Part shown: in pieces, positions 1 through 64,000 of the stretch | Numbering within the stretch: the first letter of the stretch is position 1 | Layout: the number at the start of each line of letters is the position of its first letter | NCBI GenBank assembly: GCA_047967505.1 | Contig: CM106538.1 | Length of the DNA stretch: 64,000 nucleotides | Direction: 5' to 3' (one strand) | DNA from: Dipteris shenzhenensis | Taxonomy: Eukaryota | Made by a program: the position numbers and the translations under genes | Notes under the pieces: generated by a model | Databases searched by the model: none | What the model was told of the DNA's origin: nothing | The model's input: the letters and a program-made list of their open reading frames with translations, nothing else

Positions 1-433
1 TGCCTTGTTGAGCACAGAGGCTGAGTACAAGGGTGCAGCAATGGTTGCATGTGAGGCAGCTTGGTTGCATAAGGTACTTTATGATATGCATCAGTCTATA
101 GATGGGCTAGTTGTCATTTATTATGACAACATGAGCAGTATACACTTAGCAAATAACCCAGTCTATCATGCTCGAACAAAGCACACTGAGGTGCATTATC
201 GCTATGTGTGGGAGAAGGCTCTAGTAGGTTTTATGGATCTAGTTTATGTCATCACAGAGGATCAGGTAGATGACATATTCACAAAGGCATTGGGTGCACA
301 GAAGCTGCGCAAGTTCATAGACCTGCTTAATGTGCAAGAATTGGGATTGAGCTCGAGGGGGAGTGTTGAGATATCAAGCTCCACTCTGATATGCCATGGT
401 GATCATTGTGCATTTATGTCACCAACTTGTTAG
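1..433 (+). pseudogene. Ty1/copia family A copy 1: RNase H end of pol, cut by the window edge
   Basis: ORF LSTEAEYKGA...[20 protein letters not shown] is nearly identical to the pol C-terminus at 17712-18236; PPT GAGGGGGAG at 355-363. Confidence 0.95.
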
Positions 434-704
434 CTGCAGATGCAGTTGGTACACCACCCATGGATGACAACTATCTTTATGTACTCTAGTTAGTGGCTCA
501 GTTAGTATGCCACCTTAGTTAGCTGAGCTTGGTTTGAGACCCACATATAGGGTTCACCTATTCTTTTGTACTTAGAGTTCTTTTGGCTTTCACAACTAAG
601 AAGAGGAAAACTATTTTCAACCTCCACCTTTATGTATATTCCCCCATTGTGTATGTGAGAAAGCTACAAGTGAGACTCCTTCCTTCTCTCCCACTCTCTT
701 CACA
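364..704 (+). repeat. 3' LTR of copia family A copy 1
   Basis: TGTTGAGATATC...CTTCACA directly after the PPT; homologous to the LTRs at 12974, 18197 and 50222. Confidence 0.93.
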
Positions 705-2457
705 GTTGTTACACCACCGGAAAAGCCATTGCCGTGATGGGTAAGGCAGCACTACGACCATGATAACTAGATGCCTATGTCTGTTGAGCAGCATGCAGAT
801 GGACCAAGGCTGTCTCAGAGAATCGAGGAGCAAAAGAGGGCTTCTACTCACATAGTCAATATGAGTCAATATGGCCTTGATGGCTGAGATTATTGCAGTA
901 GTAAAGGAGCCTGCGAGTTTGGAGGAAGCACTTGTAGACTGAGATTGGAAAAACACTATGCAAGTAGAATATGACACCATCATGAAGAATGAAACTTGGG
1001 AGCTGGTAGATCGACCATCTAATAGGAAAGGTTATTGGCACCAAGTGGGTTTGGAAGGTAAAGTACAAGGCCTATGAGACTTTGGAAAAGTACAAAGCCA
1101 GATTTGTTGCACAAGGATTTTTGCAGTTGAAGGGTTTGATTTTCAGGAATCTTTCGCTCCAACTACCAGAATGACCACTATTCGCACAGTGCTATTGGTG
1201 GCTACTCATAAAAAGTGGCTAGTTTATCAAATGGATGTTAAATCAGCATTCTTGAATGGTGACCTCAAGGAGGACGTGTATGTGGCTCAGCCACTTGGGT
1301 TTCAGGCCCCCCATTCTAAGAGCAAGGTATGTAAGCTAAAGAAGGCTGTGTATGGGCTGAAACAAGCCCCAAGAGCATGGTACCAATGGATAGACAAATT
1401 CTTTCATAAATTAAACTTCAAAAGATGTGCCTCAGATGCTAATGCGTACAGGAAAGGTGGAAAATCTGCTATTATTATTTTATATGTGGATGATCTCCTT
1501 ATTACAGGTGACTATGAAGACATGATTTAGCAGACTAGAAAGGCATTGAGCATAGAGTTTGAGATGATAGACTTAGGCTTGATGCACTACTGTTTGGGGA
1601 TTGAATTTTGGCAAGAGACAAGCAAGATCTTCATCTCTTAGCAGAAATATGCAAGGGAGATCTTGAAGGCATTTAGTATGTCCAAGTGCAAGGAGATAGC
1701 TACACCTATGGAGGTAAATGTGAGGCTATCTATGGAGGATGCCTCACCACCAGTAGACATTAGGAGGTATAAGAAGTTGGTTAGAAATCTCGTCTATCTG
1801 TGCAACACCAGATCGGATAGTAGTTTTGCTATTGGTGTTTTGAGCAGGTTCTCCAATAAGCCTCGGGAGAATCATTGGAATGCAGGGATGCGGGTGCTCA
1901 AGTATGTGAAGGGCACTCTTGATTATGGCATTACTTATGGTATGGTCACTTCCTTGGCTGGTCATTGTGACTCATATTGGGGGCTGGAGATGTTGATTCT
2001 AGGAAATTAGTTTTTGGATATTGTTTCTCTTTAGGTTTAGGTATCTTCTCTTGGATCAGTATAAGAAACAACCAACAGTGGCATTGTCTTCTATCGAGGC
2101 TGAATACAAAGCATCATGTTTTGTTGCTTGTGAAACAGTGTGGCTGAGGAGGATGTTATGGAACATGGGAGTGCAAGAGGATGAGGCAACTGTGCTGAGG
2201 TGCGACAATCAAAGTTGCATGGCCATTGATAAAAATCTAGTGTTTCATGCATGCACAAAACATATAGAGATTCAATTTTACTATGTGTGTGATTTGATCG
2301 AGGACGGGATAGTGGAATTGGTTTGCTGTCCAACAAAGAAGAATGGAGCATATATCTTCACCAAGGCACTCGGGAAGGATCAGTTTTAGGGTCATCTTCA
2401 GAGACTTGGCATTGGGCCGAGAAGGTAGTTCACCTACGCATGGACATTGAGGGTGGG
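705..2457 (+). pseudogene. Degenerate Ty1/copia family B RT-RNase H
   Basis: Motifs [45 protein letters not shown] with stops and frameshifts; PPT-like GAGGGTGGG ends at 2457. Confidence 0.92.
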
Positions 2458-2803
2458 TGTTAGATATGATCAATGCCCCACCCTCTTGGTAACCATTAGT
2501 GGTCCAAGGTGCTCAATTTGTGAATACGTTGATCCGACTACTATCGTCATAGCTATAAAGGGGCCTCAAAGAGGCGACCTCCCGAGTCCATTGTATCAAA
2601 TCGATTCAGCTTAGATCAGATCAGATCTTCTAGCTAGTAGCTCTTCACCTAGTATGTATCTAGATTGTCATCGAAGCTCCACTATGGGAGTGCACGGGTG
2701 GACAAAGCCATCATTTGTACTACATCAGTATTAAAGGAAAATTTTTTTCATCTCCATTTTTCTATGTACTCTCTATTCTTTGTTTAGTTTTTGTTCCACT
2801 ACA
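2458..2803 (+). repeat. 3' LTR of copia family B (right end approximate)
   Basis: Starts TGTTAGA after the PPT; shares ATCGAAGCTC...GCACGGGTGGACA with the solo LTR at 54619-55227. Confidence 0.7.
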
Positions 2804-3019
2804 CCATGTAATTTAAGACTTCTTTCATTGATCGACAGTTGGTATAGAGTAGACTAGATTGGCATAGAGGGGATGCTTTGAATTTCCCCAAGTTGCCAAT
2901 CTAAGCCATGCCCAAAATTCCCAACTAGTACCTACTCGGAGTGAGTCCATACGCTCACATACGGTTTCACATCATCACATTACCTAAAATGTGATGTTCA
3001 TCAATTCAATGAATAGCAT

Positions 3020-3190
3020 CAAAAAACTAAAATAAGACTTATCTGCAGAGTTCGACATGAAAGATCTTGGACTTATGCACTATTGTCTTGGAATTGAGTT
3101 CTGGAGAGATTTAGATAGCACATTCATGAGTCAGCTCAAATATGTTGACAGTCTCCTGAAGAAGTTCATATGGCAGATTGCAAGATTGCA
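3020..3190 (+). pseudogene. Short displaced copia RT fragment (family C)
   Basis: EFDMKDLGLMHYCLGIEFW; strong nucleotide match to 40840-41000. Confidence 0.8.
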
Positions 3191-3329
3191 GTTCTTTACT
3201 GACAATTCAAATTCCACTTGGCACAGTTAGTGTATTTGCAGTTGATTCATATAGAGATTTCATGACACTTTTGAGTACCTTTCTTGCACCATATCTACGA
3301 CTAGCAACCTCAATCTGGAGGCATCTGCT

Positions 3330-4410
3330 AAGCTAGACAACTCCAACTACGGTACATGGAAATATCGAATGAGACCATTCTTGTACTTCAGGACAAATGG
3401 GAGTATGTCGATGGGTCTACACCTAGACCATTGGATGATCCGGCCACCAGTAGCTCTACTCCACTTGTTTTCACAGCACCAGCAACGAGATCTATAGCTA
3501 GACAAATAGTTTTCACACCTGTAGCAAATCTTGCCATTGCCTGGGCTCAGGCAGAATGGGATAAGAAAGACAAGTTTGCCTATCACCTGATCAATCAGAA
3601 TGTGCAAGATGTCATGCTAGGACATCTCAACATAGTCAAGACATCGAAAGAAGCATGGGATATGTTTGCAACTCTCTACAAGTCCAAGATTCTCACACTC
3701 CAAACCAAATCAACCAGAGTTTTTGCAACAGCAGCGAAACCAGTCATGCTTATGTACTCCAGATAAAAGACTACAACAATCAACTCCGAGCAGTAGGAGA
3801 GACTATGAAGCCCATAAAAATGGTTCAAGTAATCTTGAATAGGGATATGAGTATCTACTCCAGAGTATTGCCATCCAATGGCAAATTCTGACACTGGAAG
3901 AACTTCGGTCAGTCCTACTTGGTGAAGAACTCAGGACGCAAGCCATACAAGCATGAAAATGTCATTCTAATGATCAGGCTTTCACAGCTTGAGATAGAAG
4001 CAGAGGCAGAGGCAGAGGCAGAGGCAGAGGCAGAGGTAGATCTTACCAAAAAAGTGGTCATCATCAGCAACAGAGTCAAAGTCAGAATCAACATTAGCAT
4101 CATCCTCAGCAACATCAAAATCAGCAAAGAGGAAATCATTCCAACCAAGGAAGATTCCAAGGATGAGGGAATGCATCCACCAATGTGTCAAACATCCAAA
4201 ATAGCCACTATCACAAGTTTGGACACTATGAAAGAGATTGCCACAAAAAGTAGTACAACCAAGGCAGTCGATCCAACAGTAAAATCGAGGGAATTGTCAA
4301 GGCAGAGGAAATCATTGTGGTGGACATTCTAATCACAGTCATTTTGCAAATGAACATGGGAATATGTTTTTTCAAGCAAGGAAATGCAACAAACTGATAC
4401 AATGTACCTA
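3330..4410 (+). pseudogene. Degenerate copia gag, truncated near the start of the protease
   Basis: KLDNSNYGTWK..., DKWEYVDGSTPRP, KTSKEAWDMFATLY, RG repeat (AGAGGC)n and a degraded zinc knuckle; several frameshifts. Confidence 0.8.
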
Positions 4411-4460
4411 GGCACTAATTACAATCCCAAAGAGGATTTCAGCTATATTAAATTCTGAAA

Positions 4461-5340
4461 CTAAAATTAGGATTCCTTATGGTGGACCACACACATGACC
4501 ATATTGATCAGATGTTTAGCCAGTTCTCAGTAAAGCTGATAAGGAAAGAAGCATGGGATGGGGATGCAATGACATGCATTTTATAGAATGCATATGTGCC
4601 AAAACTGATAATTGCAAACATGGAAAAAACAATAGATTTTAGATGCTTTGTGTTTGGTGACAATGAGCGAATTGATAGATGTATTGAGAAGCTCAACAAG
4701 TTAAGCTTTCAACACCAATTTTGAATGAAGAAAGATCAAGAAGTCACGATGTTGTTGTGAGGGAAGTTCTATTCCACATCACTGACTTGGGTTCCAATCA
4801 AAGGATTGAAGTTCTTGAAGTGTTTTCCACAACATGAGTTGTATATGGCACCCTTACAACCTTTACAATCAGTGAGGGAGGTGCAACGAGCCATGAAGGA
4901 GGGGAGAGATGTAAACCCTATAAGTTTAGTCAATGAGATTAGAGAAATAATCTAGCATGCTGCAACGTATTTTGAAGATGTGGTGTGGACATGGTGGAAT
5001 CCATTCTTTACATCCCAAATACTTATCAATCACCAACTAAATGACCCCCAAGATGTGTCAGATTTTAGTTGGCCACCACAATGCATTGAACAAGATTTTG
5101 TAGATGCATGTATGAATGCTTCTTCAAGTGTGCATTTACATGCACCTTCAAAGAAGAACTATCTTGGGGAGGAGAGAGAAATGTACCTTGGAGCAAGAAA
5201 GTCCAAAAAAGCCAGGGAAAGGGTTCAAGAAATGTGGAGTGGTAGCATCGAGGACATGGTAGTGGGTATGATGGTTGCTGTGTTAGCAACATATGATCCT
5301 ACTGGATTTCCTTTTTGGATTGCTAAAGTTGTGAAAGAGT
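4461..5340 (+). pseudogene. C-terminal fragment of a DUF7869/Sola-like DNA transposase
   Basis: Manual translation KLGFLMVDHTHDHIDQMFSQFSVKL...SFQHQF...W.P..G, then VGMMVAVLA...FPFWIAKV; resembles the FLxVGHTHxDIDQxFS motif. Confidence 0.6.
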
Positions 5341-6833
5341 TAAGCCTTATCCTGCCATGTGGCTTTTTGTGGGAACCTTAGCAAAGAAATGGAAGACGAT
5401 GGCGTGCGATGACGAAGATGCTGCAGAGCTAGTTAGCCGAGGCGGGGAGCTACCGTGAATCGCTGGCTGCAACTCTTGGTTGTCGATGGCCAAGAGCATT
5501 TCATTGTTGGGGAGCAGGTCGATGAAGCTTGGGCTTCACTGTTCGAGCTGCTACTGATCGGTCGTTGGAGATGGCACAAAGAGCTGCAGGAGCCTCAGGT
5601 TGGCTTTGTTGAGGGAGGCGACTCGCTTGAAGGTGGGGCTGTTCGTTGTTGCAAGTCGTGGGCTCTAGATCAGAAGGCGTCAAAGTCTTCTGATGGCTAG
5701 AAGCTGCAAACAAAGTTTCTCATTGAAGGTTGCTGGATGAAAGAGCTTAGCCATTGATGGCTGTGAGCTTGTGAGCACTTGAGCAGTCGAGAGCTTATAG
5801 TGGAGTCCATTCGTTGTGAATGGTTGCTGCCTTCAAATTTGCATGCAAGGCTTGAGTTGCCTTGTAGATGTAGTCGAGTCTCATAGAGCAATGGGCCTTT
5901 GCTTGTGATTGACTAGGAGATGGCTGAACCTTTCCTTGCTTGAACAATGGAGACTCCTCTTTCGCACACGGAAGAAAAGAAAAGGGACCTTTCACTCTCT
6001 TTTTCTTTGAACTCTCTCAAAGAACCTCGGGGGGGTCACTATGTATAAACCCTCTATACCACGTGCGTTCAAGGCATATTTCTAAAATCCCTTATCTGTG
6101 TAAATTTTTCATTAATAAAATGTACCCCTTTTCTATACAAATCTGTAAATTTTTTCCAAAACTATTTTAAATAGTCCCTTATGTATATTTATTTCTGTAA
6201 ATTTTAGAAATAAAAAATATCCTTTTGTTGAACTCACGTGATAGGGTTACATATGATGAGTGACCCCCCCGAGCAAAGAACTCTCAACTCCTCACAAAGA
6301 ACGGAATAAATGGAATGAATAACTCTCAAAGGAGATGACGTAAATCTTTCACAAGAAGAAGATCTCTCTCACAAATCAAGAAACACTCTAAAGAACTCTC
6401 TAGATTTAAAACTAATCTTACATTCTGAAACTAATCTAGGAATGGGAGCAATCCTAGTAAACTACTAATGAGCTAAACTAGAAGAGTTAAACCTATGCTC
6501 TGATACCATGACAAAACATGTGTGCCTCAAGATCTATGGAGTGCTCTAAGGTGGATGGAACATATGTGGAAACATGATGAAGAGAGTGCTCATGACATGT
6601 ATCTCAAGTCAATTAGGTTCTAAGATAGATTAGCTTGGACTTATAAAGAGAATCTTGAGATAGTGCAAAGTGCTTGAGTGATATTACTTCAAATGAACCT
6701 CCCTTTTATAGGTGAGGGTACTTACATCCATTTGCTTGCTCACATGTGGGATATCTCCTCCATTCCATGTGGCAGCTTTCCCTTTACTCATACCTTTGCT
6801 CTACAAGTGCTCATGACACCATAACTCTCAACA
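5340..6833 (-). mobile_element. 5' part of a minus-strand LTR element: LTR 6509-6833, PBS 6497-6508, then non-coding leader
   Basis: GCTCTGATACCA (reverse complement of the tRNA-iMet PBS) abuts a TG...CA bounded segment; left boundary approximate. Confidence 0.75.
6026..6273. mobile_element. 248-bp MITE with perfect 15-bp TIRs and an 8-bp TSD
   Basis: CTCGGGGGGGTCACT / AGTGACCCCCCCGAG; CAAAGAAC at 6018-6025 and 6274-6281; AT-rich interior. Confidence 0.92.
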
Positions 6834-7084
6834 CTTATTGTATTGGTTTTAAAAAATTAATGTATTTTTTGGAATTTTGGTATTTTAAGTGAAGGTGTTT
6901 ATGCCCGTTTTCCAAAAAAACTATCTCGACAATTTCAAAAAGCATGGTTTTTATGTATTTTTTCAAAAACCGCCATGCAAAAAGGCCATCTTTTTCAAAT
7001 AAACGTAAAATTCACATGAAAAAGAGGGAAGCTTTCAAAGATTCCCCTAGAGTTCTCTTTTTGAGGCTACAGTTCTTGAATTAG

Positions 7085-7260
7085 ATGTTACATTGTTACA
7101 AGGCAAAGAAGAATGAGAAAAAAGAGATGATGGCTTGGATGTGGAGGCCTATAAGAAACTTGCCAGACAAATATGCAAGTATTGCTGCTATAGAGAAATC
7201 AATGTCCAAAGAATGGTTTTTTGGAAAAAGGGATAAATATCATTGCATGGAAGATTGCAT
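7085..7260 (+). pseudogene. 5' piece of an unknown gene that appears to continue at 25310 after the CACTA insertion
   Basis: The frame ...KRDKYHCMEDC joins plausibly to IEYLLVEKNIP... at 25310. Confidence 0.45.
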
Positions 7261-7350
7261 CATCCAGCAGGTCAAGCGTGATGTTTACGTATCGATGTTT
7301 AGCATCCGCTTAGCATTAATCGTGGGTATGAAAAGCGAGTTTCCTAAATC

Positions 7351-7468
7351 GTCGCTATATAGCAACTCTTGCTAAACATCGCTATATAGTGACGTTTATA
7401 AAGGTCGCTATATAGCGACTTTTAAGTGTCACTATATAGCGACACTGATATACAATTTTATAGCGACG
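7351..7468. repeat. CACTA subterminal repeat array, left
   Basis: Several GTCGCTATATAG(CGAC) near-palindromic motifs. Confidence 0.85.
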
Positions 7469-8072
7469 TTTTTCCAGAGAGGTTTTTTTTTTAAAATAGG
7501 CCTTAAAAGTTAGTTTTTTCAAATGGAATTTTTTTTTAAATTTACATACATGTTTGAGCTCATACAGAATAAAAAAATGAGAGCATGTACATCAAGCCTT
7601 TGAAGCTCATATATTCATGTCCAAGTTTGAGATGAGAAATATCAAATAGGAGCATTTACATCAACATTTTCATCTTGAGCAAAGTCTAAGGCACCAAACA
7701 AGTCTATCTCCAACTCTATACCGAGTTGATCTCCTATATCATCATCGTACTCTAGCATCGTACGTTCACCTAAAAGTATTTGATCATCTTCTTCAATAAA
7801 GTGTGGTGATTCTTGATGATGGTTGTCTTCTTCCCCAATATCATGATCTCCATCCTCCTCCCGTGCGATGTCATTATGCACATCTTCCTCTTGGCTCATA
7901 TGGTGATCTACATCTTCTTCACTAGATTCATCAATTGGATCCAACATTGGTAGTGGCATCTCCATATCCACATCTCGATCTTCAAAAATTTGCTTACTTC
8001 GTGGTGCAACTTGGATCACGTACCACCATCTTGGTCAGAATGATCCGGATGAAAAACCACCTATATTGAAGA

Positions 8073-10693
8073 TGTTGGGATATCTCAAGGTGTATGCCTC
8101 AAGCACACCTTATGTTTCTATGTGTGAGTGCTAGAGGCACAGTTAGGTGCCCACAAGCACAGTTAGGTGGTGGAAAAGCCACATAGGATGATTGAGTGAA
8201 TCTAGGAGCAGATTGAGGAGATGATTGTGGAGCTTTGAGGTCATCAGTGATGTCAGTGACCTTGTATGAGGTGCCTACTTAAGGACCTCTTTCTTATTCA
8301 TTCTATAAGCAAGTATTCTGATTTTGTGTCCACTCTACTCTTTCCTAAGTTCAGTGTTCCAACATGGTATCAGAGCCATTTGATCCCCCTTGAGCCCATT
8401 TTTGCCACATCATCATCATCTTCTTCTTCTTCTTCTTCACCATCTCTCCCTCTTCTTCCAAAAACTTGCTTAAGCTTGTTCTCCTCCAATTCTCACTCAT
8501 TTCCCACGCCCTTCCAGTTGAAGATCCACCTAGTTGGGGCGAACTCCTGGCTACAAGGAATCGACGAATCATTGCGTCTGGTCGTCGCCATTACAGGAAG
8601 ATCGTCGAAGTTCTCTACTGCAAGTTCTCTGCGCCTGCTCTGTCTTTGTCTAATTCCTAGAGCTACCTTGTGCTGAAATCTGAGCAAAAATGGCTGCATA
8701 TTGAAGGAGAAAACAGAGAAAAACCAGTCGACTTTGTTCAAGAAGGTGAAGGCGACCTGACGCATATTTTCGCCTCTTCTTCCCAGAGGATCTACTGTGG
8801 TATACCAGCTTTCTTTTGCCTCAGAAATCCCCCTTTCTTTTGCTTTGAAGAGTGTGATATGAGCCCTCCAAGTTCAGCTCTCTAGTTTTGACAGTTTTGA
8901 CATACTTTTGAAAATGATGCTACATAAAATGCTACTCTAGCATTTCTGGTCTTTTGAAGTTTTCAATAACTTCACTACAAGTGTTTCTTCAGTTTTGTTT
9001 TGACTTGCTAGACCTGGTTGTGATTGGAAAGTGTTTATTTCATCCACTTCTATGAAGCATGCAAAAAGTAGCATCAGTGTTTGAAAACTAGTCACTACTA
9101 TTTGCTACATCAAGTGCCTATACTTTGGAAGTATTTCAGTTCTTTTTGCCTTGTAAGAGAGATAGACACTGCCCAATATCTGGGTTAGACCCTCTCATGG
9201 CTACCTTATATAATCTTGAGAAGTTCAATGGAAAGGGCTTCCATACATGGCAAATGAAGGTAAAATTTGCATTGATGCGGGAGAACTTATGGGGACTTGT
9301 CAAACCTACTCCTACCGCTTCTTCTACGGCCTCAAATGCTGGAGAATCTTTAGCTCCGACACGATCGGCAAGGGATCCAGCAAGAGAAGAAAAAGCATAT
9401 GGTATAATTGCTTTAGCTTTGGGTGATGATTACATACATCATATATCTGACTTGGAGTCTCCATCGGAAGCTTGGCAGAAGCTAGATTTGATTTTTGGTG
9501 CAAGCTCTCACATATCTAAACTATCACTTAAAATCTCTTTCTTTGAATTAAAGATGGCAAGTGATACTACTTTAGCTGCTCATGTCAACTATATGCGGAG
9601 TCTTATGACTCAGTTAGCTTCTATCAACTCTCCTATCACCCTTGATGATGCTATGGCAGTGCTACTTAAGAGTATGCCTGAAAGTTTTGATCACATTGTT
9701 AGCACTTTGAAGAATCTTCCCAATCCAAACCTTGAAGGCATTATCTCAGCTCTCCAAGAAGAAGAAAGACATATGGAGTTAAGGAAAGGCAATGACACTG
9801 CTTATGTTATGAAATTCCAGAAGGGCAAGTATTCTCCTTGCAATCACTGTGGAAAGACAAATCATCTTTCAAAGGACTGCTTCAAAGTTAATCCATGCAA
9901 GCACTGTGGCAAAAACAACCATAGTGAGAAGTTTTGCAGAGACAAAGCAAAGACAGAAAATGCAAATCTACTTACAGTGAATTTGCCTCCACAAGATGAG
10001 GCATCCCATGAAGATTATGCATTTTAAATCATCTCTATGTATGCTCCAGATCTCTCTTTTTATGTCAAGGTACTCAGCCTGGATAGTCCTCCAAAATGAA
10101 TGAAAATAAATTATTGTGTGTTGTGTGTTTTGTAAACACCTCTGGTCACCTTATGATGTAGACCATGTGTATGTTTTTGTTCCATGGTACCTCCTACAGA
10201 CATTGTGTGCATGTACATGTAGGGGAGATAACCATTGGAAGGTCTGTTTATATCCCTTTCTGTTTACCTTACACCCAAGGAAACCCTTGCTAGCATGAGA
10301 ACCTAGCCATAGATTTATCCTTGACCACCATGAGATGGCATGAGAAACTATGAGACTAGATGTATCCTTGACATAGCCTGAGGCATTTCCTTGAGGGGGG
10401 GGTTTGTTGGGATATCTCAAGGTGTATGCCTCAGGCACACCTTATGTTTCTATGTGTGAGTGCTAGAGGCACAGTTAGGTGCCCACAAGCACAGTTAGGT
10501 GGTGGAAAAGCCACATAGGATGATTGAGTGAATCTAGGAGCAGATTGAGGAGATGATTGTGGAGCTTTGAGGTCATCAGTGATGTCAGTGACCTTGTATG
10601 AGGTGCCTACTTAAGGACCTCTTTCTTCTTCATTCTATAAGCAAGTATTCTGATTTTGTGTCCACTCTACTCTTTCCTTTCAGTGTTCCAACA
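8073..10693 (+). mobile_element. Gag-only non-autonomous LTR retrotransposon (TR-GAG type), 2.6 kb
   Basis: LTRs 8073-8364 and 10405-10693 differ by 2 substitutions and a 3-bp indel by eye; PBS TGGTATCAGAGC 8365-8376; PPT 10393-10402; TSD GAAGA on both sides; no pol. Confidence 0.95.
9197..10027 (+). CDS. gag: Intact copia-type Gag (276 aa) with two CCHC zinc knuckles
   Basis: MATLYNLEKFNGKGFHTWQMKVK..., LLKSMPESFD, CNHCGKTNHLSKDC and CKHCGKNNHSEKFC; open from ATG 9197 to TAA. Confidence 0.92.
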   Translation: MATLYNLEKFNGKGFHTWQMKVKFALMRENLWGLVKPTPTASSTASNAGESLAPTRSARDPAREEKAYGIIALALGDDYIHHISDLESPSEAWQKLDLIFGASSHISKLSLKISFFELKMASDTTLAAHVNYMRSLMTQLASINSPITLDDAMAVLLKSMPESFDHIVSTLKNLPNPNLEGIISALQEEERHMELRKGNDTAYVMKFQKGKYSPCNHCGKTNHLSKDCFKVNPCKHCGKNNHSEKFCRDKAKTENANLLTVNLPPQDEASHEDYAF

Positions 10694-12973
10694 GAAGATG
10701 GGTGCCAAATGTCGTCAATTATATATATGAAATTATGCTCAAGTACATGTATCAATGGACTTTAAAAATGAAAGCTTCGACTAATTAAATCATTAGTATG
10801 CACCTACTCATAGTGCTTGGGAAGAACAAAAGTATCACTTTCATCGGTCCAATGTTTGGTGGAGTCTATTGCAAAGAGACCGCTACTATCTTTTCTCACT
10901 GTTGCATGGGGACCATTGTAAGTAGTTCTAAACCATTTTACATCAAGAATGAAAATAGTAAATTGTCTGAAATCAATTTCATAGATGTCGCATATGATTC
11001 CACAATAATCCAACTGTGAGGAGAGAAGATTGGTATCCGAAGCACTTGCTCAGCTATCTTGTGTGAAGTTAGCCATGACTCCATAATCATACATGACTCT
11101 CTTTGAATCGATGCGTTCCACGTGAAAATGTCGTCCATATGACCATAATGCACTGCACTTTTTGTACTGTAAAAGAGCATCATTAGAACAATGAAGATGC
11201 ATCTATTTTATAGCATATATTGCCACAAATAATTACTTAATTATGTCAAGAGGTAAGAAAATTACATGCACCATACATCCAGATGATAACTCTCGCTCGC
11301 GCTTGTTTATTTTCTCTCCATCACGTTCGGCTTTACGTAGAGCCAGTTGTAGCCAATCAAGTGACATGTGAGTAGGGAGAAGAGCCAGATCCCGTGGATA
11401 TGGTTGTGATCGCCTATACATTACTCTGAATCTCGTCCTTGCATTTATTCTTTCTACTTTGGCCACTTCATATTTCTTAATCCACTTCTGCATCTCAGGG
11501 CTATTGAGGATACAAAACTTATTGAATTTCTCCATTTGCTCTTCGCTCATCTTTCTTTCAATCCCTTTTTTTTGGGGAACCTCGCCAACGATGCAATCAT
11601 CATCCTTGTTGTGCCAAGCTTGCGGCATATTGGGATCCGTGGATGCACGAAACTCTGTGATATATACTAATGACTCTTGCACAAGCCATCCCTCTGCCAT
11701 GCTTGCTTCCGGTCTTGCTCTTTGTCTTACAAATCCCTTTAAAGTTTTCATAAACTGCTCGAGAAAAAACATCCATCGACTATGAACGGTACCTGCTATA
11801 GCCACCTCATCAACTATGTGCACAAGCAAGTGGACTTGAGTTGTCATAATGCTCGAGGGAAAGTGCTTCTCAAGCAAGCATACAGCTTCAATGGATTCCA
11901 CCCTAGCCTTCTCAATGCTCGATATAGAGATCTCTTTTTGAGATATCCACCTATTTCACATGTCCATGCATATGTAAGATATTTGAGATATCCACCTATT
12001 TCACATGTCCATGAAGAAAATACATAATGTGATTTGATAGTAAGCATATCTTGACACAATACCACAGATCTTGAATATAGCACTGTTCTAACATCTTCTT
12101 GTAAGCACCCTTTTATTGTAATTGGGAGGATGAACTATCAAAGCAACAATGAAGTCATGTCAACAATATAACATAATAATAATTATACTAACGCATCACG
12201 ATTATCAGTACACTAATTCTAATTAGAATACCTGTAAGACCTTGTGCCAATCATGGGACTTGAGCCCACTAAGCTTATTGTCCTTTGAAAATGCTCCTTT
12301 CAAGCAACGCATGTACCCTGTCGGTGTTTGAAAAGAGGCAATGTCTGCCTTGACCACTGCCTCCTCCCTCGTAGAGAGGATTCACGTTGCCTTCGGGAGG
12401 ACAAATTTTCTGGAAGCATGCACTTGGGGCCACAAACGAGAAGTCCTATTCATAGCATGCAAGTCTTCTTGCACTCCTCTCGAGTCCTTGGAACCAACCA
12501 AGTGTGCCCAAATAGTAGCCCCCACATTCTTGAAGATATGCATGGGATCCAAGAGATGATTGATTTGTAACTGACCCCAATAAGGAAGCTCGTGAAAGAT
12601 CGATAGCCTCTTCATACCAAGAGGAGGTTCCTCTCCATTTGCCCTCCAAGCTTGAATCCAGTCACTTGCCTTCAAATATGATGGTGGTGGATCAAGCTGA
12701 CCTCCACGTGCGAGATGGTCGAGCGGAAGGTATCGAGCATGACCTTCATAAACATTTTTCCTCATATGTTTGGAGTAGTGCGCAAGTGATTTCAGAGCCG
12801 GTCCACAAATAGGACAAGCATGGTACCCTTTTGTAACAAGTCTTGCATGCGTGCATGAATGTGTTAGTACAAGACATGTGTGCAAAAGAGAGTCAAAAAA
12901 GCATAATCCCTCATTATACATGTAAAGACACAACCACGTACCTGTGCACTCTCCTCATCCTGGGTAGTCATGC

Positions 12974-15900
12974 TGTTGAGATATCGAGCTCCACTCGCGA
13001 TATGCCAGGGTGACTGTTGTGCATTTATGTCACTGACCTGTTAGCTGGAGATGCGGTTGGTACACCGCCCACGAATAATAGCTGGATGATAGCTATCCTT
13101 ATCTACTATAGTTTGTGGCTCAGTTAGTATGCCACCTTAGTTAGTTGAGTTTGGTTTGAGACCCACATATAGGGTTCTTCTATTTTCTTTGTACTAGAGT
13201 TCTTTTGGCTTTCACAACTAAGAAGAGGAAAACTGTTTTCAGCCTCCACCTTTGTGTGTATTCCCCCATTTGTGATTGTGAGAAAGCCGCAAATGAGACT
13301 CCTTCCCTCTCTCCCACAATCTTCACATGGTATCAAAGCCTTGTTCGTGGTAAGGAGCTCAAGAAAGCAAGCCAAGTTCGTGGTGTCCTGGTAAGAGGAC
13401 CAGTGTTGCTTTCCTATTTCGAGTTTGGGAGCAAATCTCTGCAGGTAGCACAGCCAGAAGTGCAGGAGTGCACTGTTTCAGATTGAGACGCCCTTCGTGG
13501 TGTGGCGAGAGCGCAGTATATGCTGCGGATAAGGGCGAATCCCTTAGTGACTTTATTTTTCTGATTCGAGGCCGTTTCGGGGCCCGTTTTGAAGGCGGAA
13601 GTTCTTCGCAGGAACTCAAAAAAAAGCCCTGTTTTTTGCTGTGCGACCACTGCGCGGCTAGTTGGTGGAAAGGTGCCGCAGAAATTGCATCGTATGCCTG
13701 TGTGTAGAGATATTGGGAGTTGCAGATTCATGCCTATTGCCTATTGATGCAAAATCGTCACTAGGAAGTGACTGTGTGGTGAAATACCACTCTCGTCGGT
13801 TTTGCAGATCTGCCCGTGTGAGGCAAAAGCTGTGTTTTTTTGCAGTGACAAAATATTTTGCAGTGTTCTGTAATGGCATCTGATTCTCTCTCACAGATTG
13901 TCACTGAAAAGCTTGACAAGAACAACTTCCAGGCATGAAAGTTTAGAATGACGAATTTCTTGATGGGAAAAGGCTATTGGGAATTCATTACAGGAAATGA
14001 AGAAGAACCTGTTGTTCCTAATGTTCCCAGTCAACAGGAAATGCAGGCATTCAAAGGATGGCATGAGAGAGCCAGGAAAGTTATGTACTGGCTATCTATC
14101 AGTATTTCGAACTCCATGATTGTGCATATTCAGGATGCAAATACGCCAAAGGAGGATGGGATACTTTGGCAAAAATGTATAGCACAAATACGCAAGCCAG
14201 GAAAATGCAACTCAAACAGGAGTTGCACAATGTGCAGAGAGAAAATTTGAGCATAAATGACTACCACATGAAAGTGAAGAAAATTGTAGATGCACTTGAT
14301 TCCATTGGGTCGCCAGTGGATGATGATGATTTGGTTTCTGTGACCTTGAATGGTCTAGGAAAGCATTATGCACAGTTCCAGACATCCATTGCCGTCCGTG
14401 AAAACTTTCCCGATTTTGAGGAGTTGATTGCTCTTCTAATTTCTGAAGAGCAGAGAAATGGGGGTGCATCTTCTTCAGCAGGAACTTCAAAAGAAACTGT
14501 CTTCTACTCAAATGCTGGCAGAGGTAGAGGCAGAGGTAGAGGAGGCCGATCTGCAGGCCGTGGTAGAAATCAGAATATGCAGCAAACGCAAGAAAACCAG
14601 TCCTATGCAGGAGGACGTGGTAACTCTAGAGGCAGGGGGAGCCAAAGAGGCCGTGGTGGATGGCAGAGAAGCCAAAATGCAAACAGCAATGTTGAATGCT
14701 ACTATTGTGGCAAAATGGGTCATATGGCTAAAGACTGCTACAAAAAGCAGAATGACATTATGAGTGGAAAATTGCAGCAAGGCAATTATGCATCCTCTAG
14801 TAGACAGGGTGATGACAGAAATGAGCATTTGTTTATGGTGCAGCATATGACAAATTCTGTAACAATTGCACAAGAAAGCAATGATGTGTGGTATGTTGAC
14901 TCGGGTGCATCAAACCACATGACAGGTCACGCTGAATGGATGCAGGATGCAAGAAAAATGAAAAAACCAGGATTTGTAGAGACTGGTGATGATAGTGCAC
15001 ATCCTATTGTGCAGATTGGCAAAATTCCTTTGTTTATGCAGGATGGGAAAAAGAAATACTTGTCTGATGTATTTCATGTCCCGAACATCACCAAGAACCT
15101 GGTTTCTGTTGGATAGATGGTTGAGCAGGGCTTGCAGGTCAGATTTAATCCTCATGGATGCTTTGTTGAGGATATGAAAAATAATGGTCACTTGATAGCA
15201 AAAGGAAAGAAGAAGGGCAGGATGTTTACGTTGGATGCAGACATGCCTGAATTGAGCGCAGCAATGTTTGCACATGGGACCGGTGTAGTTGCAGATATTG
15301 ATATCTGGCACAAACGCATTGGTCATGTTAATATACAGCGACTTAAATCAATGCAAGCCCAAAATATTGTTGCAGGATTGCCAAAATTCAAGGTTGCAGA
15401 AATGCACAAGATTTGTGAAGCCTGTCAATTTGGGAAACAGGCAAGGAAACCTTTTCCTAGGCATGTTCAAGAGAGTAAAAAACCATTGGAATTAATCCAC
15501 TCTGATGTGTGGACTACAAAAGCTGCATCTATTGGAGGCTATCACTATTTTGTCACATTTATTGATGACTTCAGCAGAAAACTGTGGGTGTATTTTATGA
15601 AAAAGAAAAGTGAAGTGTTTGGGCACTTCAAAGCTTCCAAAGCTATGGTTGAAAAAGAAACAGGACTGCAAATAAAATGCCTAAGGTCAGATGGAGGGGG
15701 AGAGTACCTCTCAAATGAGTTTGCAAGGTTCTTGCAGGAGCATGGTATAAAGCAGCAATATTCATGCAGTCATACCCCACAGCAAAATGGAATTGCAGAA
15801 AGAAAAAACAGGCATATTGGAGAGGTGTCTCGGGCTATGCTAAATGAAAAAGATCTACTAGATTATTATTGGGCTGAAGCAGTTGCTATAGCAGTCTATA

Positions 15901-18550
15901 TAATGAACAGGACTCCCACTGCAGCAATACATGGCATGACGCCAGAGGAGATGTATACTGGTAGGAAACCAGATATTTCTCATTTGAAGATTTTTGGTTG
16001 CATTGCTTATGTCCATGTGCCAGATGAGTTGAGGTCCAAGTTGGATCCAAAAGCTGAGAAGTGCATCTTTATTGGTTATTCTCTACAGCAGAAAGGGTAT
16101 AGATGCTATAACCCTTCTACACGTAAGTTCACAGTGAGCAGAGATGTTGTTTTTGATGAGATGAGCAGCTGGTATAAACCAGTAAATGTGATGATTGATG
16201 TAGATGCACAAAATGGTAATGCTGCACAGAATGCACAGCAGCAATCACAGAATATCAGTGGACCTGGAGTGTCCTCTACCAGTGGTTCACATACTTCGCC
16301 ATGGACAGGCAGATTGAGATCAGGAGAATCCCCTCAAAGCAATGCAGATAGTGGTATGCAGGTATCACGAAAAGGAAAAGAGAAGGTAGATCAGCCCATG
16401 TTTGATGTGAATGCAGGTCACTCTTATGTGGATGGTGAATCCAGTGGCTCAGAACAGAGCATTGATGATGAGTTGGGTATTCCTTCTGTTGTTACACCTG
16501 GAGTAAGGAAGACCAGGGATGTTTTGAGAGCACCTAGAAGTGAGCCTATTTTGCGCAGGTCTACCAGGGTTAGGTATCCTGTGGATAGGCTGAAATATGA
16601 TGGATTTACAGCCATTCACTATGCCTATATGGTCAAAGTGATACTGGAACCAGAACCCACTTCTTTTGAGCAAGCCATGGGAAATGAAAAATGGGAGAAA
16701 GCCATGGATGAAGAAATGGATGCCTTGGATGCTAATGCTACATGGGAATTGGTGCCTTTGCCTAAAGGCAAGAATGCAATTGGCTGTAAGTGGGTTTATA
16801 AGATCAAGCACAATACAGATGGTTCTGTGAATAGATACAAGGCAAGATTAGTTGTCAAGGGGTATGCACAGACATATGGCATTGATTATGAAGAAACTTT
16901 CAGCCCGGTTGCAAGGATGGCAACCGTAAGAGCAGCCATTGCTATGGCTGCATCAAAGGGATGGTCTTTACATCAAATGGATGTAAAGAATGCCTTCTTG
17001 CATGGTGATTTGCAAGAAGAGGTATTTATGGAGCAACCAGCAGGCTATGTTCATGCTACTCATCCTGAGTTTGTTTGCAGGTTGAAGAAAGCCTTGTATG
17101 GCTTGAAGCAAGCACCTAGAGCATGGTCTGATAAGATAGGACAATATCTTGTCACTATTGGCTTTCAGATTTCCAAGGCAGATTTCTCACTCTATGCGAG
17201 AAAAACAGAGAAAGGGATTATGCTGCTGGTCATTTATGTTGATGATTTGATCATCACAGGTGATAGTGATGAAGATATCCTTCATGTGAAAATGCTATTG
17301 AGGCAGAAGTTTGAGATGAAGGATTTGGGAGAGCTGTGTTATTTCTTGGGCATTGAGGTGATTAGATCACCAAGTGGGATACAGCTCTTGCAGAGGCAGT
17401 ATGGATTGGACATGCTGTCCAAATATGGGATGACAGGCTGTACGGCTATTTCAGTTCCTTTGGAGCAGAATGTGAAGCTGAGCACAGATGCAGGTGAGCT
17501 TCTAGAAGACCCTACTATGTACAGACGCATAGTAGGAAGTTTGATTTACATGACTATTACCAGGCCAGATTTGAGCTATGCTGTTGGGTTGGTAAGTCAG
17601 TTTATGCAGGCTCCAAGGAAACCGCATTTGGATGCGGCTAGACGCATACTCAGGTATGTGAAGTCCACATTGCAGTCTTGACTATTTTATGAGGCTGGGG
17701 TTCAGATACAGTTGCATGGATACACTGATGCTGATTGGGCTGGTAGTATTTCTGATAAACGATCTACCAGTGGGTATGTGTTCTCTTTTGGGAGTGCTGC
17801 AGTCACTTGGAGCAGCAAGAAACAGCCTACAGTTGCCTTGTCGAGCACAGAGGCTGAGTACAGGGGTGCAGCAATGGCTGCATGTGAGGTAGCTTGGTTG
17901 CATAAGCTACTCTATGATATGCATCAGTCTACAGATGGGCCAGTTGTCATTTATTGTGACAACATGAGCAGCATACACTTGGCAAAGAACCCAGTCTTCC
18001 ATGCTAGAACAAAGCACATTGAGGTGCATTATCACTATGTGCGGGAGAAGGTTTTACTAGGTCTTATTGATCTAGTTTATGTCAGCACAGAGGATCAGGT
18101 AGCTGACATATTCACGAAAGCATTGGGCGCAGAGAAGCTGCGCAAGTTCAGAGACCTGCTTGGTGTGCAGGATTTGGAATTGAGCTCGAGGGGGAGTGTT
18201 GAGATATCGAGCTCCACTCGCGATATGCCAGGGTGACTGTTGTGCATTTATGTCACCGACTTGTTAGCTGGAGATGCGGTTGGTACACCGCCCACAAATA
18301 ATAGCTGGATGACAGCTATCCTTATCTACTATAGTTTGTGGCTCAGTTAGTATGCCACCTTAGTTAGTTGAGTTTGGTCTGAGACCCACATATAGGGTTC
18401 TTCTATTTTCTTTGTACTAGAGTTCTTTTGGCTTTCACAACTAAGAAGAGGAAAACTGTTTTCAGCCTCCACCTTTGTGTGTATTCCCCCATTTGTGATT
18501 GTGAGAAAGCTGCAAGTGAGACTCCTTCCCTCTCTTCCACAATCTTCACA
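12974..18550 (+). mobile_element. Full-length Ty1/copia family A copy 2 (5577 bp)
   Basis: 354-bp LTRs 12974-13327 and 18197-18550 (about 8 transitions by eye); PBS TGGTATCAAAGC 13328-13339; PPT before 18197; TSD CATGC at 12969-12973 and 18551-18555. Confidence 0.97.
13873..18236 (+). pseudogene. Copia gag-pol (Gag-PR-IN-RT-RH) with three nonsense codons and one frameshift
   Basis: MASDSLSQIVTEKLDKNNFQA*KF; CYYCGKMGHMAKDC; WYVDSGASNHM; WHKRIGH...CEAC; LRSDGGGEY; YVDDL; stops near 13936, 15114 and 17679; frameshift near 14157. Confidence 0.95.
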
Positions 18551-19940
18551 CATGCATGGTCCACATCAAGATACCCCTGACCAAAATATCATTGGTATGT
18601 CTAGGAGCTCTGGAAATATCAAAGACCTGCACTCCTCTCCATAATATCTGTAACTCCTATATCAAAGGTGCCATGTACACGTCCATGTTTTTTGCCTTGT
18701 ACTTTCCTGGCACAAGTAGTGCAAGCATGAGCTGTCCCTTTTTTATTGTTAGCCATGGTGGGAGATTGTAATTCACCACGACTATGAGCCATGTTGACTA
18801 AGATGTCGAGCGTAACCCAAAAGGATTCATGCCATCCATGGCTAGCCCAAGATGTAAGTTGCATGGCTCCCTCGCAAAGTCCGGCCAGTGATTATCTATG
18901 TGCTTCCAAGCTGCACAATCTGTGGGAATCCTCAATGTGTCATCAGTGGACCGATGAGATGCATGCCATGTCATCAACTCCGCTATGGATTTGCATCGAA
19001 ACATGTGTTGTATTCTTGCAATGATGGGAAAGTGTCTCAAGACCTTTACCGGTATCCGCTCACCCTGCAAGTCATCTCTATATCATTGTTCCCCACACTT
19101 TGGACAACTAGCCAAATCTCCATGCTCATGACAAAAGAGAATACAATCATTACGGCAAGCATGGACGGTATCATACTGGAGCAACCTATGACAAAGACAC
19201 TATCCAAATGATGATTCTCAAAACAAACAATATCCAAATAATGAGTCAAATTAATGCAAGAGCTAACCTCATTAAGGCCGAGACACTTATATCTGACCAC
19301 CCATACTTTACTTGTAGATTCAAGATTAAGAGACAAGCACGTAGTTTAGACATCCTAGCACCCTCGTACAATTGTGTTGATTGCAACTCTCACATTTTGA
19401 CCTCAAACTCTGACATCACATGTACATGGGATGTAGTGCCCCTAAAAATGGAATCCATCATGTCAACCATACCCTCGTCATCATCCGGGAGACTATAGTC
19501 TTGCTGAAAGTGAGAAGGTATATGCGTACACTCGTCACCCTCCTCATCCTGTTTTAAGATTTCATGTAAATATAAGATCTTCTATTTCCTGGTATACAAT
19601 AAGACTGCGAACTTAAATAGCTTTGACTTACCGATAGTCCATCAACACGTGCAACACCAACGGTGGATACTGGTTCCGGCTCCTCCCCATACATCCGCAA
19701 GTGGCGCATGATAATATGACGTTGATGTCGTACTTCTCGCTTGCAATGAGTGCAATGACAGTATAACCTCTTCATAAGCCACTTTGTGCTCTCGGGCATT
19801 GGCGCATCATTGGACAAGCTTCCACTCGTCCCTTCCATCTACACTTATAAAATCACAACATAAGCATGAAGAATAGATATTAACAGTTATAAAATAGCAT
19901 GTATGAGCTTCTTTTCATGCTACAACAAAAAGTGACTATA

Positions 19941-20050
19941 AGCGTCGCTATATAGTGACCTTTTTGCTCTGTTTCATCACTATATAGCGACGTTTTTTAA
20001 TTAAAAACGTCGCTATATAGCAATGAATAAGCATCGCTATATAGCGACGC
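19941..20050. promoter_or_regulatory. Internal cluster of the CACTA subterminal motif between the two divergent genes
   Basis: GTCGCTATATAG-type motifs just upstream of the transposase start (19838); equivalent cluster at 51190-51376 in copy 2. Confidence 0.6.
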
Positions 20051-20699
20051 TGTGGGTTAAAACTCGAAACTCTCGTCGCGTGGTGTTTTCTTTATACTAT
20101 TCTCTAATCTCTCAAGATAGCAAGCCAATATCTCCTCCCACCTATTTTCGACGACCTCCCACCTATTTCAAGCAACCTCCCACTCTATTTTCCACTCCTC
20201 AGCCTTCTCCTAGCTCTTGTACTCCCTCTCTATCCTTTTTCCTCTTTGGTTTCTTGAAAGGAAGTTCTTCAAGAGGTGAGTTTGTTTCAACAATGTAGGT
20301 TGTTTGTTTGTTAGCTTTAGTTTTGTGAGTGCTTCTCCTTGTATTGCTAAACCTGTAAACTAGTTTTCATGCTTGTTTTCAAAGGATTAAAACAAAAAAT
20401 GAAATTTCAAGAAAGAAAGAAGACTCACCTCTTTTTTCTGTATTTCTCTTCCTTCTCTTTCTCCTTGTCTCCTCAATCTCCTCCTTTCAAGAAGTTGCTT
20501 TTGTAATCTCCTCCTTCCTCTAACATCTTATTTGAAAAAATGGGTTGTTTTCTCTCTTTTGTAGGGCTAGTCCACATCCACAACACCGAGTGGGACATAC
20601 TATTTCACGTAAGTGCTTCCTCTTTTTTCCATTTATTATTTTTGTTATTTGCATTGGCCTAAAGCTAGCACCTTAAGCGCTAGCTGTAGTGATGGGTGT

Positions 20700-23160
20700 A
20701 GGAACCCTCTCTTCCCCTCAAACTCTTTCCTTCTTCCCCCTTCTCTTATTCTCTTTTTTCCCCCTTCTCTTATTCTCTCTTTCCCCCTTCTCTATTTTCC
20801 CCTTCTCTCTTTTCTTTCCCTCTTATTCTCTATTTCCGCATAAGCTCATGCATAAGCATAAGCTCATGCATATGCTCATGCTTATGCTCATGCTTATGCT
20901 TCTCTCTTTCCCCCTTCTCTATTTCCCCCTTCTCTCATTCTATATTTTCGCATAAGCTCATGCATAAGCATAAGCATGAGCTTATGCCTATGCTTATGCT
21001 TAAGCATAAGCATAAGCAGAAGCATAAGCTCATGCTTATGCTTATGCATGATCAAAAGCTTATGCTCATGCTTATGCTTGTCTCTTTCTCCCTTCTCTAT
21101 TTCCTCTAACTCTTATTTTCTAGCTCATGCATAAGCATAAGCATGAGCATAAGCTCATGCTTATGCTCATGCATGAGCATGAGCATGAGCTTATGCTCAT
21201 GCTTATGCTTCTCTCTTTCCTCCTTCTCTCATTCTCTATTTCTGCATAAGCTCATGCTTATGCTTCTCTCTTTCCCCCTTCTCTCATTCTCTATTTCCGC
21301 ATAAGCTCATGCATAAGCATAAGCTCATGCTTATGCTCATGCATGAGCATGAGCTTATGCTCATGCTTATGCTTCTCTCTTTCCCCCTTCTCTATTTCCC
21401 CCTTCTCTCATTCTCTATTTTTGCATAAGCTCATGCATAAGCATAAGCGTGAGTTTATGCCTATGCTTATGCTTAAGCATAAGCTATGCTTATGCTTAAG
21501 CATAAGCATAAGCATAAGCATGAGCTTATGCTTATACATGAGCATGAGCTTATGCTCATGCTTATGCTTGTCTCTTTCCCCCTTCTCTATTTCCTCTTAC
21601 TCTTATTCTCTATTTTCGCATAAGCATGAGCATGAGCTTATGCTTATGCTTATGCTTATGCTTAAGCATAAGCATAAGCATAACCTCATGCTTCTATTTC
21701 CTCTAACTCTTATTCTCTATTTTCGCATAAGCATGAGCATGAGCTTATGCTTATGCTTATGCTTATGCTTAAGCATAAGCTCATGCTTATGCTTCTCTCT
21801 TTCCCCCTTCTCTATTTCCTCTAACTCTTATTTTCTAGCTCATGCATAAGCCTAAGCATGAGCTTATGCTTATGCTTAAGCATAAGCATAAGCATAAGCA
21901 TAATCTCATGCTTATGCTCATGCATGAGCATGAGCATGAGCTTATGCTTCTCTCTTTCCTCCTTCTCTCATTCTCTATTTCGACGTAAGCTCATGCATAA
22001 GCATAAGCATGAGCTTATGCTTATGCTTATTCTTCATGCATGAGCATGAGCTTATGCTCATGCTTATGCTTCTCTCTTTCCCCCTTCTCTATTTGCTATA
22101 ACTCCTATTTTCTAGCTCATGCATAAGCATAAGCTCATGCTTATGCTCATGCATGAGCATGAGCATGAGCTTATGCTCATGCTTATGCTTCTCTCTTTCC
22201 CCCTTCTCTCATTCTCTATTTCTGCATAAGCTCATGCATAAGCATAAGCATGAGCTTATGCTTATTCTTATGCTTAAGCATAAGCATAAGCATAAGCTCA
22301 TGCTTATGCTCATGCTTATGCTTCTCTCTTTCCCCCTTCTCTCATTCTCTATTTCTGCATAAGCTCATGCATAAGCTTATGCTTCTCTATTTCCCCCTTC
22401 TCTCATTCTCTCTTTCCCCCTTCTCTCATTCTCTATTTCCCCCTTCTCTATTTCCCTCTTCTCTCATTCTCTATTTTCGCATAAGCTCATGCATAAGCAT
22501 AAGCATGAGCTATGCTCATGCTTATGCTTCTCTCTTTCCCCCTTCTCTATTTCCTCTAACTCTTATTTTCTATTTCTGCATAAGCTAGGCATGAGCTTAT
22601 GCTTATGCTTATGCTTAAGCATAAGCATAATCATAAGCTCATGCTTATGCTTATGCATGAGCATGAGCTTATGCTCATGCTTATGCTTATGCATGAGCAT
22701 GAGCTTATGCTCATGCTTATGCTTCTCTCTTTCCCCCTTCTCTATTTACTCTAACTCTTATTTTCTATTTTGGCATAAGCATAAGCATGAGCTTATGCTT
22801 ATGAATGAGCATGAGCTTATGCTTCTCTCTTTCCCCCTTCTTTCATTCTCTATTTCCTCTAACTCATATTCTCTATTTCCGCATAAGCTCATGCATAAGA
22901 AAATGAGACATATGCTCATTCTTATGCTTATGCACGAGCATAAGCAGAGTAGACATATGCTCATGCATAAGCATGAGCATATGTCTCTTTTTCCCCCCTT
23001 CTCTTATTCTCTCTTTCGCCCTTCTCTCTTCTTCCTCTTCTCTCCCTCTTCTTCCTTTTCCTCCTCTTCCTTTCCATCTTCTCTCCTCTTCTTTCCCTCT
23101 TTCCTTTCCCTCTTCTTCCTCCTCTTCTTTCCCTCTTTGCCTATGCCTATGCTTATGTTT
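20700..23160. repeat. Compound satellite: GCATAA/GCTTAT/GCATGA/GCTCAT hexamer runs alternating with CT-rich blocks, inside a putative intron
   Basis: Directly visible; bounded by GTAAGT (20609) and TTAG|ACATG (23200). Confidence 0.9.
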
Positions 23161-23202
23161 GTTTTTTTGTTTTTTGTTTTCATGTTTGTGTCTATGTTAG
23201 AC

Positions 23203-24872
23203 ATGGGATCACGTCGCTCATCCGATGAGTACGGACAGCCTCGTAGGAGAAGAGCTCATGATCTTTATGCTCTAGAGGACTTTGATTTCTCTTAGGTGAC
23301 TACCCCGAGGACTACCCCTGGTCCGCTGACTCCTCTTGGACCTAGCACTACGACTACCCCTGGTTTGACTCCTCTTCCACGTAGCACTGCGACTACCCCT
23401 CGAGGAACTCCTTTGCTAGCCGCGCATGGCTTTGTCAGGAGTCCCGACGAGTTTGTAGCGCAGATGAGCGATGAGGAGGCAGCGAGATTCTTCTCTCTAC
23501 TATCTCAGAGGACCTCAGCAATTCCCTCCCCTACACCGACGGGTGGATGTACTGCCCAGCCGTGCCCTCGTGCCCCTTCGACCGAGGGGTCATCACCTGC
23601 GCATGCCTCTTGTAAGGGAAGGAAGAGTAGGAAGGGCGGCTCATGTTGTGCTGACTCGGGAGATGTAGACGAGTCAGCACACTCACGTTCCTACAGGTCT
23701 CCACTTGGTCCAGAGACACAGTATCAGTCAGGTCCCTTTCCCTCTCCTACTCCCACTGCTACTCCTCGCTCCGGAAGTGCTCGCGCAGCTTCCACTCCTT
23801 CTGACTCTGCTACCTCAGTCCTCCTTACTCATCAAGGGATCTCTCCTATCAAATCACAACTGCCGGAGAGATAATAGAAGATAGAAATGGCAAAGAAGTG
23901 ATGGCCACCATGAGGAGGTTGATGAGCCATCACTTCAAGAGCGGCATAAATACCGATTGGCTATATAAAGATGGCCAAAAGAAGCAGGCGGTCATCGATG
24001 AGTTAAAACAAAAATACCCTAACCTACCAAATTGGGAGTTTAATGATGATTATATGCAAGAGCGCATGGGTTTGGTCTTGAAGCATCGTAGATCAACCTT
24101 GCGTACTTCCATCACAAAGGGGTTCGCTAAACCCAGCTGGGTAGAAAAAGCTAATTGGAAGTTCTTCAAGAAGCAGAATAGGGACCAGCTCGAATTGTTC
24201 GAGGGTCAGAGGAGGGCTGTGAAGAGACGGCTGGACGTCATAGGTACTTTGCACTTTGGTGTAGGTGGATGGTTGGCGTTCGAGGCAACCGTGGTAAGTC
24301 TACTTCTTCTCATTTAATGTATTGTTCTATTTGTTTTACTACATATTATATGCACTTTAGCTAACTCTAACTCTCGTAAATTGGATCCACAGCAAGCTGC
24401 AATGGGTCGTCTTCCTATAGATGCAGAGACACGATGCGCATTTCGGATAGGAACAAAGCCATGGTTTATTGAGCAAGAGGCAATGGGAGTGACAGTCAAT
24501 TGGGCTGAGGTGGCTACTTGCATGGTATAAGTCTACTCCTACTTGTAATCTCACTTTTTAAATTGTTTTATTCTTTAAGTTCCAATCTAATTTTCGATTT
24601 ATATGGTTCACTCTTAGGGCCAAAGCTCAAGCGTCCCTTCATTAGAGGCGAGCGATCAACAGGGTCAGGGATTAGACGCACATGACGAGGATGTGGAAGA
24701 AGAACCAGCTGACAAGGACCAAGGAACAGGCCAACAAGACGAGGACGATTCGGATTCCGATGAGTAGTAGTAGTAGTAGTGGTAGTAGCATTTTCTTTGC
24801 CCTGTATGTCATTTTGTATATCCGCTCGTTTGAGCAATTTTGTATCGCCCTTTTGAAAGATTAATTTTGTTA
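23203..24872 (+). pseudogene. CACTA second gene (TnpA-like by position), multi-exon with nonsense codons
   Basis: ATG 23203, Pro/Ser/Thr-rich segment, then helical region WEFNDDYMQERMG...KPSWVEKANWKFF; GT-AG introns; lies inside the CACTA termini. Confidence 0.6.
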
Positions 24873-24999
24873 CAAACAATGTTGTATATGTCCAACATGT
24901 ATATGCTTTTGTTGCTCGATCATTTCATTCGAGCGATTTTGTATCACCCTTTTCGCAAGGGAAATTTTGTTATAAAAAAACTTTGTTTTGTAATTACCA

Positions 25000-25073
25000 A
25001 AAAAAAAAAGGATTAGTGGGGCTAAACAGGGCCATAGCAAGCCTTGTTTAGCCCCACTAATCCTTTTTTTTTT
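25000..25073. other. Near-perfect hairpin (about 33-bp stem, 8-nt loop) in the CACTA right subterminus
   Basis: A10GGATTAGTGGGGCTAAACAGGGC-CATAGCAA-GCCTTGTTTAGCCCCACTAATCCT10; homolog at 53441-53510. Confidence 0.9.
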
Positions 25074-25085
25074 AAATTCTGTTAA

Positions 25086-25232
25086 TCGTCGCTATATAGC
25101 GACATTTACCAATGTCGCTATATAGCGACAATTAACAGTATCGCTATATAGCGATGTTTTCCATCGTCGCTATATAGCGACGCTTTATAGTGACGGTTCT
25201 TTTTCAACGCTTTTAGCAAATTTTATAGCGAC
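25086..25232. repeat. CACTA subterminal repeat array, right
   Basis: Tandem GTCGCTATATAGCGAC palindromes before the TIR. Confidence 0.9.
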
Positions 25233-25309
25233 GTTTGCGCCCGTGAAAAAAAAAAATAATGTAAAAAGCGTCGGTATTTTCGACGGAAAAGGGCCTATGC
25301 CTTGTAGTG

Positions 25310-27152
25310 ATTGAATATTTGCTAGTAGAAAAAAATATTCCAATCAGTCAATGTAAAGTTGATCATAGTATTGTAAAGCAAATGGCATCAGCTTTACCGT
25401 TAGCTAAATAGAAGGCTTGGGCACACAAATGGGTGAAGGTAGAAGAGGATGGATCTGAAGTTACTCCTTGTGTCATGCAAAATACATTCCGAAAAATAAG
25501 CATGCATATGCACAAAAAATCATCAATGAGCACACTCTTATAAAAGCAAGAACTTTGAACAGGTGATTTTTTCCATACATGAGCTAATTTCAAAGTCTAG
25601 AAAGAGTGTAGAGTGCAAGGGAGTTTCATTGAATGACTTCTTGTTCGATGACACCGCTTGGGAGAGGCCTCAACTTTACTGTGTCTATGAAATATCACTT
25701 GATGATATCTATCAACTCCTTGACAGAATATTACATACCACCATTGGTAGAGTGGGACTATGTAACATCATCATATTTACTGATAAAGAAGATAAGGAAA
25801 AAATGTCTGCTACCCTAGAGAAACAATATGGCAATGAGCTTAAGCTTAAGATTTGCAATGGTATATAGTCAAGAAAGAGGGACAAGGGAGAATGTGGTCT
25901 CAAAATACAGAGTCTTGAAACCTTTTTCTTGTGCATGAAGATCCCTTACAATGATCACTCTTTACAAAAGAACAAAAGAGGGAATGTAAAGAGGTTGCAA
26001 CTAATGCTCGAAGAGCATGGAGCTCCAAGTCTCCTCCACCGTAATGCCAATCACTATGAAAGGCCAACAAAAAGTGTTGATCTTTTAATTAGTATGATGG
26101 AATTTTGGCTACCTCCTGAATGGGAAGTCACATTGTGTCAAATGGGGCATTTGTTTGAAGCTCTTATTAGAAAAGGACACGCTATAAATATTATTGAGAG
26201 CCCTACTTGCTTGGAAAACCTTTGTATAAAATGATGCTCATGTATGTGTGGGTGTGTGGATTTGTATGTGTGAGCGCATATTTCTATACTATGGTCTACA
26301 CCCATTGTTGGGCACTGATGACGTTAATGGGGATGTCATAGTAGCTAGTCCCTACTATGCATGATGGAGTTTATGGTTTTCAATCTTATGAGTGACTATC
26401 GTGAGTTGAAACTACACTATATTGTGTTTTTAGAGGATGAGTTTGGGAATATTCCTGGATTCATCTAGGTATATGCTTGGAAAACCTTGATACCATGGAT
26501 GCTCTCACAATGAAGTATGATAAAATAGGTCTGATCTCACATGAAGAGAATGATGACATAGAGATGGCCATGTATGATGAGAGCAAGAAAGAGGATGAAA
26601 ATGCTGAAAGCTATGGATATGATAGTGAGGACACCAACGATAGTGAGGAAGCTAACAGAGATGGATATGGCACTAACCCTGCCTGAGAAGGCTACATAAA
26701 AAGACCACAAAGATATCTAAAGGTATAAAAACTTGTCCTTAATTTTCTTCATTTATTTAAAAATCCTTTTTTTAATTATAATTACCTATATCGTGGCAAA
26801 CAGATAAGATCATACTGATAGAGAAGCGGTTTGCTTTACTTATTTTTGGGTGTTATGCTAGAAAGCAATGCTCAAGAGCTGGCTAATTTTAGACATATAC
26901 TGCCTGGGCACTAGCTTGTGGTGTAAAGGATCCCCTCTCCTTGGAAGCTTATAGAAAGCATAAGCTCATTAGGAATCGAGAGCCTTCTTTGGTGGCCCTT
27001 CCTGACAAATTGGTTGAAGAGCAAACTGCGAGCACAACAACTCTTGCACAAGATGATAAGAGTTCAGTTGCTCCTTAGCTCAAGGAAAAAAGGTCTCCAA
27101 TCAAAGTCAAAAGAAAGATTCCAAGCAAATTTGGCAAACCATTGGAAGAATA
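25310..27152 (+). pseudogene. Decayed unknown gene with a weak N6/N4 DNA methyltransferase-like motif and an acidic region
   Basis: Co-oriented ORF pieces 25563-25868, 25929-26234 (PTKSVDLLISMMEFWLPPEWEV...EALIRKGHAINIIE) and 26477-26686. Confidence 0.4.
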
Positions 27153-27399
27153 GCATGTATGGCATTGTATATTTTACAAGATAGAAGTAAGGTTGAATTG
27201 TGAGAACACTGTCATTTTAGAATGCCTTAGTTATGTTTATGTGTATTTGTGACAAAGACAATGTACATTTTGAAATAGAAATATATGTAGTACATTTCAA
27301 ATATTTCAATGGTTGCATACAATGACTTCTTATGAATGAAAGATCCAAGTCTTGGTCATTGCAAAAAAAAAAATTATTACATTTGATGACACCAATTGA

Positions 27400-30090
27400 T
27401 GATCAAGGTTCTATCTACCCATTTGTGGTTTACAAATTCTTTGAGTGTCTCCATTGAGCCTGTCTTTGTGCTACATTTGAGTTCTCCAAAATCTGCCTCC
27501 TTCTTTCCTTTTGAGCCAACCTGAAAGCCAACTTAACCTGTGATGTGTTAAATTTCTTCTTGGCTTGAAGTCTTTGTAGTATTCCTCATCGATAGAACCA
27601 CTGGAACACTTCTTTTAAACTATTGGCTTTCTGTTTTCCTCCAAAATGTTGTGTATGTCTAAAGAATGCATTTCGTGCCATGTAGTGTGATTTCTCCATT
27701 CCCTATGTGGACCAAATTGTAGGGTATCCCTATTTTTTTACAAAGAAAGGAAGGTGATTGTAGATTATATGTTGTTTTGATACATAGGCAAGTGGGCATT
27801 AGAATATATAAAACTAAGATTGTTTGCTTTAAAAAAAACATGCACAAAAATAGGATATTGTTCTTACCATGTTATGAGTGATGTTACATGTTGTCCAAGC
27901 CTCTTTCATTGCCTTTCCAAAACTCTTTACTGCTTCTTCAAATGCTTGTTGATCATTTTTGCTAAAGGTGGCTTCGTCACAAAAAACAAAAGGTTTATCT
28001 AAGCATTTCCACACTTCTGCCTTGACATCTCTTGCCAATCCATCTGCCTGATGATCTTTGATAGCATTGTGGACTTTTCCCCACAAGTTATACTTTATCC
28101 TTGATGTGAATGTTGTTTTACTGCCATTTTTTTTTTCTCTGATGAGACAAAAATCTTCTAGCCTTTACTCCACCAATAGATGGCTTGATAGGAACATCTT
28201 TTCCATTTGTAGATTTTTAAAGATCTTTTGTAATATGTACATCTCCTCCATGGAGACCAATTTCTGATAGCACTAATAGCATTGCTTCTAACGATTGTAG
28301 TGCCTCTTTTCTTCTGCTCTTAGGGGGGCGAAGTTTCCATGCAAATCCAATATATAGGAAAACAAGTTTCTCAATGATCCTACATAATGCATGCAATGTA
28401 CAAATGTGAACATTGCATAATGAGATCTCAAGAACTGTTTTGAAATTTTTATCTACTTTATCTCTGTTGGGTGCTCTTTTCCACCATTTAGAATCTAGGA
28501 CATGCGCTGGTTCGTTTGCAGTATAAGCAAGGAGATTTTGAGTTACCCCCTTTGCTTATATTGAACATACACTTCAGTGTCTTCAGGTCACCTGCCATAT
28601 GCCATTCAATTTGAAAATCACCCTTCCTTGGAACATGAAGATGGCGTTTGACTCTTGATAATTGATGGTATATCTATTTGATGAAATACCCAATAAAGTA
28701 CTGCATGGTCCTCATCCTCAGTCTTCACCTGTAACCTTCACCTGTAACTTAAAATCACAGGTTTGCAAGATATATGATATAAAATTTATTACATTTCGCG
28801 CAAGAAGGCGATAGTTTACATACCTCAAATGCGCCCAACCACCATATGTGCTTTTCCAATTGGACATTGAAGTACTTTGAGCTAGACTTTGTGATCAATT
28901 GATCAAGTGCTCGATTCATCAAAGTGATAGAAACTCTCTCTATCTTTTTTTCCTTGACGATTTCACACTCATCAAGCTTCACAACAAACTTCAAAACTCC
29001 TTTACATTCTTCAAATGTGATACTATAGAACTCAACCATAAGTCTCTGCAATTGTTCAAGATCTACAAAAACATTATTCCAAGCATTATATGTAGTGCTT
29101 CCCTTTTCACTTTCATATACACTTTCGATATAAAAGTACTGTCCAATAAACTTATCAATTTCTTGGTTGAGATGACCTCGTTCCTTCCACACTTGTGCTG
29201 GTGTTGGTAACAACACACGTTTTATACGTTGATCTTTTATTGTTGATGACACAACTCTAAATATTGAAGCATATCCCTTTCTGCTCACTCCGCTCAAATC
29301 AAGAGCCTCTTGAATTTTCGTGACATCAGCTTTACTTTCCGATACAAAGTCTTCCAGCACTTCACGTTTTACCTTCTTAAACATCTTTTCCTCCATCATG
29401 TTCTTTGCAACAATAGTGGAGACTAAACCCTTCATTTGTTTGACACGAATTAAATTAAGATCAATGTTTTCTTTCTCAGGTCCTAAAATTTTTTTGCAAC
29501 AAGTAAACTTTGCAATAATTGCAAGATAGACACATACATACAAATACAATGGCTAAACAAGATGTACTCTTACCTTGCTTTTTATACTGTACGCTTACAT
29601 CCTCCAGTGCCAGCTTTCAACTCCGCAATGTTTTGAATTCTCTTGCTTCCTTTTCTCTCTCCAAGAATGGTTCTCTTCATTCTTGCTCTCCTTAGCTCAT
29701 TCTTTGTCTTTGAATGCTCTTCTATTTCCCTTTGTAGCTGCTCTTTCAAGTCTGAATCTATCGACATTTCTTGGTCCTTCTCCATTCTTTTGCGGACATA
29801 CAATGTCTTGTACATTTTCACAGTTGAATATTGAGTCAAAATGTATCCATACATTCCATTGTTCCCGTCACCCACAAACCTCAAGAGCGTTGTCAGATTT
29901 AAAAATGGAGGGCTCGAATTTCTCAATGGACATTCTGGGTAAATCTGTCCGTCACACCATAAGTCGATATGTTGGGAGCCTGCTCTTCTCATGTTTTCCT
30001 TTTGCGCAGCATGCACAAGCGGAACCTTTCCTCTTTTCTATAGCAGTGCATAAAATGTCCCTTATGTATCCATGAGAGAATGCCCCTTAT
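27400..30090 (-). pseudogene. RAG1/Transib/Chapaev-like DDE transposase, spliced and frameshifted
   Basis: Motifs in order: KFVVKLD (D at 28971-28973); WHMAGDLKTLKC (D at 28587-28589); KSPCLYC; VHICTLHALCRI; NITHNM|HIIYNH; WST*GMEKSH (E at 27694-27696). Confidence 0.75.
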
Positions 30091-30239
30091 GTATTCACAT
30101 ATAATCAAATAATAATACAAATGGAATAAATATCATAAGTAAATATCCTAATGTATTGTAATATTTAGCATAAGTAAAAAAAACACCATCATTAGTCAAC
30201 ACAAACAAGGTAAAAATATTCAAGGACTCATGTTTCTTA

Positions 30240-33200
30240 GGTCATCCTCTTGAGGCTATGATGCTCTAAGAGTACATTGAGTCTCTACTTCTTGTGTAGA
30301 TCGTGTACACTGAGTTTCTACTTCTGGTGCAATCTGTAACAAGCCTAGTAGGGTTGAGCTCAAGATAGACTCAATCTCTTCCTCCTTCACAAGATGTGAT
30401 GTTGTAGATACACATTTAGTCTCTACTTCTTGTGAAGGAAGAATGCATTGAGCCTCTACTTCAGGTGGAGACTATAATGCTTTTGCTATAGACTCATTCT
30501 CTTCTTCCTTTGCAAGTTACAACTCTACTTGAGGTTGTGATGCACAAGGAGACTAAATTGTCTCTTGTTTTTCTTTGGCTCCCTCGACTTCTTCATTGAC
30601 ATCATGTTGTACCCCAATGGTAGTAGTTAGGTCAGTCTTAGCCCTAAAATCTTGTAGCTTGAGCTTTGTATATGATTCTATTGAGACATGTTCAAAAATG
30701 TCATTGAGGAACAACTTGAAGTTGTAGGCAACTCTCCACCCAGTGCTAAATCTATCTTTCTACTCCACTATGATACATGTCTGGAAATTTGGTTGGTCTT
30801 GATGTTGCCTGACTTTTCTAATAATAGATACTAACCTGTTTGCAGACATGTCCATCATGACATAGGAAAAAGTGAATTTGTGTAGTAAATAGTAAGATGC
30901 ATGTTCATAATAATATGATAAAGAACATTTACTTGAACACCGAGTCGTGAAAGCCTCTAACTGAATTGAGAAACCAACAATGGTTGTCATCAAGATCCCA
31001 TACTATCAGGCTCCAATGTAAGCTACATGACCAATAAAGAAAAAATTTATTGATACAATATTAAGCATTAATTGACACAATATTACAAATAAAAGAGTAA
31101 AAGCAAGGTTGAGATGATACTTACTTCTCATAATATGGCATAAAGATGACTAGCATGCCATCCAAGTCTAAAGATTGTAACCTTATACAAACATCATCTA
31201 TCGTCTTCTTGGTATCACTAAGTACAGCTGAAAGGAGAAAATTGAGCATATACACATGATTTTGTATTGATTTATGAAAGTGAGATATAACCATATTGCA
31301 GCAATAAATAAAGAAATGCTAGTAGCAGATTGAATCAAAATATTGAAGTATCAAGCCAAGAGAAGTTCATGTCAAACCTAAGGATGGAAATCATGACTTT
31401 ATCATTAGCCTCTTTCAAAGGGTCGGAGAGGATTGTAACTTCCTCACTACCAAATGTCAAAACCTAAGGTTGCTGGATAATGATAACCCTGACATCAAAA
31501 GAGCTACCCATTTTGTCCAATGCAGTGATTACATTAGGACAACTTATGGGTGTAGCAGCCAATGTTTTCTCTAGATGCTCCATAATGTTATCAATAAATT
31601 ACTTAATGGTAGATGACATAAATGTGTGTAGATGCAAGTCTGTATATGTTGACAATGAGGTTTCACCGTTGCTCAAATTAAAAATTTTAGCAAGTAGCAA
31701 TAAGTATTTATATCCAACTTTGCACCCAAAACTATGGCCATCATGTTGCTTCAATGTTGGGCATGTTACATACTCTATTTGATCTTCAAAGTCACCTTCA
31801 AATTGCATAAGTGCATCTATAGCACCTACCAACTTCTGAGCTGATCCACACATCATAAGAGATAACATAAACGAATGTGCGCATTGTATATGATGCATCT
31901 CATGGAAGTAATTGTGACACAGGTAGGTTATACTTACTCTGACACACTACCATGGACAGATGCTATTGAATTGACAAAGAAACATTGCTTGGCTAAGATG
32001 TCCATAGTCACCAAGCTTCAATACAAACTGCATTACCAATTAAGAATAATTATTATTTGACATAATTCTCCACGATGTAAGAGATAAGCTAAGTAAGGAT
32101 TGATACTCACTCCTCATAATATGCAGTAAAGATAACTCGCGCCTCAGTCAAATCAACAGGTTGCAACCACTTGCAAACATCATCTATGGTCTTCTACTTG
32201 CTACTAAGTACATTAGAAACAAGAGGATTGACCATATATGCACATCTATGTATATATAGGGGAAGCTGTTCTAAAACCATACTGGAATAAAAAGAAAAGA
32301 ATATTAGTCCATTTGATCCAATGGAAATACAAAGCATAAAGTTAAGAAAAAGTTTGTGTCAAAAAACCTGAGGATGGCTATTATGACTTTGTCCACCTCT
32401 TTCTTGGAGTTTAAGAAAATGTCCTCTTCATCAAATAGAAAAGTAAGAGGTTGTTTTCGAACTTGAAACCTAGCTTGAAATGACTTCCCCATCTGCTGCA
32501 AGGTATGATTATTTTCTAGACCGATCCGATGGATAGCCAGAGTAGCTTTGTTTTCTTAAGACGAGCTTCCTATATTCTCTACTCTAGCTATGTCCACCTC
32601 ATCCTCCTTTCCCTCCCCCTATAAAAACATGAAATAATTATGAGATTATCACCCAAAACTTTTAAGAAACACTTGAAAAAATAAGTAAGAGCAACCCCAT
32701 CGTTGCTAAGCAATTTGCTAAAAAACAGTTTCTTCACAGCAGATAGGTCTTTAATATAATGAGAAAGGCTTGATAGTTTACCAAGCCCAGGAATTCTACT
32801 TCCAGCCGCCCTCAGGAGGAATGTGTCATCTTCAATGAACAACTGCCATATGCAAAACACACTTTGATTTAAAACAAACCATCAAATTGCATATCTAAAC
32901 CCCAAATGCAAGAAAGGTAGGTTCCTTACCTCAATATTCTCACCTTTCTCTAGTATATCATCGTTAAATAAGGAGATACCCATCTCCTCCTTCCCCTCGG
33001 AGTTGTCACTGATATCCAAGCTTGTTGTGAGGTTCATCCTGCTTGGGTTTCCTGGAAGATTGTCTCATTCACCTCTTCATACATTTTGGCTTGCTCAAAA
33101 TAGATGGAAAATGCTTCCGAAGCATCGAATTTGTCCTCCAACTCTAACAAAGGATCGTCCTCAATCCTTACTTCCTTGTCAACCCTACTAGATTGTGCAA

Positions 33201-35000
33201 TAAGGCAATTGCATAATCTTCTCTCAAATTAAATAGGCATTGTACGTAATACAACAAGACATCCTCTTTTCCCTCAATATTGAATGAGGGAAGAATGGGC
33301 ATAGTGGGGTCAGAGCTCTCAGCCTCCACGTCATCCACTATGACAGCATCTCTTAGGGTCTCGTTTTTTAAGGCCGCTAGGTCCAATTTTGCAACTGCAA
33401 GCTCTTCCTCTATCGAGTTGATCTTCTCTTCCACTTCTGGTAGATCTGACTTTTCCTATGTTTCTTCTTCCTCATTGGTATCCTTTGGGTCCTCAATTGA
33501 TCCATCAGTATAGTGTACATACATGGCAAATGCAAGTGCCTCTTCAAGTATTTTGCAATTGCCCTTGTGTACAGTGCATATTCCCTCATGACAATCTTCA
33601 AAACTGTCAAACACCTTGTGCATTTGATACATCATCCTGTCGTTTGTAGCAGCAATGTCTTTGACATGTACAAAAGTCTTGCTGTTTGACAACTTTTGAT
33701 CCTTCAACTGTAAGCTTGTGGAAGGATTCATACATCTCTCCAAGAAAATCCTTATGATGTGTCAGAAGAGACTACAAATCCAGCTCCTTATTGAACATAT
33801 CATGGTATTTGTGATAGTACAGTTCTCATTCTGACTTCTATAGGAATTCAAAGAACAGCAGTTGGGGTGACTTCTTTTCCTCCTCCTCCTTTCCCTTACC
33901 AACTGATTGTCCACCTTTGTCTGAACCCTTGTCATTGGGCTTTTTCTCTTCACTGCATCATACAAAATCAAAAAATGAGTCTTGCACATATAGCTAAAAA
34001 GAAATAGAAGCACTCATACATAAATTCTTACCAGAAGATTCCTCCTCCTTTACAGCATAAGCTGAGAGGTCAATGGTCTTCCTGACAGGTCTTGGTGCAT
34101 CACTTGCATCACCTATTTGGTTAGCTCCTCCTCTTTGAAAGTTTTCAGAAAAATGTGATATGACTGTCTTTATAATTAAATAGACTAAAATCATGTTTTC
34201 TAGGCAAAAGTTCTATTGATGCAAAAACATCATGTCCAAAGAAAATTCAGGTGAATCTGCAAGATAGTTGTCTTGATCATTTAAAAGACGAAGAAGATGA
34301 CTTCTAGCTGATGTAGTAGAATTAGATAGATCAAGAATACAATTGGAAAGGTAGATCAAGACTCTGGTGTATTTAAGTACCTGTAGCATTTCTCTCCATG
34401 GATCTTTGCACAAGTATAGGTAGGTGGGGATGATGATGGGAAAAAATCAAGGTCTAATGTATTGTCCATATGAAAATGAGGAAGAAGATGAAGATTCAAA
34501 ACTGTTGAATGGATGGAGAAAAGTGAAGATAAGAGTGCGATATGGGGGAGAAAAACAAAGAACAAGCTCAAATCGTGTTTTTGAGCAAAGATAGTGAAGC
34601 CTACTCTAATGAATCAGTTTGGACTCTACCATCCTCCTAAACCCTACAATGCATATGAAATGTGCTCGAAAAAACAACTCATAGAGTTCCTTTTAGAGAA
34701 AGCTATGGAATGGTCATTTCACCTTACTAATAGGAAAAACCAATGACTTGTGACAGATTGCTCACCTGGGCTTTTGTGTATCTCTGGAGCTAGAGCTAGG
34801 GAGGTGTGAGATGGACCTGGGGAGGTTGTGGCTAGATCTATAATGGGTGGTGGAGCTGGTGAGGGAGGTTGGATTTGGAGTTGCAATGGGACTCTGTGAT
34901 GGAGGTGGTGAGGTAGTGAGGTTGGATCTGGAGTTGGAGCTAGTGAGGTAGTGGGGTTGGAGCTGGAGGTGGTGAGGTTGGAGGCAACTAAAACTAGAGA
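30240..35000 (-). pseudogene. Multi-exon gene with two tandem Ulp1/peptidase C48-like domains
   Basis: DDVCKWLQPVDL...VIFTAYYEE|LY*SLV...FVNS|...QHDGHSFG (about 31680-32450) and DDVCIRLQSLDL...VIFMPYYEK|LHWSLIVWD...FLNS|...*KDRFSTGW (about 30690-31480); matching intron positions; gene ends approximate. Confidence 0.7.
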
Positions 35001-36055
35001 TAGGGATAAAATGAAGGGTAGCTCTACTTAGAGGGGGTTTTGTCTCAAAATCTGTGCAAACAATGATGAGGAAATAAATGCATAGGAACCTAGAAGACCA
35101 TTTTCCGCATGTGTGGCTGACAAGACAGATGTGACATTCATTGGAAACTGTGCCCTTTCCTCTTATCTACAATTTCTCCATCCCTCTAGTAGTTCTGATC
35201 TACAATTTCCTCCATCCCTCTAGCAGTTCTGATCTACATCACTGCCATCATCATCCCCCCCACCCCATGCAATCATCATCCCCCCCCCTACTCCCATCAT
35301 CCCCCCAACCCCAACCCCCCCCCCTACCCTTACTACACCTATGCAAGAGCCACAAACAAGTCACCTAGGCTAGTCATGGAAAGAAAAAATCTAGGTGTAC
35401 ACAATCACAGATCAAGAAAACACTAGTAGCAACCAAATATTGCAGATTCCCAAGTGGTAGAATGAGAATTAGATAAAAACTGCAATTTGGAGCAGTTTTC
35501 CTGAAGAAACATGAATATCGCCTTTTCTATAACGAAAGGTATCAACCTTATTTAGTATGTATCAGCTTAAGAAGAACTTGATGGGTACCAACTTGATGGT
35601 TGTGAGCTTGATGTATCTTGAGCTATAGTGGGTCAGTGTGGATAACAGTTTGATGGGTATCAGCTTGATGGGTTGAGATAGAGTTGTAGTGGGTTTGGGG
35701 AAAGGACCTAGAGCAATATTGGGTCCAGTTGTAGTGGGTCTGGGGGAAGGACCTAGAGCCTATAGGGAAGAAGATGAAACTATAGATGGAGATGACAACG
35801 GGAATGAAGTCTGGCAGCTTGGTCTAAAAATTGGTGCATGTAATCACTAGATACTCTAAATATAGTACCTTGAAGACCAGTTTTGGCATGTGTGGCTGAC
35901 AAGTATGACTTGAATAGATATCTCTGCCATCTTTCGTAGAAAACTTTTAGCATGTTGGGTGTTTTTACACCATATCGTTTTTTCAAGCAAACTCTTAGGT
36001 TGCTGATTTCCTTGTGATGTTTGGGTTTTTTTTTAGGAGAAGAGCACAATATACT

Positions 36056-37085
36056 ATGGCAAGAACCAAAGCAACAGCTAAAAGGAAAGGAAAAGGACCA
36101 GACATTGCAGGGGCTGCCACAGCTCCATCCAGGTCTAAATCTTCAAAGAAGGGGAAGCCTGTGCACATGCTAGCAAGGAACAAGAAGAAAAGAGTGAGCC
36201 AAAGCAGATCTATCTTGATGGAGATTAGGAAGGCTTAGAAAGCCATAGGATATGAAGTACCCATGGCACCATTCGAGAGGCTGGTCAGAGCAGTATGCAT
36301 GAACTGGCATGTGGACTTTAGATGGCAAAGGACTGCACTACTTGCTCTCCAAGAAGCTACTGAAGAGTGGCTCATAGAGTTTTTCATGGACACCATGATG
36401 GTAGTAGCACATGCACACAAGGTCACCATCATGAATAAAGACATCCAAACACTTGTCAGGGTCAAATATAGATATGACAAGATCCTTAATGTAGAGGATT
36501 GGGATGATCTGAAAATGAGGGATATCTTGTTGATACCTCCAGCCAAGAAACCTAAAGATGATGGATTCAAGGTTGTCGAGGTGTTTCACCAACTTCATAC
36601 CAGAGGCAAGGCTGCCTATGAAGAGTCCCTCCGGGAAAGAGTCAAAGAAACAATGTCTGTCTTGCAATCCCAGACATTAGTGAGGATGGTGCAAATTCAC
36701 CAGAATCTCCTACAACTTGGACCAAGGATCAGAGTAGCCATCCAGACTGTGAATGATGACATGACCTAGGACTTGACAGAAGACTACATCATGGCTTTAG
36801 CACAAAAAGAAAAACATGTGACTTGCATAATCATCCAAAACAGCAGGAGGAGTCAATGTAGGAGGAGTGGATGCAAGAGGAGGCAGTACCGATGGAGGAT
36901 GTGTAGCAGTAGGATCCACAGCAGGATGTAGAGTAGCTAGATCCACAGCAAGATGTACAGCAGTAGGATCCATAGCAATAGTAACCTAAGCAGCATGTGG
37001 AAGATTCTCACAGGAGTCTCCACTGCAAAAAAGTCAATATAGAGATTCTGAGCAATAATAGAAAAATAGATGATGCTTGTAATTA
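36056..37085 (+). pseudogene. Divergent histone H3-like protein with a long C-terminal extension and nonsense codons
   Basis: MARTKATAK...LMEIRKA*K...PFERLVR...DFRWQRTALLALQEATEEWLIEFFMDT...HAHKVTIMNKDIQ matches the H3 fold without gaps; TAG at 36236-36238 falls where H3 has Gln; Q/E-rich tail follows. Confidence 0.9.
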
Positions 37086-37281
37086 GTTTGTATTAATACA
37101 TCAAATTTCAAATATTTTTTTTTGGTTGCAAGTAATACTTGAGTCAATAGCTTTGTATTATTTGAATTGTTCTATTTACAATGTCCTTGCGTTAAATTTT
37201 TTTTTTGCTCCTTTGAAGTATCTACAAAAATAAATTTTTAGCAATATGTAAATGTATTATGCAAATGTAAAGAGAATCAAA

Positions 37282-38565
37282 TTAAGAGAAACAAAGGGTG
37301 GTCAAATTAGGAGAAACATGCGGTGGAAACCAACTTACTTTCCTATTGTTCAAAATGAATGAAATTTCTTTATGGATATTGTTCTCATTCTCCATAATAA
37401 TGTCATTGTGTAACTGATAGAGAGTGCAACATTGTCCCAGTGAGATGGATGTTAAAAGGATGTCATTCTCAATAACATTGATTTCAATTATTGGACCCGA
37501 TGACCTCTCGTCTTGGTCCATTTCCACAAGTTTTGTGCCTATCATTCTAATGCATTTATAGTAAAAAGAGAAAATAAAGTTTTGTGAGGCACTTAATGTT
37601 GATGGAGTTATGAGCAATCTCACAATACACATTGTTGGCCACCATTCTATCCCAACCATTATCCAAAAAATTTGGAATTGGAACATCATACCCTTGTACA
37701 AACTTTGACTGGATAATCCTAAAAAAGTTCTACAAAAACTGTAAGTGGCATGAAAACATTGATTTTAACTATCCTGGTAGCAATATCTGGTTTCAAGGAA
37801 TGTTGTACTTCTGAAAATAATTTGGCTCTGTAGGATTCTGTGATGCTGTTCCATCAGGGATTGGCCAATCAACTGTATTCCATGCCAAGAGATCTTGCTT
37901 TTTTAATAAACCGTGTGAGTGAGCATTGTCCATCAATTGATAAAAGTGATCATAAAAGAATATACCCAATTCAGCCAGGGTTGTTGATTTTCTACCTCTA
38001 TACTGTAGCTCCCCAATAGCACCATGTAAAGCATCAAAGAATCCCAGTATGCACTCCAGTGGTTGCCATTCTTCATATGATGAGGATATATATCTGAATG
38101 AAAATAAAGAGAGTGTCCGTCATCAAAAGAAACAAATATTTCATTTCAAGTATTTCATTACACAAATACACTTACAATTGGGTCTATAGTGTGGAAGATA
38201 AGTGGGATGATCTCATAATACAAGTTCTCGGTGCATGTAGACATGTTGTATTCGAATCTCTCTGACGCATCTTGTGCCTTCCTTTTCTACTGTGAAATCT
38301 TTCACTCTGCTCTTCCAAGAAGCCAAAAAAGTGTTAGTTGATTGCTGGTTTCTCCGCTTGTTGGGTTGCATTAGAACCCAATCTCCTTTCGCCACTGCTA
38401 TCCTTTTCTAGCTACCGTCCACATTCACAGTATTGGAAACTTCTACACATGAGATTAATGAGGTAGATCTTCACAGGGCAAAGAGATACTTTGTACATCC
38501 ACATCTTCGCCAGGTATAGCAACAGACCACTTCCTAGTGGCACAACCAAAGTTTTTGGTTGCCAT
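37282..38565 (-). pseudogene. BAH-domain-like gene, spliced and decayed
   Basis: VAKGDWVLM...WKSRVKDF...IQHVYMHRELVL...PN|YISSSYEEWQPLECILG...FFYDHFY follows the BAH pattern; GT-AG intron 38094-38175. Confidence 0.55.
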
Positions 38566-39118
38566 CTAAATCCTAAAATACATACTAAAGTTTTTGGTTG
38601 CCATCTAAAGTTTTTGGTTTTGCGAAGTCAAAGAAACACATACTAAAATAGTAAGACATTAACAAAAATGAACAAAACTGAAAACAAGCGAATAAATGGT
38701 GAAAGGAGCTTATTGTCTTGAAAGTTTAAGAGCATCACAACAACAATGATGCAATGAGGAATGCTTGTTGAAGAGAGAATGAAATGGCTCGTTGTGGGTG
38801 AAAGTAGTAGAATGCGGAGAACAAGAGAAAGTGGACGATTGTTTTGGGTCATCACATGGAATGGAGCTCTGTTTTGATTTTGGGTCCACATCACTTGATA
38901 CGGCAGGCAAACCGTAAAAGAATTTAAAAAAAATCTTCTTATTAATGCCACACGCTTGTAACAACATGAAGTACTATTTTCTTTGTCATATTTTTGCCTT
39001 TTTTTGTGAAATCTCTACATTATGTTGGCCTTCTCCTCATTGGTTGAGAGAGATTTTTTCAAAACCCGAAAAGGTCCCAAAATGAGCTCCCTTTTTTCCT
39101 AATGTTATTCATAGACCC

Positions 39119-41630
39119 GCAACATCAATGGTTCACTTTATTACTTGACTTTCATCGACGAATACATCAGATATTGTTGGGTCTACTTTCAGAAAGAGAA
39201 ATCAAAAGTGTTTTCTAGATTTCAAGAATTCAAAGCCATGGTAGAAAACCAAACAAGCAGAAAGATCAAAGTCATGAGATTGGATAGAGGAGGTGAATAC
39301 ATGTCTTCACCATTCATGAACTTTTGTAGAAGTCATGGCATTCGAAGATAATTCACTTGTGCAGATACTCCTCAGCAGAATGCAAGAGCTGAAAGGAAGA
39401 ATGGTACTTTAGTAGACAGTGCTAGAGCAATGATTAATGAGAAGCATCTTATTGGGCAGAAGCAATAGCCACCAAAGATGTTTTTATCGAAACTATACTT
39501 ATATATTAATATAAAATCTTGGCGAAAGTTTATTGAGCTAGTTTTTTTAGTTTCATGATGTTAACCGAACATGTTATAAAAATTTTATTTTTTTTTTGAA
39601 TTTTGAAGAAAATGTTATAAATCCTGGCGAATCTTTAAGTTTTTTCTCATAAAAGTTTCAAATCTTGGCGAATGTTTCAAACCTTTATTTTTATTAGGGC
39701 ATACAAACTTTGGACACCAATTTTAAAGTTTCACCTCTTAACGAAACTAAGAGGAAAAAATCATCCATGATAGCCACTACAAACTACTTGCTTAATTGGC
39801 TTCCTACCGAACTGATACAAGGTATGACACCTTATGAAGCATTCACTGGACATAAGCCACACATTGGGCATGTCCACATATTTGCTTGCATAGCATATGC
39901 ATACAAGTTGTTTGATCCCATCAACCACAAGGTCATTATCTCCAGAGTTGTAATCTTTGATGAGGAATCAGAATGGAAAACCTCAAATATACAACAGATA
40001 GACTCACCAATTATTCAGTCATCCATAGAAAAGGTTGATGAAGAAGAGCAAGAATTGCCAAAAACACCCTAAGCAAAGCCACAATAGCTCAAACAGTCTA
40101 CTAGGTAAAGCAAACCTCCAAGTAGATTGACATATGCTCAAAAAGGAAAAGCAATTCAAGTTGAAACCACCAACTATGCTCTTATGACTACCATCATGGC
40201 TATAGAAGAGCCAGTGTACTTCAAAGATGAAGTAGACAAGCCAGAATAGAAAACCACTATGAATGAAGAAATGGATGCTTTGTATAAGAATAATACTTGG
40301 GAATTATGTGACCTTCCACTAGGAAAGAAGGCCATAGCAAACAAATGGGTATACAAAGTGAAGTACAATCCAGATGGAAGTATTCAAATATACAAAGCCA
40401 GACTAGTTGCAAAAGGATTTGCATAGCAATATGGTCAAGATTACGATGAGACTTATGCTCCAGTATCAAAGATGGATTCCATACGGTTCTTGATATCACT
40501 AATGACACTCAGCAGATGGAATGTGTACCCGCTTGATGTCAAGAATGCATTTCTCAATGGTTATCTAAATGAGGAAGTCTACATGAAACAACCAACAGGT
40601 TATGTTGAACCAAAAAAGGAGAATAAGGTTTGACATCTTAAGAAAAGTCTCTACGACTTAAAGCAAGCACCCAGAAGTTGGTATAACAGAATCAACAAGT
40701 ATTTTGCTGATTTGGGATACATAAAGTCCAATGCAGATCATACTCTCTACTACAAAGTTCAAGGGGAAGACATTACTATTGTACTTTTGTATGTAGGTGA
40801 TCTGATTGACTGTAAGCAAGGATAGCTTCATTAGAAAACTAAAACAAGACTATTCTATAGAGTTCGACATGAAAGATCGTTGACTTATGCACTATTGTCT
40901 TGGAATTGAGTTTTGGAGAGATTCAGACATCACCTTCATGAGTTAGCTCAACTATGTTCACAATCTCCTGAAGAAGTTTCATGTGGCAGATTGCAAGATT
41001 GCAACCACTCCCATGGAACAAAGTTTGAAACTTACTAAATATTAAGTTCACTAGCACAATTTATGGGGCAATTCCAAAACAGTCTCACTAGAATGCAGCA
41101 AGATAGTTTGGGATAGAATACAAAGGAGGTCATCCAAGGTTGCATGGATACTATGACAGTGACTATGCCAGAGATCATGAGACCAAGAGATCCGCATAGG
41201 GATATGCATTTTTCCTTGTTCAAGGTGCTATATCATGTTTCTCAAACAAATAGCCAACTGTTTCTTTGTCTTTGACTAAAGCAAAATATAGAGCACTCAC
41301 TATAGGTGCATGTGAGGCTATATGGCTCAAAAGACTATTGTCAAAAATAGATTACTTTGATGAGTCAAAGCCAACAACAATATACTGTGATAATCAATTG
41401 GCTCAAGCATTGGCCAAGAATCCAATATATCACTCCAAGACAAAGCACATTGATATCAGAGAGCACTTCATGAGAGAAAGAGTGTTACTTGGTGGCATCA
41501 CACTGTAGCATTGTGATAGCAAAGAGAATGTTGTAGACATCTTTACCAAACCACTCGGTAAGGCGCTTTGCGAGAAACACCGACAAGCTATTGGTTTGAT
41601 GTAGAGGAAGGACATTCCCATTAAAGGGGT
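39119..41630 (+). pseudogene. Degenerate copia family C pol (IN-RT-RH), starting abruptly inside integrase
   Basis: YYLTFIDEY, RLDRGGEYMS, TPQQNARAERK, LDVKNAFLNG, YCDNQ...HSKTKHIDIREH; PPT AAAGGGG near 41623-41629. Confidence 0.9.
39473..39769. mobile_element. Non-autonomous hAT (Ac/Ds-like) MITE, copy 1
   Basis: 8-bp TSD ATAGCCAC (39465-39472, 39770-39777); termini CAAAGATG / CATCCATG resemble Ac CAGGGATG. Confidence 0.85.
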
Positions 41631-41722
41631 GTGATGGAATGTAACGTTCAATCCTTCTTCGATTCCCCAAAATCATCATCTTCAGGGAAGGCCTACTTCA
41701 TGATGTTGATCTTGATGGAAGG

Positions 41723-41952
41723 TGTTGAGAGATTGCGCTCAACATCATGTGATCATATGTGCATAGCACTAACCCAATAGAGTTCTATAAAGGAAAGGGT
41801 TAGATGCCCTAACCCTAACCCTAGATGGATTTGTATATATTCTATATTTTCAACTAAATCTAGTGTACAGTTAGTCATTTGTGGTGTGCTCTCTAGCTGT
41901 GCCCCCTCTCCTCATCTCCACTCTTCTCCTCTCCCCTCTTCATATTTTATCA
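41723..41952 (+). repeat. Probable solo LTR (230 bp)
   Basis: TGTTGAGAG...TTTATCA with a near-TSD GAAGG/GAAGC; termini resemble the LTR at 43493-43700. Confidence 0.6.
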
Positions 41953-42720
41953 GAAGCTTGGCTGAAGGTTTGCTTGGGTTGACAGAGGAGCTAATAGTAG
42001 TCATAGTTCATCTGGGTTGTTGTAGGAGCCGTGTTGCTGGGCTATTGTAGGAGCCCGTGTTGGGAGATAATAGTAGCCGTAGCTCACCTGAGGAGCTATC
42101 TCATGTAGGTGTTGTTGGATGAGGTGCTAGCTTAAAGCTGGGCTGAAGCTTGTAGAGCGTGTTGAATTCATGTGTCGTAGAGGCCAGCATGGGCTAGAGA
42201 TGGTCATTGCAAGGCTACAAAAAATGGCAAAGATGCACTGTAGGTCATTGTGTGGAGCGTAGATGATTGATAGTGAGGCACTTGGCATCTGTGGAGACGT
42301 TGCTTATTGCAGCTCATTGGAGAGCTTGCTTGCAAGAAGCTTTGGTAGCACTGCTCATTGTGGCTGCTCTATGGAGGCATTGGTTGTGTGCTACAGCCTA
42401 TTTTGGAGCTCTATTATGAACTACCTAAGCGTTGATGGAGCCTTAAAGTGTTTCTATAGTCGATGTTGTAGTTTTCACCTTGTTTGGGCATCGAGCTTGT
42501 CTTGACTTGCTTGTCTTGGAAGATCTCGACCGTGGATGGTGATTGGTCTGAGGCTCCTTGCCTGTGGTGGAGAAGCGCTGGGAACTTGGAGTTACTAGGC
42601 TGCTGCCTATAGACACTTAGGGTAGGACTATAGCCTTAGATGCTGTAGAGAGTTTAGCTCAATCTTGTTGTAGTAGTAGCTGAGTCATAGTAGCTAATTC
42701 TTAGTTTGAAGCTCAAGCAT

Positions 42721-43058
42721 CATGGATTATTTTTTCTTGTTAGTTTTCTTAAGAGGCAGAACTTTTATATTCGAGATGAAACTTTGTGTGCCCTAAAAAA
42801 ACTAAAGGTTTGAAACATTCGACAGGATTTGAAACTTTAATGAGAAAAAATTTACAGTTTCGCCAAGCTTTACAAGTTTCATAATAATGATAGAATGTAT
42901 TATAGTTTTTTATATTACTTTTTGTATAATGATAGAATATATTATATTTTTTATATTATTTTTTGAAATTTGAAGAAAAACTTAAAAAGCTAGCTCAATA
43001 AACTTTTGCCAAGATTTTATATTAATATATAAGTAGACCTTCAATAAAAACATCCCTC
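42721..43058. mobile_element. hAT MITE copy 2, opposite orientation
   Basis: 8-bp TSD TCAAGCAT (42713-42720, 43059-43066); reverse-complement homology to 39473-39769. Confidence 0.85.
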
Positions 43059-43480
43059 TCAAGCATGGTTCTAAGAGTACACAACTCTAGGAGAGTAACC
43101 ATTGAAGTAGACCTTTCATATCTCTCAGAGGATTCAAAAATCTCTTCAGAGGATACATCACACTAAACCTCTCCATCTCATTGAAGAGATTTCAACACAA
43201 TAATGACCATATGTCTCTCTGCATAACTTAGAATGACAAGCTTTTTGAACCAAAATAGAGAAGAGAAGGAGCTCTACAAGAAGAGAAAGAGTAAAAACAA
43301 AGATTCCTTATGAGGGAGGGCTTATTCCTTGATAGAGAAAGGTCCTGACGCCTTGACAAGGTCAAGGGCTTGCTCTCTCAAATAGAAAACTATCTCAAAT
43401 GATGAACCTCAATCTCGAAGATGGAGGATGCCTCGTGGAAGGAGGGCTTGACAGTCATGAAGGGAGTGGGAGAACCATCA

Positions 43481-43503
43481 GCTCTGATACCATGATAAAC
43501 TAG

Positions 43504-43561
<58 letters not shown>

Positions 43562-43700
43562 ACATGATATAACTACATGTTCACTATGTTGTATTGATCA
43601 CATAAACATGAATATATACATGAGAATCCCTTAAGGGTATGGTTAGGTTTTGCCCTATGAACCCTATCTAGATAGTACAATTCACACTATCCTCTCAATA
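43481..43700 (-). mobile_element. Minus-strand PBS (43481-43492) and short 5' LTR (about 43493-43700) containing a (GA)n tract
   Basis: GCTCTGATACCA followed by TGATAAAC...; (GA)n at 43503-43560. Confidence 0.65.
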
Positions 43701-44099
43701 GAAAGTCTAATTGTTAGCATCCTTTGCCTTTCATCCCCTAGTTCCATCAAGATGAATTTCAAAACCAATGTCAATTTTAGATAGAATCTAAAGCTTGAAC
43801 AATCGGATACCATAATGGTATTAAAAAGAGCATGGATGAATGGACTCAAGGCGCTACATGATTAGGGAGGTGACACAATCTCCATGACACACCATGGGAA
43901 AGATGTGCAAACACAAATTGCAAATACCACAATATAGAAGGAATGCAAGCATAAATGCCTAAAAGTGGAAGGGCCACATGAGTCAAACATTGAAAACAAG
44001 CTACTGGCACTCAATATTGTGCTAATAGCAACCATTGAATCAATGAGGGTAGCATTGGAGGCAAGATGAGGAGACAAATATGGCTTTCCCAAATGGCTT

Positions 44100-46400
44100 C
44101 ACCAAAGACAAATTGATAAAGAGCGGTGTGCATTGCAAGAAGAACTAAAACCAAATTCTTATCATTTCAAAACCAATTCCAATGTGATAGAAATGGTACC
44201 AAATGAAATGTAACTATGCCAACTTGGTAAAAGATAAGATGATTGAGTTGCTAAGGGTAGGATTTATCTACCAGTTAGATAATTGTGGATTTGTTGTTCC
44301 CCATCATGATTGTGCCAAAGAAAATGGCAAGTTGAGAGTCTGTGTCAACTATAAAATCTTTAATGAAAAGAGGATCAAAGAACCATTCTTGTTACTCTTC
44401 ATATAGATAGCATCATGGATAGGCATGAGATGTGTTAGTTCATGCATGTACAAAAGGTATTGCTAAAATGGTGGGAGACTCAAATTTCCCTCAATCAAAA
44501 CAAATGTGTATTCTTTGTTCTCAGGTCTCTTAGTAGGGCATATTATTTTAGGTGAACAAATCATAATTAAGAAGTACCAAATTGATGCCATATAAAATAA
44601 CAAAGAGCCAAGAAACATCTAGGGAATTTGGTCTTCCATGGAGTTCCTCAACTTCTATAGGCAATTTTTCAAAAAATTTAGGGCAGTAGCCAAACCCCTC
44701 CATTAGCAGATACAAAGTTTGACTGGAATAGAGGCTGATACAAATTTCTCCAATATTGCAAGAGATGGTAGTGAAGGCATCTATACTCAAAAACCTTATC
44801 TTTCATGTGCAAGTGAATGCATTCGAATGGCAATTGGGAGCTCAAGCAGATGGGAACTTGAATTTCCCCTTACGTGAGAAAAATGTTCTCAACAATAGAT
44901 ATGAATTTTTTGACCATCAAAATGGAGAAATTACGAATGATGTATAGTGTTCAAATGTTTTTGAAATATCATATGGATAGCCCATTCACCTTGTATGTGG
45001 ATGACTAGGTGTTCTTATACCTGATCAACAAATTGATTTCGAAGAAATAATTGATTAGATGGATGCTACTATTCTGTAGCAATTCAATTTCAAGATCATC
45101 CACAAAGTTAGTTCATATCATAGTGGTGCCAACTAGTTGTCTGGCACTAGGACAAGAAATCCATAGAAGGGATATATGATGGTCTTCTGGTTTTCAGTAT
45201 TGATATACGGACACAAGCATGCAAAGATCATGTAGTACCTCTCTGATGGCATTCCCCAAAGATGCAAGCATAGATGAATAGCAAATAATTGCACTCAAAC
45301 CTTGGAGTTGCATGTTGATAGTATGCCACTTGTATAGAAAAGAGGAGAAAATCATCCTCTGAAAATGCATATTTTTACACGAAAGAGCAGTTGTCATTGA
45401 TGAAACATGAAAGAGCAATTGTCATGGACGAAGCAAGGTAAGGAGTGAAAGGTGGTCATTTTTCCACTAAAGTCACATTTTAAAAATTCTAATTGCATGA
45501 CTATGGTAGAGTACCATCCACACAAATGTTGCAAGACACTGCAAGAGATGTGTTGCATGCCAATGGGTAGGGATGCTAACCTTCCAAGATCATGTCATTG
45601 TGGTCAAAATACCCATGGGAGACCTCACAACAAATACAGGTATTGGATTTCATCGGTTCATTCAAAGTCCTAACCCATTTGGGGGGGACCAAATATATCA
45701 TGGTGAAGATTGATTATGTCATCAAATTGACAAAATCTAAAGCCTTGCATGACAACATATCTTGAGGAACAATAAGCTTCTTATACAAAAATATCGTCTA
45801 TAGATTTGGATGCCCCATTGAAATCATGTCAAACCAAGGATTTCACTTCATCAATTTGCTTATTGAGATCCTGAGGAAATCAAAAACTAGTACAAGAAAT
45901 CAGCAACATACTATCCAATGGAAAATGGTCAAGTTGAAGCAGCAAATCATGTGTGTTAGAAGATTCTCCACAAAACTATAAATGAGCACCAAAATGAGAT
46001 CACACACTTTACACAACACTATGGGCCTATTGAATACCATTCAAGTTCGTGATGAAGCACACTCTACTCTAGCCGGAATTCGGTCTAGAAGCAATTGTAC
46101 CAATTGAATTCCTTTTTCCAAGTTTAAGGATAGTCATTCAACATATGAATGCCAAGTTTAGGACAGCCATTCAGCATAGAAATGCCCAAGAAGAAGCCCT
46201 CTAGAAATGTGTGGACAAATTGTCCAATGTAGTGTAGTGGAGGAGGCATGACATCATTGCCACATTAAGAGAAGATCATTCAAGGAAGGTATAGTACACC
46301 ATTGGGAGCATTGAAGCAAAACCTCAATCAAGTATGGGTTAGACCATGCAGAATCAAGTTCTTTGACAATGGAAGATCAGAAGGAAATGAATTGTAGAAC
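44100..46400 (+). pseudogene. Highly degenerate Ty3/gypsy pol (RT-RH-IN order)
   Basis: LLRVGFIY...NGKLRVCVNYK; integrase remnants IVYRFGCPIEIMSNQG, YYPMENGQVEAAN, FGLEAIVPIEF. Confidence 0.75.
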
Positions 46401-48557
46401 TGAAGCAATGGTACGAAGACCAAGTTTTTTTACCATAAGAATTTGCCGGGTAGCCAATATCATCCATCAAATAAGTGAAAATTCCAAGGGGACATTACAT
46501 GTAAAAATCAAGATTAATGCTCTAATCAAGCAATATTATGAGTGGAGGAATTGACAAATTGCTCCATGGATTCCCAAAAATTTGCAAGAACAAATGGATG
46601 CAATTCCACAACAAGGGGGAGCCTCATGATGGAAAGGATAGGAGTAAAGGAGGTGGTGAATTGGTGGTTGAAAGACATGCAAGAGAGAACCCTAAATGCC
46701 CCACTACATAAGAGTTTTAAGAATTGGGGCTCTTTTTTGTCATTTGAGAAATTTACAAAGCTAAAATCTCTCTTACATCCATAGCATCCAAAATACCCAC
46801 CACACACATCTCCCAGAAACTTGTACCAACTAGACAAATGGGGAGAGAACCACAACAAAGAGGAGGCATTGAGAAGATGGATGTACCAACAATGTCCCTT
46901 GATGTATTTGATAGGACATTAATGTATTATTCCATGCCTAAGAGAATTTCATGCCTCTTAGAGTGGTGGACTTTAGGCCTATATGATTAAGGAGAAAACA
47001 AAAAGATTAAGGGCAACATGGGCATCCTTGCAAGATGAGGCAACTTGAAGAAGCGAGGGCAATCAAGGAACATGTCCAAGCAATTTGCAAGGCTAATGAA
47101 GCAAGGAAAGAGGTAAATCTGCTCAAAGACAAAATAAAGAAGCAGAAGCACATGAACAGGCATCACAAGCATAGGGTCAAAGTTGCAATGGCCAACATTG
47201 AGTAGGTCGAGAAGGAGAACATCAATCTAAATACATGTGTTGAGGTTTGGAAGCATAGCTTCAAGTAGAGTACCAATCTATCAATCTAAACTCACCAAAT
47301 TCTAGGAAAAAATCACTAGTGATTAGGGATCCATTCCAAAGGATTAGGTTCCAACTCGGTTCCAAAGAGATAAAGTATACGCATAAGTTAAGGCATTGCT
47401 CCAACTACTGACAAAGGTGACAAAACCCCCTCAACTGAAGCCCCAAATAGAAGATGATCCCAAAAGAGTAGTAGGAGGGCCATCTACCACGACGACCCTA
47501 ACAACATCAACGGTCAAGTTCAACCTACTTAAAAGACATCAACAAGTATTGGAATGAGCCAAGTCGGGGTCACAAAAATACCAAGGTGCTTAAATAGGAG
47601 TTGCTATTTGGATATCATAGGATGAAAGTCCTCTATGAGTAGTAGAAGAGCTAGTCAATTGACCTCACCTCAAAGCTGAACCTAAAGACTTTGAGCCACC
47701 ACCAATGCCCACCATCCGAAGGACCCAAGTGTAGACGCTACATATAGCCCAACAACCTAGCCACTGTGAAGTCTAGACAGGGGATTAGTCTCGCCAATCT
47801 CCATCAGCATCCCTCTAAACACAAAGTAGATGTAGTGAAGAGCGATTTGGGTACAAATTGCAAAATCTCATAAGATAGGGGAGGCGGTGGCCAACCAAGA
47901 AAATATCTTGCTAGACACCATTGAAAAGATTCCATCTACTGGCTCAAGCTCACACAGACTAGTACTATAAGATGCATAGCATCTTGAAGGTTGAATCTTC
48001 CTGGATGTACGAATTGCCCAATGATAATGGCCAACATGAAGTAGTGCCACACAGTACAATAGTAGGACATTGAAGCCTTGAGGAATTGGCTTGAGAGTAA
48101 ATTGGGGGTATTGTTAAACCCCGTGAATGAGAAGGTGAGATTTCAACATAAGGCAAGAAAAAATGAAGGACAAAGTTCAAGAATCAAAGGGTCACAACAA
48201 GGAAGAAATGAATGCATGGATCGAGCAAAGTAAAGGGAAAGAAAGGGACATTTCTTTTTCCCAAGTCAACATAATCTTCATCAACCAAGATAACTGCTAC
48301 TAAAGCATGCTAAATCAATACGATAGGAATCACCTATGTCATCTGATTTGTCATGTATGTCAAAGATTCATGTTAACCCCTCGTTAACATGGTGACTCAA
48401 GTCATGATATAGTGGCTCCGGTTGGGTTAGTTTGGATCAAGACCACACACGCGAGCAGGATATCAATTGTGGCTAGCACCACTAGCCAGGTGGTGCATTC
48501 CTAGGTTCCTAGGAAATGCAAAAGGCCATGATCATCGGCAAACCAATCAAAGTAGCA

Positions 48558-50573
48558 GAGTAAGGAAGACCAGGGATGTTTCAAAGCATCTAGAAGTGAG
48601 CCTATTTTGCACAGGTCTACCAAAGCTATAGGTATCCTATGGATAGGCTAAAATATGGTGGATTTACAGTCATTTACTATGCCTATATGGTCGAAGTGAT
48701 ACAAGAACCAGAACCCACTTCTTTTGAGCAAGCCATGAGAAAAGAAAAATGGGAGAAAGCCATGGATGCCTTGGAAGCAAATGCTACATGGGAATTGGTG
48801 CCTTTGCCTAAAGACAAGAATGCAATTGGCTGTAACTGGGTTTATAAGGTGAAGCACAATGCAGATGGTTCTGTGAACGGATACAAGGCAAGATTAGTTG
48901 TCAAGGGGTATGCACAGACATATGGCATTGATTATGAAGAAACATTCAGTTTGGTTGCAAGGATGGCAACCGTAAGAGCAGTCATTGCTATGGCTGCATC
49001 AAAGGGATGTAAAGAAAGCCTTCTCGCATGGTGATTTGTAATAAGAGGTCTTTATAGAGTAGCCACTAGGTTATGTTCATGCTGTTCATCCTGAGTTTGT
49101 TTGCAGGTTGAAGAAAGCCTTGTATGGCTTGAAGCAAGCACCTAGAACATGGTCTGACAAGATAGGACAATATCTTGTCACTATTGGCTTTCAGATTTCC
49201 AAGGCAGATTTCTCACTTTAAGTGAGAAAAACAGAGAAAGGTATTATGCTACTTGTCATTTATGTTGATGATTTGATCATCACAGGTGATAGTGATGAAG
49301 ATATCCTTCATGTGAAAATGCTATTGAAGTTGAAGTTTGAGATGAAGGATTTGGGAGAGCTGCGTTATTTCTTGGGCATTGAGGTGATTATATCACCAAG
49401 TGGGATACGGCTCTTGCAGAGGCAGTATGGATTAGACATGTTGTCTAAATATGGGTGATAGGCTATAAGCCTATTTCAGTTCCTTTGGAGTAGAATGTGA
49501 AGCTGAGCGCAGATGCAGGTGAGCTTTTGGAAGACCCTACTATGTACAGACACATAATAGGAAGTTTGATTTATATGACTATTACCAGGCCAAATTAGAG
49601 CTATGATGTTGGATTGGTAAGTCAGTTTATGCAGGCTCCAAGGAAACTGCATTTGGATGCGGCTAGATGCATACTCAAGTATGTGAAGTCCACATTGTAG
49701 TATGGACTATTTTATGAGGATGGGGTTGAGATATAGTTGCATGGATACACTGATGCTGATTGGGCTGGTAGTATTTCTAATAGGCGATCTACCAGTGGAT
49801 ATGTGCTCTCTTTTGGGAGTGCTATAGTAACTTGGAGCAGCAAGAAACAGCCTACAGTTGCCTTGTCGAGCACAGAGGCTGAGTACAGGGGTGCAACAAT
49901 GGCTACATGTGAGGTAGCTTGGTTGCATAAGCTACTTTATGATATGCATCAGTCTACAGATGGGCCAGTTGTCATTTATTGTAACAACATGAGCAGTATA
50001 CACATTGCAAATAACCCAGTCTATCATGCTAGAACAAAGCACATTGAGGTGCATTATCACTATGTGCGAGAGAAGGTTTTACTAGGTCTTATTGATCTAG
50101 TATATGTCAGCACACAGGATCAAGCAGCTGACATATTCACGAAGGCACTGGGCGCAGAGAAGCTGTGCAAGTTCAGAGACCTACTTGGTGTGCAGGAATT
50201 GGGATTGAGCTCGAGGGGGAGTGTTGAGATATCGAACTCCACTCATGATATGCCAGGGTGACCGTTGTGCATCTATATCACTAACTTGTTAGCTGCAGAT
50301 GCGTTTGGTACACCGCCCATGAATAATATCTAGATGACAGCTATCCTTATGTACTCTAGTTTGTGGCTCAGTTAGTATGCCACCTTAGTTAGCTGAGTTT
50401 GGTTTGAGACCCACATATAGGGTTCTTCTATTTCTTTGTACTAGAGCTCTTTTGGCTTTCACAACTAAGAAGAGAAAAAATATTTTCAGTCTCCACCTTT
50501 GTGTGTATTCCCCCATTGTGTATGTGAGAAAGCTGCAAGTGAGACTCCTTCCTTCTCTCCCACTATCTTCACA
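48558..50573 (+). mobile_element. Copia family A copy 3, 5'-truncated (RT-RH plus 3' LTR 50222-50573)
   Basis: Colinear with 16501-18550, with extra stops; PPT and TGTTGAG...CTTCACA LTR present. Confidence 0.95.
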
Positions 50574-53500
50574 GCTATGACTCCACAATCATACGTGACT
50601 CTTTCAATCAATGTGTTCCACACTAATATGTCAATGGTATGTCTAGGAGCTTTTGAAATATCAAAGACCCGCACTCCTGTCCATAAGATCTGTAAGTCCT
50701 CTATCAAAGGTACCATGTACATGGTCTCAGACTCAGACATCACGTGCATTGTCCCTAAAAATAGAATCCATCATGTCCACCATACCCTCGTCATCATCTG
50801 GCACATCCGAGAGACTATACTCCTTCTCAAAGTGTGAAGGTATACGCACACCACCCTCCTCATCCTATCTCAAGGTTTCATGTAAATATAAGATCTTGTC
50901 ACAAGATTTTGCATCGTGTATGCATGCAGTATTAATCACGAACTCAAATAGCATTGACTTTTTGTGATGTCATACTTCTTGCTTGCAATGAGTGCAATGA
51001 CAATACAACCTCTTCATAAGCCACTCTATGCTCCCGAGCATTGGTGCATCATCTGACAAGCTTCCACTCGTCCCTTCCATCTGCACACTTGCAAAATCAC
51101 AACACAAAATGCAAGAAAATCCATTAAGATCCAAAAAATAGCCACCCATGAGCTCCTTTCCTCTCTTCTTAGATCAAGTGCCCTCAACCATCACTATATA
51201 GCGACACTTTTAGGGTATTAGTATATAGCGACACTTAGGGTATAAGTGTCGCTATATAGCAACACTTTTAGGGTATGAGTTTTGCTATATAGCGACACTT
51301 TTAGGGTATCAGTGTCGGACTTTTAGGGTATAAGTGTTGCTATATAACGACTGACTAGTATCACTATATAGTGATGCTGGGGGACTAAAAACCCAAAACC
51401 CTATGTGATGCCATCTTTCACAACTCTATTGCGAGAAAATCAAAAATCTCTCCTCCCACATTATATTCAGCAACCTCACTTTGCTCCTCTATTCCCCACA
51501 CTCCTCACCCTTACCAAGGCCCTCTCCCATTGACACTTGTGCTCTCTCTCCACCCTTCTCCCTCTCTACTTGTGTGAAAGAAAGTTTTTCAAGAAGGTGA
51601 GTCTCTTTAAGCAATGTAGGCTCATTTTTTGTGAGATTTTATTTTGTGAGTGTTGAAGCATGTTTCTTCTTGCATTGCTAAGCCTATGTGCTAATTTTCA
51701 TGCTTGATTTTCAGAGATTAAGGACAAAAAATGAGATTTGCTCTTCGCTTTTTGGTATTTCTCTTCCTCCTCTTTACCTTCCTTTTGTTCTTTCTCCTTG
51801 TTTGTAGGCTTATGCTTGTCCCCTCAATCCAATCCCTTGAGAAAGTTGCTTCTCCAAACTCCTCCTTCCTCTAACTAGTTATCTGAAAAATGGTATGTTT
51901 CCTCTCTTTTGTAGGGCCAGTCCACGAAACACCGAGCGGGACTTTTCCAGGTAAGAAAGTGCTTCTTCTTTTTTTATTTTTTTATTTTCGTTATTTACAT
52001 TGGCCTGTAGCTAGCACTTTAAGCACTAGCTGTAGTGATGGGTGTAGGAACCCTTCCTTCCCCTCTCTTCTCTTATTCCCTCTTCTTCTCCTCTTTTCCT
52101 CTTTTCCTCCCTCTTTCCCCCCTCTTTCCCTCCCTCTCTTATTTCCTCTTCTTCCTCTCTTTTCTTCTTTTCCCCTCATTTTTCATTCTCTTTTCCCCTC
52201 TTCCTTCCTCTTCCTTCTCTTCTTTTCCCCTCTCTTATTTCCTCTCTTTCATCCTCTTTTCTCTTCTTTTCATAAGCATATGTATTTGCCTATGCTTATG
52301 CTCATATGCTCATATACTTTTCCCCTCTCTTTTTCCCTCTTCCTTGTCTTCTTTTCCCCTCTTATTTCCTCTCTTTCATCATCTTTTCTCCTCTTTTCAT
52401 AAGCATATGCATTTGCCTATGCTTATGCATGAGCATATGCTTTCTCTTTTTTCCTCTCTTTTCTTCTTTTCCCCTCTCTTTTTTCCTTCTCTTTTCCCCT
52501 CTTTCTTTCTCTTCTTTCTCTACTTTTCCCCTCTCTTATTCCCTCTCTTTTATCCTCTTTTCTCTTCTTTTCATAAGCATATTCATTTATCTATGTATCT
52601 CTCTCACAAGCTTATACTTATGCATGAGCATATGCTCATATGCTCATGCATAAGCATAAGCATATGCTTTCTCTCTTTTTCTCTTTTTTCCCCTCTTCTC
52701 TTCTTTTCTCCTCTCTTTTCTTATTTTCCCCTCTTATTTTTCCTTCTCTTATGCTTATGCTCTTTTCCCCTCTTCTTTTCCCCTCTCTTTTTTCATTCTT
52801 TTTCTCCCTCCTCCTTTCTCTTCCTTCTCTTCTTTTGCCTTCTCTTATTTCCTATCTTTCATCCTCTTTTCTCTTCTTTTCATAAGCATATGCATTTGCC
52901 TATGCTTATGCTCATATGCTTATGCTTACGCATGAGCATATGCTCATATGCTCATATGCTTTTCCCCTCTCTTTTTTCCTTCTCTTTTCTCATCTTTCTT
53001 TCTCTTCCTTCTCTTCTTTTTCCCTCTCTTATTTCCTCTCTTCTATTCTTTTCATAAGCATATGTATTTGCCTATGCTTATACTCATATGCTTATGCTTA
53101 TTCATGAGTATATACTCATATGCTCATATGCATTTCCCCTCTCTTTTTTCCTTCTCTTTCCCCTCTTCCTTTCTCTTCTTTCTCTTCTTTTTCCCTGTCT
53201 TATTTCCTCTCTTTCATTTTCTTTTCTTTTTTGTTCATAAGCATATGCTTTCTCTCTTTTTCTCTTTTTTCCCCTCTTTTCTTATTTTCTCCTCTCTTTT
53301 GAAAGGGTCATTTTGTAACAAACAATGTTGTATATCTTCGACATGTATATGCTTCTGTCACTCAACTTGTTTGAGCGATTTTGTATCACCCTTTTCACAA
53401 AGGAAATTTTGTAACAAACAACATTCTTTTGTAATTACTTTTAAAAAAACATTAGTGGGGCAAAACAGGGCTTGCTATGGCCCTGTTTAGCCCCACTAAT

Positions 53501-53751
53501 GTTTTTTTAAGCTTATGTTAATCGTTGCTATATAGCGACATTTACCAGTCTCACCATATAGCGATGTTTACTAGTGTCGCTATATAGTGACATTTATTAG
53601 TGTCACTATATAGCGATGCTTATATAGCGACCGTCCTTTTTCTATGCTTATAGCGATGTAAATACCGACCTTTGTGCCCATCCCCAAAAAAAACTTTTTA
53701 GTGTAAAAATGGTCGGTATTTCTGTCAGAAAAGGGCCTGTGCCTTGTAGTG
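50574..53751. mobile_element. CACTA copy 2, internally deleted derivative; left part missing
   Basis: Mosaic of segments matching about 11072-11121, 18585-18680 and 19405-20720, plus the satellite and 24856-25309; ends GCCTTGTAGTG at 53751; repeat arrays 51190-51376 and 53522-53658. Confidence 0.9.
52050..53300. repeat. CT-rich / GCATAT-GCTTAT compound satellite of CACTA copy 2
   Basis: Directly visible; same position as 20700-23160 relative to the conserved flank. Confidence 0.88.
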
Positions 53752-54330
53752 CCTGAACCTCACCAAAAATGGCTACACCCAAGCAAACAATGAGCCTATC
53801 CCAATCACACTTGAATGATTGCACTATGTTAGTGAGAATAAGCTTAATTGTTTTATTTGTTGACTCAGCTTTACCATTTCCATGGCAGAGATAGTAAGTG
53901 ATTGAAACTATATGCATAATTTTGAATTTAGTCTTGAACAACTGTATATCATCATTGAGAAAATGTGAACCCTGATCATTAACAAGCTGTATATGGCATT
54001 CATATCTACAAATTATATTTTCAAAGATAAACTTGGCACTATTCTAAGCCAAGTTATCTTGGAGTGCCTTAGCTTCAACCTACTTAGTAGCATAGTCAGT
54101 AGACCCAATGAAGTCTTTGTTCAATGTAAACCTAGTAGGTTTGTAGGGGCCAACAAAATCCAAACCCCATATTTGGAATGCTTCCCAAGGTGTGTAGTCC
54201 AGTGGTGACTCATGTCATGGGGATCTTGGAGGTATGCCCAGGAATCTGTTCACCTCCTACCACTCCTCGTGTAAGAAATGCAAGCACACATGCATTCCAA
54301 AAGTGTCACACCAATGGTTTCAAGACTTGT
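53752..54330 (-). pseudogene. Gypsy integrase fragment
   Basis: GLDFVGP, LVNDQGSHFLN, YYLCHGNGKAESTNKTIKLIL. Confidence 0.75.
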
Positions 54331-54618
54331 AGCAATGTGAATCCTCAAGAGAAGGAGGGGGAGAAAGAGGAGGGGGAGAGGAATGAAGGAGGGGGAAAGG
54401 AGAGGTAGGGGGAAGTAAATGTATGAAGCAATAAGGGGGAAAGAGAGCAAGAGAAACATAGACAACACTTCTTGGAAGAGAAGGAGATCTTCTATTTCTC
54501 AAGCTTGCATACATAACACAAAAAAAGTGGGACTCCGTGTGGCCGATGTACATGTGGAGTACTTCACAAAAGGGAGGATAACCATGATAGGGTAGGGAAT
54601 AGGGTTAAAGGTGTGGAC

Positions 54619-55227
54619 TGTTAGAGTTAGCTCAAATGTCCACCTCTCATGTAACCCACCAATATTCTGTGTACCCAATGTTGTAAGGCCCCCATATGAG
54701 GAGAAGCCATGATGGGTATCAGATATTGGGAGGGATCCCCAGTTTAGACACTGGAAGGGGTCTTAGAGTAGACCAGATGGTTATGAGACGGCTTAGGAGC
54801 CAAGAGTAGATACCCGTCTGCACAAAGGGGGGGTTCGGGGGGGCGATAGCCCCCCCGATAGCAGGGGGTCCGGGGGGCGCAGGCCCCCGGTGGGGGTCTG
54901 GGGGCAAAGCCCCCAGCGGCAGGGTCGGTGGTCCTCCAGGCCGACTGTCTATTAGGCCGACTGCCTATTACAGGGCCGACCGTCAACCACTTACACTATA
55001 TAAGTGGCCACCCCCTATCATCAGATCACCAGTTCTTCACGCTCATAGTCCTCCGTCCAGCATCTGTCTAGATCACCATCGAAGCTCTGTCTGTAGAGCG
55101 CACGGGTGGACAGCCAACCATCAGTTGTATCAGCAGTTTGGTATATCAGAATTTTTGTATTCTCTCCAGCTTTCCATCGTGTACTTGCGTTTTGTTGTTA
55201 TCTTCCGCTGCGTACTATTTTCTTACA
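54619..55227 (+). repeat. Solo LTR (609 bp) related to the copia family B LTR
   Basis: TGTTAGAG...CTTACA flanked by a perfect TSD TGGAC (54614-54618, 55228-55232); TATA-like CTATATAA near 54996. Confidence 0.9.
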
Positions 55228-56669
55228 TGGACTACATTGAGGAACTTTTGAATGGAGGGCCAACCCTAATCCTTCTCATCACTTTTCCTATTTCTCACGT
55301 TACGAGCACTTTGACCATGTTCCAAGGTGGAATTATATTCTCATCCTAGCCTTTTATTTGCTCTTTCTCTAGGGGTTAGCATGCCCCCCTCTTGAATTTC
55401 ATCGATCCTTGGAGTGGAGTAGCCCAGTGGTCAACTTGCTTAAAATTGGGGCCTTCATCTTGAATATGAGCTTGTGATAGATATTAAGATGTTGTTCTTT
55501 GCGTGTCATCCCTTGTTCTAGAATTCCCCATAACAAAATGATCAAAATAGCCATCAACATAGTGCTAAAAGTAGAGGATAGTGATGAATGCTTCAACTAA
55601 ATTATTGTCTGTGAATACAAAATTCTAGAGAATCATTTTGTAATAATCTCTTAACAATTCTTTCATGTCTATTTTGATTTTTCACTTCTTCTCTCTAACG
55701 GTTCTGAACCAAGACGTTTTTCCTATGTGCAATTCTTTTTTAGAATAATTGTTATTTGTGCTATAAGACAATGCCTTAGAGGGCTAGTCATATGATTCTA
55801 GAGGAAATAATAGTTATCTATGTTATAAGACAGAGACCTAGAGGGCTGGTCATACCCTTCTAATTAGGTGTTTACACACTGAAGGGAACCTGAGCATAGG
55901 GGCTTGTTTTGGACAATGAGGAGTGTTGTTCTACATGGCGAATGAACACATGTTTACACCCTCAAAATCGATGGTTGCTTCCATGAGCCGATGTGGATGC
56001 CACAACCTATGTCAATTCAACACTCCCATGGGAAATCAAGCTTGGTTTCCCATCGATGAGCATTGCTACTAGTAGCCAATCACAGTCATATTGTGGTTCC
56101 CTATTCGGTGGTAGGGAGGTGTCTGACACCATCCCCACCCAAGCACCCAGCCAGCCCGCTTCCATGAATCAAAAAGATTTAGGGGTGTGCAATTGTCAGG
56201 TGTGGAACTCAGAATGCGATCATGTTGCATTTGTGGTAAATTTGCGACCATCCTAGGTGAGACAATAGCTTCTTTTGTTTTGGCATTGTACTAAAATTGA
56301 AAGTGCCTCCTTACAAGGTGACCAAGTTAAAGCCCTAGTTGGTAGCCCCTATTCCAGAGATTCCCTAGCTAGTGTTCAAGGTTCCCTCTTGCACTTACCT
56401 TCTTTAGCTCCTTTTGGCACCTGAGTTATAGGGTGTTTTGGCATGCCGTAGAGGGGAGTAGGGTATAGTGATCAATGCATAATTTTCCAAAAGAGAAAAT
56501 TTTAGCATTTATTTTTTGGGTCAACGTTTGCTTGGGTGTAGCCAATCGCAAAACTATTTTCGGGGCCAATTTGGGGCCGTGACGTGATGCAATCCTTGGT
56601 GAATATTTGAATTTTGCGTGGACCCACTCTCTCGTCGAAACTTTTTTCGATGTCATGAAGGCGGACTGG

Positions 56670-57280
56670 CATCATAATGAGACACAATCTATTTGTTTTG
56701 AACACCACATAGCTTGACACATGGTATCTCCTTCGTACAACACAGTCTCTGGCCTATGCCGCTTGATCACTTATCATCGTGCCACCTTTTGCTGTAGCTT
56801 TGCCACCTGTCACTCGCACTGCACCCATGTAGATCAATAAAATTGAAGGTTGGCTTGGAGAGACCACCGCACTTGTTCTTGGCATAATAAATTAGATGCA
56901 ATCTATCATTTTGAACACCACCATAGTGCAATCTCTGGACTGACCACCTGCTATCATGCAGCGTTTTACTGCATCTTTGACAGCAACCCATGCAAATCAT
57001 ATGTTGTCTTGGAGAGACCACTGTGCAGGTTTTTGGCATAATACGGAGATGCAATCTATAATTCTAAGCATCACCTCAGCACAGTCTCTTGCCTGACGAC
57101 CTGTCATTGCCCAGAATTCAAGGTGGTCTTGGATAGACCACCGCGCTAGTTCTTAGAGTTATAGCTCTGTTACCTATTTTTATGTATTACAGGAGGAGGT
57201 CTATGATGACCAGCGGGCTGACAAATAGAAGGAGATGTATGAAAGCCACCGCGGTGGTTCTTAGAGTTATATATTTGTGT
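56670..57280. repeat. Diverged tandem repeat, about 120-150 bp units
   Basis: TTGGAGAGACCAC...TTGGCATAATA...GATGCAATCTAT recurs near 56856 and 57009, with a shorter variant near 57129. Confidence 0.65.
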
Positions 57281-57315
57281 ACCAAGGAAAATGTACTCCA
57301 TTGTGCAACCAAGAA

Positions 57316-57479
57316 AAATGCAATTGATGATATGGCCCTTGAGGGGTCCCCTTTAGGGGCAAGGGCCATATCCACATGCCATTTCTATCCAATGGCATCT
57401 TGGATATTGTATAATACACATCGATATGGCCCTTGCCCCTAGAAGGGACCCCTTAAGGGCCATATCACCAATTGAATTT
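57316..57479. repeat. Inverted repeat with 59-bp arms, each arm itself palindromic
   Basis: Arms 57316-57374 and 57421-57479; four GATATGGCCCTT/AAGGGCCATATC half-sites. Confidence 0.85.
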
Positions 57480-58699
57480 CTAAAAGTTTAATTTTATTTT
57501 TCTAGATGTATCTCCATGAAACCACAACGATGGGGTCGTTGGAGTTATTTTTGCACTATTTTGGTCATAAACCAAGGAAATTGCAGTCCTTGTTTCTTGG
57601 TATTTTAGTCCTTGTTGTAGTAGATATAAATGAGGGAAAAAGTACAATTTATCGAGTGAAAGTTGAGCAAGAGATATCACAATGTACATCTACGTCCAAT
57701 AATAGGCTATATAAAAATTATCAACTTATACCGAGCAAAATTTGAACAGAGGAACTTACATTTATAAAAACTCGACAATTATTGAGAGCCTTAAAGGCCA
57801 AAAGATTACAGCTAGTAGCCACAACCATGCAAATATAAAAGTTAACAACAATGCATATTGAGAGCCTCAAATTGAAATAAAAGTTAACAATAGTGCATAC
57901 TGAGAATCTCAAATTTAACAAAAAGAGAGTACATAAATGAATTAAAAACTCAGCAATTGATGACAGCCTTACAGACCAAAACATTACATCCAGTGAGGCA
58001 AAAGATCATTGAGAGCCTTAGAGGCCAAAATATTACATCCATCCATTGCTGAGAGCCTCGTCTTAGCAAGAGGGAGTTTGCACAACTCAGTTTTCTACCA
58101 ATCTAGCTCAATGTTGCATTAAAAATTTTTAGGGAGCCAAAGGAGGATACAATAGAGAGGCCAAAGACCATGCACATTGCTAGGACTCATATTATGTCCC
58201 CCCCAACAAGTCAAGAGTACTCTGCTCTAAAAATACTAAGGCCTTCATCGACATCTAGGGGGAACCCATATAGCACAACCATAAAGAGGCCCTCTTTAAG
58301 CATTGCGTCTAAGGTGGTGACATGCAGATGTGTGGGGAATCGACTGTGTGGGAACAAATGGTCTTCACTAGTGCTAGCATTTCTACTCCAGATGAGTGCA
58401 ATGCAATCACCTTATATGAGAAGGAAGATAACATTGGGATCACAGAGGGGTGGTGGTAGGCATGTTGAAGATGAGTGGGTGACCAGCAGATGAGCGAGGG
58501 AGCAAATAAGTTGGAGGAGAGAGCGTGGAGCAAAGTAGAGGAGCAGGGGCAGAAAAGAGCTAGAGGAGGGGTGTGGAGCAAAGTAGTAGAGCGTGAGGAG
58601 AAAAGTAGCAGAGCATGGGCAAATCAGAGCAACGTAGTAAAATTCCAAATGCCACAGATCTTATATATATTATAAAGTTTGACCCACGACGATGGCTGG

Positions 58700-59650
58700 A
58701 GCTCGAGGTTCCATCCATATTAATTGCAGGACACTGCGGTGGAATCTCAGGTGCCACCCCAAATGGGCTAATAATCATGAAGAAGACACCATGTGGTGCC
58801 ACTTCGGTGGGTAGTAATTAACTGCTAGCCTATTGGAATCTTAGCCACGACAGATGTGGCTAATGAGAGCCACCACCACCGGGCAGTAACTCCCAAAAAG
58901 GTAAATCATGAAGTCTAATCACTCATTACCATGTACTCTAGTTCTCTACTAAGCATGCAAGCCCAGTGATTGTTATTATTTACTGCACTCGTAGTGATCA
59001 TGCATGCTTAAGCCTAGTGGTGGCTAGTAATTTTAATTGCCAGTCTGGTGGAATCGTAGCCATGATAGACGTGGTTGTAATCACATGTTATCATGCACTC
59101 TAGTATTGTACTAAGCATGTGAGTCTAATGAATGGTAAATTTTAGTGTACTCGTAGTGATCATGCATGCTTAAGCCTGATGGTGGGTGAGTAGTGGCACG
59201 GTGGAATCATAGCCACAACAGATGTGGTTGATGATAGCCACCACCATCGGGAAATAATTCCCACAAAAGTAAATCATGAAGCCTAATCACCTCTAATACC
59301 TCACTACCATGCACTCTAGTACTCTCCTGAGCATACAAGCCCGGTGACTAGTAATTTACTGCACTTGTCGTAATCATGCATGCGAGCCCGATGGTGGTAG
59401 CTCGAAGTTGAGTAATTGCGGGCCATTGTGATGGCTAGTAATTAATTGCCAGCCCGATGGGTCTTAGCCGTGCCACCATAGACATGGCTTGGAATCTTAG
59501 ATGCCACCACCTCTAATCATTCATTACCATGCAAGTCAATACTGCAACCTTGAATTAATCAAAATTTGGGCCAACCACCACGGTGGCTCTCACCTTGATA
59601 GTAGTCAGGCTACAACCACCATGGTGGCTCTCACCTTAACATTGTAGTCG
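58700..59650. repeat. Diverged tandem repeat array, roughly 150-210 bp subunits
   Basis: GGAATC..AGCCA...AGATGTGG, TACCATGCACTCTAGT and ATCATGCATGC recur 3-4 times. Confidence 0.7.
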
Positions 59651-62059
59651 AGCTACAAATGGCTATTCCTTCCCTTAACCATTTTTTCTTCTATCCCTCT
59701 CGATTGTTTTCTCCCTTTCAATCTCAAGCCTCCACTATTCCATTTCCTTCACTGCTTCATCTTTTATCCCTCTTGACCATTTCTTTCTCCTTTATAATCG
59801 AATTACAAACTCAAGCCTCCACTATTCCATCTCCTTCATTGTTTCATCTTCTATCCCTCTCGACCATTTCTATCTCCCTTGCACTCTTCCTACAACTTCT
59901 ATCCCCTCTCATAATAGACCTTGCACAGTTCGGGAGCTCCTCACACAATCTTTCAACCCCCTCTATAGCACAGTGGGAGAGCCCTCCCTCCCATGATCTT
60001 GAAATCGTGACATATGGGACCTCCTCAAATTACCATCAATGAAAGTGTGATTGAAAATGCTCTAGGAATTTTTGGAGGGAGTTTGCAAGCACACTTTTTT
60101 GAGAAGCAGTGGAAGAGATTGGATATTCTAGATGTATACCCCAACACTCAAATTAGTAAAGACGGTGGAGTCAAGATTTTGAGCTTGCCAACAAACCTCT
60201 GAGATGTGCTGAAGAAGACCTTTCACTTCTTTCCTCGAGAGGAACCTACAAGTTCTGGCAAGTTCAAGTAGCAGTAGAGCAACTAAAAGGACGTGATGTA
60301 TCTTTATCAAGGGAGATCTCCAAGAGCATGTTAACCAACCTAAAGAATTGCATGGATGGCAAATCCCAATTGTCTTCCCAGTCCACTGGAGTTGCAATGC
60401 ACCTGATGGCATCTACCCTCAAAGGGATTTTTGAGCAACACGATAAGTAGATGTCTCGGAAGGTGACGTTTTTACAAGAGTAAACCACCGATGCAATAAA
60501 GGCAGCACAATTTGAGAGAAGTCTCAGGGAAGGTGCAGAAGCCAAGGTAGAGGAGGCACAAGCATGGGCCTTGTAGGCTTAAGAGCAAGCTAAGTCCGCT
60601 ATAAAATTTGTCGACATGGAAAGGCATAGAGGAGACAAATCAAAGAAGTGCATGAAGGAGATCTAAGAGGCTCAAAGAAGTGAGAAATGATGGGGACATG
60701 GTGGACAAGGAGCTAGAGAAGATGTGAAAGGATCTTGAATATTAGAGAGCCAAAAAGGAGGGTCTTTACAAATGGCTCTGCAACATGCAGAACGCATTGA
60801 ACATTGAAAAATACCAGATGATGGAGGAAAGGTGATAAACGAATTTCAAGCGAGCTTCAAGGCCAGGAAGGATGGGGCAGAGAGTAGCCAAGGTGGAGAA
60901 GAAGACAACGAGGCAGCTCCCCAAGTGAGGAAGGATGCAAAGAGCAACCACGGTGGAGCAAGTCCCAACCACCATGGTGGAGCAAGTTCCAGTCACCATG
61001 GTGGAGCAATTTGCAACTGCCACGGTGAGGGTTGTTTTTTAAAACACTGTTGAAAGTTGAAAGAGTAAGCTACAAGACCCTATAAGAAGATCACGATAGT
61101 TGTGTGCACGAGCTTGCGTGGCTTTTGACATTTATGAAAAGCAATCCATCATCTTGAGAGATTTCCAAACTAGAGTGGAACGCTTGGAAATGGCCCATGA
61201 AGATATTTTTCAGCAATTTGCACAACTTTAACAGATGCCAAAGGATTCAAATGAAGATGTTGCATAGAGAGCAAAAAGTTAAGGAGATGAAGGAGAACAT
61301 CCGCAGCCTTAGGATGAGGAAGGAAGAAATCAAGAAGCAACTTTGTCATGTATAGAGCAAGACTGTGGTATTGACAGCCACAATAGTTAAATTGGATGCC
61401 TATCCTACTATGTAGCAGGGTCCAAAATGCATGATATTCCATACCCCCATCATAGATGACTACTATATCCAATGGCATGCATGCTAGCTACTACCATGTG
61501 CACATTTTTTGCTTTGAAGTGTTTGTGCATACAAATCTAGCTCTATAAAATGCCATTTTCCATTGCCCAAGTCATGGACAAATCAAATTTCTTGCCTACT
61601 ATAGCTATCTACAATGAGAAAGTAGATGTTGTTGCTCAATGTGCCATTTGGGCAAAAGATCTTAAAGACAAGTAGCTCAAATTGAAGAAGGCCAAGACCT
61701 CTGACTGCGAGGAAAAAGAGCCTGAAGGGAGGATCCACCCCCTTCAAGAAAGGAGAAAGAAGGGCCGAGCCTACAACCAGGAAGCTCAAAATCAAGGAAA
61801 GAGGAAGTGACATGAAGGGGGGGTTGGGCCCCTACCGAAAGAAACCAGCCCCATTCTAGAAATGAGCAAGGAGGGTCGAGCCTGCAATCAAGGATCTCAA
61901 TAAGCAGTCCTTGAGATGTAATCTGAAGTAAAGGAGTCTTTGTGATTGTAAGCTATGTAATCTATTGATTTTTAAATCTTCTCTAGAGTTTAGTTGGGCA
62001 ATGTTTTGAGCTATGTGACTAGATAGTGTCCTTTGATCCACGCCCACACGATGATAATA

Positions 62060-62340
62060 ATGAGATGAAAGATTTCGATTTGACAAGTAATGTGAGATGA
62101 AATATTTCAATTGCATTACTAATGTGAGACTAAAAGATTTTGATTAGTGAACATTTCGATTGAAGAACTAATGTGATACGAAAGATTTTGATTAGACAAC
62201 TAATTTGAGACGAAAGATTTTGATTAGACAACTAACATGAGACTGAAGAATGATAAGGCCGAGCTCAATGAACTCAAATATTTCGATCACCAAACTAACA
62301 TGAGACTGAAGATTGAGAAGGTCGGCCTCAATGAACTCTC
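62060..62340. repeat. Short minisatellite, about 30-60 bp units
   Basis: TGAGAC.AAAGATTTTGATTAGACAACTAA and CTAACATGAGACTGAAGA...CTCAATGAACTC repeats. Confidence 0.7.
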
Positions 62341-63107
62341 TCCCTATTTAAATGCAGTGTAGACACAACTAAGAGCCCATTATCAAATCTAGCCGCAAAA
62401 TTGTGTACACCGATCCACCTACTGCCGATCCACCTATAGCGAATATATGGAATATCCAAATAACTTTGGAATTATTTTGTTCTACTTGAAAATGATGTTG
62501 GATGGCATCCTCGCAGAAACAAACCCGGAGAAGGAGGAGGAAAATAGCTGCAAGGAGGACATGCTTCGGTGGTGGGTGTATTACTTGGAGTTAGAGACAG
62601 TGAATATTAATTTCCCTGGCTATTGTTTTTCCTGCTCCTTTAATGTACTTGTCAAGCTCATGATGTAGGTTTCTTTTGGCAAGACATGCTAGAGGCACAA
62701 AGATGTATAGAGTGCAAAGACTAGGATGCAGAGGACCAAGGAGGAGTTACTATGGGCGCATAAGTTGGCAGAGTCAAGTAAGCAATGTGTAATCCGAGTG
62801 TGTAAAGAGGTCTACCATTGTGCATCATATTGGCCTAAAGAGTGGCCTAAAGAGCTGGGAGATGCTTGCCATAGAGAGGCTGATAAGATAGTTGGGAATT
62901 TGGAATTTCCTTGAAAACGAAAAATGTCATTGTATTTTGAAACAATAAAAATCTTGCAGGCATTTCTTGGACTTGTGAACTTTCTCATGGTGCTTGAATA
63001 AATACCTGATTTTGTATCGACCTTCTTCCATGTTAGGACTTAAATGTTTTAAGTAGCCCGATGGTTGAAATCTGATGGTTAACGATAACTAGTCTAAATG
63101 GCACTAG

Positions 63108-63530
63108 CACTGTGTAACAAATTTTAGGATAGCATGGCAGTAGTGTAGGGATAGCATAGTAGTAATGCAAGATAAGTTATCGCTAGCATGGTGGTTTATT
63201 GCACTAGGATATTAACATCCATCAACATGGTGGTTTCCTTGTATTATTACAAGATGAATGGATTTGTAGGATGTGTGGATTTGTTGTGGGAAACCAGCGT
63301 AGTGGTTGTTGGGATATACTAAAAACAAGCATGGGATGAAATCTCACGGTTAACAAAATGATAAATAGTCTAAAGGGCACTAATTTTGTATAGCATTGTG
63401 CAACAAATTTTAGGATAGTACGGCAGTAGTGTAGGAATAGCATGGTAGTAGTGTAGGATAAGCTCTCACCAGCACGGTGGTTTGCTTCTATTATTACAAG
63501 AAGAATGGATTTGTAGGATGTGTGGATTTG
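63108..63530. repeat. Imperfect tandem duplication
   Basis: AACAAATTTTAGGATAG...GGCAGTAGTGTAGG and ATGGATTTGTAGGATGTGTGGATTTG each occur twice. Confidence 0.7.
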
Positions 63531-64000
63531 TGAGGTAGTCGATAGAACGAGCGAGGAAAAGCGAGCGGGCCCAAAAAAGCGAGCGAGCTTTTCCACAATT
63601 TCCTTATCGCGGTACTCAACATAACTTTGTGCAAACCACTATTTGGGAAGATTCTCAAAAATAAAACTTATGTTACTATGTGTAACTATACCAACATTGT
63701 GAATTATAGTCTACCTTAACTTCCAATTGGAGCCATACTCACATTATGCAACAATAGTATGTGGGTTTGAAAGAAACCAAATTTCCACTCCAAATCGGAT
63801 TCCATTATTGATACAACAATTCTTTTGCATTTGAAATAGGTCTTATTATCACAAGTCCTTCAATAATCAAAACAAATGCGTTGCTTGATATGTTGAACTT
63901 AGTAATGAAACATCACTTCACCCATATGCAGGGAAAAAAACTGTTTGTAGACTTCATAGCATGGGATTGCATCAACACTTATGACATTCAAAACGGTTCT

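Follow-up and report, generated by a model that had tools for sequence, protein, structure and literature searches.

A probable dead DNA transposon copy with a RAG1-like transposase, a convergent second gene and a histone H3-like gene in Dipteris shenzhenensis

The analyses presented here concern a stretch of 64,000 nucleotides from Dipteris shenzhenensis (contig CM106538.1, hereafter the window) and suggest that the block at 25310-39118 is probably one dead and rearranged copy of a cut-and-paste DNA transposon from the RAG1/Transib structural superfamily. Directly supported are the fold of the transposase and the recurrent linkage of the genes, together with the decayed and split state of the window copy and, in one lineage, purifying selection on the H3-like gene. 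An initial annotation had proposed a mobile element that pairs a RAG1-like transposase with its own H3 variant and a wider chromatin toolkit; its core idea holds for three genes, but the toolkit found no support. Judging from the relatives, these three genes of the ancestral element would have been a transposase, a gene that we call ORF2 and the histone H3-like gene. The transposase would have had approximately 900-1000 aa (an estimate from the ORFs of relatives) and a RAG1-type catalytic core with candidate D, D and E residues together with CxxC and HxxxxH motifs. ORF2 would have been convergent and tail-to-tail with the transposase, in the place that RAG2L takes in RAGL transposons, and the element presumably transposed by RAG1-like hairpin chemistry. 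In the window copy, ORF2 would have been split by a 5.9-kb inversion and all three genes would have acquired stops or frameshifts, the present flanks of the element being apparently a CACTA element on the left and a truncated copia on the right. The window copy is dead and without functional importance for the host. The coordinates of all features are collected in Table 1.

Table 1. Features of the block and its flanks (positions in the window).
Feature	Position	Strand	Evidence or remark
CACTA terminal region, flank	24850-25309	+	ends ...CCTTGTAGTG at 25309
Left block, ORFs 25530-26234 and 26441-26686	25310-26781	+	without detectable relatives
Putative inverted segment, ~5.9 kb	26782-32644	.	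holds ORF2 C-terminus, transposase and 2.6 kb upstream of transposase
ORF2 C-terminal piece, tail-to-tail with transposase	26782-27075	+	profile and tblastn
RAG1/Transib-fold transposase pseudogene	27442-30052	-	homologs P0001-P0005, E down to 2.4e-47
Transposase last exon with STxGMEKSH	27442-27790	-	
Transposase core, motifs KLDECE, AGDLK, CxYC, VHICTLHA	27859-29552	-	
Transposase N-terminal domain	29585-30052	-	
ORF2 N-terminal and middle part	32591-33855	-	profile; tblastn with L010 ORF2 residues 161-394
Histone H3-like gene with family-specific C-terminal extension	36056-36840	+	Pfam PF00125 (Histone), E 1.6e-21
Decayed ORFs, 'double Ulp1' of the initial annotation	37282-38145	-	
5'-truncated Ty1/copia fragment (integrase from residue 138, RT, RNase H), flank	39121-41598	+	tblastn

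The RAG1-like transposase gene is present as proposed: homologs were found, and the fold of a relative matches those of RAG1 and Transib. When compared to its nearest relative (locus L010), the window transposase showed 50-67% identity in pieces spread across three frames, with at least three frame changes and at least four in-frame stops, one in the core and three in the last exon. No second transposase copy was found within the window. The evidence for the fold comes from an AF2 model of another relative, that of locus L008 (pLDDT 86.2, pTM 0.82), to which the window copy is homologous. In a Foldseek search with this model, all listed matches down to rank 49 were RAG1, BbRAGL or HzTransib (best E 8.9e-11) and the next family was Hermes (E 0.018). 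Similarly, VIA-align gave the highest Z for RAG1 (20.1; 391 aligned, rmsd 4.2, model 1-476 to RAG1 552-1029), followed by BbRAGL (18.9), HzTransib (18.8), the P element (12.5) and Hermes (8.1). According to the model, the transposase family is predicted to have the RAG1-core fold, with an RNase H-like domain and inserted zinc-binding and C-terminal domains. The family alignment showed conserved columns for the candidate D, D and E residues (20 of 21 filled rows, 21 of 23 and 16 of 20, respectively) and for H (31/32 and 32/32); the CxxC and HxxxxH columns were conserved as well, and the motifs also occur in the window copy. Judging from motif order and the RAG1 sequence, the candidate triad may correspond to RAG1 D600, D708 and E962. 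At the sequence level, a profile of nine family members found no link to RAG1 or Transib among PDB sequences at E<=10, and its matches at E 0.03-0.07 were taken as chance. Pfam searches of the family returned no RAG1 family, only weak coiled-coil families. The family comprises 688 clusters (50% identity) at E<=1e-3 in the protein library, 94 of them at E<=1e-30, and a scan of viral contigs with the transposase alignment yielded no relative.

Gene linkage was determined in the 8 out of 17 related metagenome loci whose flank downstream of the transposase is 400 bp or longer. The same convergent gene, ORF2, was present in four of these eight loci (L010, L001, L006 and L004), and in two (L007 and L008) an H3-like gene followed the transposase 110-140 bp further downstream; one locus had neither and the remaining one a different ORF. 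Since related loci show ORF2 and H3-like genes in these proportions, the combination of transposase, ORF2 and H3-like recurs, and the window holds both accessory genes. The H3-like proteins of L007 and L008 share 65% aa identity (dN 0.26, dN/dS ~0.21) and their transposases likewise 65% (dN 0.27). In the L007/L008 lineage, the H3-like gene diverges in step with the transposase and is under purifying selection. In the tree, the window groups with L010 (83/92) and L007 stands apart, the H3-like-bearing lineages being deep; the 6.1-kb contig of L010 carries no H3-like gene.

The identification of a histone H3-like gene was borne out by the Pfam match, an ARTK N-terminus and an H3-type fold match. 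The window protein begins with MARTKATAKRK, and H3 entries of the PDB matched it with E 3e-20, aligned over residues 20-156. It follows the profile of its family colinearly, with matches to positions 1-65 (E 9e-12) and 67-240 (E 1.3e-84) and a weak one to 245-267 (E 0.58). Two in-frame stops interrupt it (36236-36238, 36767-36769), and model positions 1-240 are free of frameshifts. We found 11 relatives of this window type at 50-64% identity, among them the intact P0197 (270 aa), and the family conserves a C-terminal extension of ~130 aa with intact ORFs. Identity between the window type and the L007/L008 type is low (32-38%), and the two may be separate captures. The L008 copy is intact like P0197, the L007 copy carries in-frame stops, and both the L007 and the L008 protein have an insertion in loop 1. 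In the four tails examined, K4 is kept and position 9 is R. When the H3-like proteins were compared to CENP-A, H3/CENP-A chimeras ranked first, and S. pombe Cnp1 ranked 2-3 for the L008 protein and 8-9 for P0197, with E values within two orders of magnitude of those of canonical H3. The Atlas search with P0197 returned generic histone clusters only (score 0.76), and a complex prediction for the L008 transposase and the L008 H3-like protein, run without alignments or controls, scored 0.00.

The H3-like protein may be deposited on the chromatin of the element, or it may titrate readers and writers of the H3 tail, and silencing based on H3K9 methylation would thereby be blunted. We propose this protection of the element from silencing only tentatively. 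It is also conceivable, if not what we would expect, that the gene is a passenger, that is, a transduplicated copy of host H3/CENH3 that is functionless for the element, comparable to the Dothideomycete hAT case. Capture and amplification of H3 by hAT transposons are documented in the available text of PMC6710886, and in-frame stops occur in both the window and the L007 copies; against a mere passenger stand the low dN/dS between L007 and L008 at a divergence equal to that of the transposase, the retention of the histone fold and of the long extension with intact ORFs across the window-type family, and the R at position 9 in every tail examined.

We consider it unlikely that the genes are chance neighbours in a transposon nest, with the transposase/ORF2 fragment and the H3-like pseudogene coming from different elements, for example with the latter as cargo of a MULE or CACTA element. 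In two independent relatives, the same rare transposase is immediately followed by an H3-like gene that diverges in step with it, and a six-frame Pfam scan showed no other transposase at 30-39 kb; these points argue against such an assembly, even though CACTA and copia fragments are densely nested in the window and searches found no shared termini. The distances would suit it, with the closest ORF2 homology ~2.2 kb away from the H3-like gene and the transposase ~6 kb away (versus the 110-140 bp of L007 and L008), and so would the strong dissimilarity between the window-type and L007/L008-type proteins. The level of decay, on the other hand, is similar in both genes, with the stops and frame changes of the transposase given above and two stops over ~260 codons in the H3-like gene.

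The transposon reading involves a rearrangement of ORF2. The five-gene map of the initial annotation proved wrong in detail, as its left plus-strand gene and its minus-strand gene at 32.6-33.9 kb are the halves of ORF2. On the minus strand, the ORF2 profile matched 33459-33761 (E 3.3e-05), 33171-33455 (E 4.4e-10) and 32591-32881 (E 0.0015); this part is interrupted by at least one in-frame stop and by either a frame change or an intron. In the C-terminal piece, it matched with positions 425-452 (E 0.0041) and 457-488 (E 6.3e-05), and tblastn with residues 550-626 of the L010 ORF2 gave 39% identity (E 5e-09). Profile positions 130-421 are thus found at 33761-32591 on the minus strand and positions 425-488 on the plus strand; the two pieces are complementary, without overlap, and join within a few residues of ...FLKVLG / LPISWQTDKIIL... 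Because ORF2 lies in two complementary pieces on opposite strands, we infer the inversion listed in Table 1, and re-inversion of this segment gives the order transposase-> <-ORF2, as in the four ORF2-bearing loci. Two partial element copies in opposite orientation, instead of one inverted copy, would also leave ORF2 pieces on both strands, and nests often put fragments side by side; the exact complementarity of the pieces and the single transposase copy make such a pair improbable. The ORF at 25530-26234 was considered as a second ORF2 copy and rejected, having no ORF2 profile match at E<=1. The left block to which it belongs would originally have been located upstream of the transposase under the inversion model. 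This block had no Pfam match and no PDB sequence match better than E 0.25, and neither tblastx nor tblastn found a counterpart in the 17 related loci.

ORF2 itself matched no Pfam family, Kelch and PHD included, its word-index search returned only itself and the Atlas search gave no usable match. Its AF2 model is mostly helical and of low confidence (pLDDT 49.5), and a wide fold search with this low-confidence model did not exceed Z 5.1. The tied rows of that search included Dachshund, Ski and Mbp1-type DNA-binding domains, which were not used.

At the left edge, position 25310, given as the start of the candidate, turned out to be merely the first base after the neighbouring CACTA element. 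A second CACTA copy ends identically at 53751, and self-BLAST of 24850-25315 against 53296-53757 gave 77.6%. The CACTA terminal motif has two exact matches, at both of these ends, and a third match with one mismatch at 27677-27687 (0.81 expected by chance). The other end of the flanking CACTA was not found; its subterminal motif clusters at 7.35-7.47 kb, where no CACTA terminus was present. At the right edge, the sharp boundary proposed at ~39118 stands as an edge against a 5'-truncated copia, but the search for TIRs and TSD gave no sign of a transposon terminus there. When the polyprotein ORFs of the intact copia in the window were used in tblastn, integrase homology began at 39121, corresponding to residue 138 of the intact INT-RT ORF, and the 5' half of the truncated copia is absent from the window. 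Neither TIRs, a TSD nor an RSS-like heptamer was detected at a plausible end in the window or in six short related contigs, a search made on a rearranged copy flanked by other elements and on short contigs. The empty search for termini and the long intact ORFs of many relatives would fit a decayed host gene cluster, with a domesticated RAG1-like gene and partner genes, rather than a transposon; this is very improbable, given that the family's 688 divergent clusters are mostly fragments, that 8 of the 17 loci have record names with one common prefix yet span 36-100% identity to the query, that accessory genes vary among loci (ORF2 versus H3-like) and that the window copy is a pseudogene within a nest.

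RAGL transposons (ProtoRAG and relatives) carry RAG1L and RAG2L in convergent orientation between TIRs. Like them, the family studied here has its transposase and a second gene tail-to-tail and very close, from a slight overlap in L001 to a spacing of up to ~170 bp in L010, L004 and L006, and this also applies to the window, allowing for the inversion. ORF2 matched no Kelch or PHD family in Pfam, and any homology to RAG2L would be putative; the likeness seen is one of position. The predicted fold of the transposase resembles Transib (HzTransib) and the RAG1 core over ~350-400 residues (Z 18.8-20.1), a match that in the model covers the RNase H-like catalytic domain, the zinc-binding region and the C-terminal domain. 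In contrast to Transib and RAG1, the family has a long N-terminal region with a coiled coil (weak Pfam matches), plus accessory genes. The available text of PMC7204232 defines the Transib family by CAC-heptamer TIRs and a 5-bp TSD, which were not found in the window or in related contigs. The literature already contains RAG1-fold transposases from plant genomes: the accessible part of Tao et al. 2022 (PMC9435367) reports 39 plant Transib-like proteins, several angiosperms included, and contains no occurrence of histones and no accessory genes in the plant elements. We found neither histone cargo nor a partner gene of such transposons in print. As far as the available text of Dhillon et al. 2019 (PMC6710886) goes, Dothideomycete hAT transposons carry and amplify H3-derived sequence, and these captures are recent, of canonical H3 and mostly RIP-inactivated. 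The element described here would likewise be a DNA transposon with H3-derived sequence; it differs from that published case (PMC6710886, same text) in superfamily and kingdom, in its strongly diverged H3-like protein with altered tails and an extension, and in the purifying selection on this protein in one lineage.

A wider reading, which we offer as speculation and doubt more than we believe, is that a RAG1-fold transposon lineage of the green lineage encodes its own H3 variant, which retains K4, has R instead of K9 and bears a conserved C-terminal module in one branch, that this variant forms nucleosomes refractory to H3K9 methylation on the element or close to it, or else recruits the transposase, and that the conserved convergent ORF2 is functionally the counterpart of RAG2. 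If true, this would mirror the link between the RAG2 PHD and H3K4me3 in V(D)J recombination, reached from the transposon side. RAG1/Transib-type transposases hold a central place in the origin of V(D)J recombination. To our knowledge, most described Transib elements consist of the transposase alone, and a partner gene (RAG2L) occurs only in RAGL elements; a divergent family of RAG1 fold whose convergent second gene is conserved would provide a new point of comparison for the origin of two-gene RAG-like elements. Transposon-encoded histone genes are, as far as we know, rare. An H3-like protein with the K4 context but no K9 would make 'epigenetic self-defence' or chromatin-guided integration directly testable.

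The other members of the proposed toolkit did not reappear. Six-frame Pfam, single-ORF Pfam and PDB sequence searches gave no match for a BAH gene or for a methyltransferase-like gene, and the double Ulp1 gene had no Peptidase_C48/Ulp1 match in the six-frame Pfam scan, in searches of the ORFs at E up to 10 or among PDB sequences. At E<=0.01, the six-frame Pfam scan of the block returned Histone only. The ORFs read as double Ulp1 matched no Pfam family or PDB sequence at E<=10 and nothing in the related loci. A DNA_primase_S match at 38646-39014 on the minus strand (E 0.0034) was below the Pfam cut-off and was taken as chance. HW and DAL-like motifs were seen by eye in the minus-strand ORFs at 37.8-38.1 kb and were not counted as evidence. 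Ulp1/C48 cargo is known from MULE, CACTA, Ginger and Zisupton elements. P0197 had no C48 match. The intact relatives of the window H3-like protein end in LTKD..A.S.R.TY.SDT.IL, which may resemble the start of C48 domains and is noted here as a lead.

The 265-aa ORF at 28758-29552 (minus strand) had five relatives among 1625 candidates scored (E 2.4e-47 to 1e-36, 36-43% identity), none of which was named or carried a Pfam domain. With a cut-off of E<=1e-3, a nine-member profile matched 688 clusters, of which 374 also passed 1e-10 and 94 passed 1e-30 (50%-identity clusters, 1.84 billion representatives; the majority were fragments), and a contig scan with 118 pattern matches gave 17 related metagenome loci (L001-L017). 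Sequence methods (Pfam, PDB profile) revealed no connection between this family and known ones. It was structure that supported the RAG1-like label proposed in the initial annotation. We modelled a 527-aa ORF of locus L008 from an alignment of 32 rows (pLDDT 86.2, pTM 0.82), and every Foldseek match listed down to rank 49 was RAG1, BbRAGL or HzTransib (best E 8.9e-11), while Hermes occupied rank 50 (E 0.018). VIA-align superimposed model residues 1-476 on RAG1 552-1029 with a Z score of 20.1 (391 residues, rmsd 4.2); the scores were 18.9 for BbRAGL, 18.8 for HzTransib, 12.5 for the P element transposase and 8.1 for Hermes. Conserved columns in the family are the D of KLDE (20 of 21 filled rows), the D of AGDLK (21 of 23) and the E of QGME(K/R)SH (16 of 20), together with the cysteines of a CxxC motif and two histidines that hardly vary (31/32 and 32/32). 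Going by motif order, we take the three acidic residues as candidate equivalents of RAG1 D600, D708 and E962, and the CxxC pair and histidines as candidate zinc ligands. The window copy aligned in pieces with L010, its nearest relative (50-67% identity), showing at least three frame changes and one stop where L010 has one ORF; its last exon contains another three stops. An intron lies directly after ...ITHYM in the transposases of L001, L002, L004-L006, L010-L013 and L015-L017; those of L007 and L008 lack an intron at that site and read continuously (ITPYMHIL...).

In L010, L001, L006 and L004, the transposase lies tail to tail with a partner gene that we named ORF2, the two ends overlapping slightly in L001 and being separated by up to ~170 bp in the other three. 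The 627-aa ORF2 of L010 presented no Pfam family and no Atlas match, and a word-index search returned only itself. The ORF2 model was poor (pLDDT 49.5), mostly helical and with no fold match above Z 5.1. Judging from its conserved position, ORF2 is probably an accessory factor. One study describes convergent orientation as the hallmark of RAG1L-RAG2L pairs (PMC7204232); the likeness between RAGL elements and the transposase/ORF2 pair is one of orientation. The ORF2 profile had five match sites in the window, which form complementary parts on opposite strands and meet within a few residues in the alignment (...FLKVLG / LPISWQTDKIIL..., corresponding to ...FLGGFTIPQNYDKIIL... in L010). An inversion of 26782-32644 best explains such a split of one gene, and re-inverting this segment yields the order transposase-> <-ORF2. 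The left plus-strand and middle minus-strand genes, previously counted as separate, are therefore the two ORF2 halves plus unassigned sequence.

Coordinates of the principal features in the window
Feature	Coordinates	Strand	Remarks
ORF2, profile positions 130-421	33761-33459, 33455-33171, 32881-32591	-	profile match
ORF2, profile positions 425-488	26782-26883, 26893-27075	+	profile match
Transposase pseudogene	27442-30052	-	compared with L010
Ty1/copia, near-intact	12974-18550		354-bp LTRs 12974-13327 and 18197-18550, 97.7% identical; within CACTA element

The inverted segment also contains, upstream of the transposase, a direct repeat of ~340 bp (31067-31403 and 32052-32393, 68% identity), which may represent small inserted elements or element-internal repeats. 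Short tandem repeats at 30256-30471 (minus strand), in the putative upstream region of the transposase, and at 34900-35330, between ORF2 and the H3-like gene, encode repetitive peptides (PEVE(A/T)QC... and proline-rich runs).

When the block 25310-39118 was scanned against Pfam in six frames, with stops read as X, Histone (PF00125, E 1.6e-21) was the sole family at E<=0.01. Since neither Pfam searches of single ORFs (E up to 10) nor PDB sequence searches of the block ORFs matched Peptidase_C48/Ulp1, BAH or methyltransferase, these three labels could not be confirmed. Relatives of the ORFs at 25530-26234 were looked for and none was detected. The 2.3 kb at the right end of the block (36840-39118) is likewise unassigned sequence. 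The proposed histone H3-like gene was borne out. It runs on the plus strand from 36056, begins MARTKATAKRKGKGP... and continues into a full histone fold, aligning to H3 over residues 20-156 (E 3e-20). Eleven relatives (50-64% identity) were found among 46 candidates. An intact ORF of 270 aa in one cluster member (P0197) starts MARTKATARRKG..., as in the window copy, and carries a strongly conserved extension of ~130 residues. The window gene followed the family profile colinearly from position 1 to 65 (E 9e-12) and from 67 to 240 (E 1.3e-84), with a weak match at 245-267 (E 0.58), and two stops were its only interruptions. Its relatives end LTKD..A.S.R.TY.SDT.IL, which resembles the start of C48 protease domains; searches for a C48 match lent this likeness no support. 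A single stop in the alphaN region occurs in L007 (VAL*EIR, 2372-2374) and in the window (IRKA*KA, 36236-36238), and the H3-like genes of L008 and P0197 are intact. In L008, a further ORF (2716-2856) follows the H3-like gene and starts MVRVKKTPTRTNQ... at the contig end; it recalls an H3-like N-terminus, and the H3-like profile did not match it at E<=0.1.

Downstream content was counted from coordinates in the 8 of 17 loci having at least 400 bp past the transposase stop. The next gene was ORF2 in four of them and H3-like in two (L007 and L008, same strand, 110-140 bp away), with another ORF in one and nothing recognisable in one. The H3-like genes of L007 and L008 shared 65% identity (dN 0.26, dS 1.26, dN/dS 0.21 over 162 codons), as did the transposases of the two loci (dN 0.27, dS saturated). 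The equal identity and near-equal dN indicate that both genes diverged together in this pair, and the dN/dS ratio that purifying selection has acted on the histone. A tree built on the N-terminal core placed the window with L010 (support 83/92) and L007 on a deep branch of its own, so that the histone linkage occurs in two distant branches. A single origin of this linkage is counted against by the identity of only 32-38% between the window and L007/L008 types and by the 6.1-kb L010 contig, which shows no histone.

All four tails compared (window, P0197, L008 and L007) retain K4 and carry R instead of the canonical H3 lysine at position 9. Judging from the transposase fold, the element would be, or would have been, a cut-and-paste transposon using RAG1-type chemistry. 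The main rival reading of the H3-like gene, that it is a passenger, is weakened by the selection signal. The role we favour, with low confidence, is that the protein acts in the element's own chromatin, either as a histone that would be unmethylatable at position 9 or as a decoy for tail-binding factors. For both H3-like types, H3/CENP-A chimeras and S. pombe Cnp1 were slightly better matches than most canonical H3 sequences, and loop 1 is longer in L007 and L008; an origin from CENH3 is no more than a lead. Parts of this picture have already been published: 39 plant Transib-like proteins are in print, with angiosperm species named and histones never mentioned in that text (PMC9435367), and fungal hAT transposons have captured histone H3 (PMC6710886). 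The present family may be among the 39. Full-text literature searches turned up no account of histone cargo in a Transib or RAG-like element.

From its content, the window appears to be a nest of plant-type transposons. The Ty1/copia element, with open ORFs of 349, 854 and 184 aa, looks like a young insertion. The CACTA element that encloses it has its 3' terminus (...CCTTGTAGTG) at 25309, and a second copy of the copia/CACTA composite has an identical terminus at 53751. The claimed block start, 25310, is thus the first base beyond a neighbouring element and not a terminus of the candidate, for which TIRs and a TSD were searched for and none found. The sharp right edge, where a copia integrase was said to resume mid-domain, stood: homology to the copia polyprotein reaches from 39121, which corresponds to INT-RT ORF residue 138, to RNase H at 41598. 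The 5' half of this copia is absent from the whole window, so the edge may be an insertion or deletion boundary. The composite of copia 3' part, LTR and CACTA 3' part occurs at 16501-25309 and 48558-53751 with a shared junction, identity between the two copies being ~90% in the copia part and no more than 72-78% in the CACTA part. The copia 3' end and LTR recur a third time at the beginning of the window (1-717, 88.5%), and the CACTA copies contain long internal tandem arrays (20700-23300 and 52050-53300) that give rise to long low-complexity plus-strand ORFs.

Follow-up and report, generated by a model that had tools for sequence, protein, structure and literature searches.

The recombinase RAG1 has had its ancestry traced via Transib and RAG-like transposons, which have been found chiefly in animals and in a few protists. 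The window analysed here, a 64,000-nucleotide stretch of the Dipteris shenzhenensis genome (GCA_047967505.1, contig CM106538.1), carries on one strand a series of protein motifs that an earlier note, made from the letters alone, had read as a spliced transposase with a RAG1-like core. Our best explanation, which we consider probable, is that the region holds the defunct gene of a cut-and-paste DNA transposon. In its intact state this gene would have encoded a DDE transposase with the build of the RAG1/Transib core, from a lineage that falls on the RAG1/Transib/Chapaev side of the CACTA-Mirage-Chapaev-Transib (CMCT) clade.

Searching the window with eight proteins of the family (tblastn) located a single gene relic, on the minus strand at 27439-30052, which is the sole copy in the 64 kb; the matches are spread over three minus frames, and its frame pieces match profiles built from the family far above chance. 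Five in-frame stops and at least four frameshifts mark the relic as a pseudogene; its three intron-like gaps coincide with frame breaks in the related loci L001, L006 and L010. All the motifs listed in the earlier note were found on this strand and in the order it gave, and its removal of introns and frameshifts by hand proved necessary; what remains is a pseudogene and not a working spliced gene.

Following the direction of transcription, the N-terminal exon (29585-30052, with the sequence HIDLWCDG and a coiled-coil stretch) matches residues 19-167 of family protein P0001 at 40% identity and shifts frame near 30037; its last residues are CKRTV, after which TAA at 29582-84 closes the frame. 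Next comes a piece at 28758-29552 (profile A2, E=4e-73) with the DNA-binding and pre-RNase H region and strands 1-3; it holds the first catalytic Asp in KLDECE (28962-28979), and this exon ends in GAFE followed by GTATGT. The next exon starts at 28621-28737 (VKTEDEDHAVLYWVFHQ..., profile A5, E=6e-8), and since this piece and the following one differ in frame, a frameshift must lie within 28621-28673. That following piece, 28491-28673 (A5, E=3e-23; A2, E=1e-21), carries the second catalytic Asp in AGDLKTLKC (28569-28595) and the C(2)C motif in PCLYC (28518-28532), with a frameshift immediately after, the frame changing at about 28520. The C(2)H motif HICTLHAL (28385-28408) and a helical insertion follow at 28220-28555 (A2, E=3e-37), where the frame closes with ITKDL and a TAA stop at 28217-28219. 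Two further pieces make up 27832-28216, namely 28121-28216 (A2, E=8e-9) and 27832-28164 (A2, E=4e-28); they meet at a frameshift junction in a poly-A run, within 28121-28164, and end in ITHNM (27868-27882) followed by GTA.

An intron-like gap at 27772-27867 has GT at its 5' side, while its 3' side reads CAA, without AG. Its position matches a break after residue 175 of P0079 that recurs in 11 related loci (L001, L002, L004, L005, L006, L010, L011, L013, L015, L016 and, less cleanly, L017); the frame stays open across it in L007, L008 and L012. In the last exon (27589-27771; A4, E=2e-11 for 27589-27702), HIIYNH (27754-27771) is the H(4)H motif and GMEKSH (27685-27702) bears the catalytic Glu; the exon is broken by TAG at 27730-32, TAG at 27703-05, which is the 'x' of the motif WSTxGMEKSH, and TGA at 27586-88. 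A protein can no longer be made from the window copy, which is also rearranged; it is ordinary, inert genomic debris whose value is only that of a marker for its family. Its neighbours in the window are copia and CACTA debris.

The family that the relic marks is large, comprising 649 representative proteins at E ≤ 1e-3 and 88 at E ≤ 1e-30, mostly fragmentary, and has neither a Pfam family nor an informative name in its sources. None of eight window pieces or 16 family proteins had a Pfam match above threshold, a search with P0079 found no longer homologues, and megablast of the region against a plasmid collection returned no match. Some relatives retain long open frames and conserved introns. 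One cluster consists of 29 near-identical members, mostly fragments (138-789 aa, with one of 76), and several diverged copies are present among 17 metagenome loci. In a related DNA sequencing run (X1), 1304 contigs fell on the stretch and summed depth was 1700-3355 across 27604-29471, compared with 0-50 in most bins on either side; this high copy number, together with the diverged copies, supports the nature of the region as a mobile element. A search of sequencing runs yielded one DNA run, with a share of 0.07, and no RNA run.

Because the window's own product is broken, the models that follow are AlphaFold predictions for two intact relatives, P0099 (pLDDT 77, pTM 0.78) and P0178 (pLDDT 81, pTM 0.81), the latter having all its zinc ligands in one open frame. 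Foldseek comparison of the P0099 model with the PDB gave 49 matches at E ≤ 1e-3 (best 7.7e-13), and the listed ranks 1-49 were all RAG1, lancelet BbRAGL or HzTransib, with Hermes at rank 50 (1.2e-3); for P0178, listed ranks 1-49 were again RAG1, RAGL or Transib and rank 50 was the P element (E=0.046). Alignment of the P0099 model by VIA-align, which covered 48,161 chains, gave Z scores of 21.4, 20.3 and 20.1 for RAG1 (449-476 residues aligned), 18.9 for BbRAGL and 14.8 for HzTransib, followed by other families at 10.7 (P element), 9.1 (ISCth4) and 8.1 (Hermes). The P0178 model behaved similarly, with 19.8, 19.3 and 19.2 for RAG1, 19.0 for BbRAGL, 13.9 for HzTransib and 10.4 for the P element. 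Both models superpose on RAG1 over 449-493 residues and share its whole-core architecture, that is, the dimerisation/DNA-binding, pre-RNase H and RNase H domains, the zinc-binding insertion and the C-terminal domain; retroviral integrase cores align over residues 200-638 of P0178. That RAG1, RAG-like proteins and Transib alone head these searches, over roughly 450-490 aligned residues, upholds the reading of a RAG1/Transib-like core.

The catalytic residues sit where this reading predicts. The P0178 model places D207 within strand 199-210, D304 just past the end of strand 293-303 and E581 on helix 578-594. This is a predicted RNase H-like layout in which strand 1 bears one Asp, the second follows strand 4 and a C-terminal helix bears the Glu; the window relic retains the corresponding KLD, GDL and GME. 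The putative zinc ligands, a C(2)C pair that follows the second Asp and an H(4)H pair ahead of the Glu, have RAG1-like spacing: P0178 has 97 residues between the two Asp, 20 from Asp to Cys and 19 from His to Glu, and mouse RAG1, with C727/C730 and H937/H942, has 108, 19 and 20 (PMC4914335). The structure search that the earlier note had proposed as a possible refutation, run here on the intact relatives, did not refute that note's reading, and D/D/E, C(2)C and H(4)H fall on the expected elements. Proteins P0178 and P0179, which have both regions in one frame, carry both C(2)C and H(4)H, and all three members of one sub-branch (P0099, P0130 and P0120) lack both; that the two pairs are lost or kept together fits one shared zinc site.

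Sequence searches did not reach this relationship: none, against Pfam or the PDB, was significant for RAG1 or Transib. The Pfam RAG1 models PF12940, PF26100, PF26101 and PF26104 had no match above threshold in any of the 16 family proteins or eight window pieces; PF12940 scored 15.8-16.1 bits, against a cut-off of 25, in two of the 16, and in a set of eight its two sub-threshold matches (E=0.003-0.004) fall exactly at the last motif. Zebrafish RAG1 was the best PDB sequence match of profile A4, in two colinear stretches that pair the family's last motif residue by residue with that of RAG1, at a non-significant E=0.66; RAG1 was absent from the results of PDB searches with profiles A2 and A3 and with P0178 as a single protein. 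In a protein-language atlas, whose scores are leads and not tests, P0178 matched RAG1 clusters at 0.94-0.95 and clusters with DUF1280 (16%) or RAG1_RNase_H (38%) at 0.95, with the RAG1 clan in eight of the ten best named matches; the top match of P0017 was a DUF1280-carrying cluster (0.94). DUF1280 denotes Chapaev transposases, which Majorek 2014 grouped with RAG1 (PMC3985635).

The order of the motifs, which the earlier note had offered as evidence for RAG1/Transib, is indeed present, but it is common to the whole CMCT clade as described by Kojima 2025 (PMC12730594) and is also seen in the window's own CACTA relic (11233-12954, minus strand), which reads CPIC, DPMH, HLLVH and then W...E; it is therefore weaker evidence than that note supposed. 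Nor can fold searches separate CACTA, Mirage, Chapaev or Lanisha from RAG1/Transib, since none of those has a solved structure. We nevertheless think it likely that the family forms a distinct lineage within the RAG1/Transib/Chapaev part of the clade, with conserved introns and no Pfam model of its own.

A conserved second gene, ORF2, lies tail-to-tail with the transposase gene in L001, L004, L006, L010 and the window. Here its N-terminal and middle part, decayed and with a stop, is at 33189-33855 on the minus strand (tblastn with L010 ORF2 residues 161-394, E=1.5e-10), and the next part, a weak match, is at 32639-32857 on the same strand (residues 2-75 of the C-terminal piece of L001 ORF2, E=0.003); the stretch down to 32650 is bridged by one X1 contig. 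The C-terminal relic, with two stops, is on the plus strand at 26788-26985 (L010 ORF2 residues 550-615, 44% identity, E=4e-9), convergent with the transposase gene. In one X1 contig (record 2, 1670 bases) the reversed stretch 33262-32650 runs straight into 26785-27666, and the tail-to-tail order is likewise seen in L001 and L010; relative to run X1 and these two loci the segment 26785-32649 is inverted in the window, the alternative being an assembly error. RAG1 and RAG2 are themselves tail-to-tail genes. ORF2, however, had no match in Pfam, including none to Kelch or PHD, so that nothing links it to RAG2; a PDB profile search returned only coatomer zeta (E=0.03, not significant), and a search for homologues gave two clusters. 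Complex prediction for ORF2 with two transposase exon products, made without alignments, gave a score of 0.00 and no verdict.

We found no terminal inverted repeats around the relic by a repeat search of 20-38 kb, blastn-short of the flanks or local alignment of 26.7-27.8 against 29.95-30.9 kb; apart from chance matches, the repeat searches returned no more than a TG microsatellite and, at 20.9-22.7 kb, a block of unrelated repeats. Self-searches of ten related loci (L010 twice), whose contigs are short, likewise gave no inverted repeats, and no target-site duplication was found in the related loci or in the window, where the copy is decayed and rearranged.

Might the family already have a name? 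It could be identical with 'Lanisha', a superfamily of cut-and-paste elements described from the moss Ceratodon purpureus (GenBank MT647524, cited in PMC8245031; Repbase Reports 2020, cited in PMC12730594). The curators of this plant lineage found no existing superfamily to fit it (PMC8245031), and it was later assigned to the CMCT clade with the same motif grammar (PMC12730594). The present family is likewise plant-associated, has no Pfam model and shares that grammar, a likeness that holds between it and the published description of Lanisha. Kojima, however, describes Lanisha as 'showing similarity to EnSpm', whereas our family has no HMM-level similarity to the window's EnSpm/CACTA relic, and neither Transposase_21 nor DUF4218 matched any of the 16 family proteins at E ≤ 10; we regard the identity as possible, if on balance doubtful. 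Were it true, the lineage would be a known one, and only its RAG1-like fold would be added. A related reading, that the family is a divergent CACTA/EnSpm-Mirage branch whose likeness to RAG1 is merely the fold of the whole clade, draws on the shared grammar of the window's CACTA relic and on the same blindness of fold searches to CACTA. The family's H(4)H is nevertheless that of RAG1 and Chapaev (PMC4079192) and differs from the H(3)H of the CACTA relic, which the family profiles miss; Pfam models Transposase_21, DUF4218 and DUF1258 found no match in the 16 proteins, and the atlas rows shown contain RAG1 and DUF1280 families and none with Transposase_21, all of which makes this reading decidedly unlikely.

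The long open frames and conserved introns of some relatives, and our failure to find transposon ends, would also suit a domesticated host gene of which the window copy is a dead paralogue. Set against this are the depth of X1, which stands in the thousands over the gene and at tens or less in most flanking bins, its 1304 contigs, the near-identical 29-member cluster of mostly fragments, the mostly fragmentary character of the 649 representatives, and the decay of the window copy amid copia and CACTA debris; domestication is accordingly a very remote prospect.

On the transposon reading that we prefer, the catalytic domain of an intact enzyme would be interrupted by a large insertion with a single zinc site, whose ligands would be the C(2)C pair that closely follows the second Asp and the H(4)H pair a little ahead of the Glu. 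If the analogy with RAG1 and Transib holds, the enzyme would nick at the transposon end; the freed 3'-OH would, on the same analogy, form a hairpin on the flanking DNA, and the excised ends would presumably finally join a new target. One sub-lineage, including the window copy, travels with the second gene placed tail-to-tail. A bolder proposal is that plants carry an unrecognised, superfamily-level RAG1-like transposon lineage with a full-size RAG1-type zinc-binding insertion, whose transposase forms a two-subunit recombinase with ORF2, and that the family may still be active where its copies are intact and numerous; we consider this unlikely, and were it so it would represent a plant analogue of the RAG1-RAG2 pairing, arisen independently or very early.

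What the family adds is a large plant-associated group whose core, as predicted, fits the RAG1 structure more closely than insect Transib does, and which escapes ordinary sequence searches; elements of this kind have probably been annotated wrongly, or not at all, in plant genomes. It offers comparative material on the evolution of the zinc-binding insertion and catalytic core, on the relations of the CACTA, Chapaev and Transib lineages, and on whether partner genes were recruited more than once. The earlier note's statement that such transposases are known mostly from animals and microbial eukaryotes needs amending, plant relatives having already been published (Tao 2022, PMC9435367; Lanisha, PMC8245031). 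Literature searches on Transib in plants returned only mentions in repeat tables and papers already cited in this text, and those on Lanisha and DUF1280 returned no description of the present protein family.

Among known systems, CACTA/EnSpm (Transposase_21, DUF4218) is the common lineage in plants and belongs to the same wider clade, with the same motif grammar; in this window it is distinguished by its H(3)H (HLLVH) where the family has H(4)H. Similarity by profile was absent in both directions, and none of its domains Transposase_21, DUF4218 and DUF4216 had a Pfam match in the 16 family proteins. Chapaev transposases have 3-4 bp target duplications and CAC...GTG ends. Their hallmark motifs C(2)C, LH and H(4)H (PMC4079192) are all present in the window, as CLYC, CTLH and HIIYNH, and also in its relatives; the Chapaev model DUF1280 (PF06918), however, had no HMMER match at E ≤ 10 in the 16 family proteins, and in the literature cited Chapaev is described from animals only, whereas the family is plant-associated. 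Transib, a DNA transposon enzyme with a 5-bp target duplication and RSS-like ends (PMC1131882), has the same motifs and shares the fold (HzTransib, PDB 6pqn and related; Z 13.9-14.8, Foldseek E 7e-8 to 5e-5), as a weaker structural match than RAG1; Kapitonov and Jurka 2005 reported no Transib in plants, and Tao 2022 lists 39 Transib-like plant proteins (PMC9435367). RAG1 of mouse and zebrafish and BbRAGL of the lancelet are the best structural matches of all, from RAG1 residue ~425/480 to 1008 at Z 19-21, with identity in the structural alignments of only 12-14%. No RING or N-terminal RAG1 region was seen in the family, and RAG1 is a single-copy immune gene where the family is a plant repeat with introns.

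The motif series described in the earlier note was recovered in full, in the order given there, on the minus strand of the window: KLDECE (28962-28979), AGDLKTLKC (28569-28595), PCLYC (28518-28532), HICTLHAL (28385-28408), ITHNM followed by GT (27868-27882), HIIYNH (27754-27771) and GMEKSH (27685-27702). A minus-strand chain of frame pieces spans 27.4-30.1 kb in the stop-to-stop ORF list, and tblastn with eight family proteins found a single copy in the 64-kb window at 27439-30052, across three minus frames. Pieces of this relic match family profiles far beyond chance, with E-values down to 4e-73 (2e-11 for the last-exon piece). Minus-strand in-frame stops interrupt it (TAA at 29582-84 and 28217-19, TAG at 27730-32 and 27703-05, TGA at 27586-88), as do frame changes inside exons (close to 30037, between 28621 and 28673, around 28520 and in the poly-A stretch 28121-28164) and three intron-like gaps; the gap at 27772-27867 has GT on its 5' side and CAA instead of AG on its 3' side. 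The gaps coincide with frame breaks in the related metagenome loci L001, L006 and L010; the position of the last is read through in L007, L008 and L012. The stops and frame changes, together with gaps placed as in relatives, indicate that the relic is a pseudogene of an intron-bearing gene; the earlier description of a spliced transposase gene holds for the gaps, which lie where relatives break, but this copy, with its stops and frameshifts, is dead.

Contigs of X1, a DNA sequencing run with related sequence, showed that the relic region is a high-copy repeat: 1304 fall on window 22-36 kb at 80% likeness, with a summed depth, which is not a copy number, of 1700-3355 over 27604-29471, 250-680 up to 30405 and 0-50 in most flanking bins. 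The exception to these low flanks, 26203-26669, reached a summed depth of ~45,000 and is a separate, unrelated very high-copy repeat adjoining the relic. A search for terminal inverted repeats, covering the window and ten related loci, returned none, and neither did a target-site duplication emerge. The relic's neighbours are copia and CACTA debris, with copia-type retrotransposon genes (gag, integrase, RVT_2) on the plus strand at 1078-1530, 9092-10027 and 14067-18236; one copia gene in the window is a long open frame of 854 residues. Elsewhere in the window, 20700-23300 is a low-complexity block of repeats, both direct and inverted, whose arms measure 90-128 nt at 71-89% complementarity, its long frames encoding simple repeats (no Pfam match in the scanned 21250-21849 and 22375-23295), and a core histone fold frame lies at 36239-36769 on the plus strand (Pfam Histone, E=1e-18).

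In four related loci the transposase lies tail-to-tail with a second, conserved gene, ORF2 (~620 residues): L010, where it is a 627-residue frame (3464-5347, minus strand); L001, whose homologue (3258-4884, minus strand) shares 28% identity with it over 342 residues (E=4e-24); L004; and L006. ORF2 matched no Pfam family. Decayed pieces of it lie in the window at 33189-33855 and 32639-32857 on the minus strand and at 26788-26985 on the plus strand. In a single X1 contig the reversed 33262-32650 stretch runs straight into 26785-27666, a junction at which ORF2 becomes contiguous again and converges on the transposase. Window 26785-32649 is inverted relative to this contig, L001 and L010, one breakpoint splitting ORF2; the inversion may be genuine or may come from misassembly.

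No relic piece matched a Pfam family. Queried with a 265-residue piece, a word-based search returned five proteins, 490-783 residues in length (E 1e-36 to 2e-47), themselves without Pfam domain or name, and a six-member profile run against 1.84 billion representatives collected 649 proteins at E<=1e-3, of which 360 passed E<=1e-10 and 88 passed E<=1e-30. Fragments predominate, as they do among the 29 near-identical members of one family cluster (138-789 aa, one of 76); such hits are gene-caller output on an intron-bearing, often decayed eukaryotic repeat. Family gene models end at ...ITHYM because a conserved intron lies there, and members with the last exon read THYMHILYAH-P...GSLGxWxxQGMEKSH. 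The whole core stands in one open frame in two of 17 metagenome loci, encoding P0178 (699 residues) and P0179 (527 residues). Loci L002 (712-3076) and L005 (1-2363) share 2365 bases at 99.7% identity before diverging near the transposase coding end; the point of divergence may mark the edge of the element or a variant of the assembly.

At the sequence level, a five-sequence family profile ranked zebrafish RAG1 first among 177,635 PDB sequences, at an E-value of only 0.66, in two colinear stretches: the family's QSE...F.V.KEDHxxL aligned to one part of RAG1, and T.YM......GSL..W..Q.ME to another. Pfam RAG1 appeared below threshold at the last motif in two of eight family proteins (E=0.003-0.004; 16 bits, cut-off 25). 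In a protein-language atlas P0178 scored 0.94-0.95 against RAG1 clusters and 0.95 against those partly labelled DUF1280 or RAG1_RNase_H, the RAG1 clan supplying eight of its ten best named matches; the family protein P0017 scored 0.94 to DUF1280 clusters.

Structure searches with AlphaFold models of two relatives, P0099 (60-row alignment, pLDDT 77.4, pTM 0.78) and P0178 (57-row alignment, pLDDT 81.3, pTM 0.81), placed RAG1, RAG-like proteins and HzTransib on top, as expected of a RAG1/Transib-like fold. With either model Foldseek returned 49 PDB matches at E<=1e-3 (best 7.7e-13 and 1.2e-11, respectively), and all rows listed at ranks 1-49 are RAG1, lancelet RAG-like protein or HzTransib; rank 50 was Hermes (1.2e-3) for P0099 and P element transposase (0.046) for P0178. 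VIA-align, a Foldseek-independent check against 48,161 representative chains, gave Z-scores for P0099 and P0178, respectively, of 21.4, 20.3, 20.1 and 19.8, 19.3, 19.2 to the three best RAG1 chains, 18.9 and 19.0 to BbRAGL, 14.8 and 13.9 to HzTransib, 10.7 and 10.4 to P element transposase, 9.1 and 7.9 to ISCth4, and 8.1 and 8.1 to Hermes. The alignments to these RAG1 chains cover 449-476 residues of P0099 and 456-493 of P0178, from RAG1 residue ~425/480 to 1008, that is, the whole core beyond the RNase H domain alone; retroviral integrase cores align across P0178 200-638. No CACTA, Mirage, Chapaev or Lanisha structure is known to be solved, so the fold search cannot separate these lineages.

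Motif order, which the earlier note likened to that of the RAG1/Transib core, is indeed present but is clade-wide. Kojima 2025 names a CACTA-Mirage-Chapaev-Transib (CMCT) clade, whose elements have CA...TG ends and duplicate 2-5 bp (PMC12730594), and the window's own CACTA/EnSpm relic (11233-12954, minus strand; DUF4218 E=2e-24, Transposase_21 sub-threshold) carries CPIC, DPMH, HLLVH and then W...E, the same motif grammar but with H(3)H. The family instead has the H(4)H spacing of Chapaev, for which C(2)C, LH and H(4)H are a published hallmark (PMC4079192). Among 16 family proteins there was no Pfam match to Transposase_21, DUF4218, DUF1258 or DUF1280, the sole weak ones being RAG1, and family profiles did not match the window's CACTA relic. 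Transposase_21 and DUF4218 are described as mostly plant families, and DUF1280 as Chapaev transposases, grouped with RAG1 by Majorek 2014 (PMC3985635). The window was taken to be plant DNA on the strength of its copia elements and of Transposase_21/DUF4218. As leads rather than proof, the H(4)H spacing, the Pfam results, the CACTA-relic miss and the atlas point to the RAG1/Transib/Chapaev side. Kapitonov and Jurka 2005 did not find Transib in plants (PMC1131882), Tao 2022 counted 39 Transib-like plant proteins (PMC9435367), and Lanisha is described as a moss lineage within the same clade (PMC8245031, PMC12730594). The lineage, possibly identical with Lanisha or represented among the Tao 2022 proteins, is probably an unannotated member of this known clade, and the RAG1-core-like interpretation is supported as far as fold and clade are concerned.

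The predicted active-site layout resembles that of RAG1. The P0178 model places D207 within strand 199-210, D304 just past strand 293-303 and E581 in helix 578-594, a predicted canonical RNase H-like arrangement. P0178 and P0179 carry C(2)C as well as H(4)H; in a sub-branch comprising P0099, P0130 and P0120, which have long open frames and acidic tails, both are absent while D, D, E and C(2)H are kept. That the two motifs are missing together agrees with their forming one zinc site, and the core of this sub-branch is a predicted zinc-less version. Residue by residue, D207, D304 and E581 of P0178 correspond to D600, D708 and E962 of mouse RAG1, C324 and C327 to C727 and C730, and H557 and H562 to H937 and H942, with distances of 97 against 108 between the two aspartates, 20 against 19 from the second aspartate to the first cysteine, and 19 against 20 from the last histidine to the glutamate (PMC4914335).

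Follow-up and report, generated by a model that had tools for sequence, protein, structure and literature searches.

The stretch of Dipteris shenzhenensis contig CM106538.1 analysed here (64,000 nucleotides, assembly GCA_047967505.1; hereafter the window) carries on its plus strand a histone H3-like reading frame that is opened by an ATG at position 36056, starts with MARTKATAKRKGKGP and encodes a whole H3 fold. The Pfam Histone model PF00125 matches this ORF with an E value of 4.6e-23 (82.2 bits against a cut-off of 26.4), and the top PDB sequence matches are H3.1/CENP-A chimeras and H3.3 (E 5e-20 to 1e-18). A first reading, made from the sequence alone, had described a full H3 fold behind a MARTK start with K4 in place, and both the Pfam match and the alignment agree with it. 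We annotate positions 36056-36838 (plus strand, 261 codons) as the decayed exon 1 of an H3-like/C48-protease fusion gene, collinear with its intact relative P0315 from Met1 to the exon boundary of the family. BLASTP aligns the window exon with P0315 at 55% identity over 266 amino acids (E 1e-106), and the family HMM matches the two ORF pieces of the window with E values of 5.2e-66 and 3.8e-16.

The N-terminal tail (residues 1-49, MARTKATAKRKGKGP...SKSSKKGKPVH) is encoded at 36056-36202 on the plus strand; it keeps K4 and has lost the canonical K9/S10 and K27 contexts. Because query residues 1-137 align to residues 1-132 of H3 in the PDB search, the tail is five residues longer than that of canonical H3, just as had been noted at first. 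The histone fold (alphaN, alpha1, L1, alpha2, L2 and alpha3, assigned from Pfam, PDB, the alignment and Foldseek) follows at 36203-36466 on the plus strand and aligns with canonical H3 without gaps through L1 and L2; the canonical length of loop 1 and the retention of T107, both claimed earlier, are seen in this alignment. The fold bears the family signatures APF.RLVR, RW, LQEA.E..LIEFF and AHAH.VT.M.KD, the H and D of the last one (canonical His113 and Asp123) being near-invariant across the family. Downstream of the fold lies a post-alpha3 segment (RYDKIL..EDWDDLKMRDILLIPPAKKPK..VVEVFH..HTR; 36467-36610, plus strand), whose column conservation in the family is near that of the histone fold, and then a helical linker, a beta-hairpin and the first C48 motif (LTEDYIMAL..HVTCIIIQ; 36611-36838, plus strand).

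The reading frame is broken by two in-frame TAG codons on the plus strand, one at 36236-36238, at the Q of the family motif AQK (YQK in canonical H3), and one at 36767-36769. The sequence-only reading had counted about 95 further residues after the fold, but the extension comprises about 125 and reaches 36838, past the TAG at 36767. The Q/E/D-rich repeat with CAG-to-TAG stops that the same reading had assigned to the protein is instead a tandem repeat in another frame (15 nt x 2.7 and 27 nt x 3.0; 36843-36977, no strand), not homologous to the family, and its TAGs belong to the repeat unit. A descent of the repeat from the acidic C-terminus or the Cys motif of the family was considered and dropped, as the BLASTP E values of 1.7 and 2.8 are not significant.

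In addition to the two stops, the window copy carries 8 changes across 50 conserved columns, and it has no splice donor GT because CAA AAC stands at the site of the family's phase-2 intron. No C48 exons were found 3' of the H3 exon on the plus strand by tblastn or with the family C48 HMM. The window copy is a dead, protease-less pseudogene of an H3-protease fusion family, and the missing protease is therefore a matter of decay and not of design. By itself it is a mere fossil that points to a gene family.

Phylogeny and tail of the H3-like family

Fifteen relatives of the window ORF were retrieved with E values of 2e-60 to 6e-29, as compared with about 1e-16 for canonical H3. The identity of the window copy is 51-64% with its six nearest family members, but 35-39% with the two rows of canonical H3 in the alignment. 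In a tree built on 88 histone-fold columns alone, whose comparison set of 19 other H3s, canonical or divergent, includes 12 divergent ones and is without a verified CENH3 from the same lineage, the 33 family rows form one clade (100/100) of their own. Moreover, an HMM made from the extension only matches 63 of the 311 proteins retrieved. The phylogeny proposed along with the sequence-only reading thus gives the family a clade apart, and the claim that the locus is neither canonical H3 nor CENH3 stands on the fold columns. Mean column conservation is highest in tail residues 1-9 (0.81), followed by the fold (0.64) and the post-alpha3 segment (0.58), as against 0.32-0.37 elsewhere (linker and mid-tail).

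These data bear directly on one alternative, namely that a host H3 or CENH3 gene has decayed neutrally into a pseudogene here and that the sequence after it is read-through without meaning. The two in-frame stops would fit such an origin, as would the fact that W84 and E68 occur in some centromeric or divergent H3s. However, the low identity to canonical H3 compared with that to the nearest family members, the fully supported clade, the extension shared by so many of the retrieved proteins, and a MARTK start and loop 1 unlike those of CENH3 make this origin scarcely credible. The same clade and the same conserved extension contradict the outcome that had been named beforehand as fatal to the first reading, that is, a neutral host pseudogene lacking any extension conserved among copies. 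What CENH3/CENP-A and the family have in common is divergence from canonical H3 and a W at position 84, and the best PDB matches are indeed H3.1/CENP-A CATD chimeras. In contrast to CENH3, the family has a MARTK...TAR start, a canonical loop 1, an extension of about 125 amino acids and a protease, and in the tree it stays apart from the divergent H3s. The longer loop 1 of CENH3 and its N-terminal tail that cannot be aligned with H3 are both absent from the window copy.

The family tail keeps ARTK.TAR (K4 in 28/28, R2 in 27/28 and R8 in 25/28), while K9 is retained in 16 of 28 members and S10 in 3 of 28, and no ARKS stands at K27. The K36-K37-P38-H39 stretch may be represented by a KGKP.H motif, judging from the alignment. 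Whereas canonical H3 has K4, K9-S10, K27-S28 and K36 in its tail, only residues 1-8 are conserved in the family. Set against the family, several peculiarities first seen in the window copy take on a different meaning. The K9 context is altered, TAKRK replacing TARKS, but AKRK derives from the ARRK of its subclade (P0315). The RSKS context at the place of K27-S28 is present, but the motif of the subclade is SKSSKKGKP and there is no conserved K27. Likewise, the two changes taken as CENH3-type, Q68 to E in PFERLVR and F84 to W in FRWQ, are both there, but the former is private to this copy (E in 1 of 33 family rows, Q in 21 of the other 32) and the latter is family-wide (W in 33/33). The suggestion that the tail resists H3K9 methylation fares similarly: the pattern of K9 and S10 loss in the family fits an avoidance of K9/K27 marks, but several of the residues that had been called rewired are private to the copy or its subclade.

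The named genome, that of Adiantum nelumboides, holds 14 named proteins on 14 contigs, which fall into at least four deep subclades and of which many are truncated, diverged or broken; one of them, P0186, continues into an aspartyl-protease domain such as occurs in retroelement gag-pol genes. Contigs of this genome encode, for example, MCO5585592.1, MCO5566857.1, MCO5608349.1 and MCO5594296.1. Intact exon-1 ORFs are present in several subclades. As the named members all come from A. nelumboides, "ferns" is a minimum statement of the host range. Taken together, the family looks selfish or repeat-like.

Among metagenome loci, the P0008 scan gave 252 pattern matches and no relatives, and the A7 scan kept 80 loci of 426 tblastn-positive stretches, with the extension, the C48 part and the neighbour ORF found in 0/80; these 80 loci are thus ordinary H3 genes. 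The ESM Atlas gave no usable feature match for P0008.

The extension and the C48 protease

By homology, the extension is a conserved linker to an Ulp1/SENP-type C48 protease, and the unit is an H3-protease fusion rather than a stand-alone histone. The fern protein P0060 carries a Histone domain (E 2.6e-23) together with Peptidase_C48 (25.6 bits, cut-off 20.7), and P0194 also bears both precomputed domains. Intact members would be one four-part protein, made up of an H3-like half, a post-alpha3 segment, a long helix and, after a phase-2 intron, the C48 protease. Their H3-like half would open with ARTK.TAR and continue through a tail into an entire histone fold, and their post-alpha3 segment would read KMRDILLIPP.RKPK...TR. 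When compared with known proteases, the protease part matches SENP8 (1.1e-4), SENP2 (1.3e-3), SENP1 (4e-3) and Ulp1 (0.03). Its HWSL and SCGW align with the catalytic His and Cys, and the oxyanion Gln is also present; at the place of the catalytic Asp, the fern proteins have Asn, and so do the minus-strand fragments of the window described below. SENP8 is a protease of NEDD8 and not of SUMO.

The passage from exon 1 to the C48 part through a phase-2 GT intron rests on two annotated fern gene models and on codon logic rather than on transcripts, and is to be read as a predicted boundary. The last residue of the extension is R, K, W or Q in all 29 family proteins that reach its end, and the next position is a stop in 20 of them, Y in 6 and W in 2, all with T-initial codons; the sole exception, with a V, is P0063, a gene model from NCBI. 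Where the spliced model P0060 has ..FFLC, P0197 terminates in ..CFLW, and AG|GT stands at the corresponding site in both minus-strand ULP fragments of the window. A word search for longer fused forms found none, which is weak evidence.

The sequence-only reading saw a stand-alone, transposon-borne H3 variant without an enzymatic partner, possibly with a tail that withstands methylation at H3K9 or with the role of a decoy. The family's tail, with its retained ARTK.TAR and its eroded K9, S10 and K27 positions, would suit such a histone, and the window copy is indeed devoid of protease exons. Yet the extension shows residue-by-residue homology to the linker and the opening C48 motif that the fusion proteins carry, and 28 of the 29 relatives break off exactly at the GT-type boundary. 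Since the window copy is a pseudogene, its loss of the protease is decay. We therefore consider a stand-alone histone improbable. What survives of the notion of a selfish histone is the multi-copy, diverged and often broken state of the family; what it missed is the linker to the C48 protease. For the fusion architecture of the family and the pseudogene status of the window copy our confidence is very high.

Structure predictions are in line with a histone half of this kind. The AF2 model of the relative P0060 gives the fold helices a pLDDT of 85-93, while its C48 core is poor (pLDDT about 30 over residues 277-353 and 372-403), and the best Foldseek matches are all nucleosomal H3 chains. When residues 38-150 of P0008 were predicted together with H4 (P0048 residues 174-276), an ipSAE of 0.85 was obtained, as compared with 0.02 for the best of three controls; the runs agreed in at least 82% of contacts and the pLDDT of the partner was at least 73. 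In calibration, 51 of 78 solved complexes attained the ipSAE mark, as did 2 of 108 mismatched pairs, although the pass of P0008 with H4 may only reflect likeness to known structures, because H3-H4 is a solved textbook pair.

A histone joined to an Ulp1-like protease also brings to mind the integrated remnant of a giant virus or another DNA virus encoding both. Nucleocytoviruses do encode histones and clan-CE proteases, and rows 5 and 6 of the Atlas structure search with P0008 are viral histone-doublet clusters, at a low TM-score of 0.32. Against this, the N-terminus is the eukaryotic ARTKQTAR and the intron is of the spliceosomal GT type; two close-relative scans (P0315 and P0013) found no relative in IMG/VR, and no other viral hallmark occurs among the window ORFs. 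A viral source is thus very improbable.

Neighbouring genes and transposon fragments

To the left of the H3 exon, the minus strand of the window holds two decayed ULP fragments. Fragment A (31602-32480), recognised by tblastn and by the C48 HMM (3.7e-9), comprises the end of the linker, the hairpin, an AG|GT donor and C48 pieces (..KQHDGHSFGC..). Fragment B (30556-31480; HMM E 2.8e-6) is a tandem partial duplicate of A that keeps HWSLIV..FLNS, its positions 31067-31403 matching 32052-32393 of fragment A at 68%. No second H3 copy was found in the window upstream of these fragments with the family HMM, and 33171-33455 (minus strand), which by eye resembles a linker and hairpin, was dropped for want of HMM support.

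Further left lies P0311 (28758-29552, minus strand), an ORF of unassigned function. Two A. nelumboides gene models include a homologue of it, joined to the H3-ULP genes on their upstream side. P0311 is 47% identical to P0195 over 135 amino acids by BLASTP (E 9e-39) and matches P0072 at 2.1e-23, so that an ORF of this type accompanies the family in the window as well as at two fern loci. P0311 has no Pfam match of meaning at E values up to 10, PDB sequence and Atlas searches with it came back empty, and its AF2 model is unusable (pLDDT 33). That P0311 might be a DDE transposase is our assumption, for which the sole ground is a C(2)H-type motif (CTLH) in the ORF next to it. In the fern models, H3, protease and neighbour ORF share a strand. 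In the window, the ULP fragments and P0311 run opposite to the H3 exon, and the linkage seen here may therefore amount to a heap of fragments.

The locus had also been described as embedded in a transposon, and for this we find no support. The terminal inverted repeat (TIR) of a first CACTA element, CACTACAAGGCATAGGCCC, lies at 25291-25309 on the minus strand, the end of that element being 10.7 kb left of the H3 ORF, and the same terminal repeat marks a second CACTA element at 53733-53751, also on the minus strand, right of the H3 ORF. TNP2 and DUF4218 pieces are at 11236-19082. The mapped TIR ends of the two CACTA elements are at 25309 and 53751, respectively, and the H3 ORF at 36056 is beyond both of them and outside element 1; a left-hand TIR of element 2 was not found, and no plus-strand CACTA TIR partner was seen beyond chance. 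No TIRs or LTRs were found around the H3 locus, and no target site duplications (TSDs), element boundaries or recognisable transposase for the gene. Among the 156 window ORFs there is no MULE, MuDR or SWIM domain, and the window contains no hAT domain. Two origins were consequently set aside: that of a CACTA (En/Spm) passenger gene, as the ORF is outside the TIR of element 1 and not between TIRs with TNP2, and that of a transduplicated host H3 of the fungal hAT type, given the low identity to canonical H3 and the missing hAT domain. Checking copy number and flanks, as had been advised, thus gave the 14 named proteins on 14 contigs on one side and window flanks without TIR or LTR on the other.

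The lack of any TIR, LTR, TSD or transposase tied to the gene is what one would expect of a non-mobile, lineage-specific host family, an H3-tethered Ubl protease used by ferns for their own chromatin regulation (e.g. in one life phase) and grown by ordinary duplication, with the window copy as a pseudogene. The good conservation of the fold, the tail end and the post-alpha3 segment, and the intact exon-1 ORFs in several subclades, speak for it as well. On the other hand, one genome holds many diverged, truncated and disrupted copies on separate contigs, the same unassigned ORF accompanies the gene in two fern loci and the window, and the window copies lie amid piled-up TE fragments of both orientations. 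Ulp1 domains are, in addition, known transposon cargo in seed plants according to PMC13317346. We regard such a host family as unlikely.

Possible roles and known systems

The best explanation, which we consider probable, is that the locus is the pseudogenised exon 1 of a multi-copy H3-C48 fusion gene family whose intact members would act as follows. The H3 half would pair with H4 and enter or dock on nucleosomes or the histone-chaperone pathway, and the ubiquitin-like-protein protease would thereby be tethered to chromatin. The tethered protease would remove SUMO- or NEDD8-type marks on which silencing depends, and the result would be a selfish anti-silencing device analogous to VANC-Ulp1 (KIU) of VANDAL transposons. 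The role of a chromatin-tethered protease has about an even chance of applying to intact members, while an anti-silencing or selfish role is possible but rather doubtful. With a conserved K4 end, a K9 that is frequently exchanged and no S10 and K27 contexts left, the histone itself may also accept silencing marks poorly. The window copy cannot act in this way because of its two stops, the drift at conserved sites, the lost donor and the lack of protease exons. A bolder version, which is speculative and which we hold to be unlikely, would make H3-ULP the "enzyme-histone" of a fern mobile element with P0311 as candidate transposase of an unclassified superfamily: an H3 built into the nucleosome together with its own ubiquitin-like-protein protease, erasing SUMO/NEDD8-dependent heterochromatin marks from within while its K9/K27-poor tail escapes marks of silencing.

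If the fusion is real and active, it would represent a new route of enzyme delivery to chromatin, in which the enzyme becomes a component of the nucleosome. In the very large and repeat-rich genomes of ferns, where selfish DNA and epigenetic silencing are in conflict, it would add a new candidate weapon, and it would offer a natural test of the cargo that the C-terminus of H3 tolerates. Ulp1 domains carried by transposons and H3 genes amplified by transposons have each been described before. Full-text searches turned up no description of a single protein that joins a whole histone H3 to a SUMO/NEDD8-type protease, with conservation over deep subclades and many copies; a 2026 review of gene capture by transposons of plants and a survey of plant H3 variants that includes ferns are silent on it, and Supplementary Table 6 of a preprint on chromatin evolution, which covers TE-chromatin gene fusions, could conceivably list a histone fusion. 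The many-copied family is thus apparently undescribed.

The H3 half differs from canonical H3, which ends a few residues after alpha3 (at about 135 amino acids), in that the window copy continues for about 125 more homologous residues and its relatives for a protease as well. As for the protease half, the C-terminus of the family passes the Pfam Peptidase_C48 threshold and aligns with the Ulp1/SENP enzymes (SENP8/DEN1, SENP1/2 and yeast Ulp1), including the His, Gln and Cys. However, the catalytic Asp is Asn, the targeting region is a histone, and the domain is missing in the window copy. Amplified H3 genes are known from the Dothideomycetes Pseudocercospora fijiensis and Pyrenophora tritici-repentis, where, according to the abstract of PMC6710886, hAT elements have produced many H3 copies, most of them inactivated. 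These fungal copies are transduplicated host H3 with no added domain and have mostly been killed by RIP, whereas the family described here is an old, separate clade with its own extension and protease.

The closest parallel is KIU, the combination of VANC and Ulp1 found in VANDAL MULEs, which, according to PMC13317346, induces hypomethylation of related elements; PMC10398659 makes no mention of Ulp1. The KIU (Kaonashi) proteins, from VANDAL non-TIR MULEs of eudicots, share with the fusion family a C-terminal C48/Ulp1 domain, an N-terminal chromatin or DNA module and the nature of a multi-copy, repeat-associated gene. The role proposed for KIU is likewise escape from epigenetic silencing, although even there the Ulp1 domain lacks an assigned function. 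Unlike the fern family, KIU has a VANC N-terminus instead of a whole histone H3, and its hosts are eudicots; a MULE or MuDR transposase domain was looked for in the window and not found.

An H3 fold in a family of its own

The H3 feature of the window is real, and what the sequence-only reading observed in it was largely right. The frame starts with an ATG at 36056 on the plus strand, reads MARTKATAKRKGKGP... and spans a complete H3 histone fold; it contains two in-frame TAGs (36236 and 36767), translated as X, and matches Pfam Histone at 82.2 bits (cut-off 26.4; E 4.6e-23). Of the solved structures, those it matches best are H3.1/CENP-A chimeras and H3.3 (E 5e-20 to 1e-18). In this match residues 1-137 of the frame pair with residues 1-132 of H3, which gives a tail five residues in excess of the canonical one. 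K4, the change of ARKS to AKRK, Q68E, F84W, a loop 1 of canonical length and a retained T107 had all been called, and all are present.

Searching 5.8 billion proteins brought up 15 relatives at E 2e-60 to 6e-29, with canonical H3 far behind at about 1e-16; further family members came from profile-searching 1.84 billion cluster representatives. In a tree built from 88 histone-fold columns only, with the fragmentary family protein P0038 dropped and no verified same-lineage CENH3 included, the 33 family rows (the window among them) form a single clade against 19 canonical or divergent H3s with support of 100/100, and the window copy groups with the family members P0004 (99/87) and P0003. That the protein is neither canonical H3 nor CENH3 is thus upheld by a separate clade in this tree and by the canonical length of loop 1. 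Its two supposedly CENH3-type changes fared differently, since W84 is family-wide (33/33 rows), whereas E68, although real, is private to the window copy (1/33). AKRK, in turn, is the ARRK of its subclade with one more change.

Over 19 intact members, mean column conservation is 0.81 for tail residues 1-9, 0.37 for the remaining tail, 0.64 for the histone fold, 0.58 for the segment following alpha3 (RYDKLL.P.D..D.KMRDILLIPP.RKPK...H...TR), 0.32 for the linker, and 0.35 for the hairpin and the start of the C48 domain. Among 28 family N-termini, K4 is kept in all and R2 in 27, while T3, T6 and R8 are each found in 25, K9 in 16 and S10 in only three; no ARKS context at K27 is left in the family tails. 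The DILLI core of the segment after alpha3, with its acidic flanks, resembles the consensus of a SUMO-interacting motif, and is a putative one.

The AlphaFold model of P0060, a spliced fern gene model, has four histone helices at pLDDT 85-93, a single long helix at residues 176-222 (pLDDT 84-92) and then a beta-hairpin leading into the protease, whose core is poorly modelled (pLDDT about 30). All Foldseek matches listed are nucleosomal H3 chains, and the residues for the H3-H4 handshake and the H3-H3' bundle are kept in the H3 half of the family. Residues 38-150 of the family protein P0008, predicted in complex with an H4 segment, gave an ipSAE of 0.85 versus 0.02 for the best of three controls, with at least 82% contact agreement between runs and a partner pLDDT of at least 73. 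Of the solved complexes, 51 of 78 attain the mark thereby passed, as do 2 of 108 mismatched pairs; H3-H4 being a textbook pair of solved structure, the pass may reflect no more than likeness.

The extension as a linker to a C48 protease

A C-terminal extension had been proposed as a feature that copies might share. It is indeed conserved: sequence beyond alpha3 is present in all 15 relatives and alignable with the window extension, and an HMM of the extension alone matches 63 of 311 fetched proteins. From Met1 up to residue 261 (window 36838), the H3 frame is collinear with the intact family protein P0315 (55% identical over 266 aa, E 1e-106), so the homologous extension crosses the second TAG and comes to about 125 residues rather than the 95 or so first estimated.

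The majority of relatives end exactly at the point equivalent to window 36838. In all 29 proteins that reach this point the final residue before it is R, K, W or Q, and next comes a stop (20), Y (6), W (2) or V (1). Stop, Y and W imply T-initial codons throughout, and the lone V belongs to P0063, an NCBI gene model. A gene caller that overlooks a phase-2 intron starting with GT, and reads on into it, would be expected to leave such a pattern. The family protein P0197 terminates in ..CFLW, where the spliced P0060 has ..FFLC and continues. P0060 (403 aa, Adiantum nelumboides) carries Peptidase_C48 at 25.6 bits (Pfam cut-off 20.7) besides Histone at E 2.6e-23, and both domains are precomputed for P0194 (503 aa, same species). 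The protease part is alignable with SENP8 (E 1.1e-4), SENP2, SENP1 and yeast Ulp1; its HWSL and SCGW occupy the positions of the active-site His and Cys, and a Gln for the oxyanion hole is present too. The family extension is therefore a linker to a protease. The catalytic Asp is replaced by Asn, and this change, together with a NEDD8 protease as the closest match, calls for caution over the putative protease activity and its substrate.

A dead first exon between two CACTA ends

The window copy is a pseudogene, a dead exon 1 from a family of histone-H3/C48-protease fusions, and this replaces the earlier idea of a possible selfish histone. Its first TAG falls on the Q of the family AQK motif, it deviates at 8 of the 50 columns with a conservation of 80% or more (P151V is one such change, and the D in the first C48 motif is another of the sites), and it has CAA AAC at the place of the relatives' GT donor. 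Neither tblastn nor the family HMM found C48 sequence downstream of the exon on the plus strand. The Q/E/D-rich repeat riddled with TAGs does exist, as tandem arrays at 36843-36977 (15 nt x 2.7 and 27 nt x 3.0), but its TAGs belong to the repeat unit, its frame differs from that of the H3 ORF, and it bears no significant likeness to family proteins. At 36985-37053 (plus strand, frame of 36832), PKQHVEDSHRSLHCKKVNIEIL is faintly like the family catalytic-Cys motif PKQEDGHSCGWRVLLNAELL (BLASTP E 2.8, not significant); if the likeness were real, the protease core would have been deleted from this copy.

Decayed ULP fragments, tandem duplicates of each other, lie on the minus strand at 31602-32480 and 30556-31480, 3.6-5.5 kb left of the exon. 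The motifs HWSLIV..FLNS and KQHDGHSFGC survive in them, as does an AG|GT donor where the intron is predicted, and no H3 part was found in either. Adjoining them is P0311, a 265-codon ORF of the window (28758-29552, minus), which matches P0072 and the N-terminal part of the fern gene model P0195 (47% identity, E 9e-39); in these two proteins, on separate contigs, the P0311-like part is merged upstream of the H3-ULP gene. Two open frames, 111 and 112 codons long (27832-28555), lie immediately downstream of P0311 in the same orientation; one has a CTLH...IIEKL motif, neither has a database match, and they may be further exons of the same gene. Just downstream of the exon, on the opposite strand, are two neighbouring open frames, 160 and 108 codons long (37285-38119, no Pfam match), and a weak match to the DNA primase small subunit at 38646-39014 (minus; E 0.0034; 18.2 bits where the cut-off is 26.8) is probably due to chance. 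A Copia integrase/RT fragment starts at 39115; beside the Copia integrase fragment (39115-40069), an inverted repeat of about 300 nt (39477-39771 and 42719-43054, 2.9 kb apart, 70-82% identity) may mark the ends of another element.

The window holds two minus-strand CACTA (En/Spm) elements, whose termini CACTACAAGGCA[T/C]AGGCCC end at 25309 and 53751. The first (11236-25309) has TNP2 and DUF4218 pieces at 11236-19082, with Transposase_21 at 18801-19082 and 12385-12954 and DUF4218 at 11236-11955. A full-length Copia element at 12974-18550 (354-bp LTRs 97.7% identical; an open pol frame of 854 codons) interrupts its transposase gene. Both CACTA copies (16501-25315 and 48558-53757, the second cut off at 48558) share one Copia insertion and the flank that comes after it, with 90% identity between 16501-18679 and 48558-50721, a match past the LTR end, and then 72-78% to the TIR. 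Thus, the unit of duplication was a Copia-bearing CACTA or a segment containing it. Inside the ends lie dense subterminal arrays of direct and inverted repeats (20700-23200 and 52000-53300), in which CT-rich blocks alternate with palindromic GCATAAGC/GCTTATGC motifs in 134-nt units present in up to 25 copies. A 2.6-kb unit at 8073-10693 is bounded by direct repeats (8073-8364 and 10405-10693) 98% identical, and its sole content is a Copia-type gag ORF (9092-10024) that includes a zinc knuckle; it resembles an LTR element that is non-autonomous or has lost internal sequence.

The H3 exon sits between the two CACTA ends, outside any demonstrable element, and no repeats bracketing it were found; the description "transposon-embedded" is not borne out. 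Whether the H3-C48 family is itself selfish DNA is not proven. In Adiantum nelumboides the annotated family proteins number 14, spread over 14 contigs and falling into four or more deep subclades. Many of these proteins are truncated, and one of the 14 runs into an aspartyl-protease domain of the retroelement gag-pol kind; a conserved companion ORF accompanies family genes, and the window fragments lie in both orientations amid TE debris. All this would suit a mobile family, although neither termini nor target-site duplications nor a transposase could be found for it.

Possible role and precedents

C-terminally tagged H3 is in wide use. It is therefore plausible that an H3 extended at its C terminus by a linker and a protease could be built into nucleosomes, or could at any rate join the H3-H4 chaperone pathway. 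The H3 half would then plausibly hold a Ubl protease on chromatin. The available text of a plant H3 variant survey that includes ferns mentions GFP-tagged H3 fusions, with the tagged end not stated, and makes no mention of proteins such as these (PMC5809374). A full-text literature search found no report of an H3-Ulp1 fusion. The architecture appears to be undescribed and is worth following in intact copies elsewhere.

Near precedents, as far as the accessible portions of these sources go, include H3 amplified by hAT in fungi (PMC6710886) and TE fusions with chromatin readers (10.1101/2021.11.30.470311). VANC-Ulp1 (KIU) proteins of VANDAL transposons are described, in the part of the source at hand, as inducing hypomethylation of related elements (PMC13317346). 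This effect of KIU proteins, and the family tail that keeps K4, not K9/S10 or K27, both suggest an anti-silencing role of H3-C48 proteins. KIU is also among the nearest precedents for the fusion, with Ulp1 joined to VANC in place of H3.
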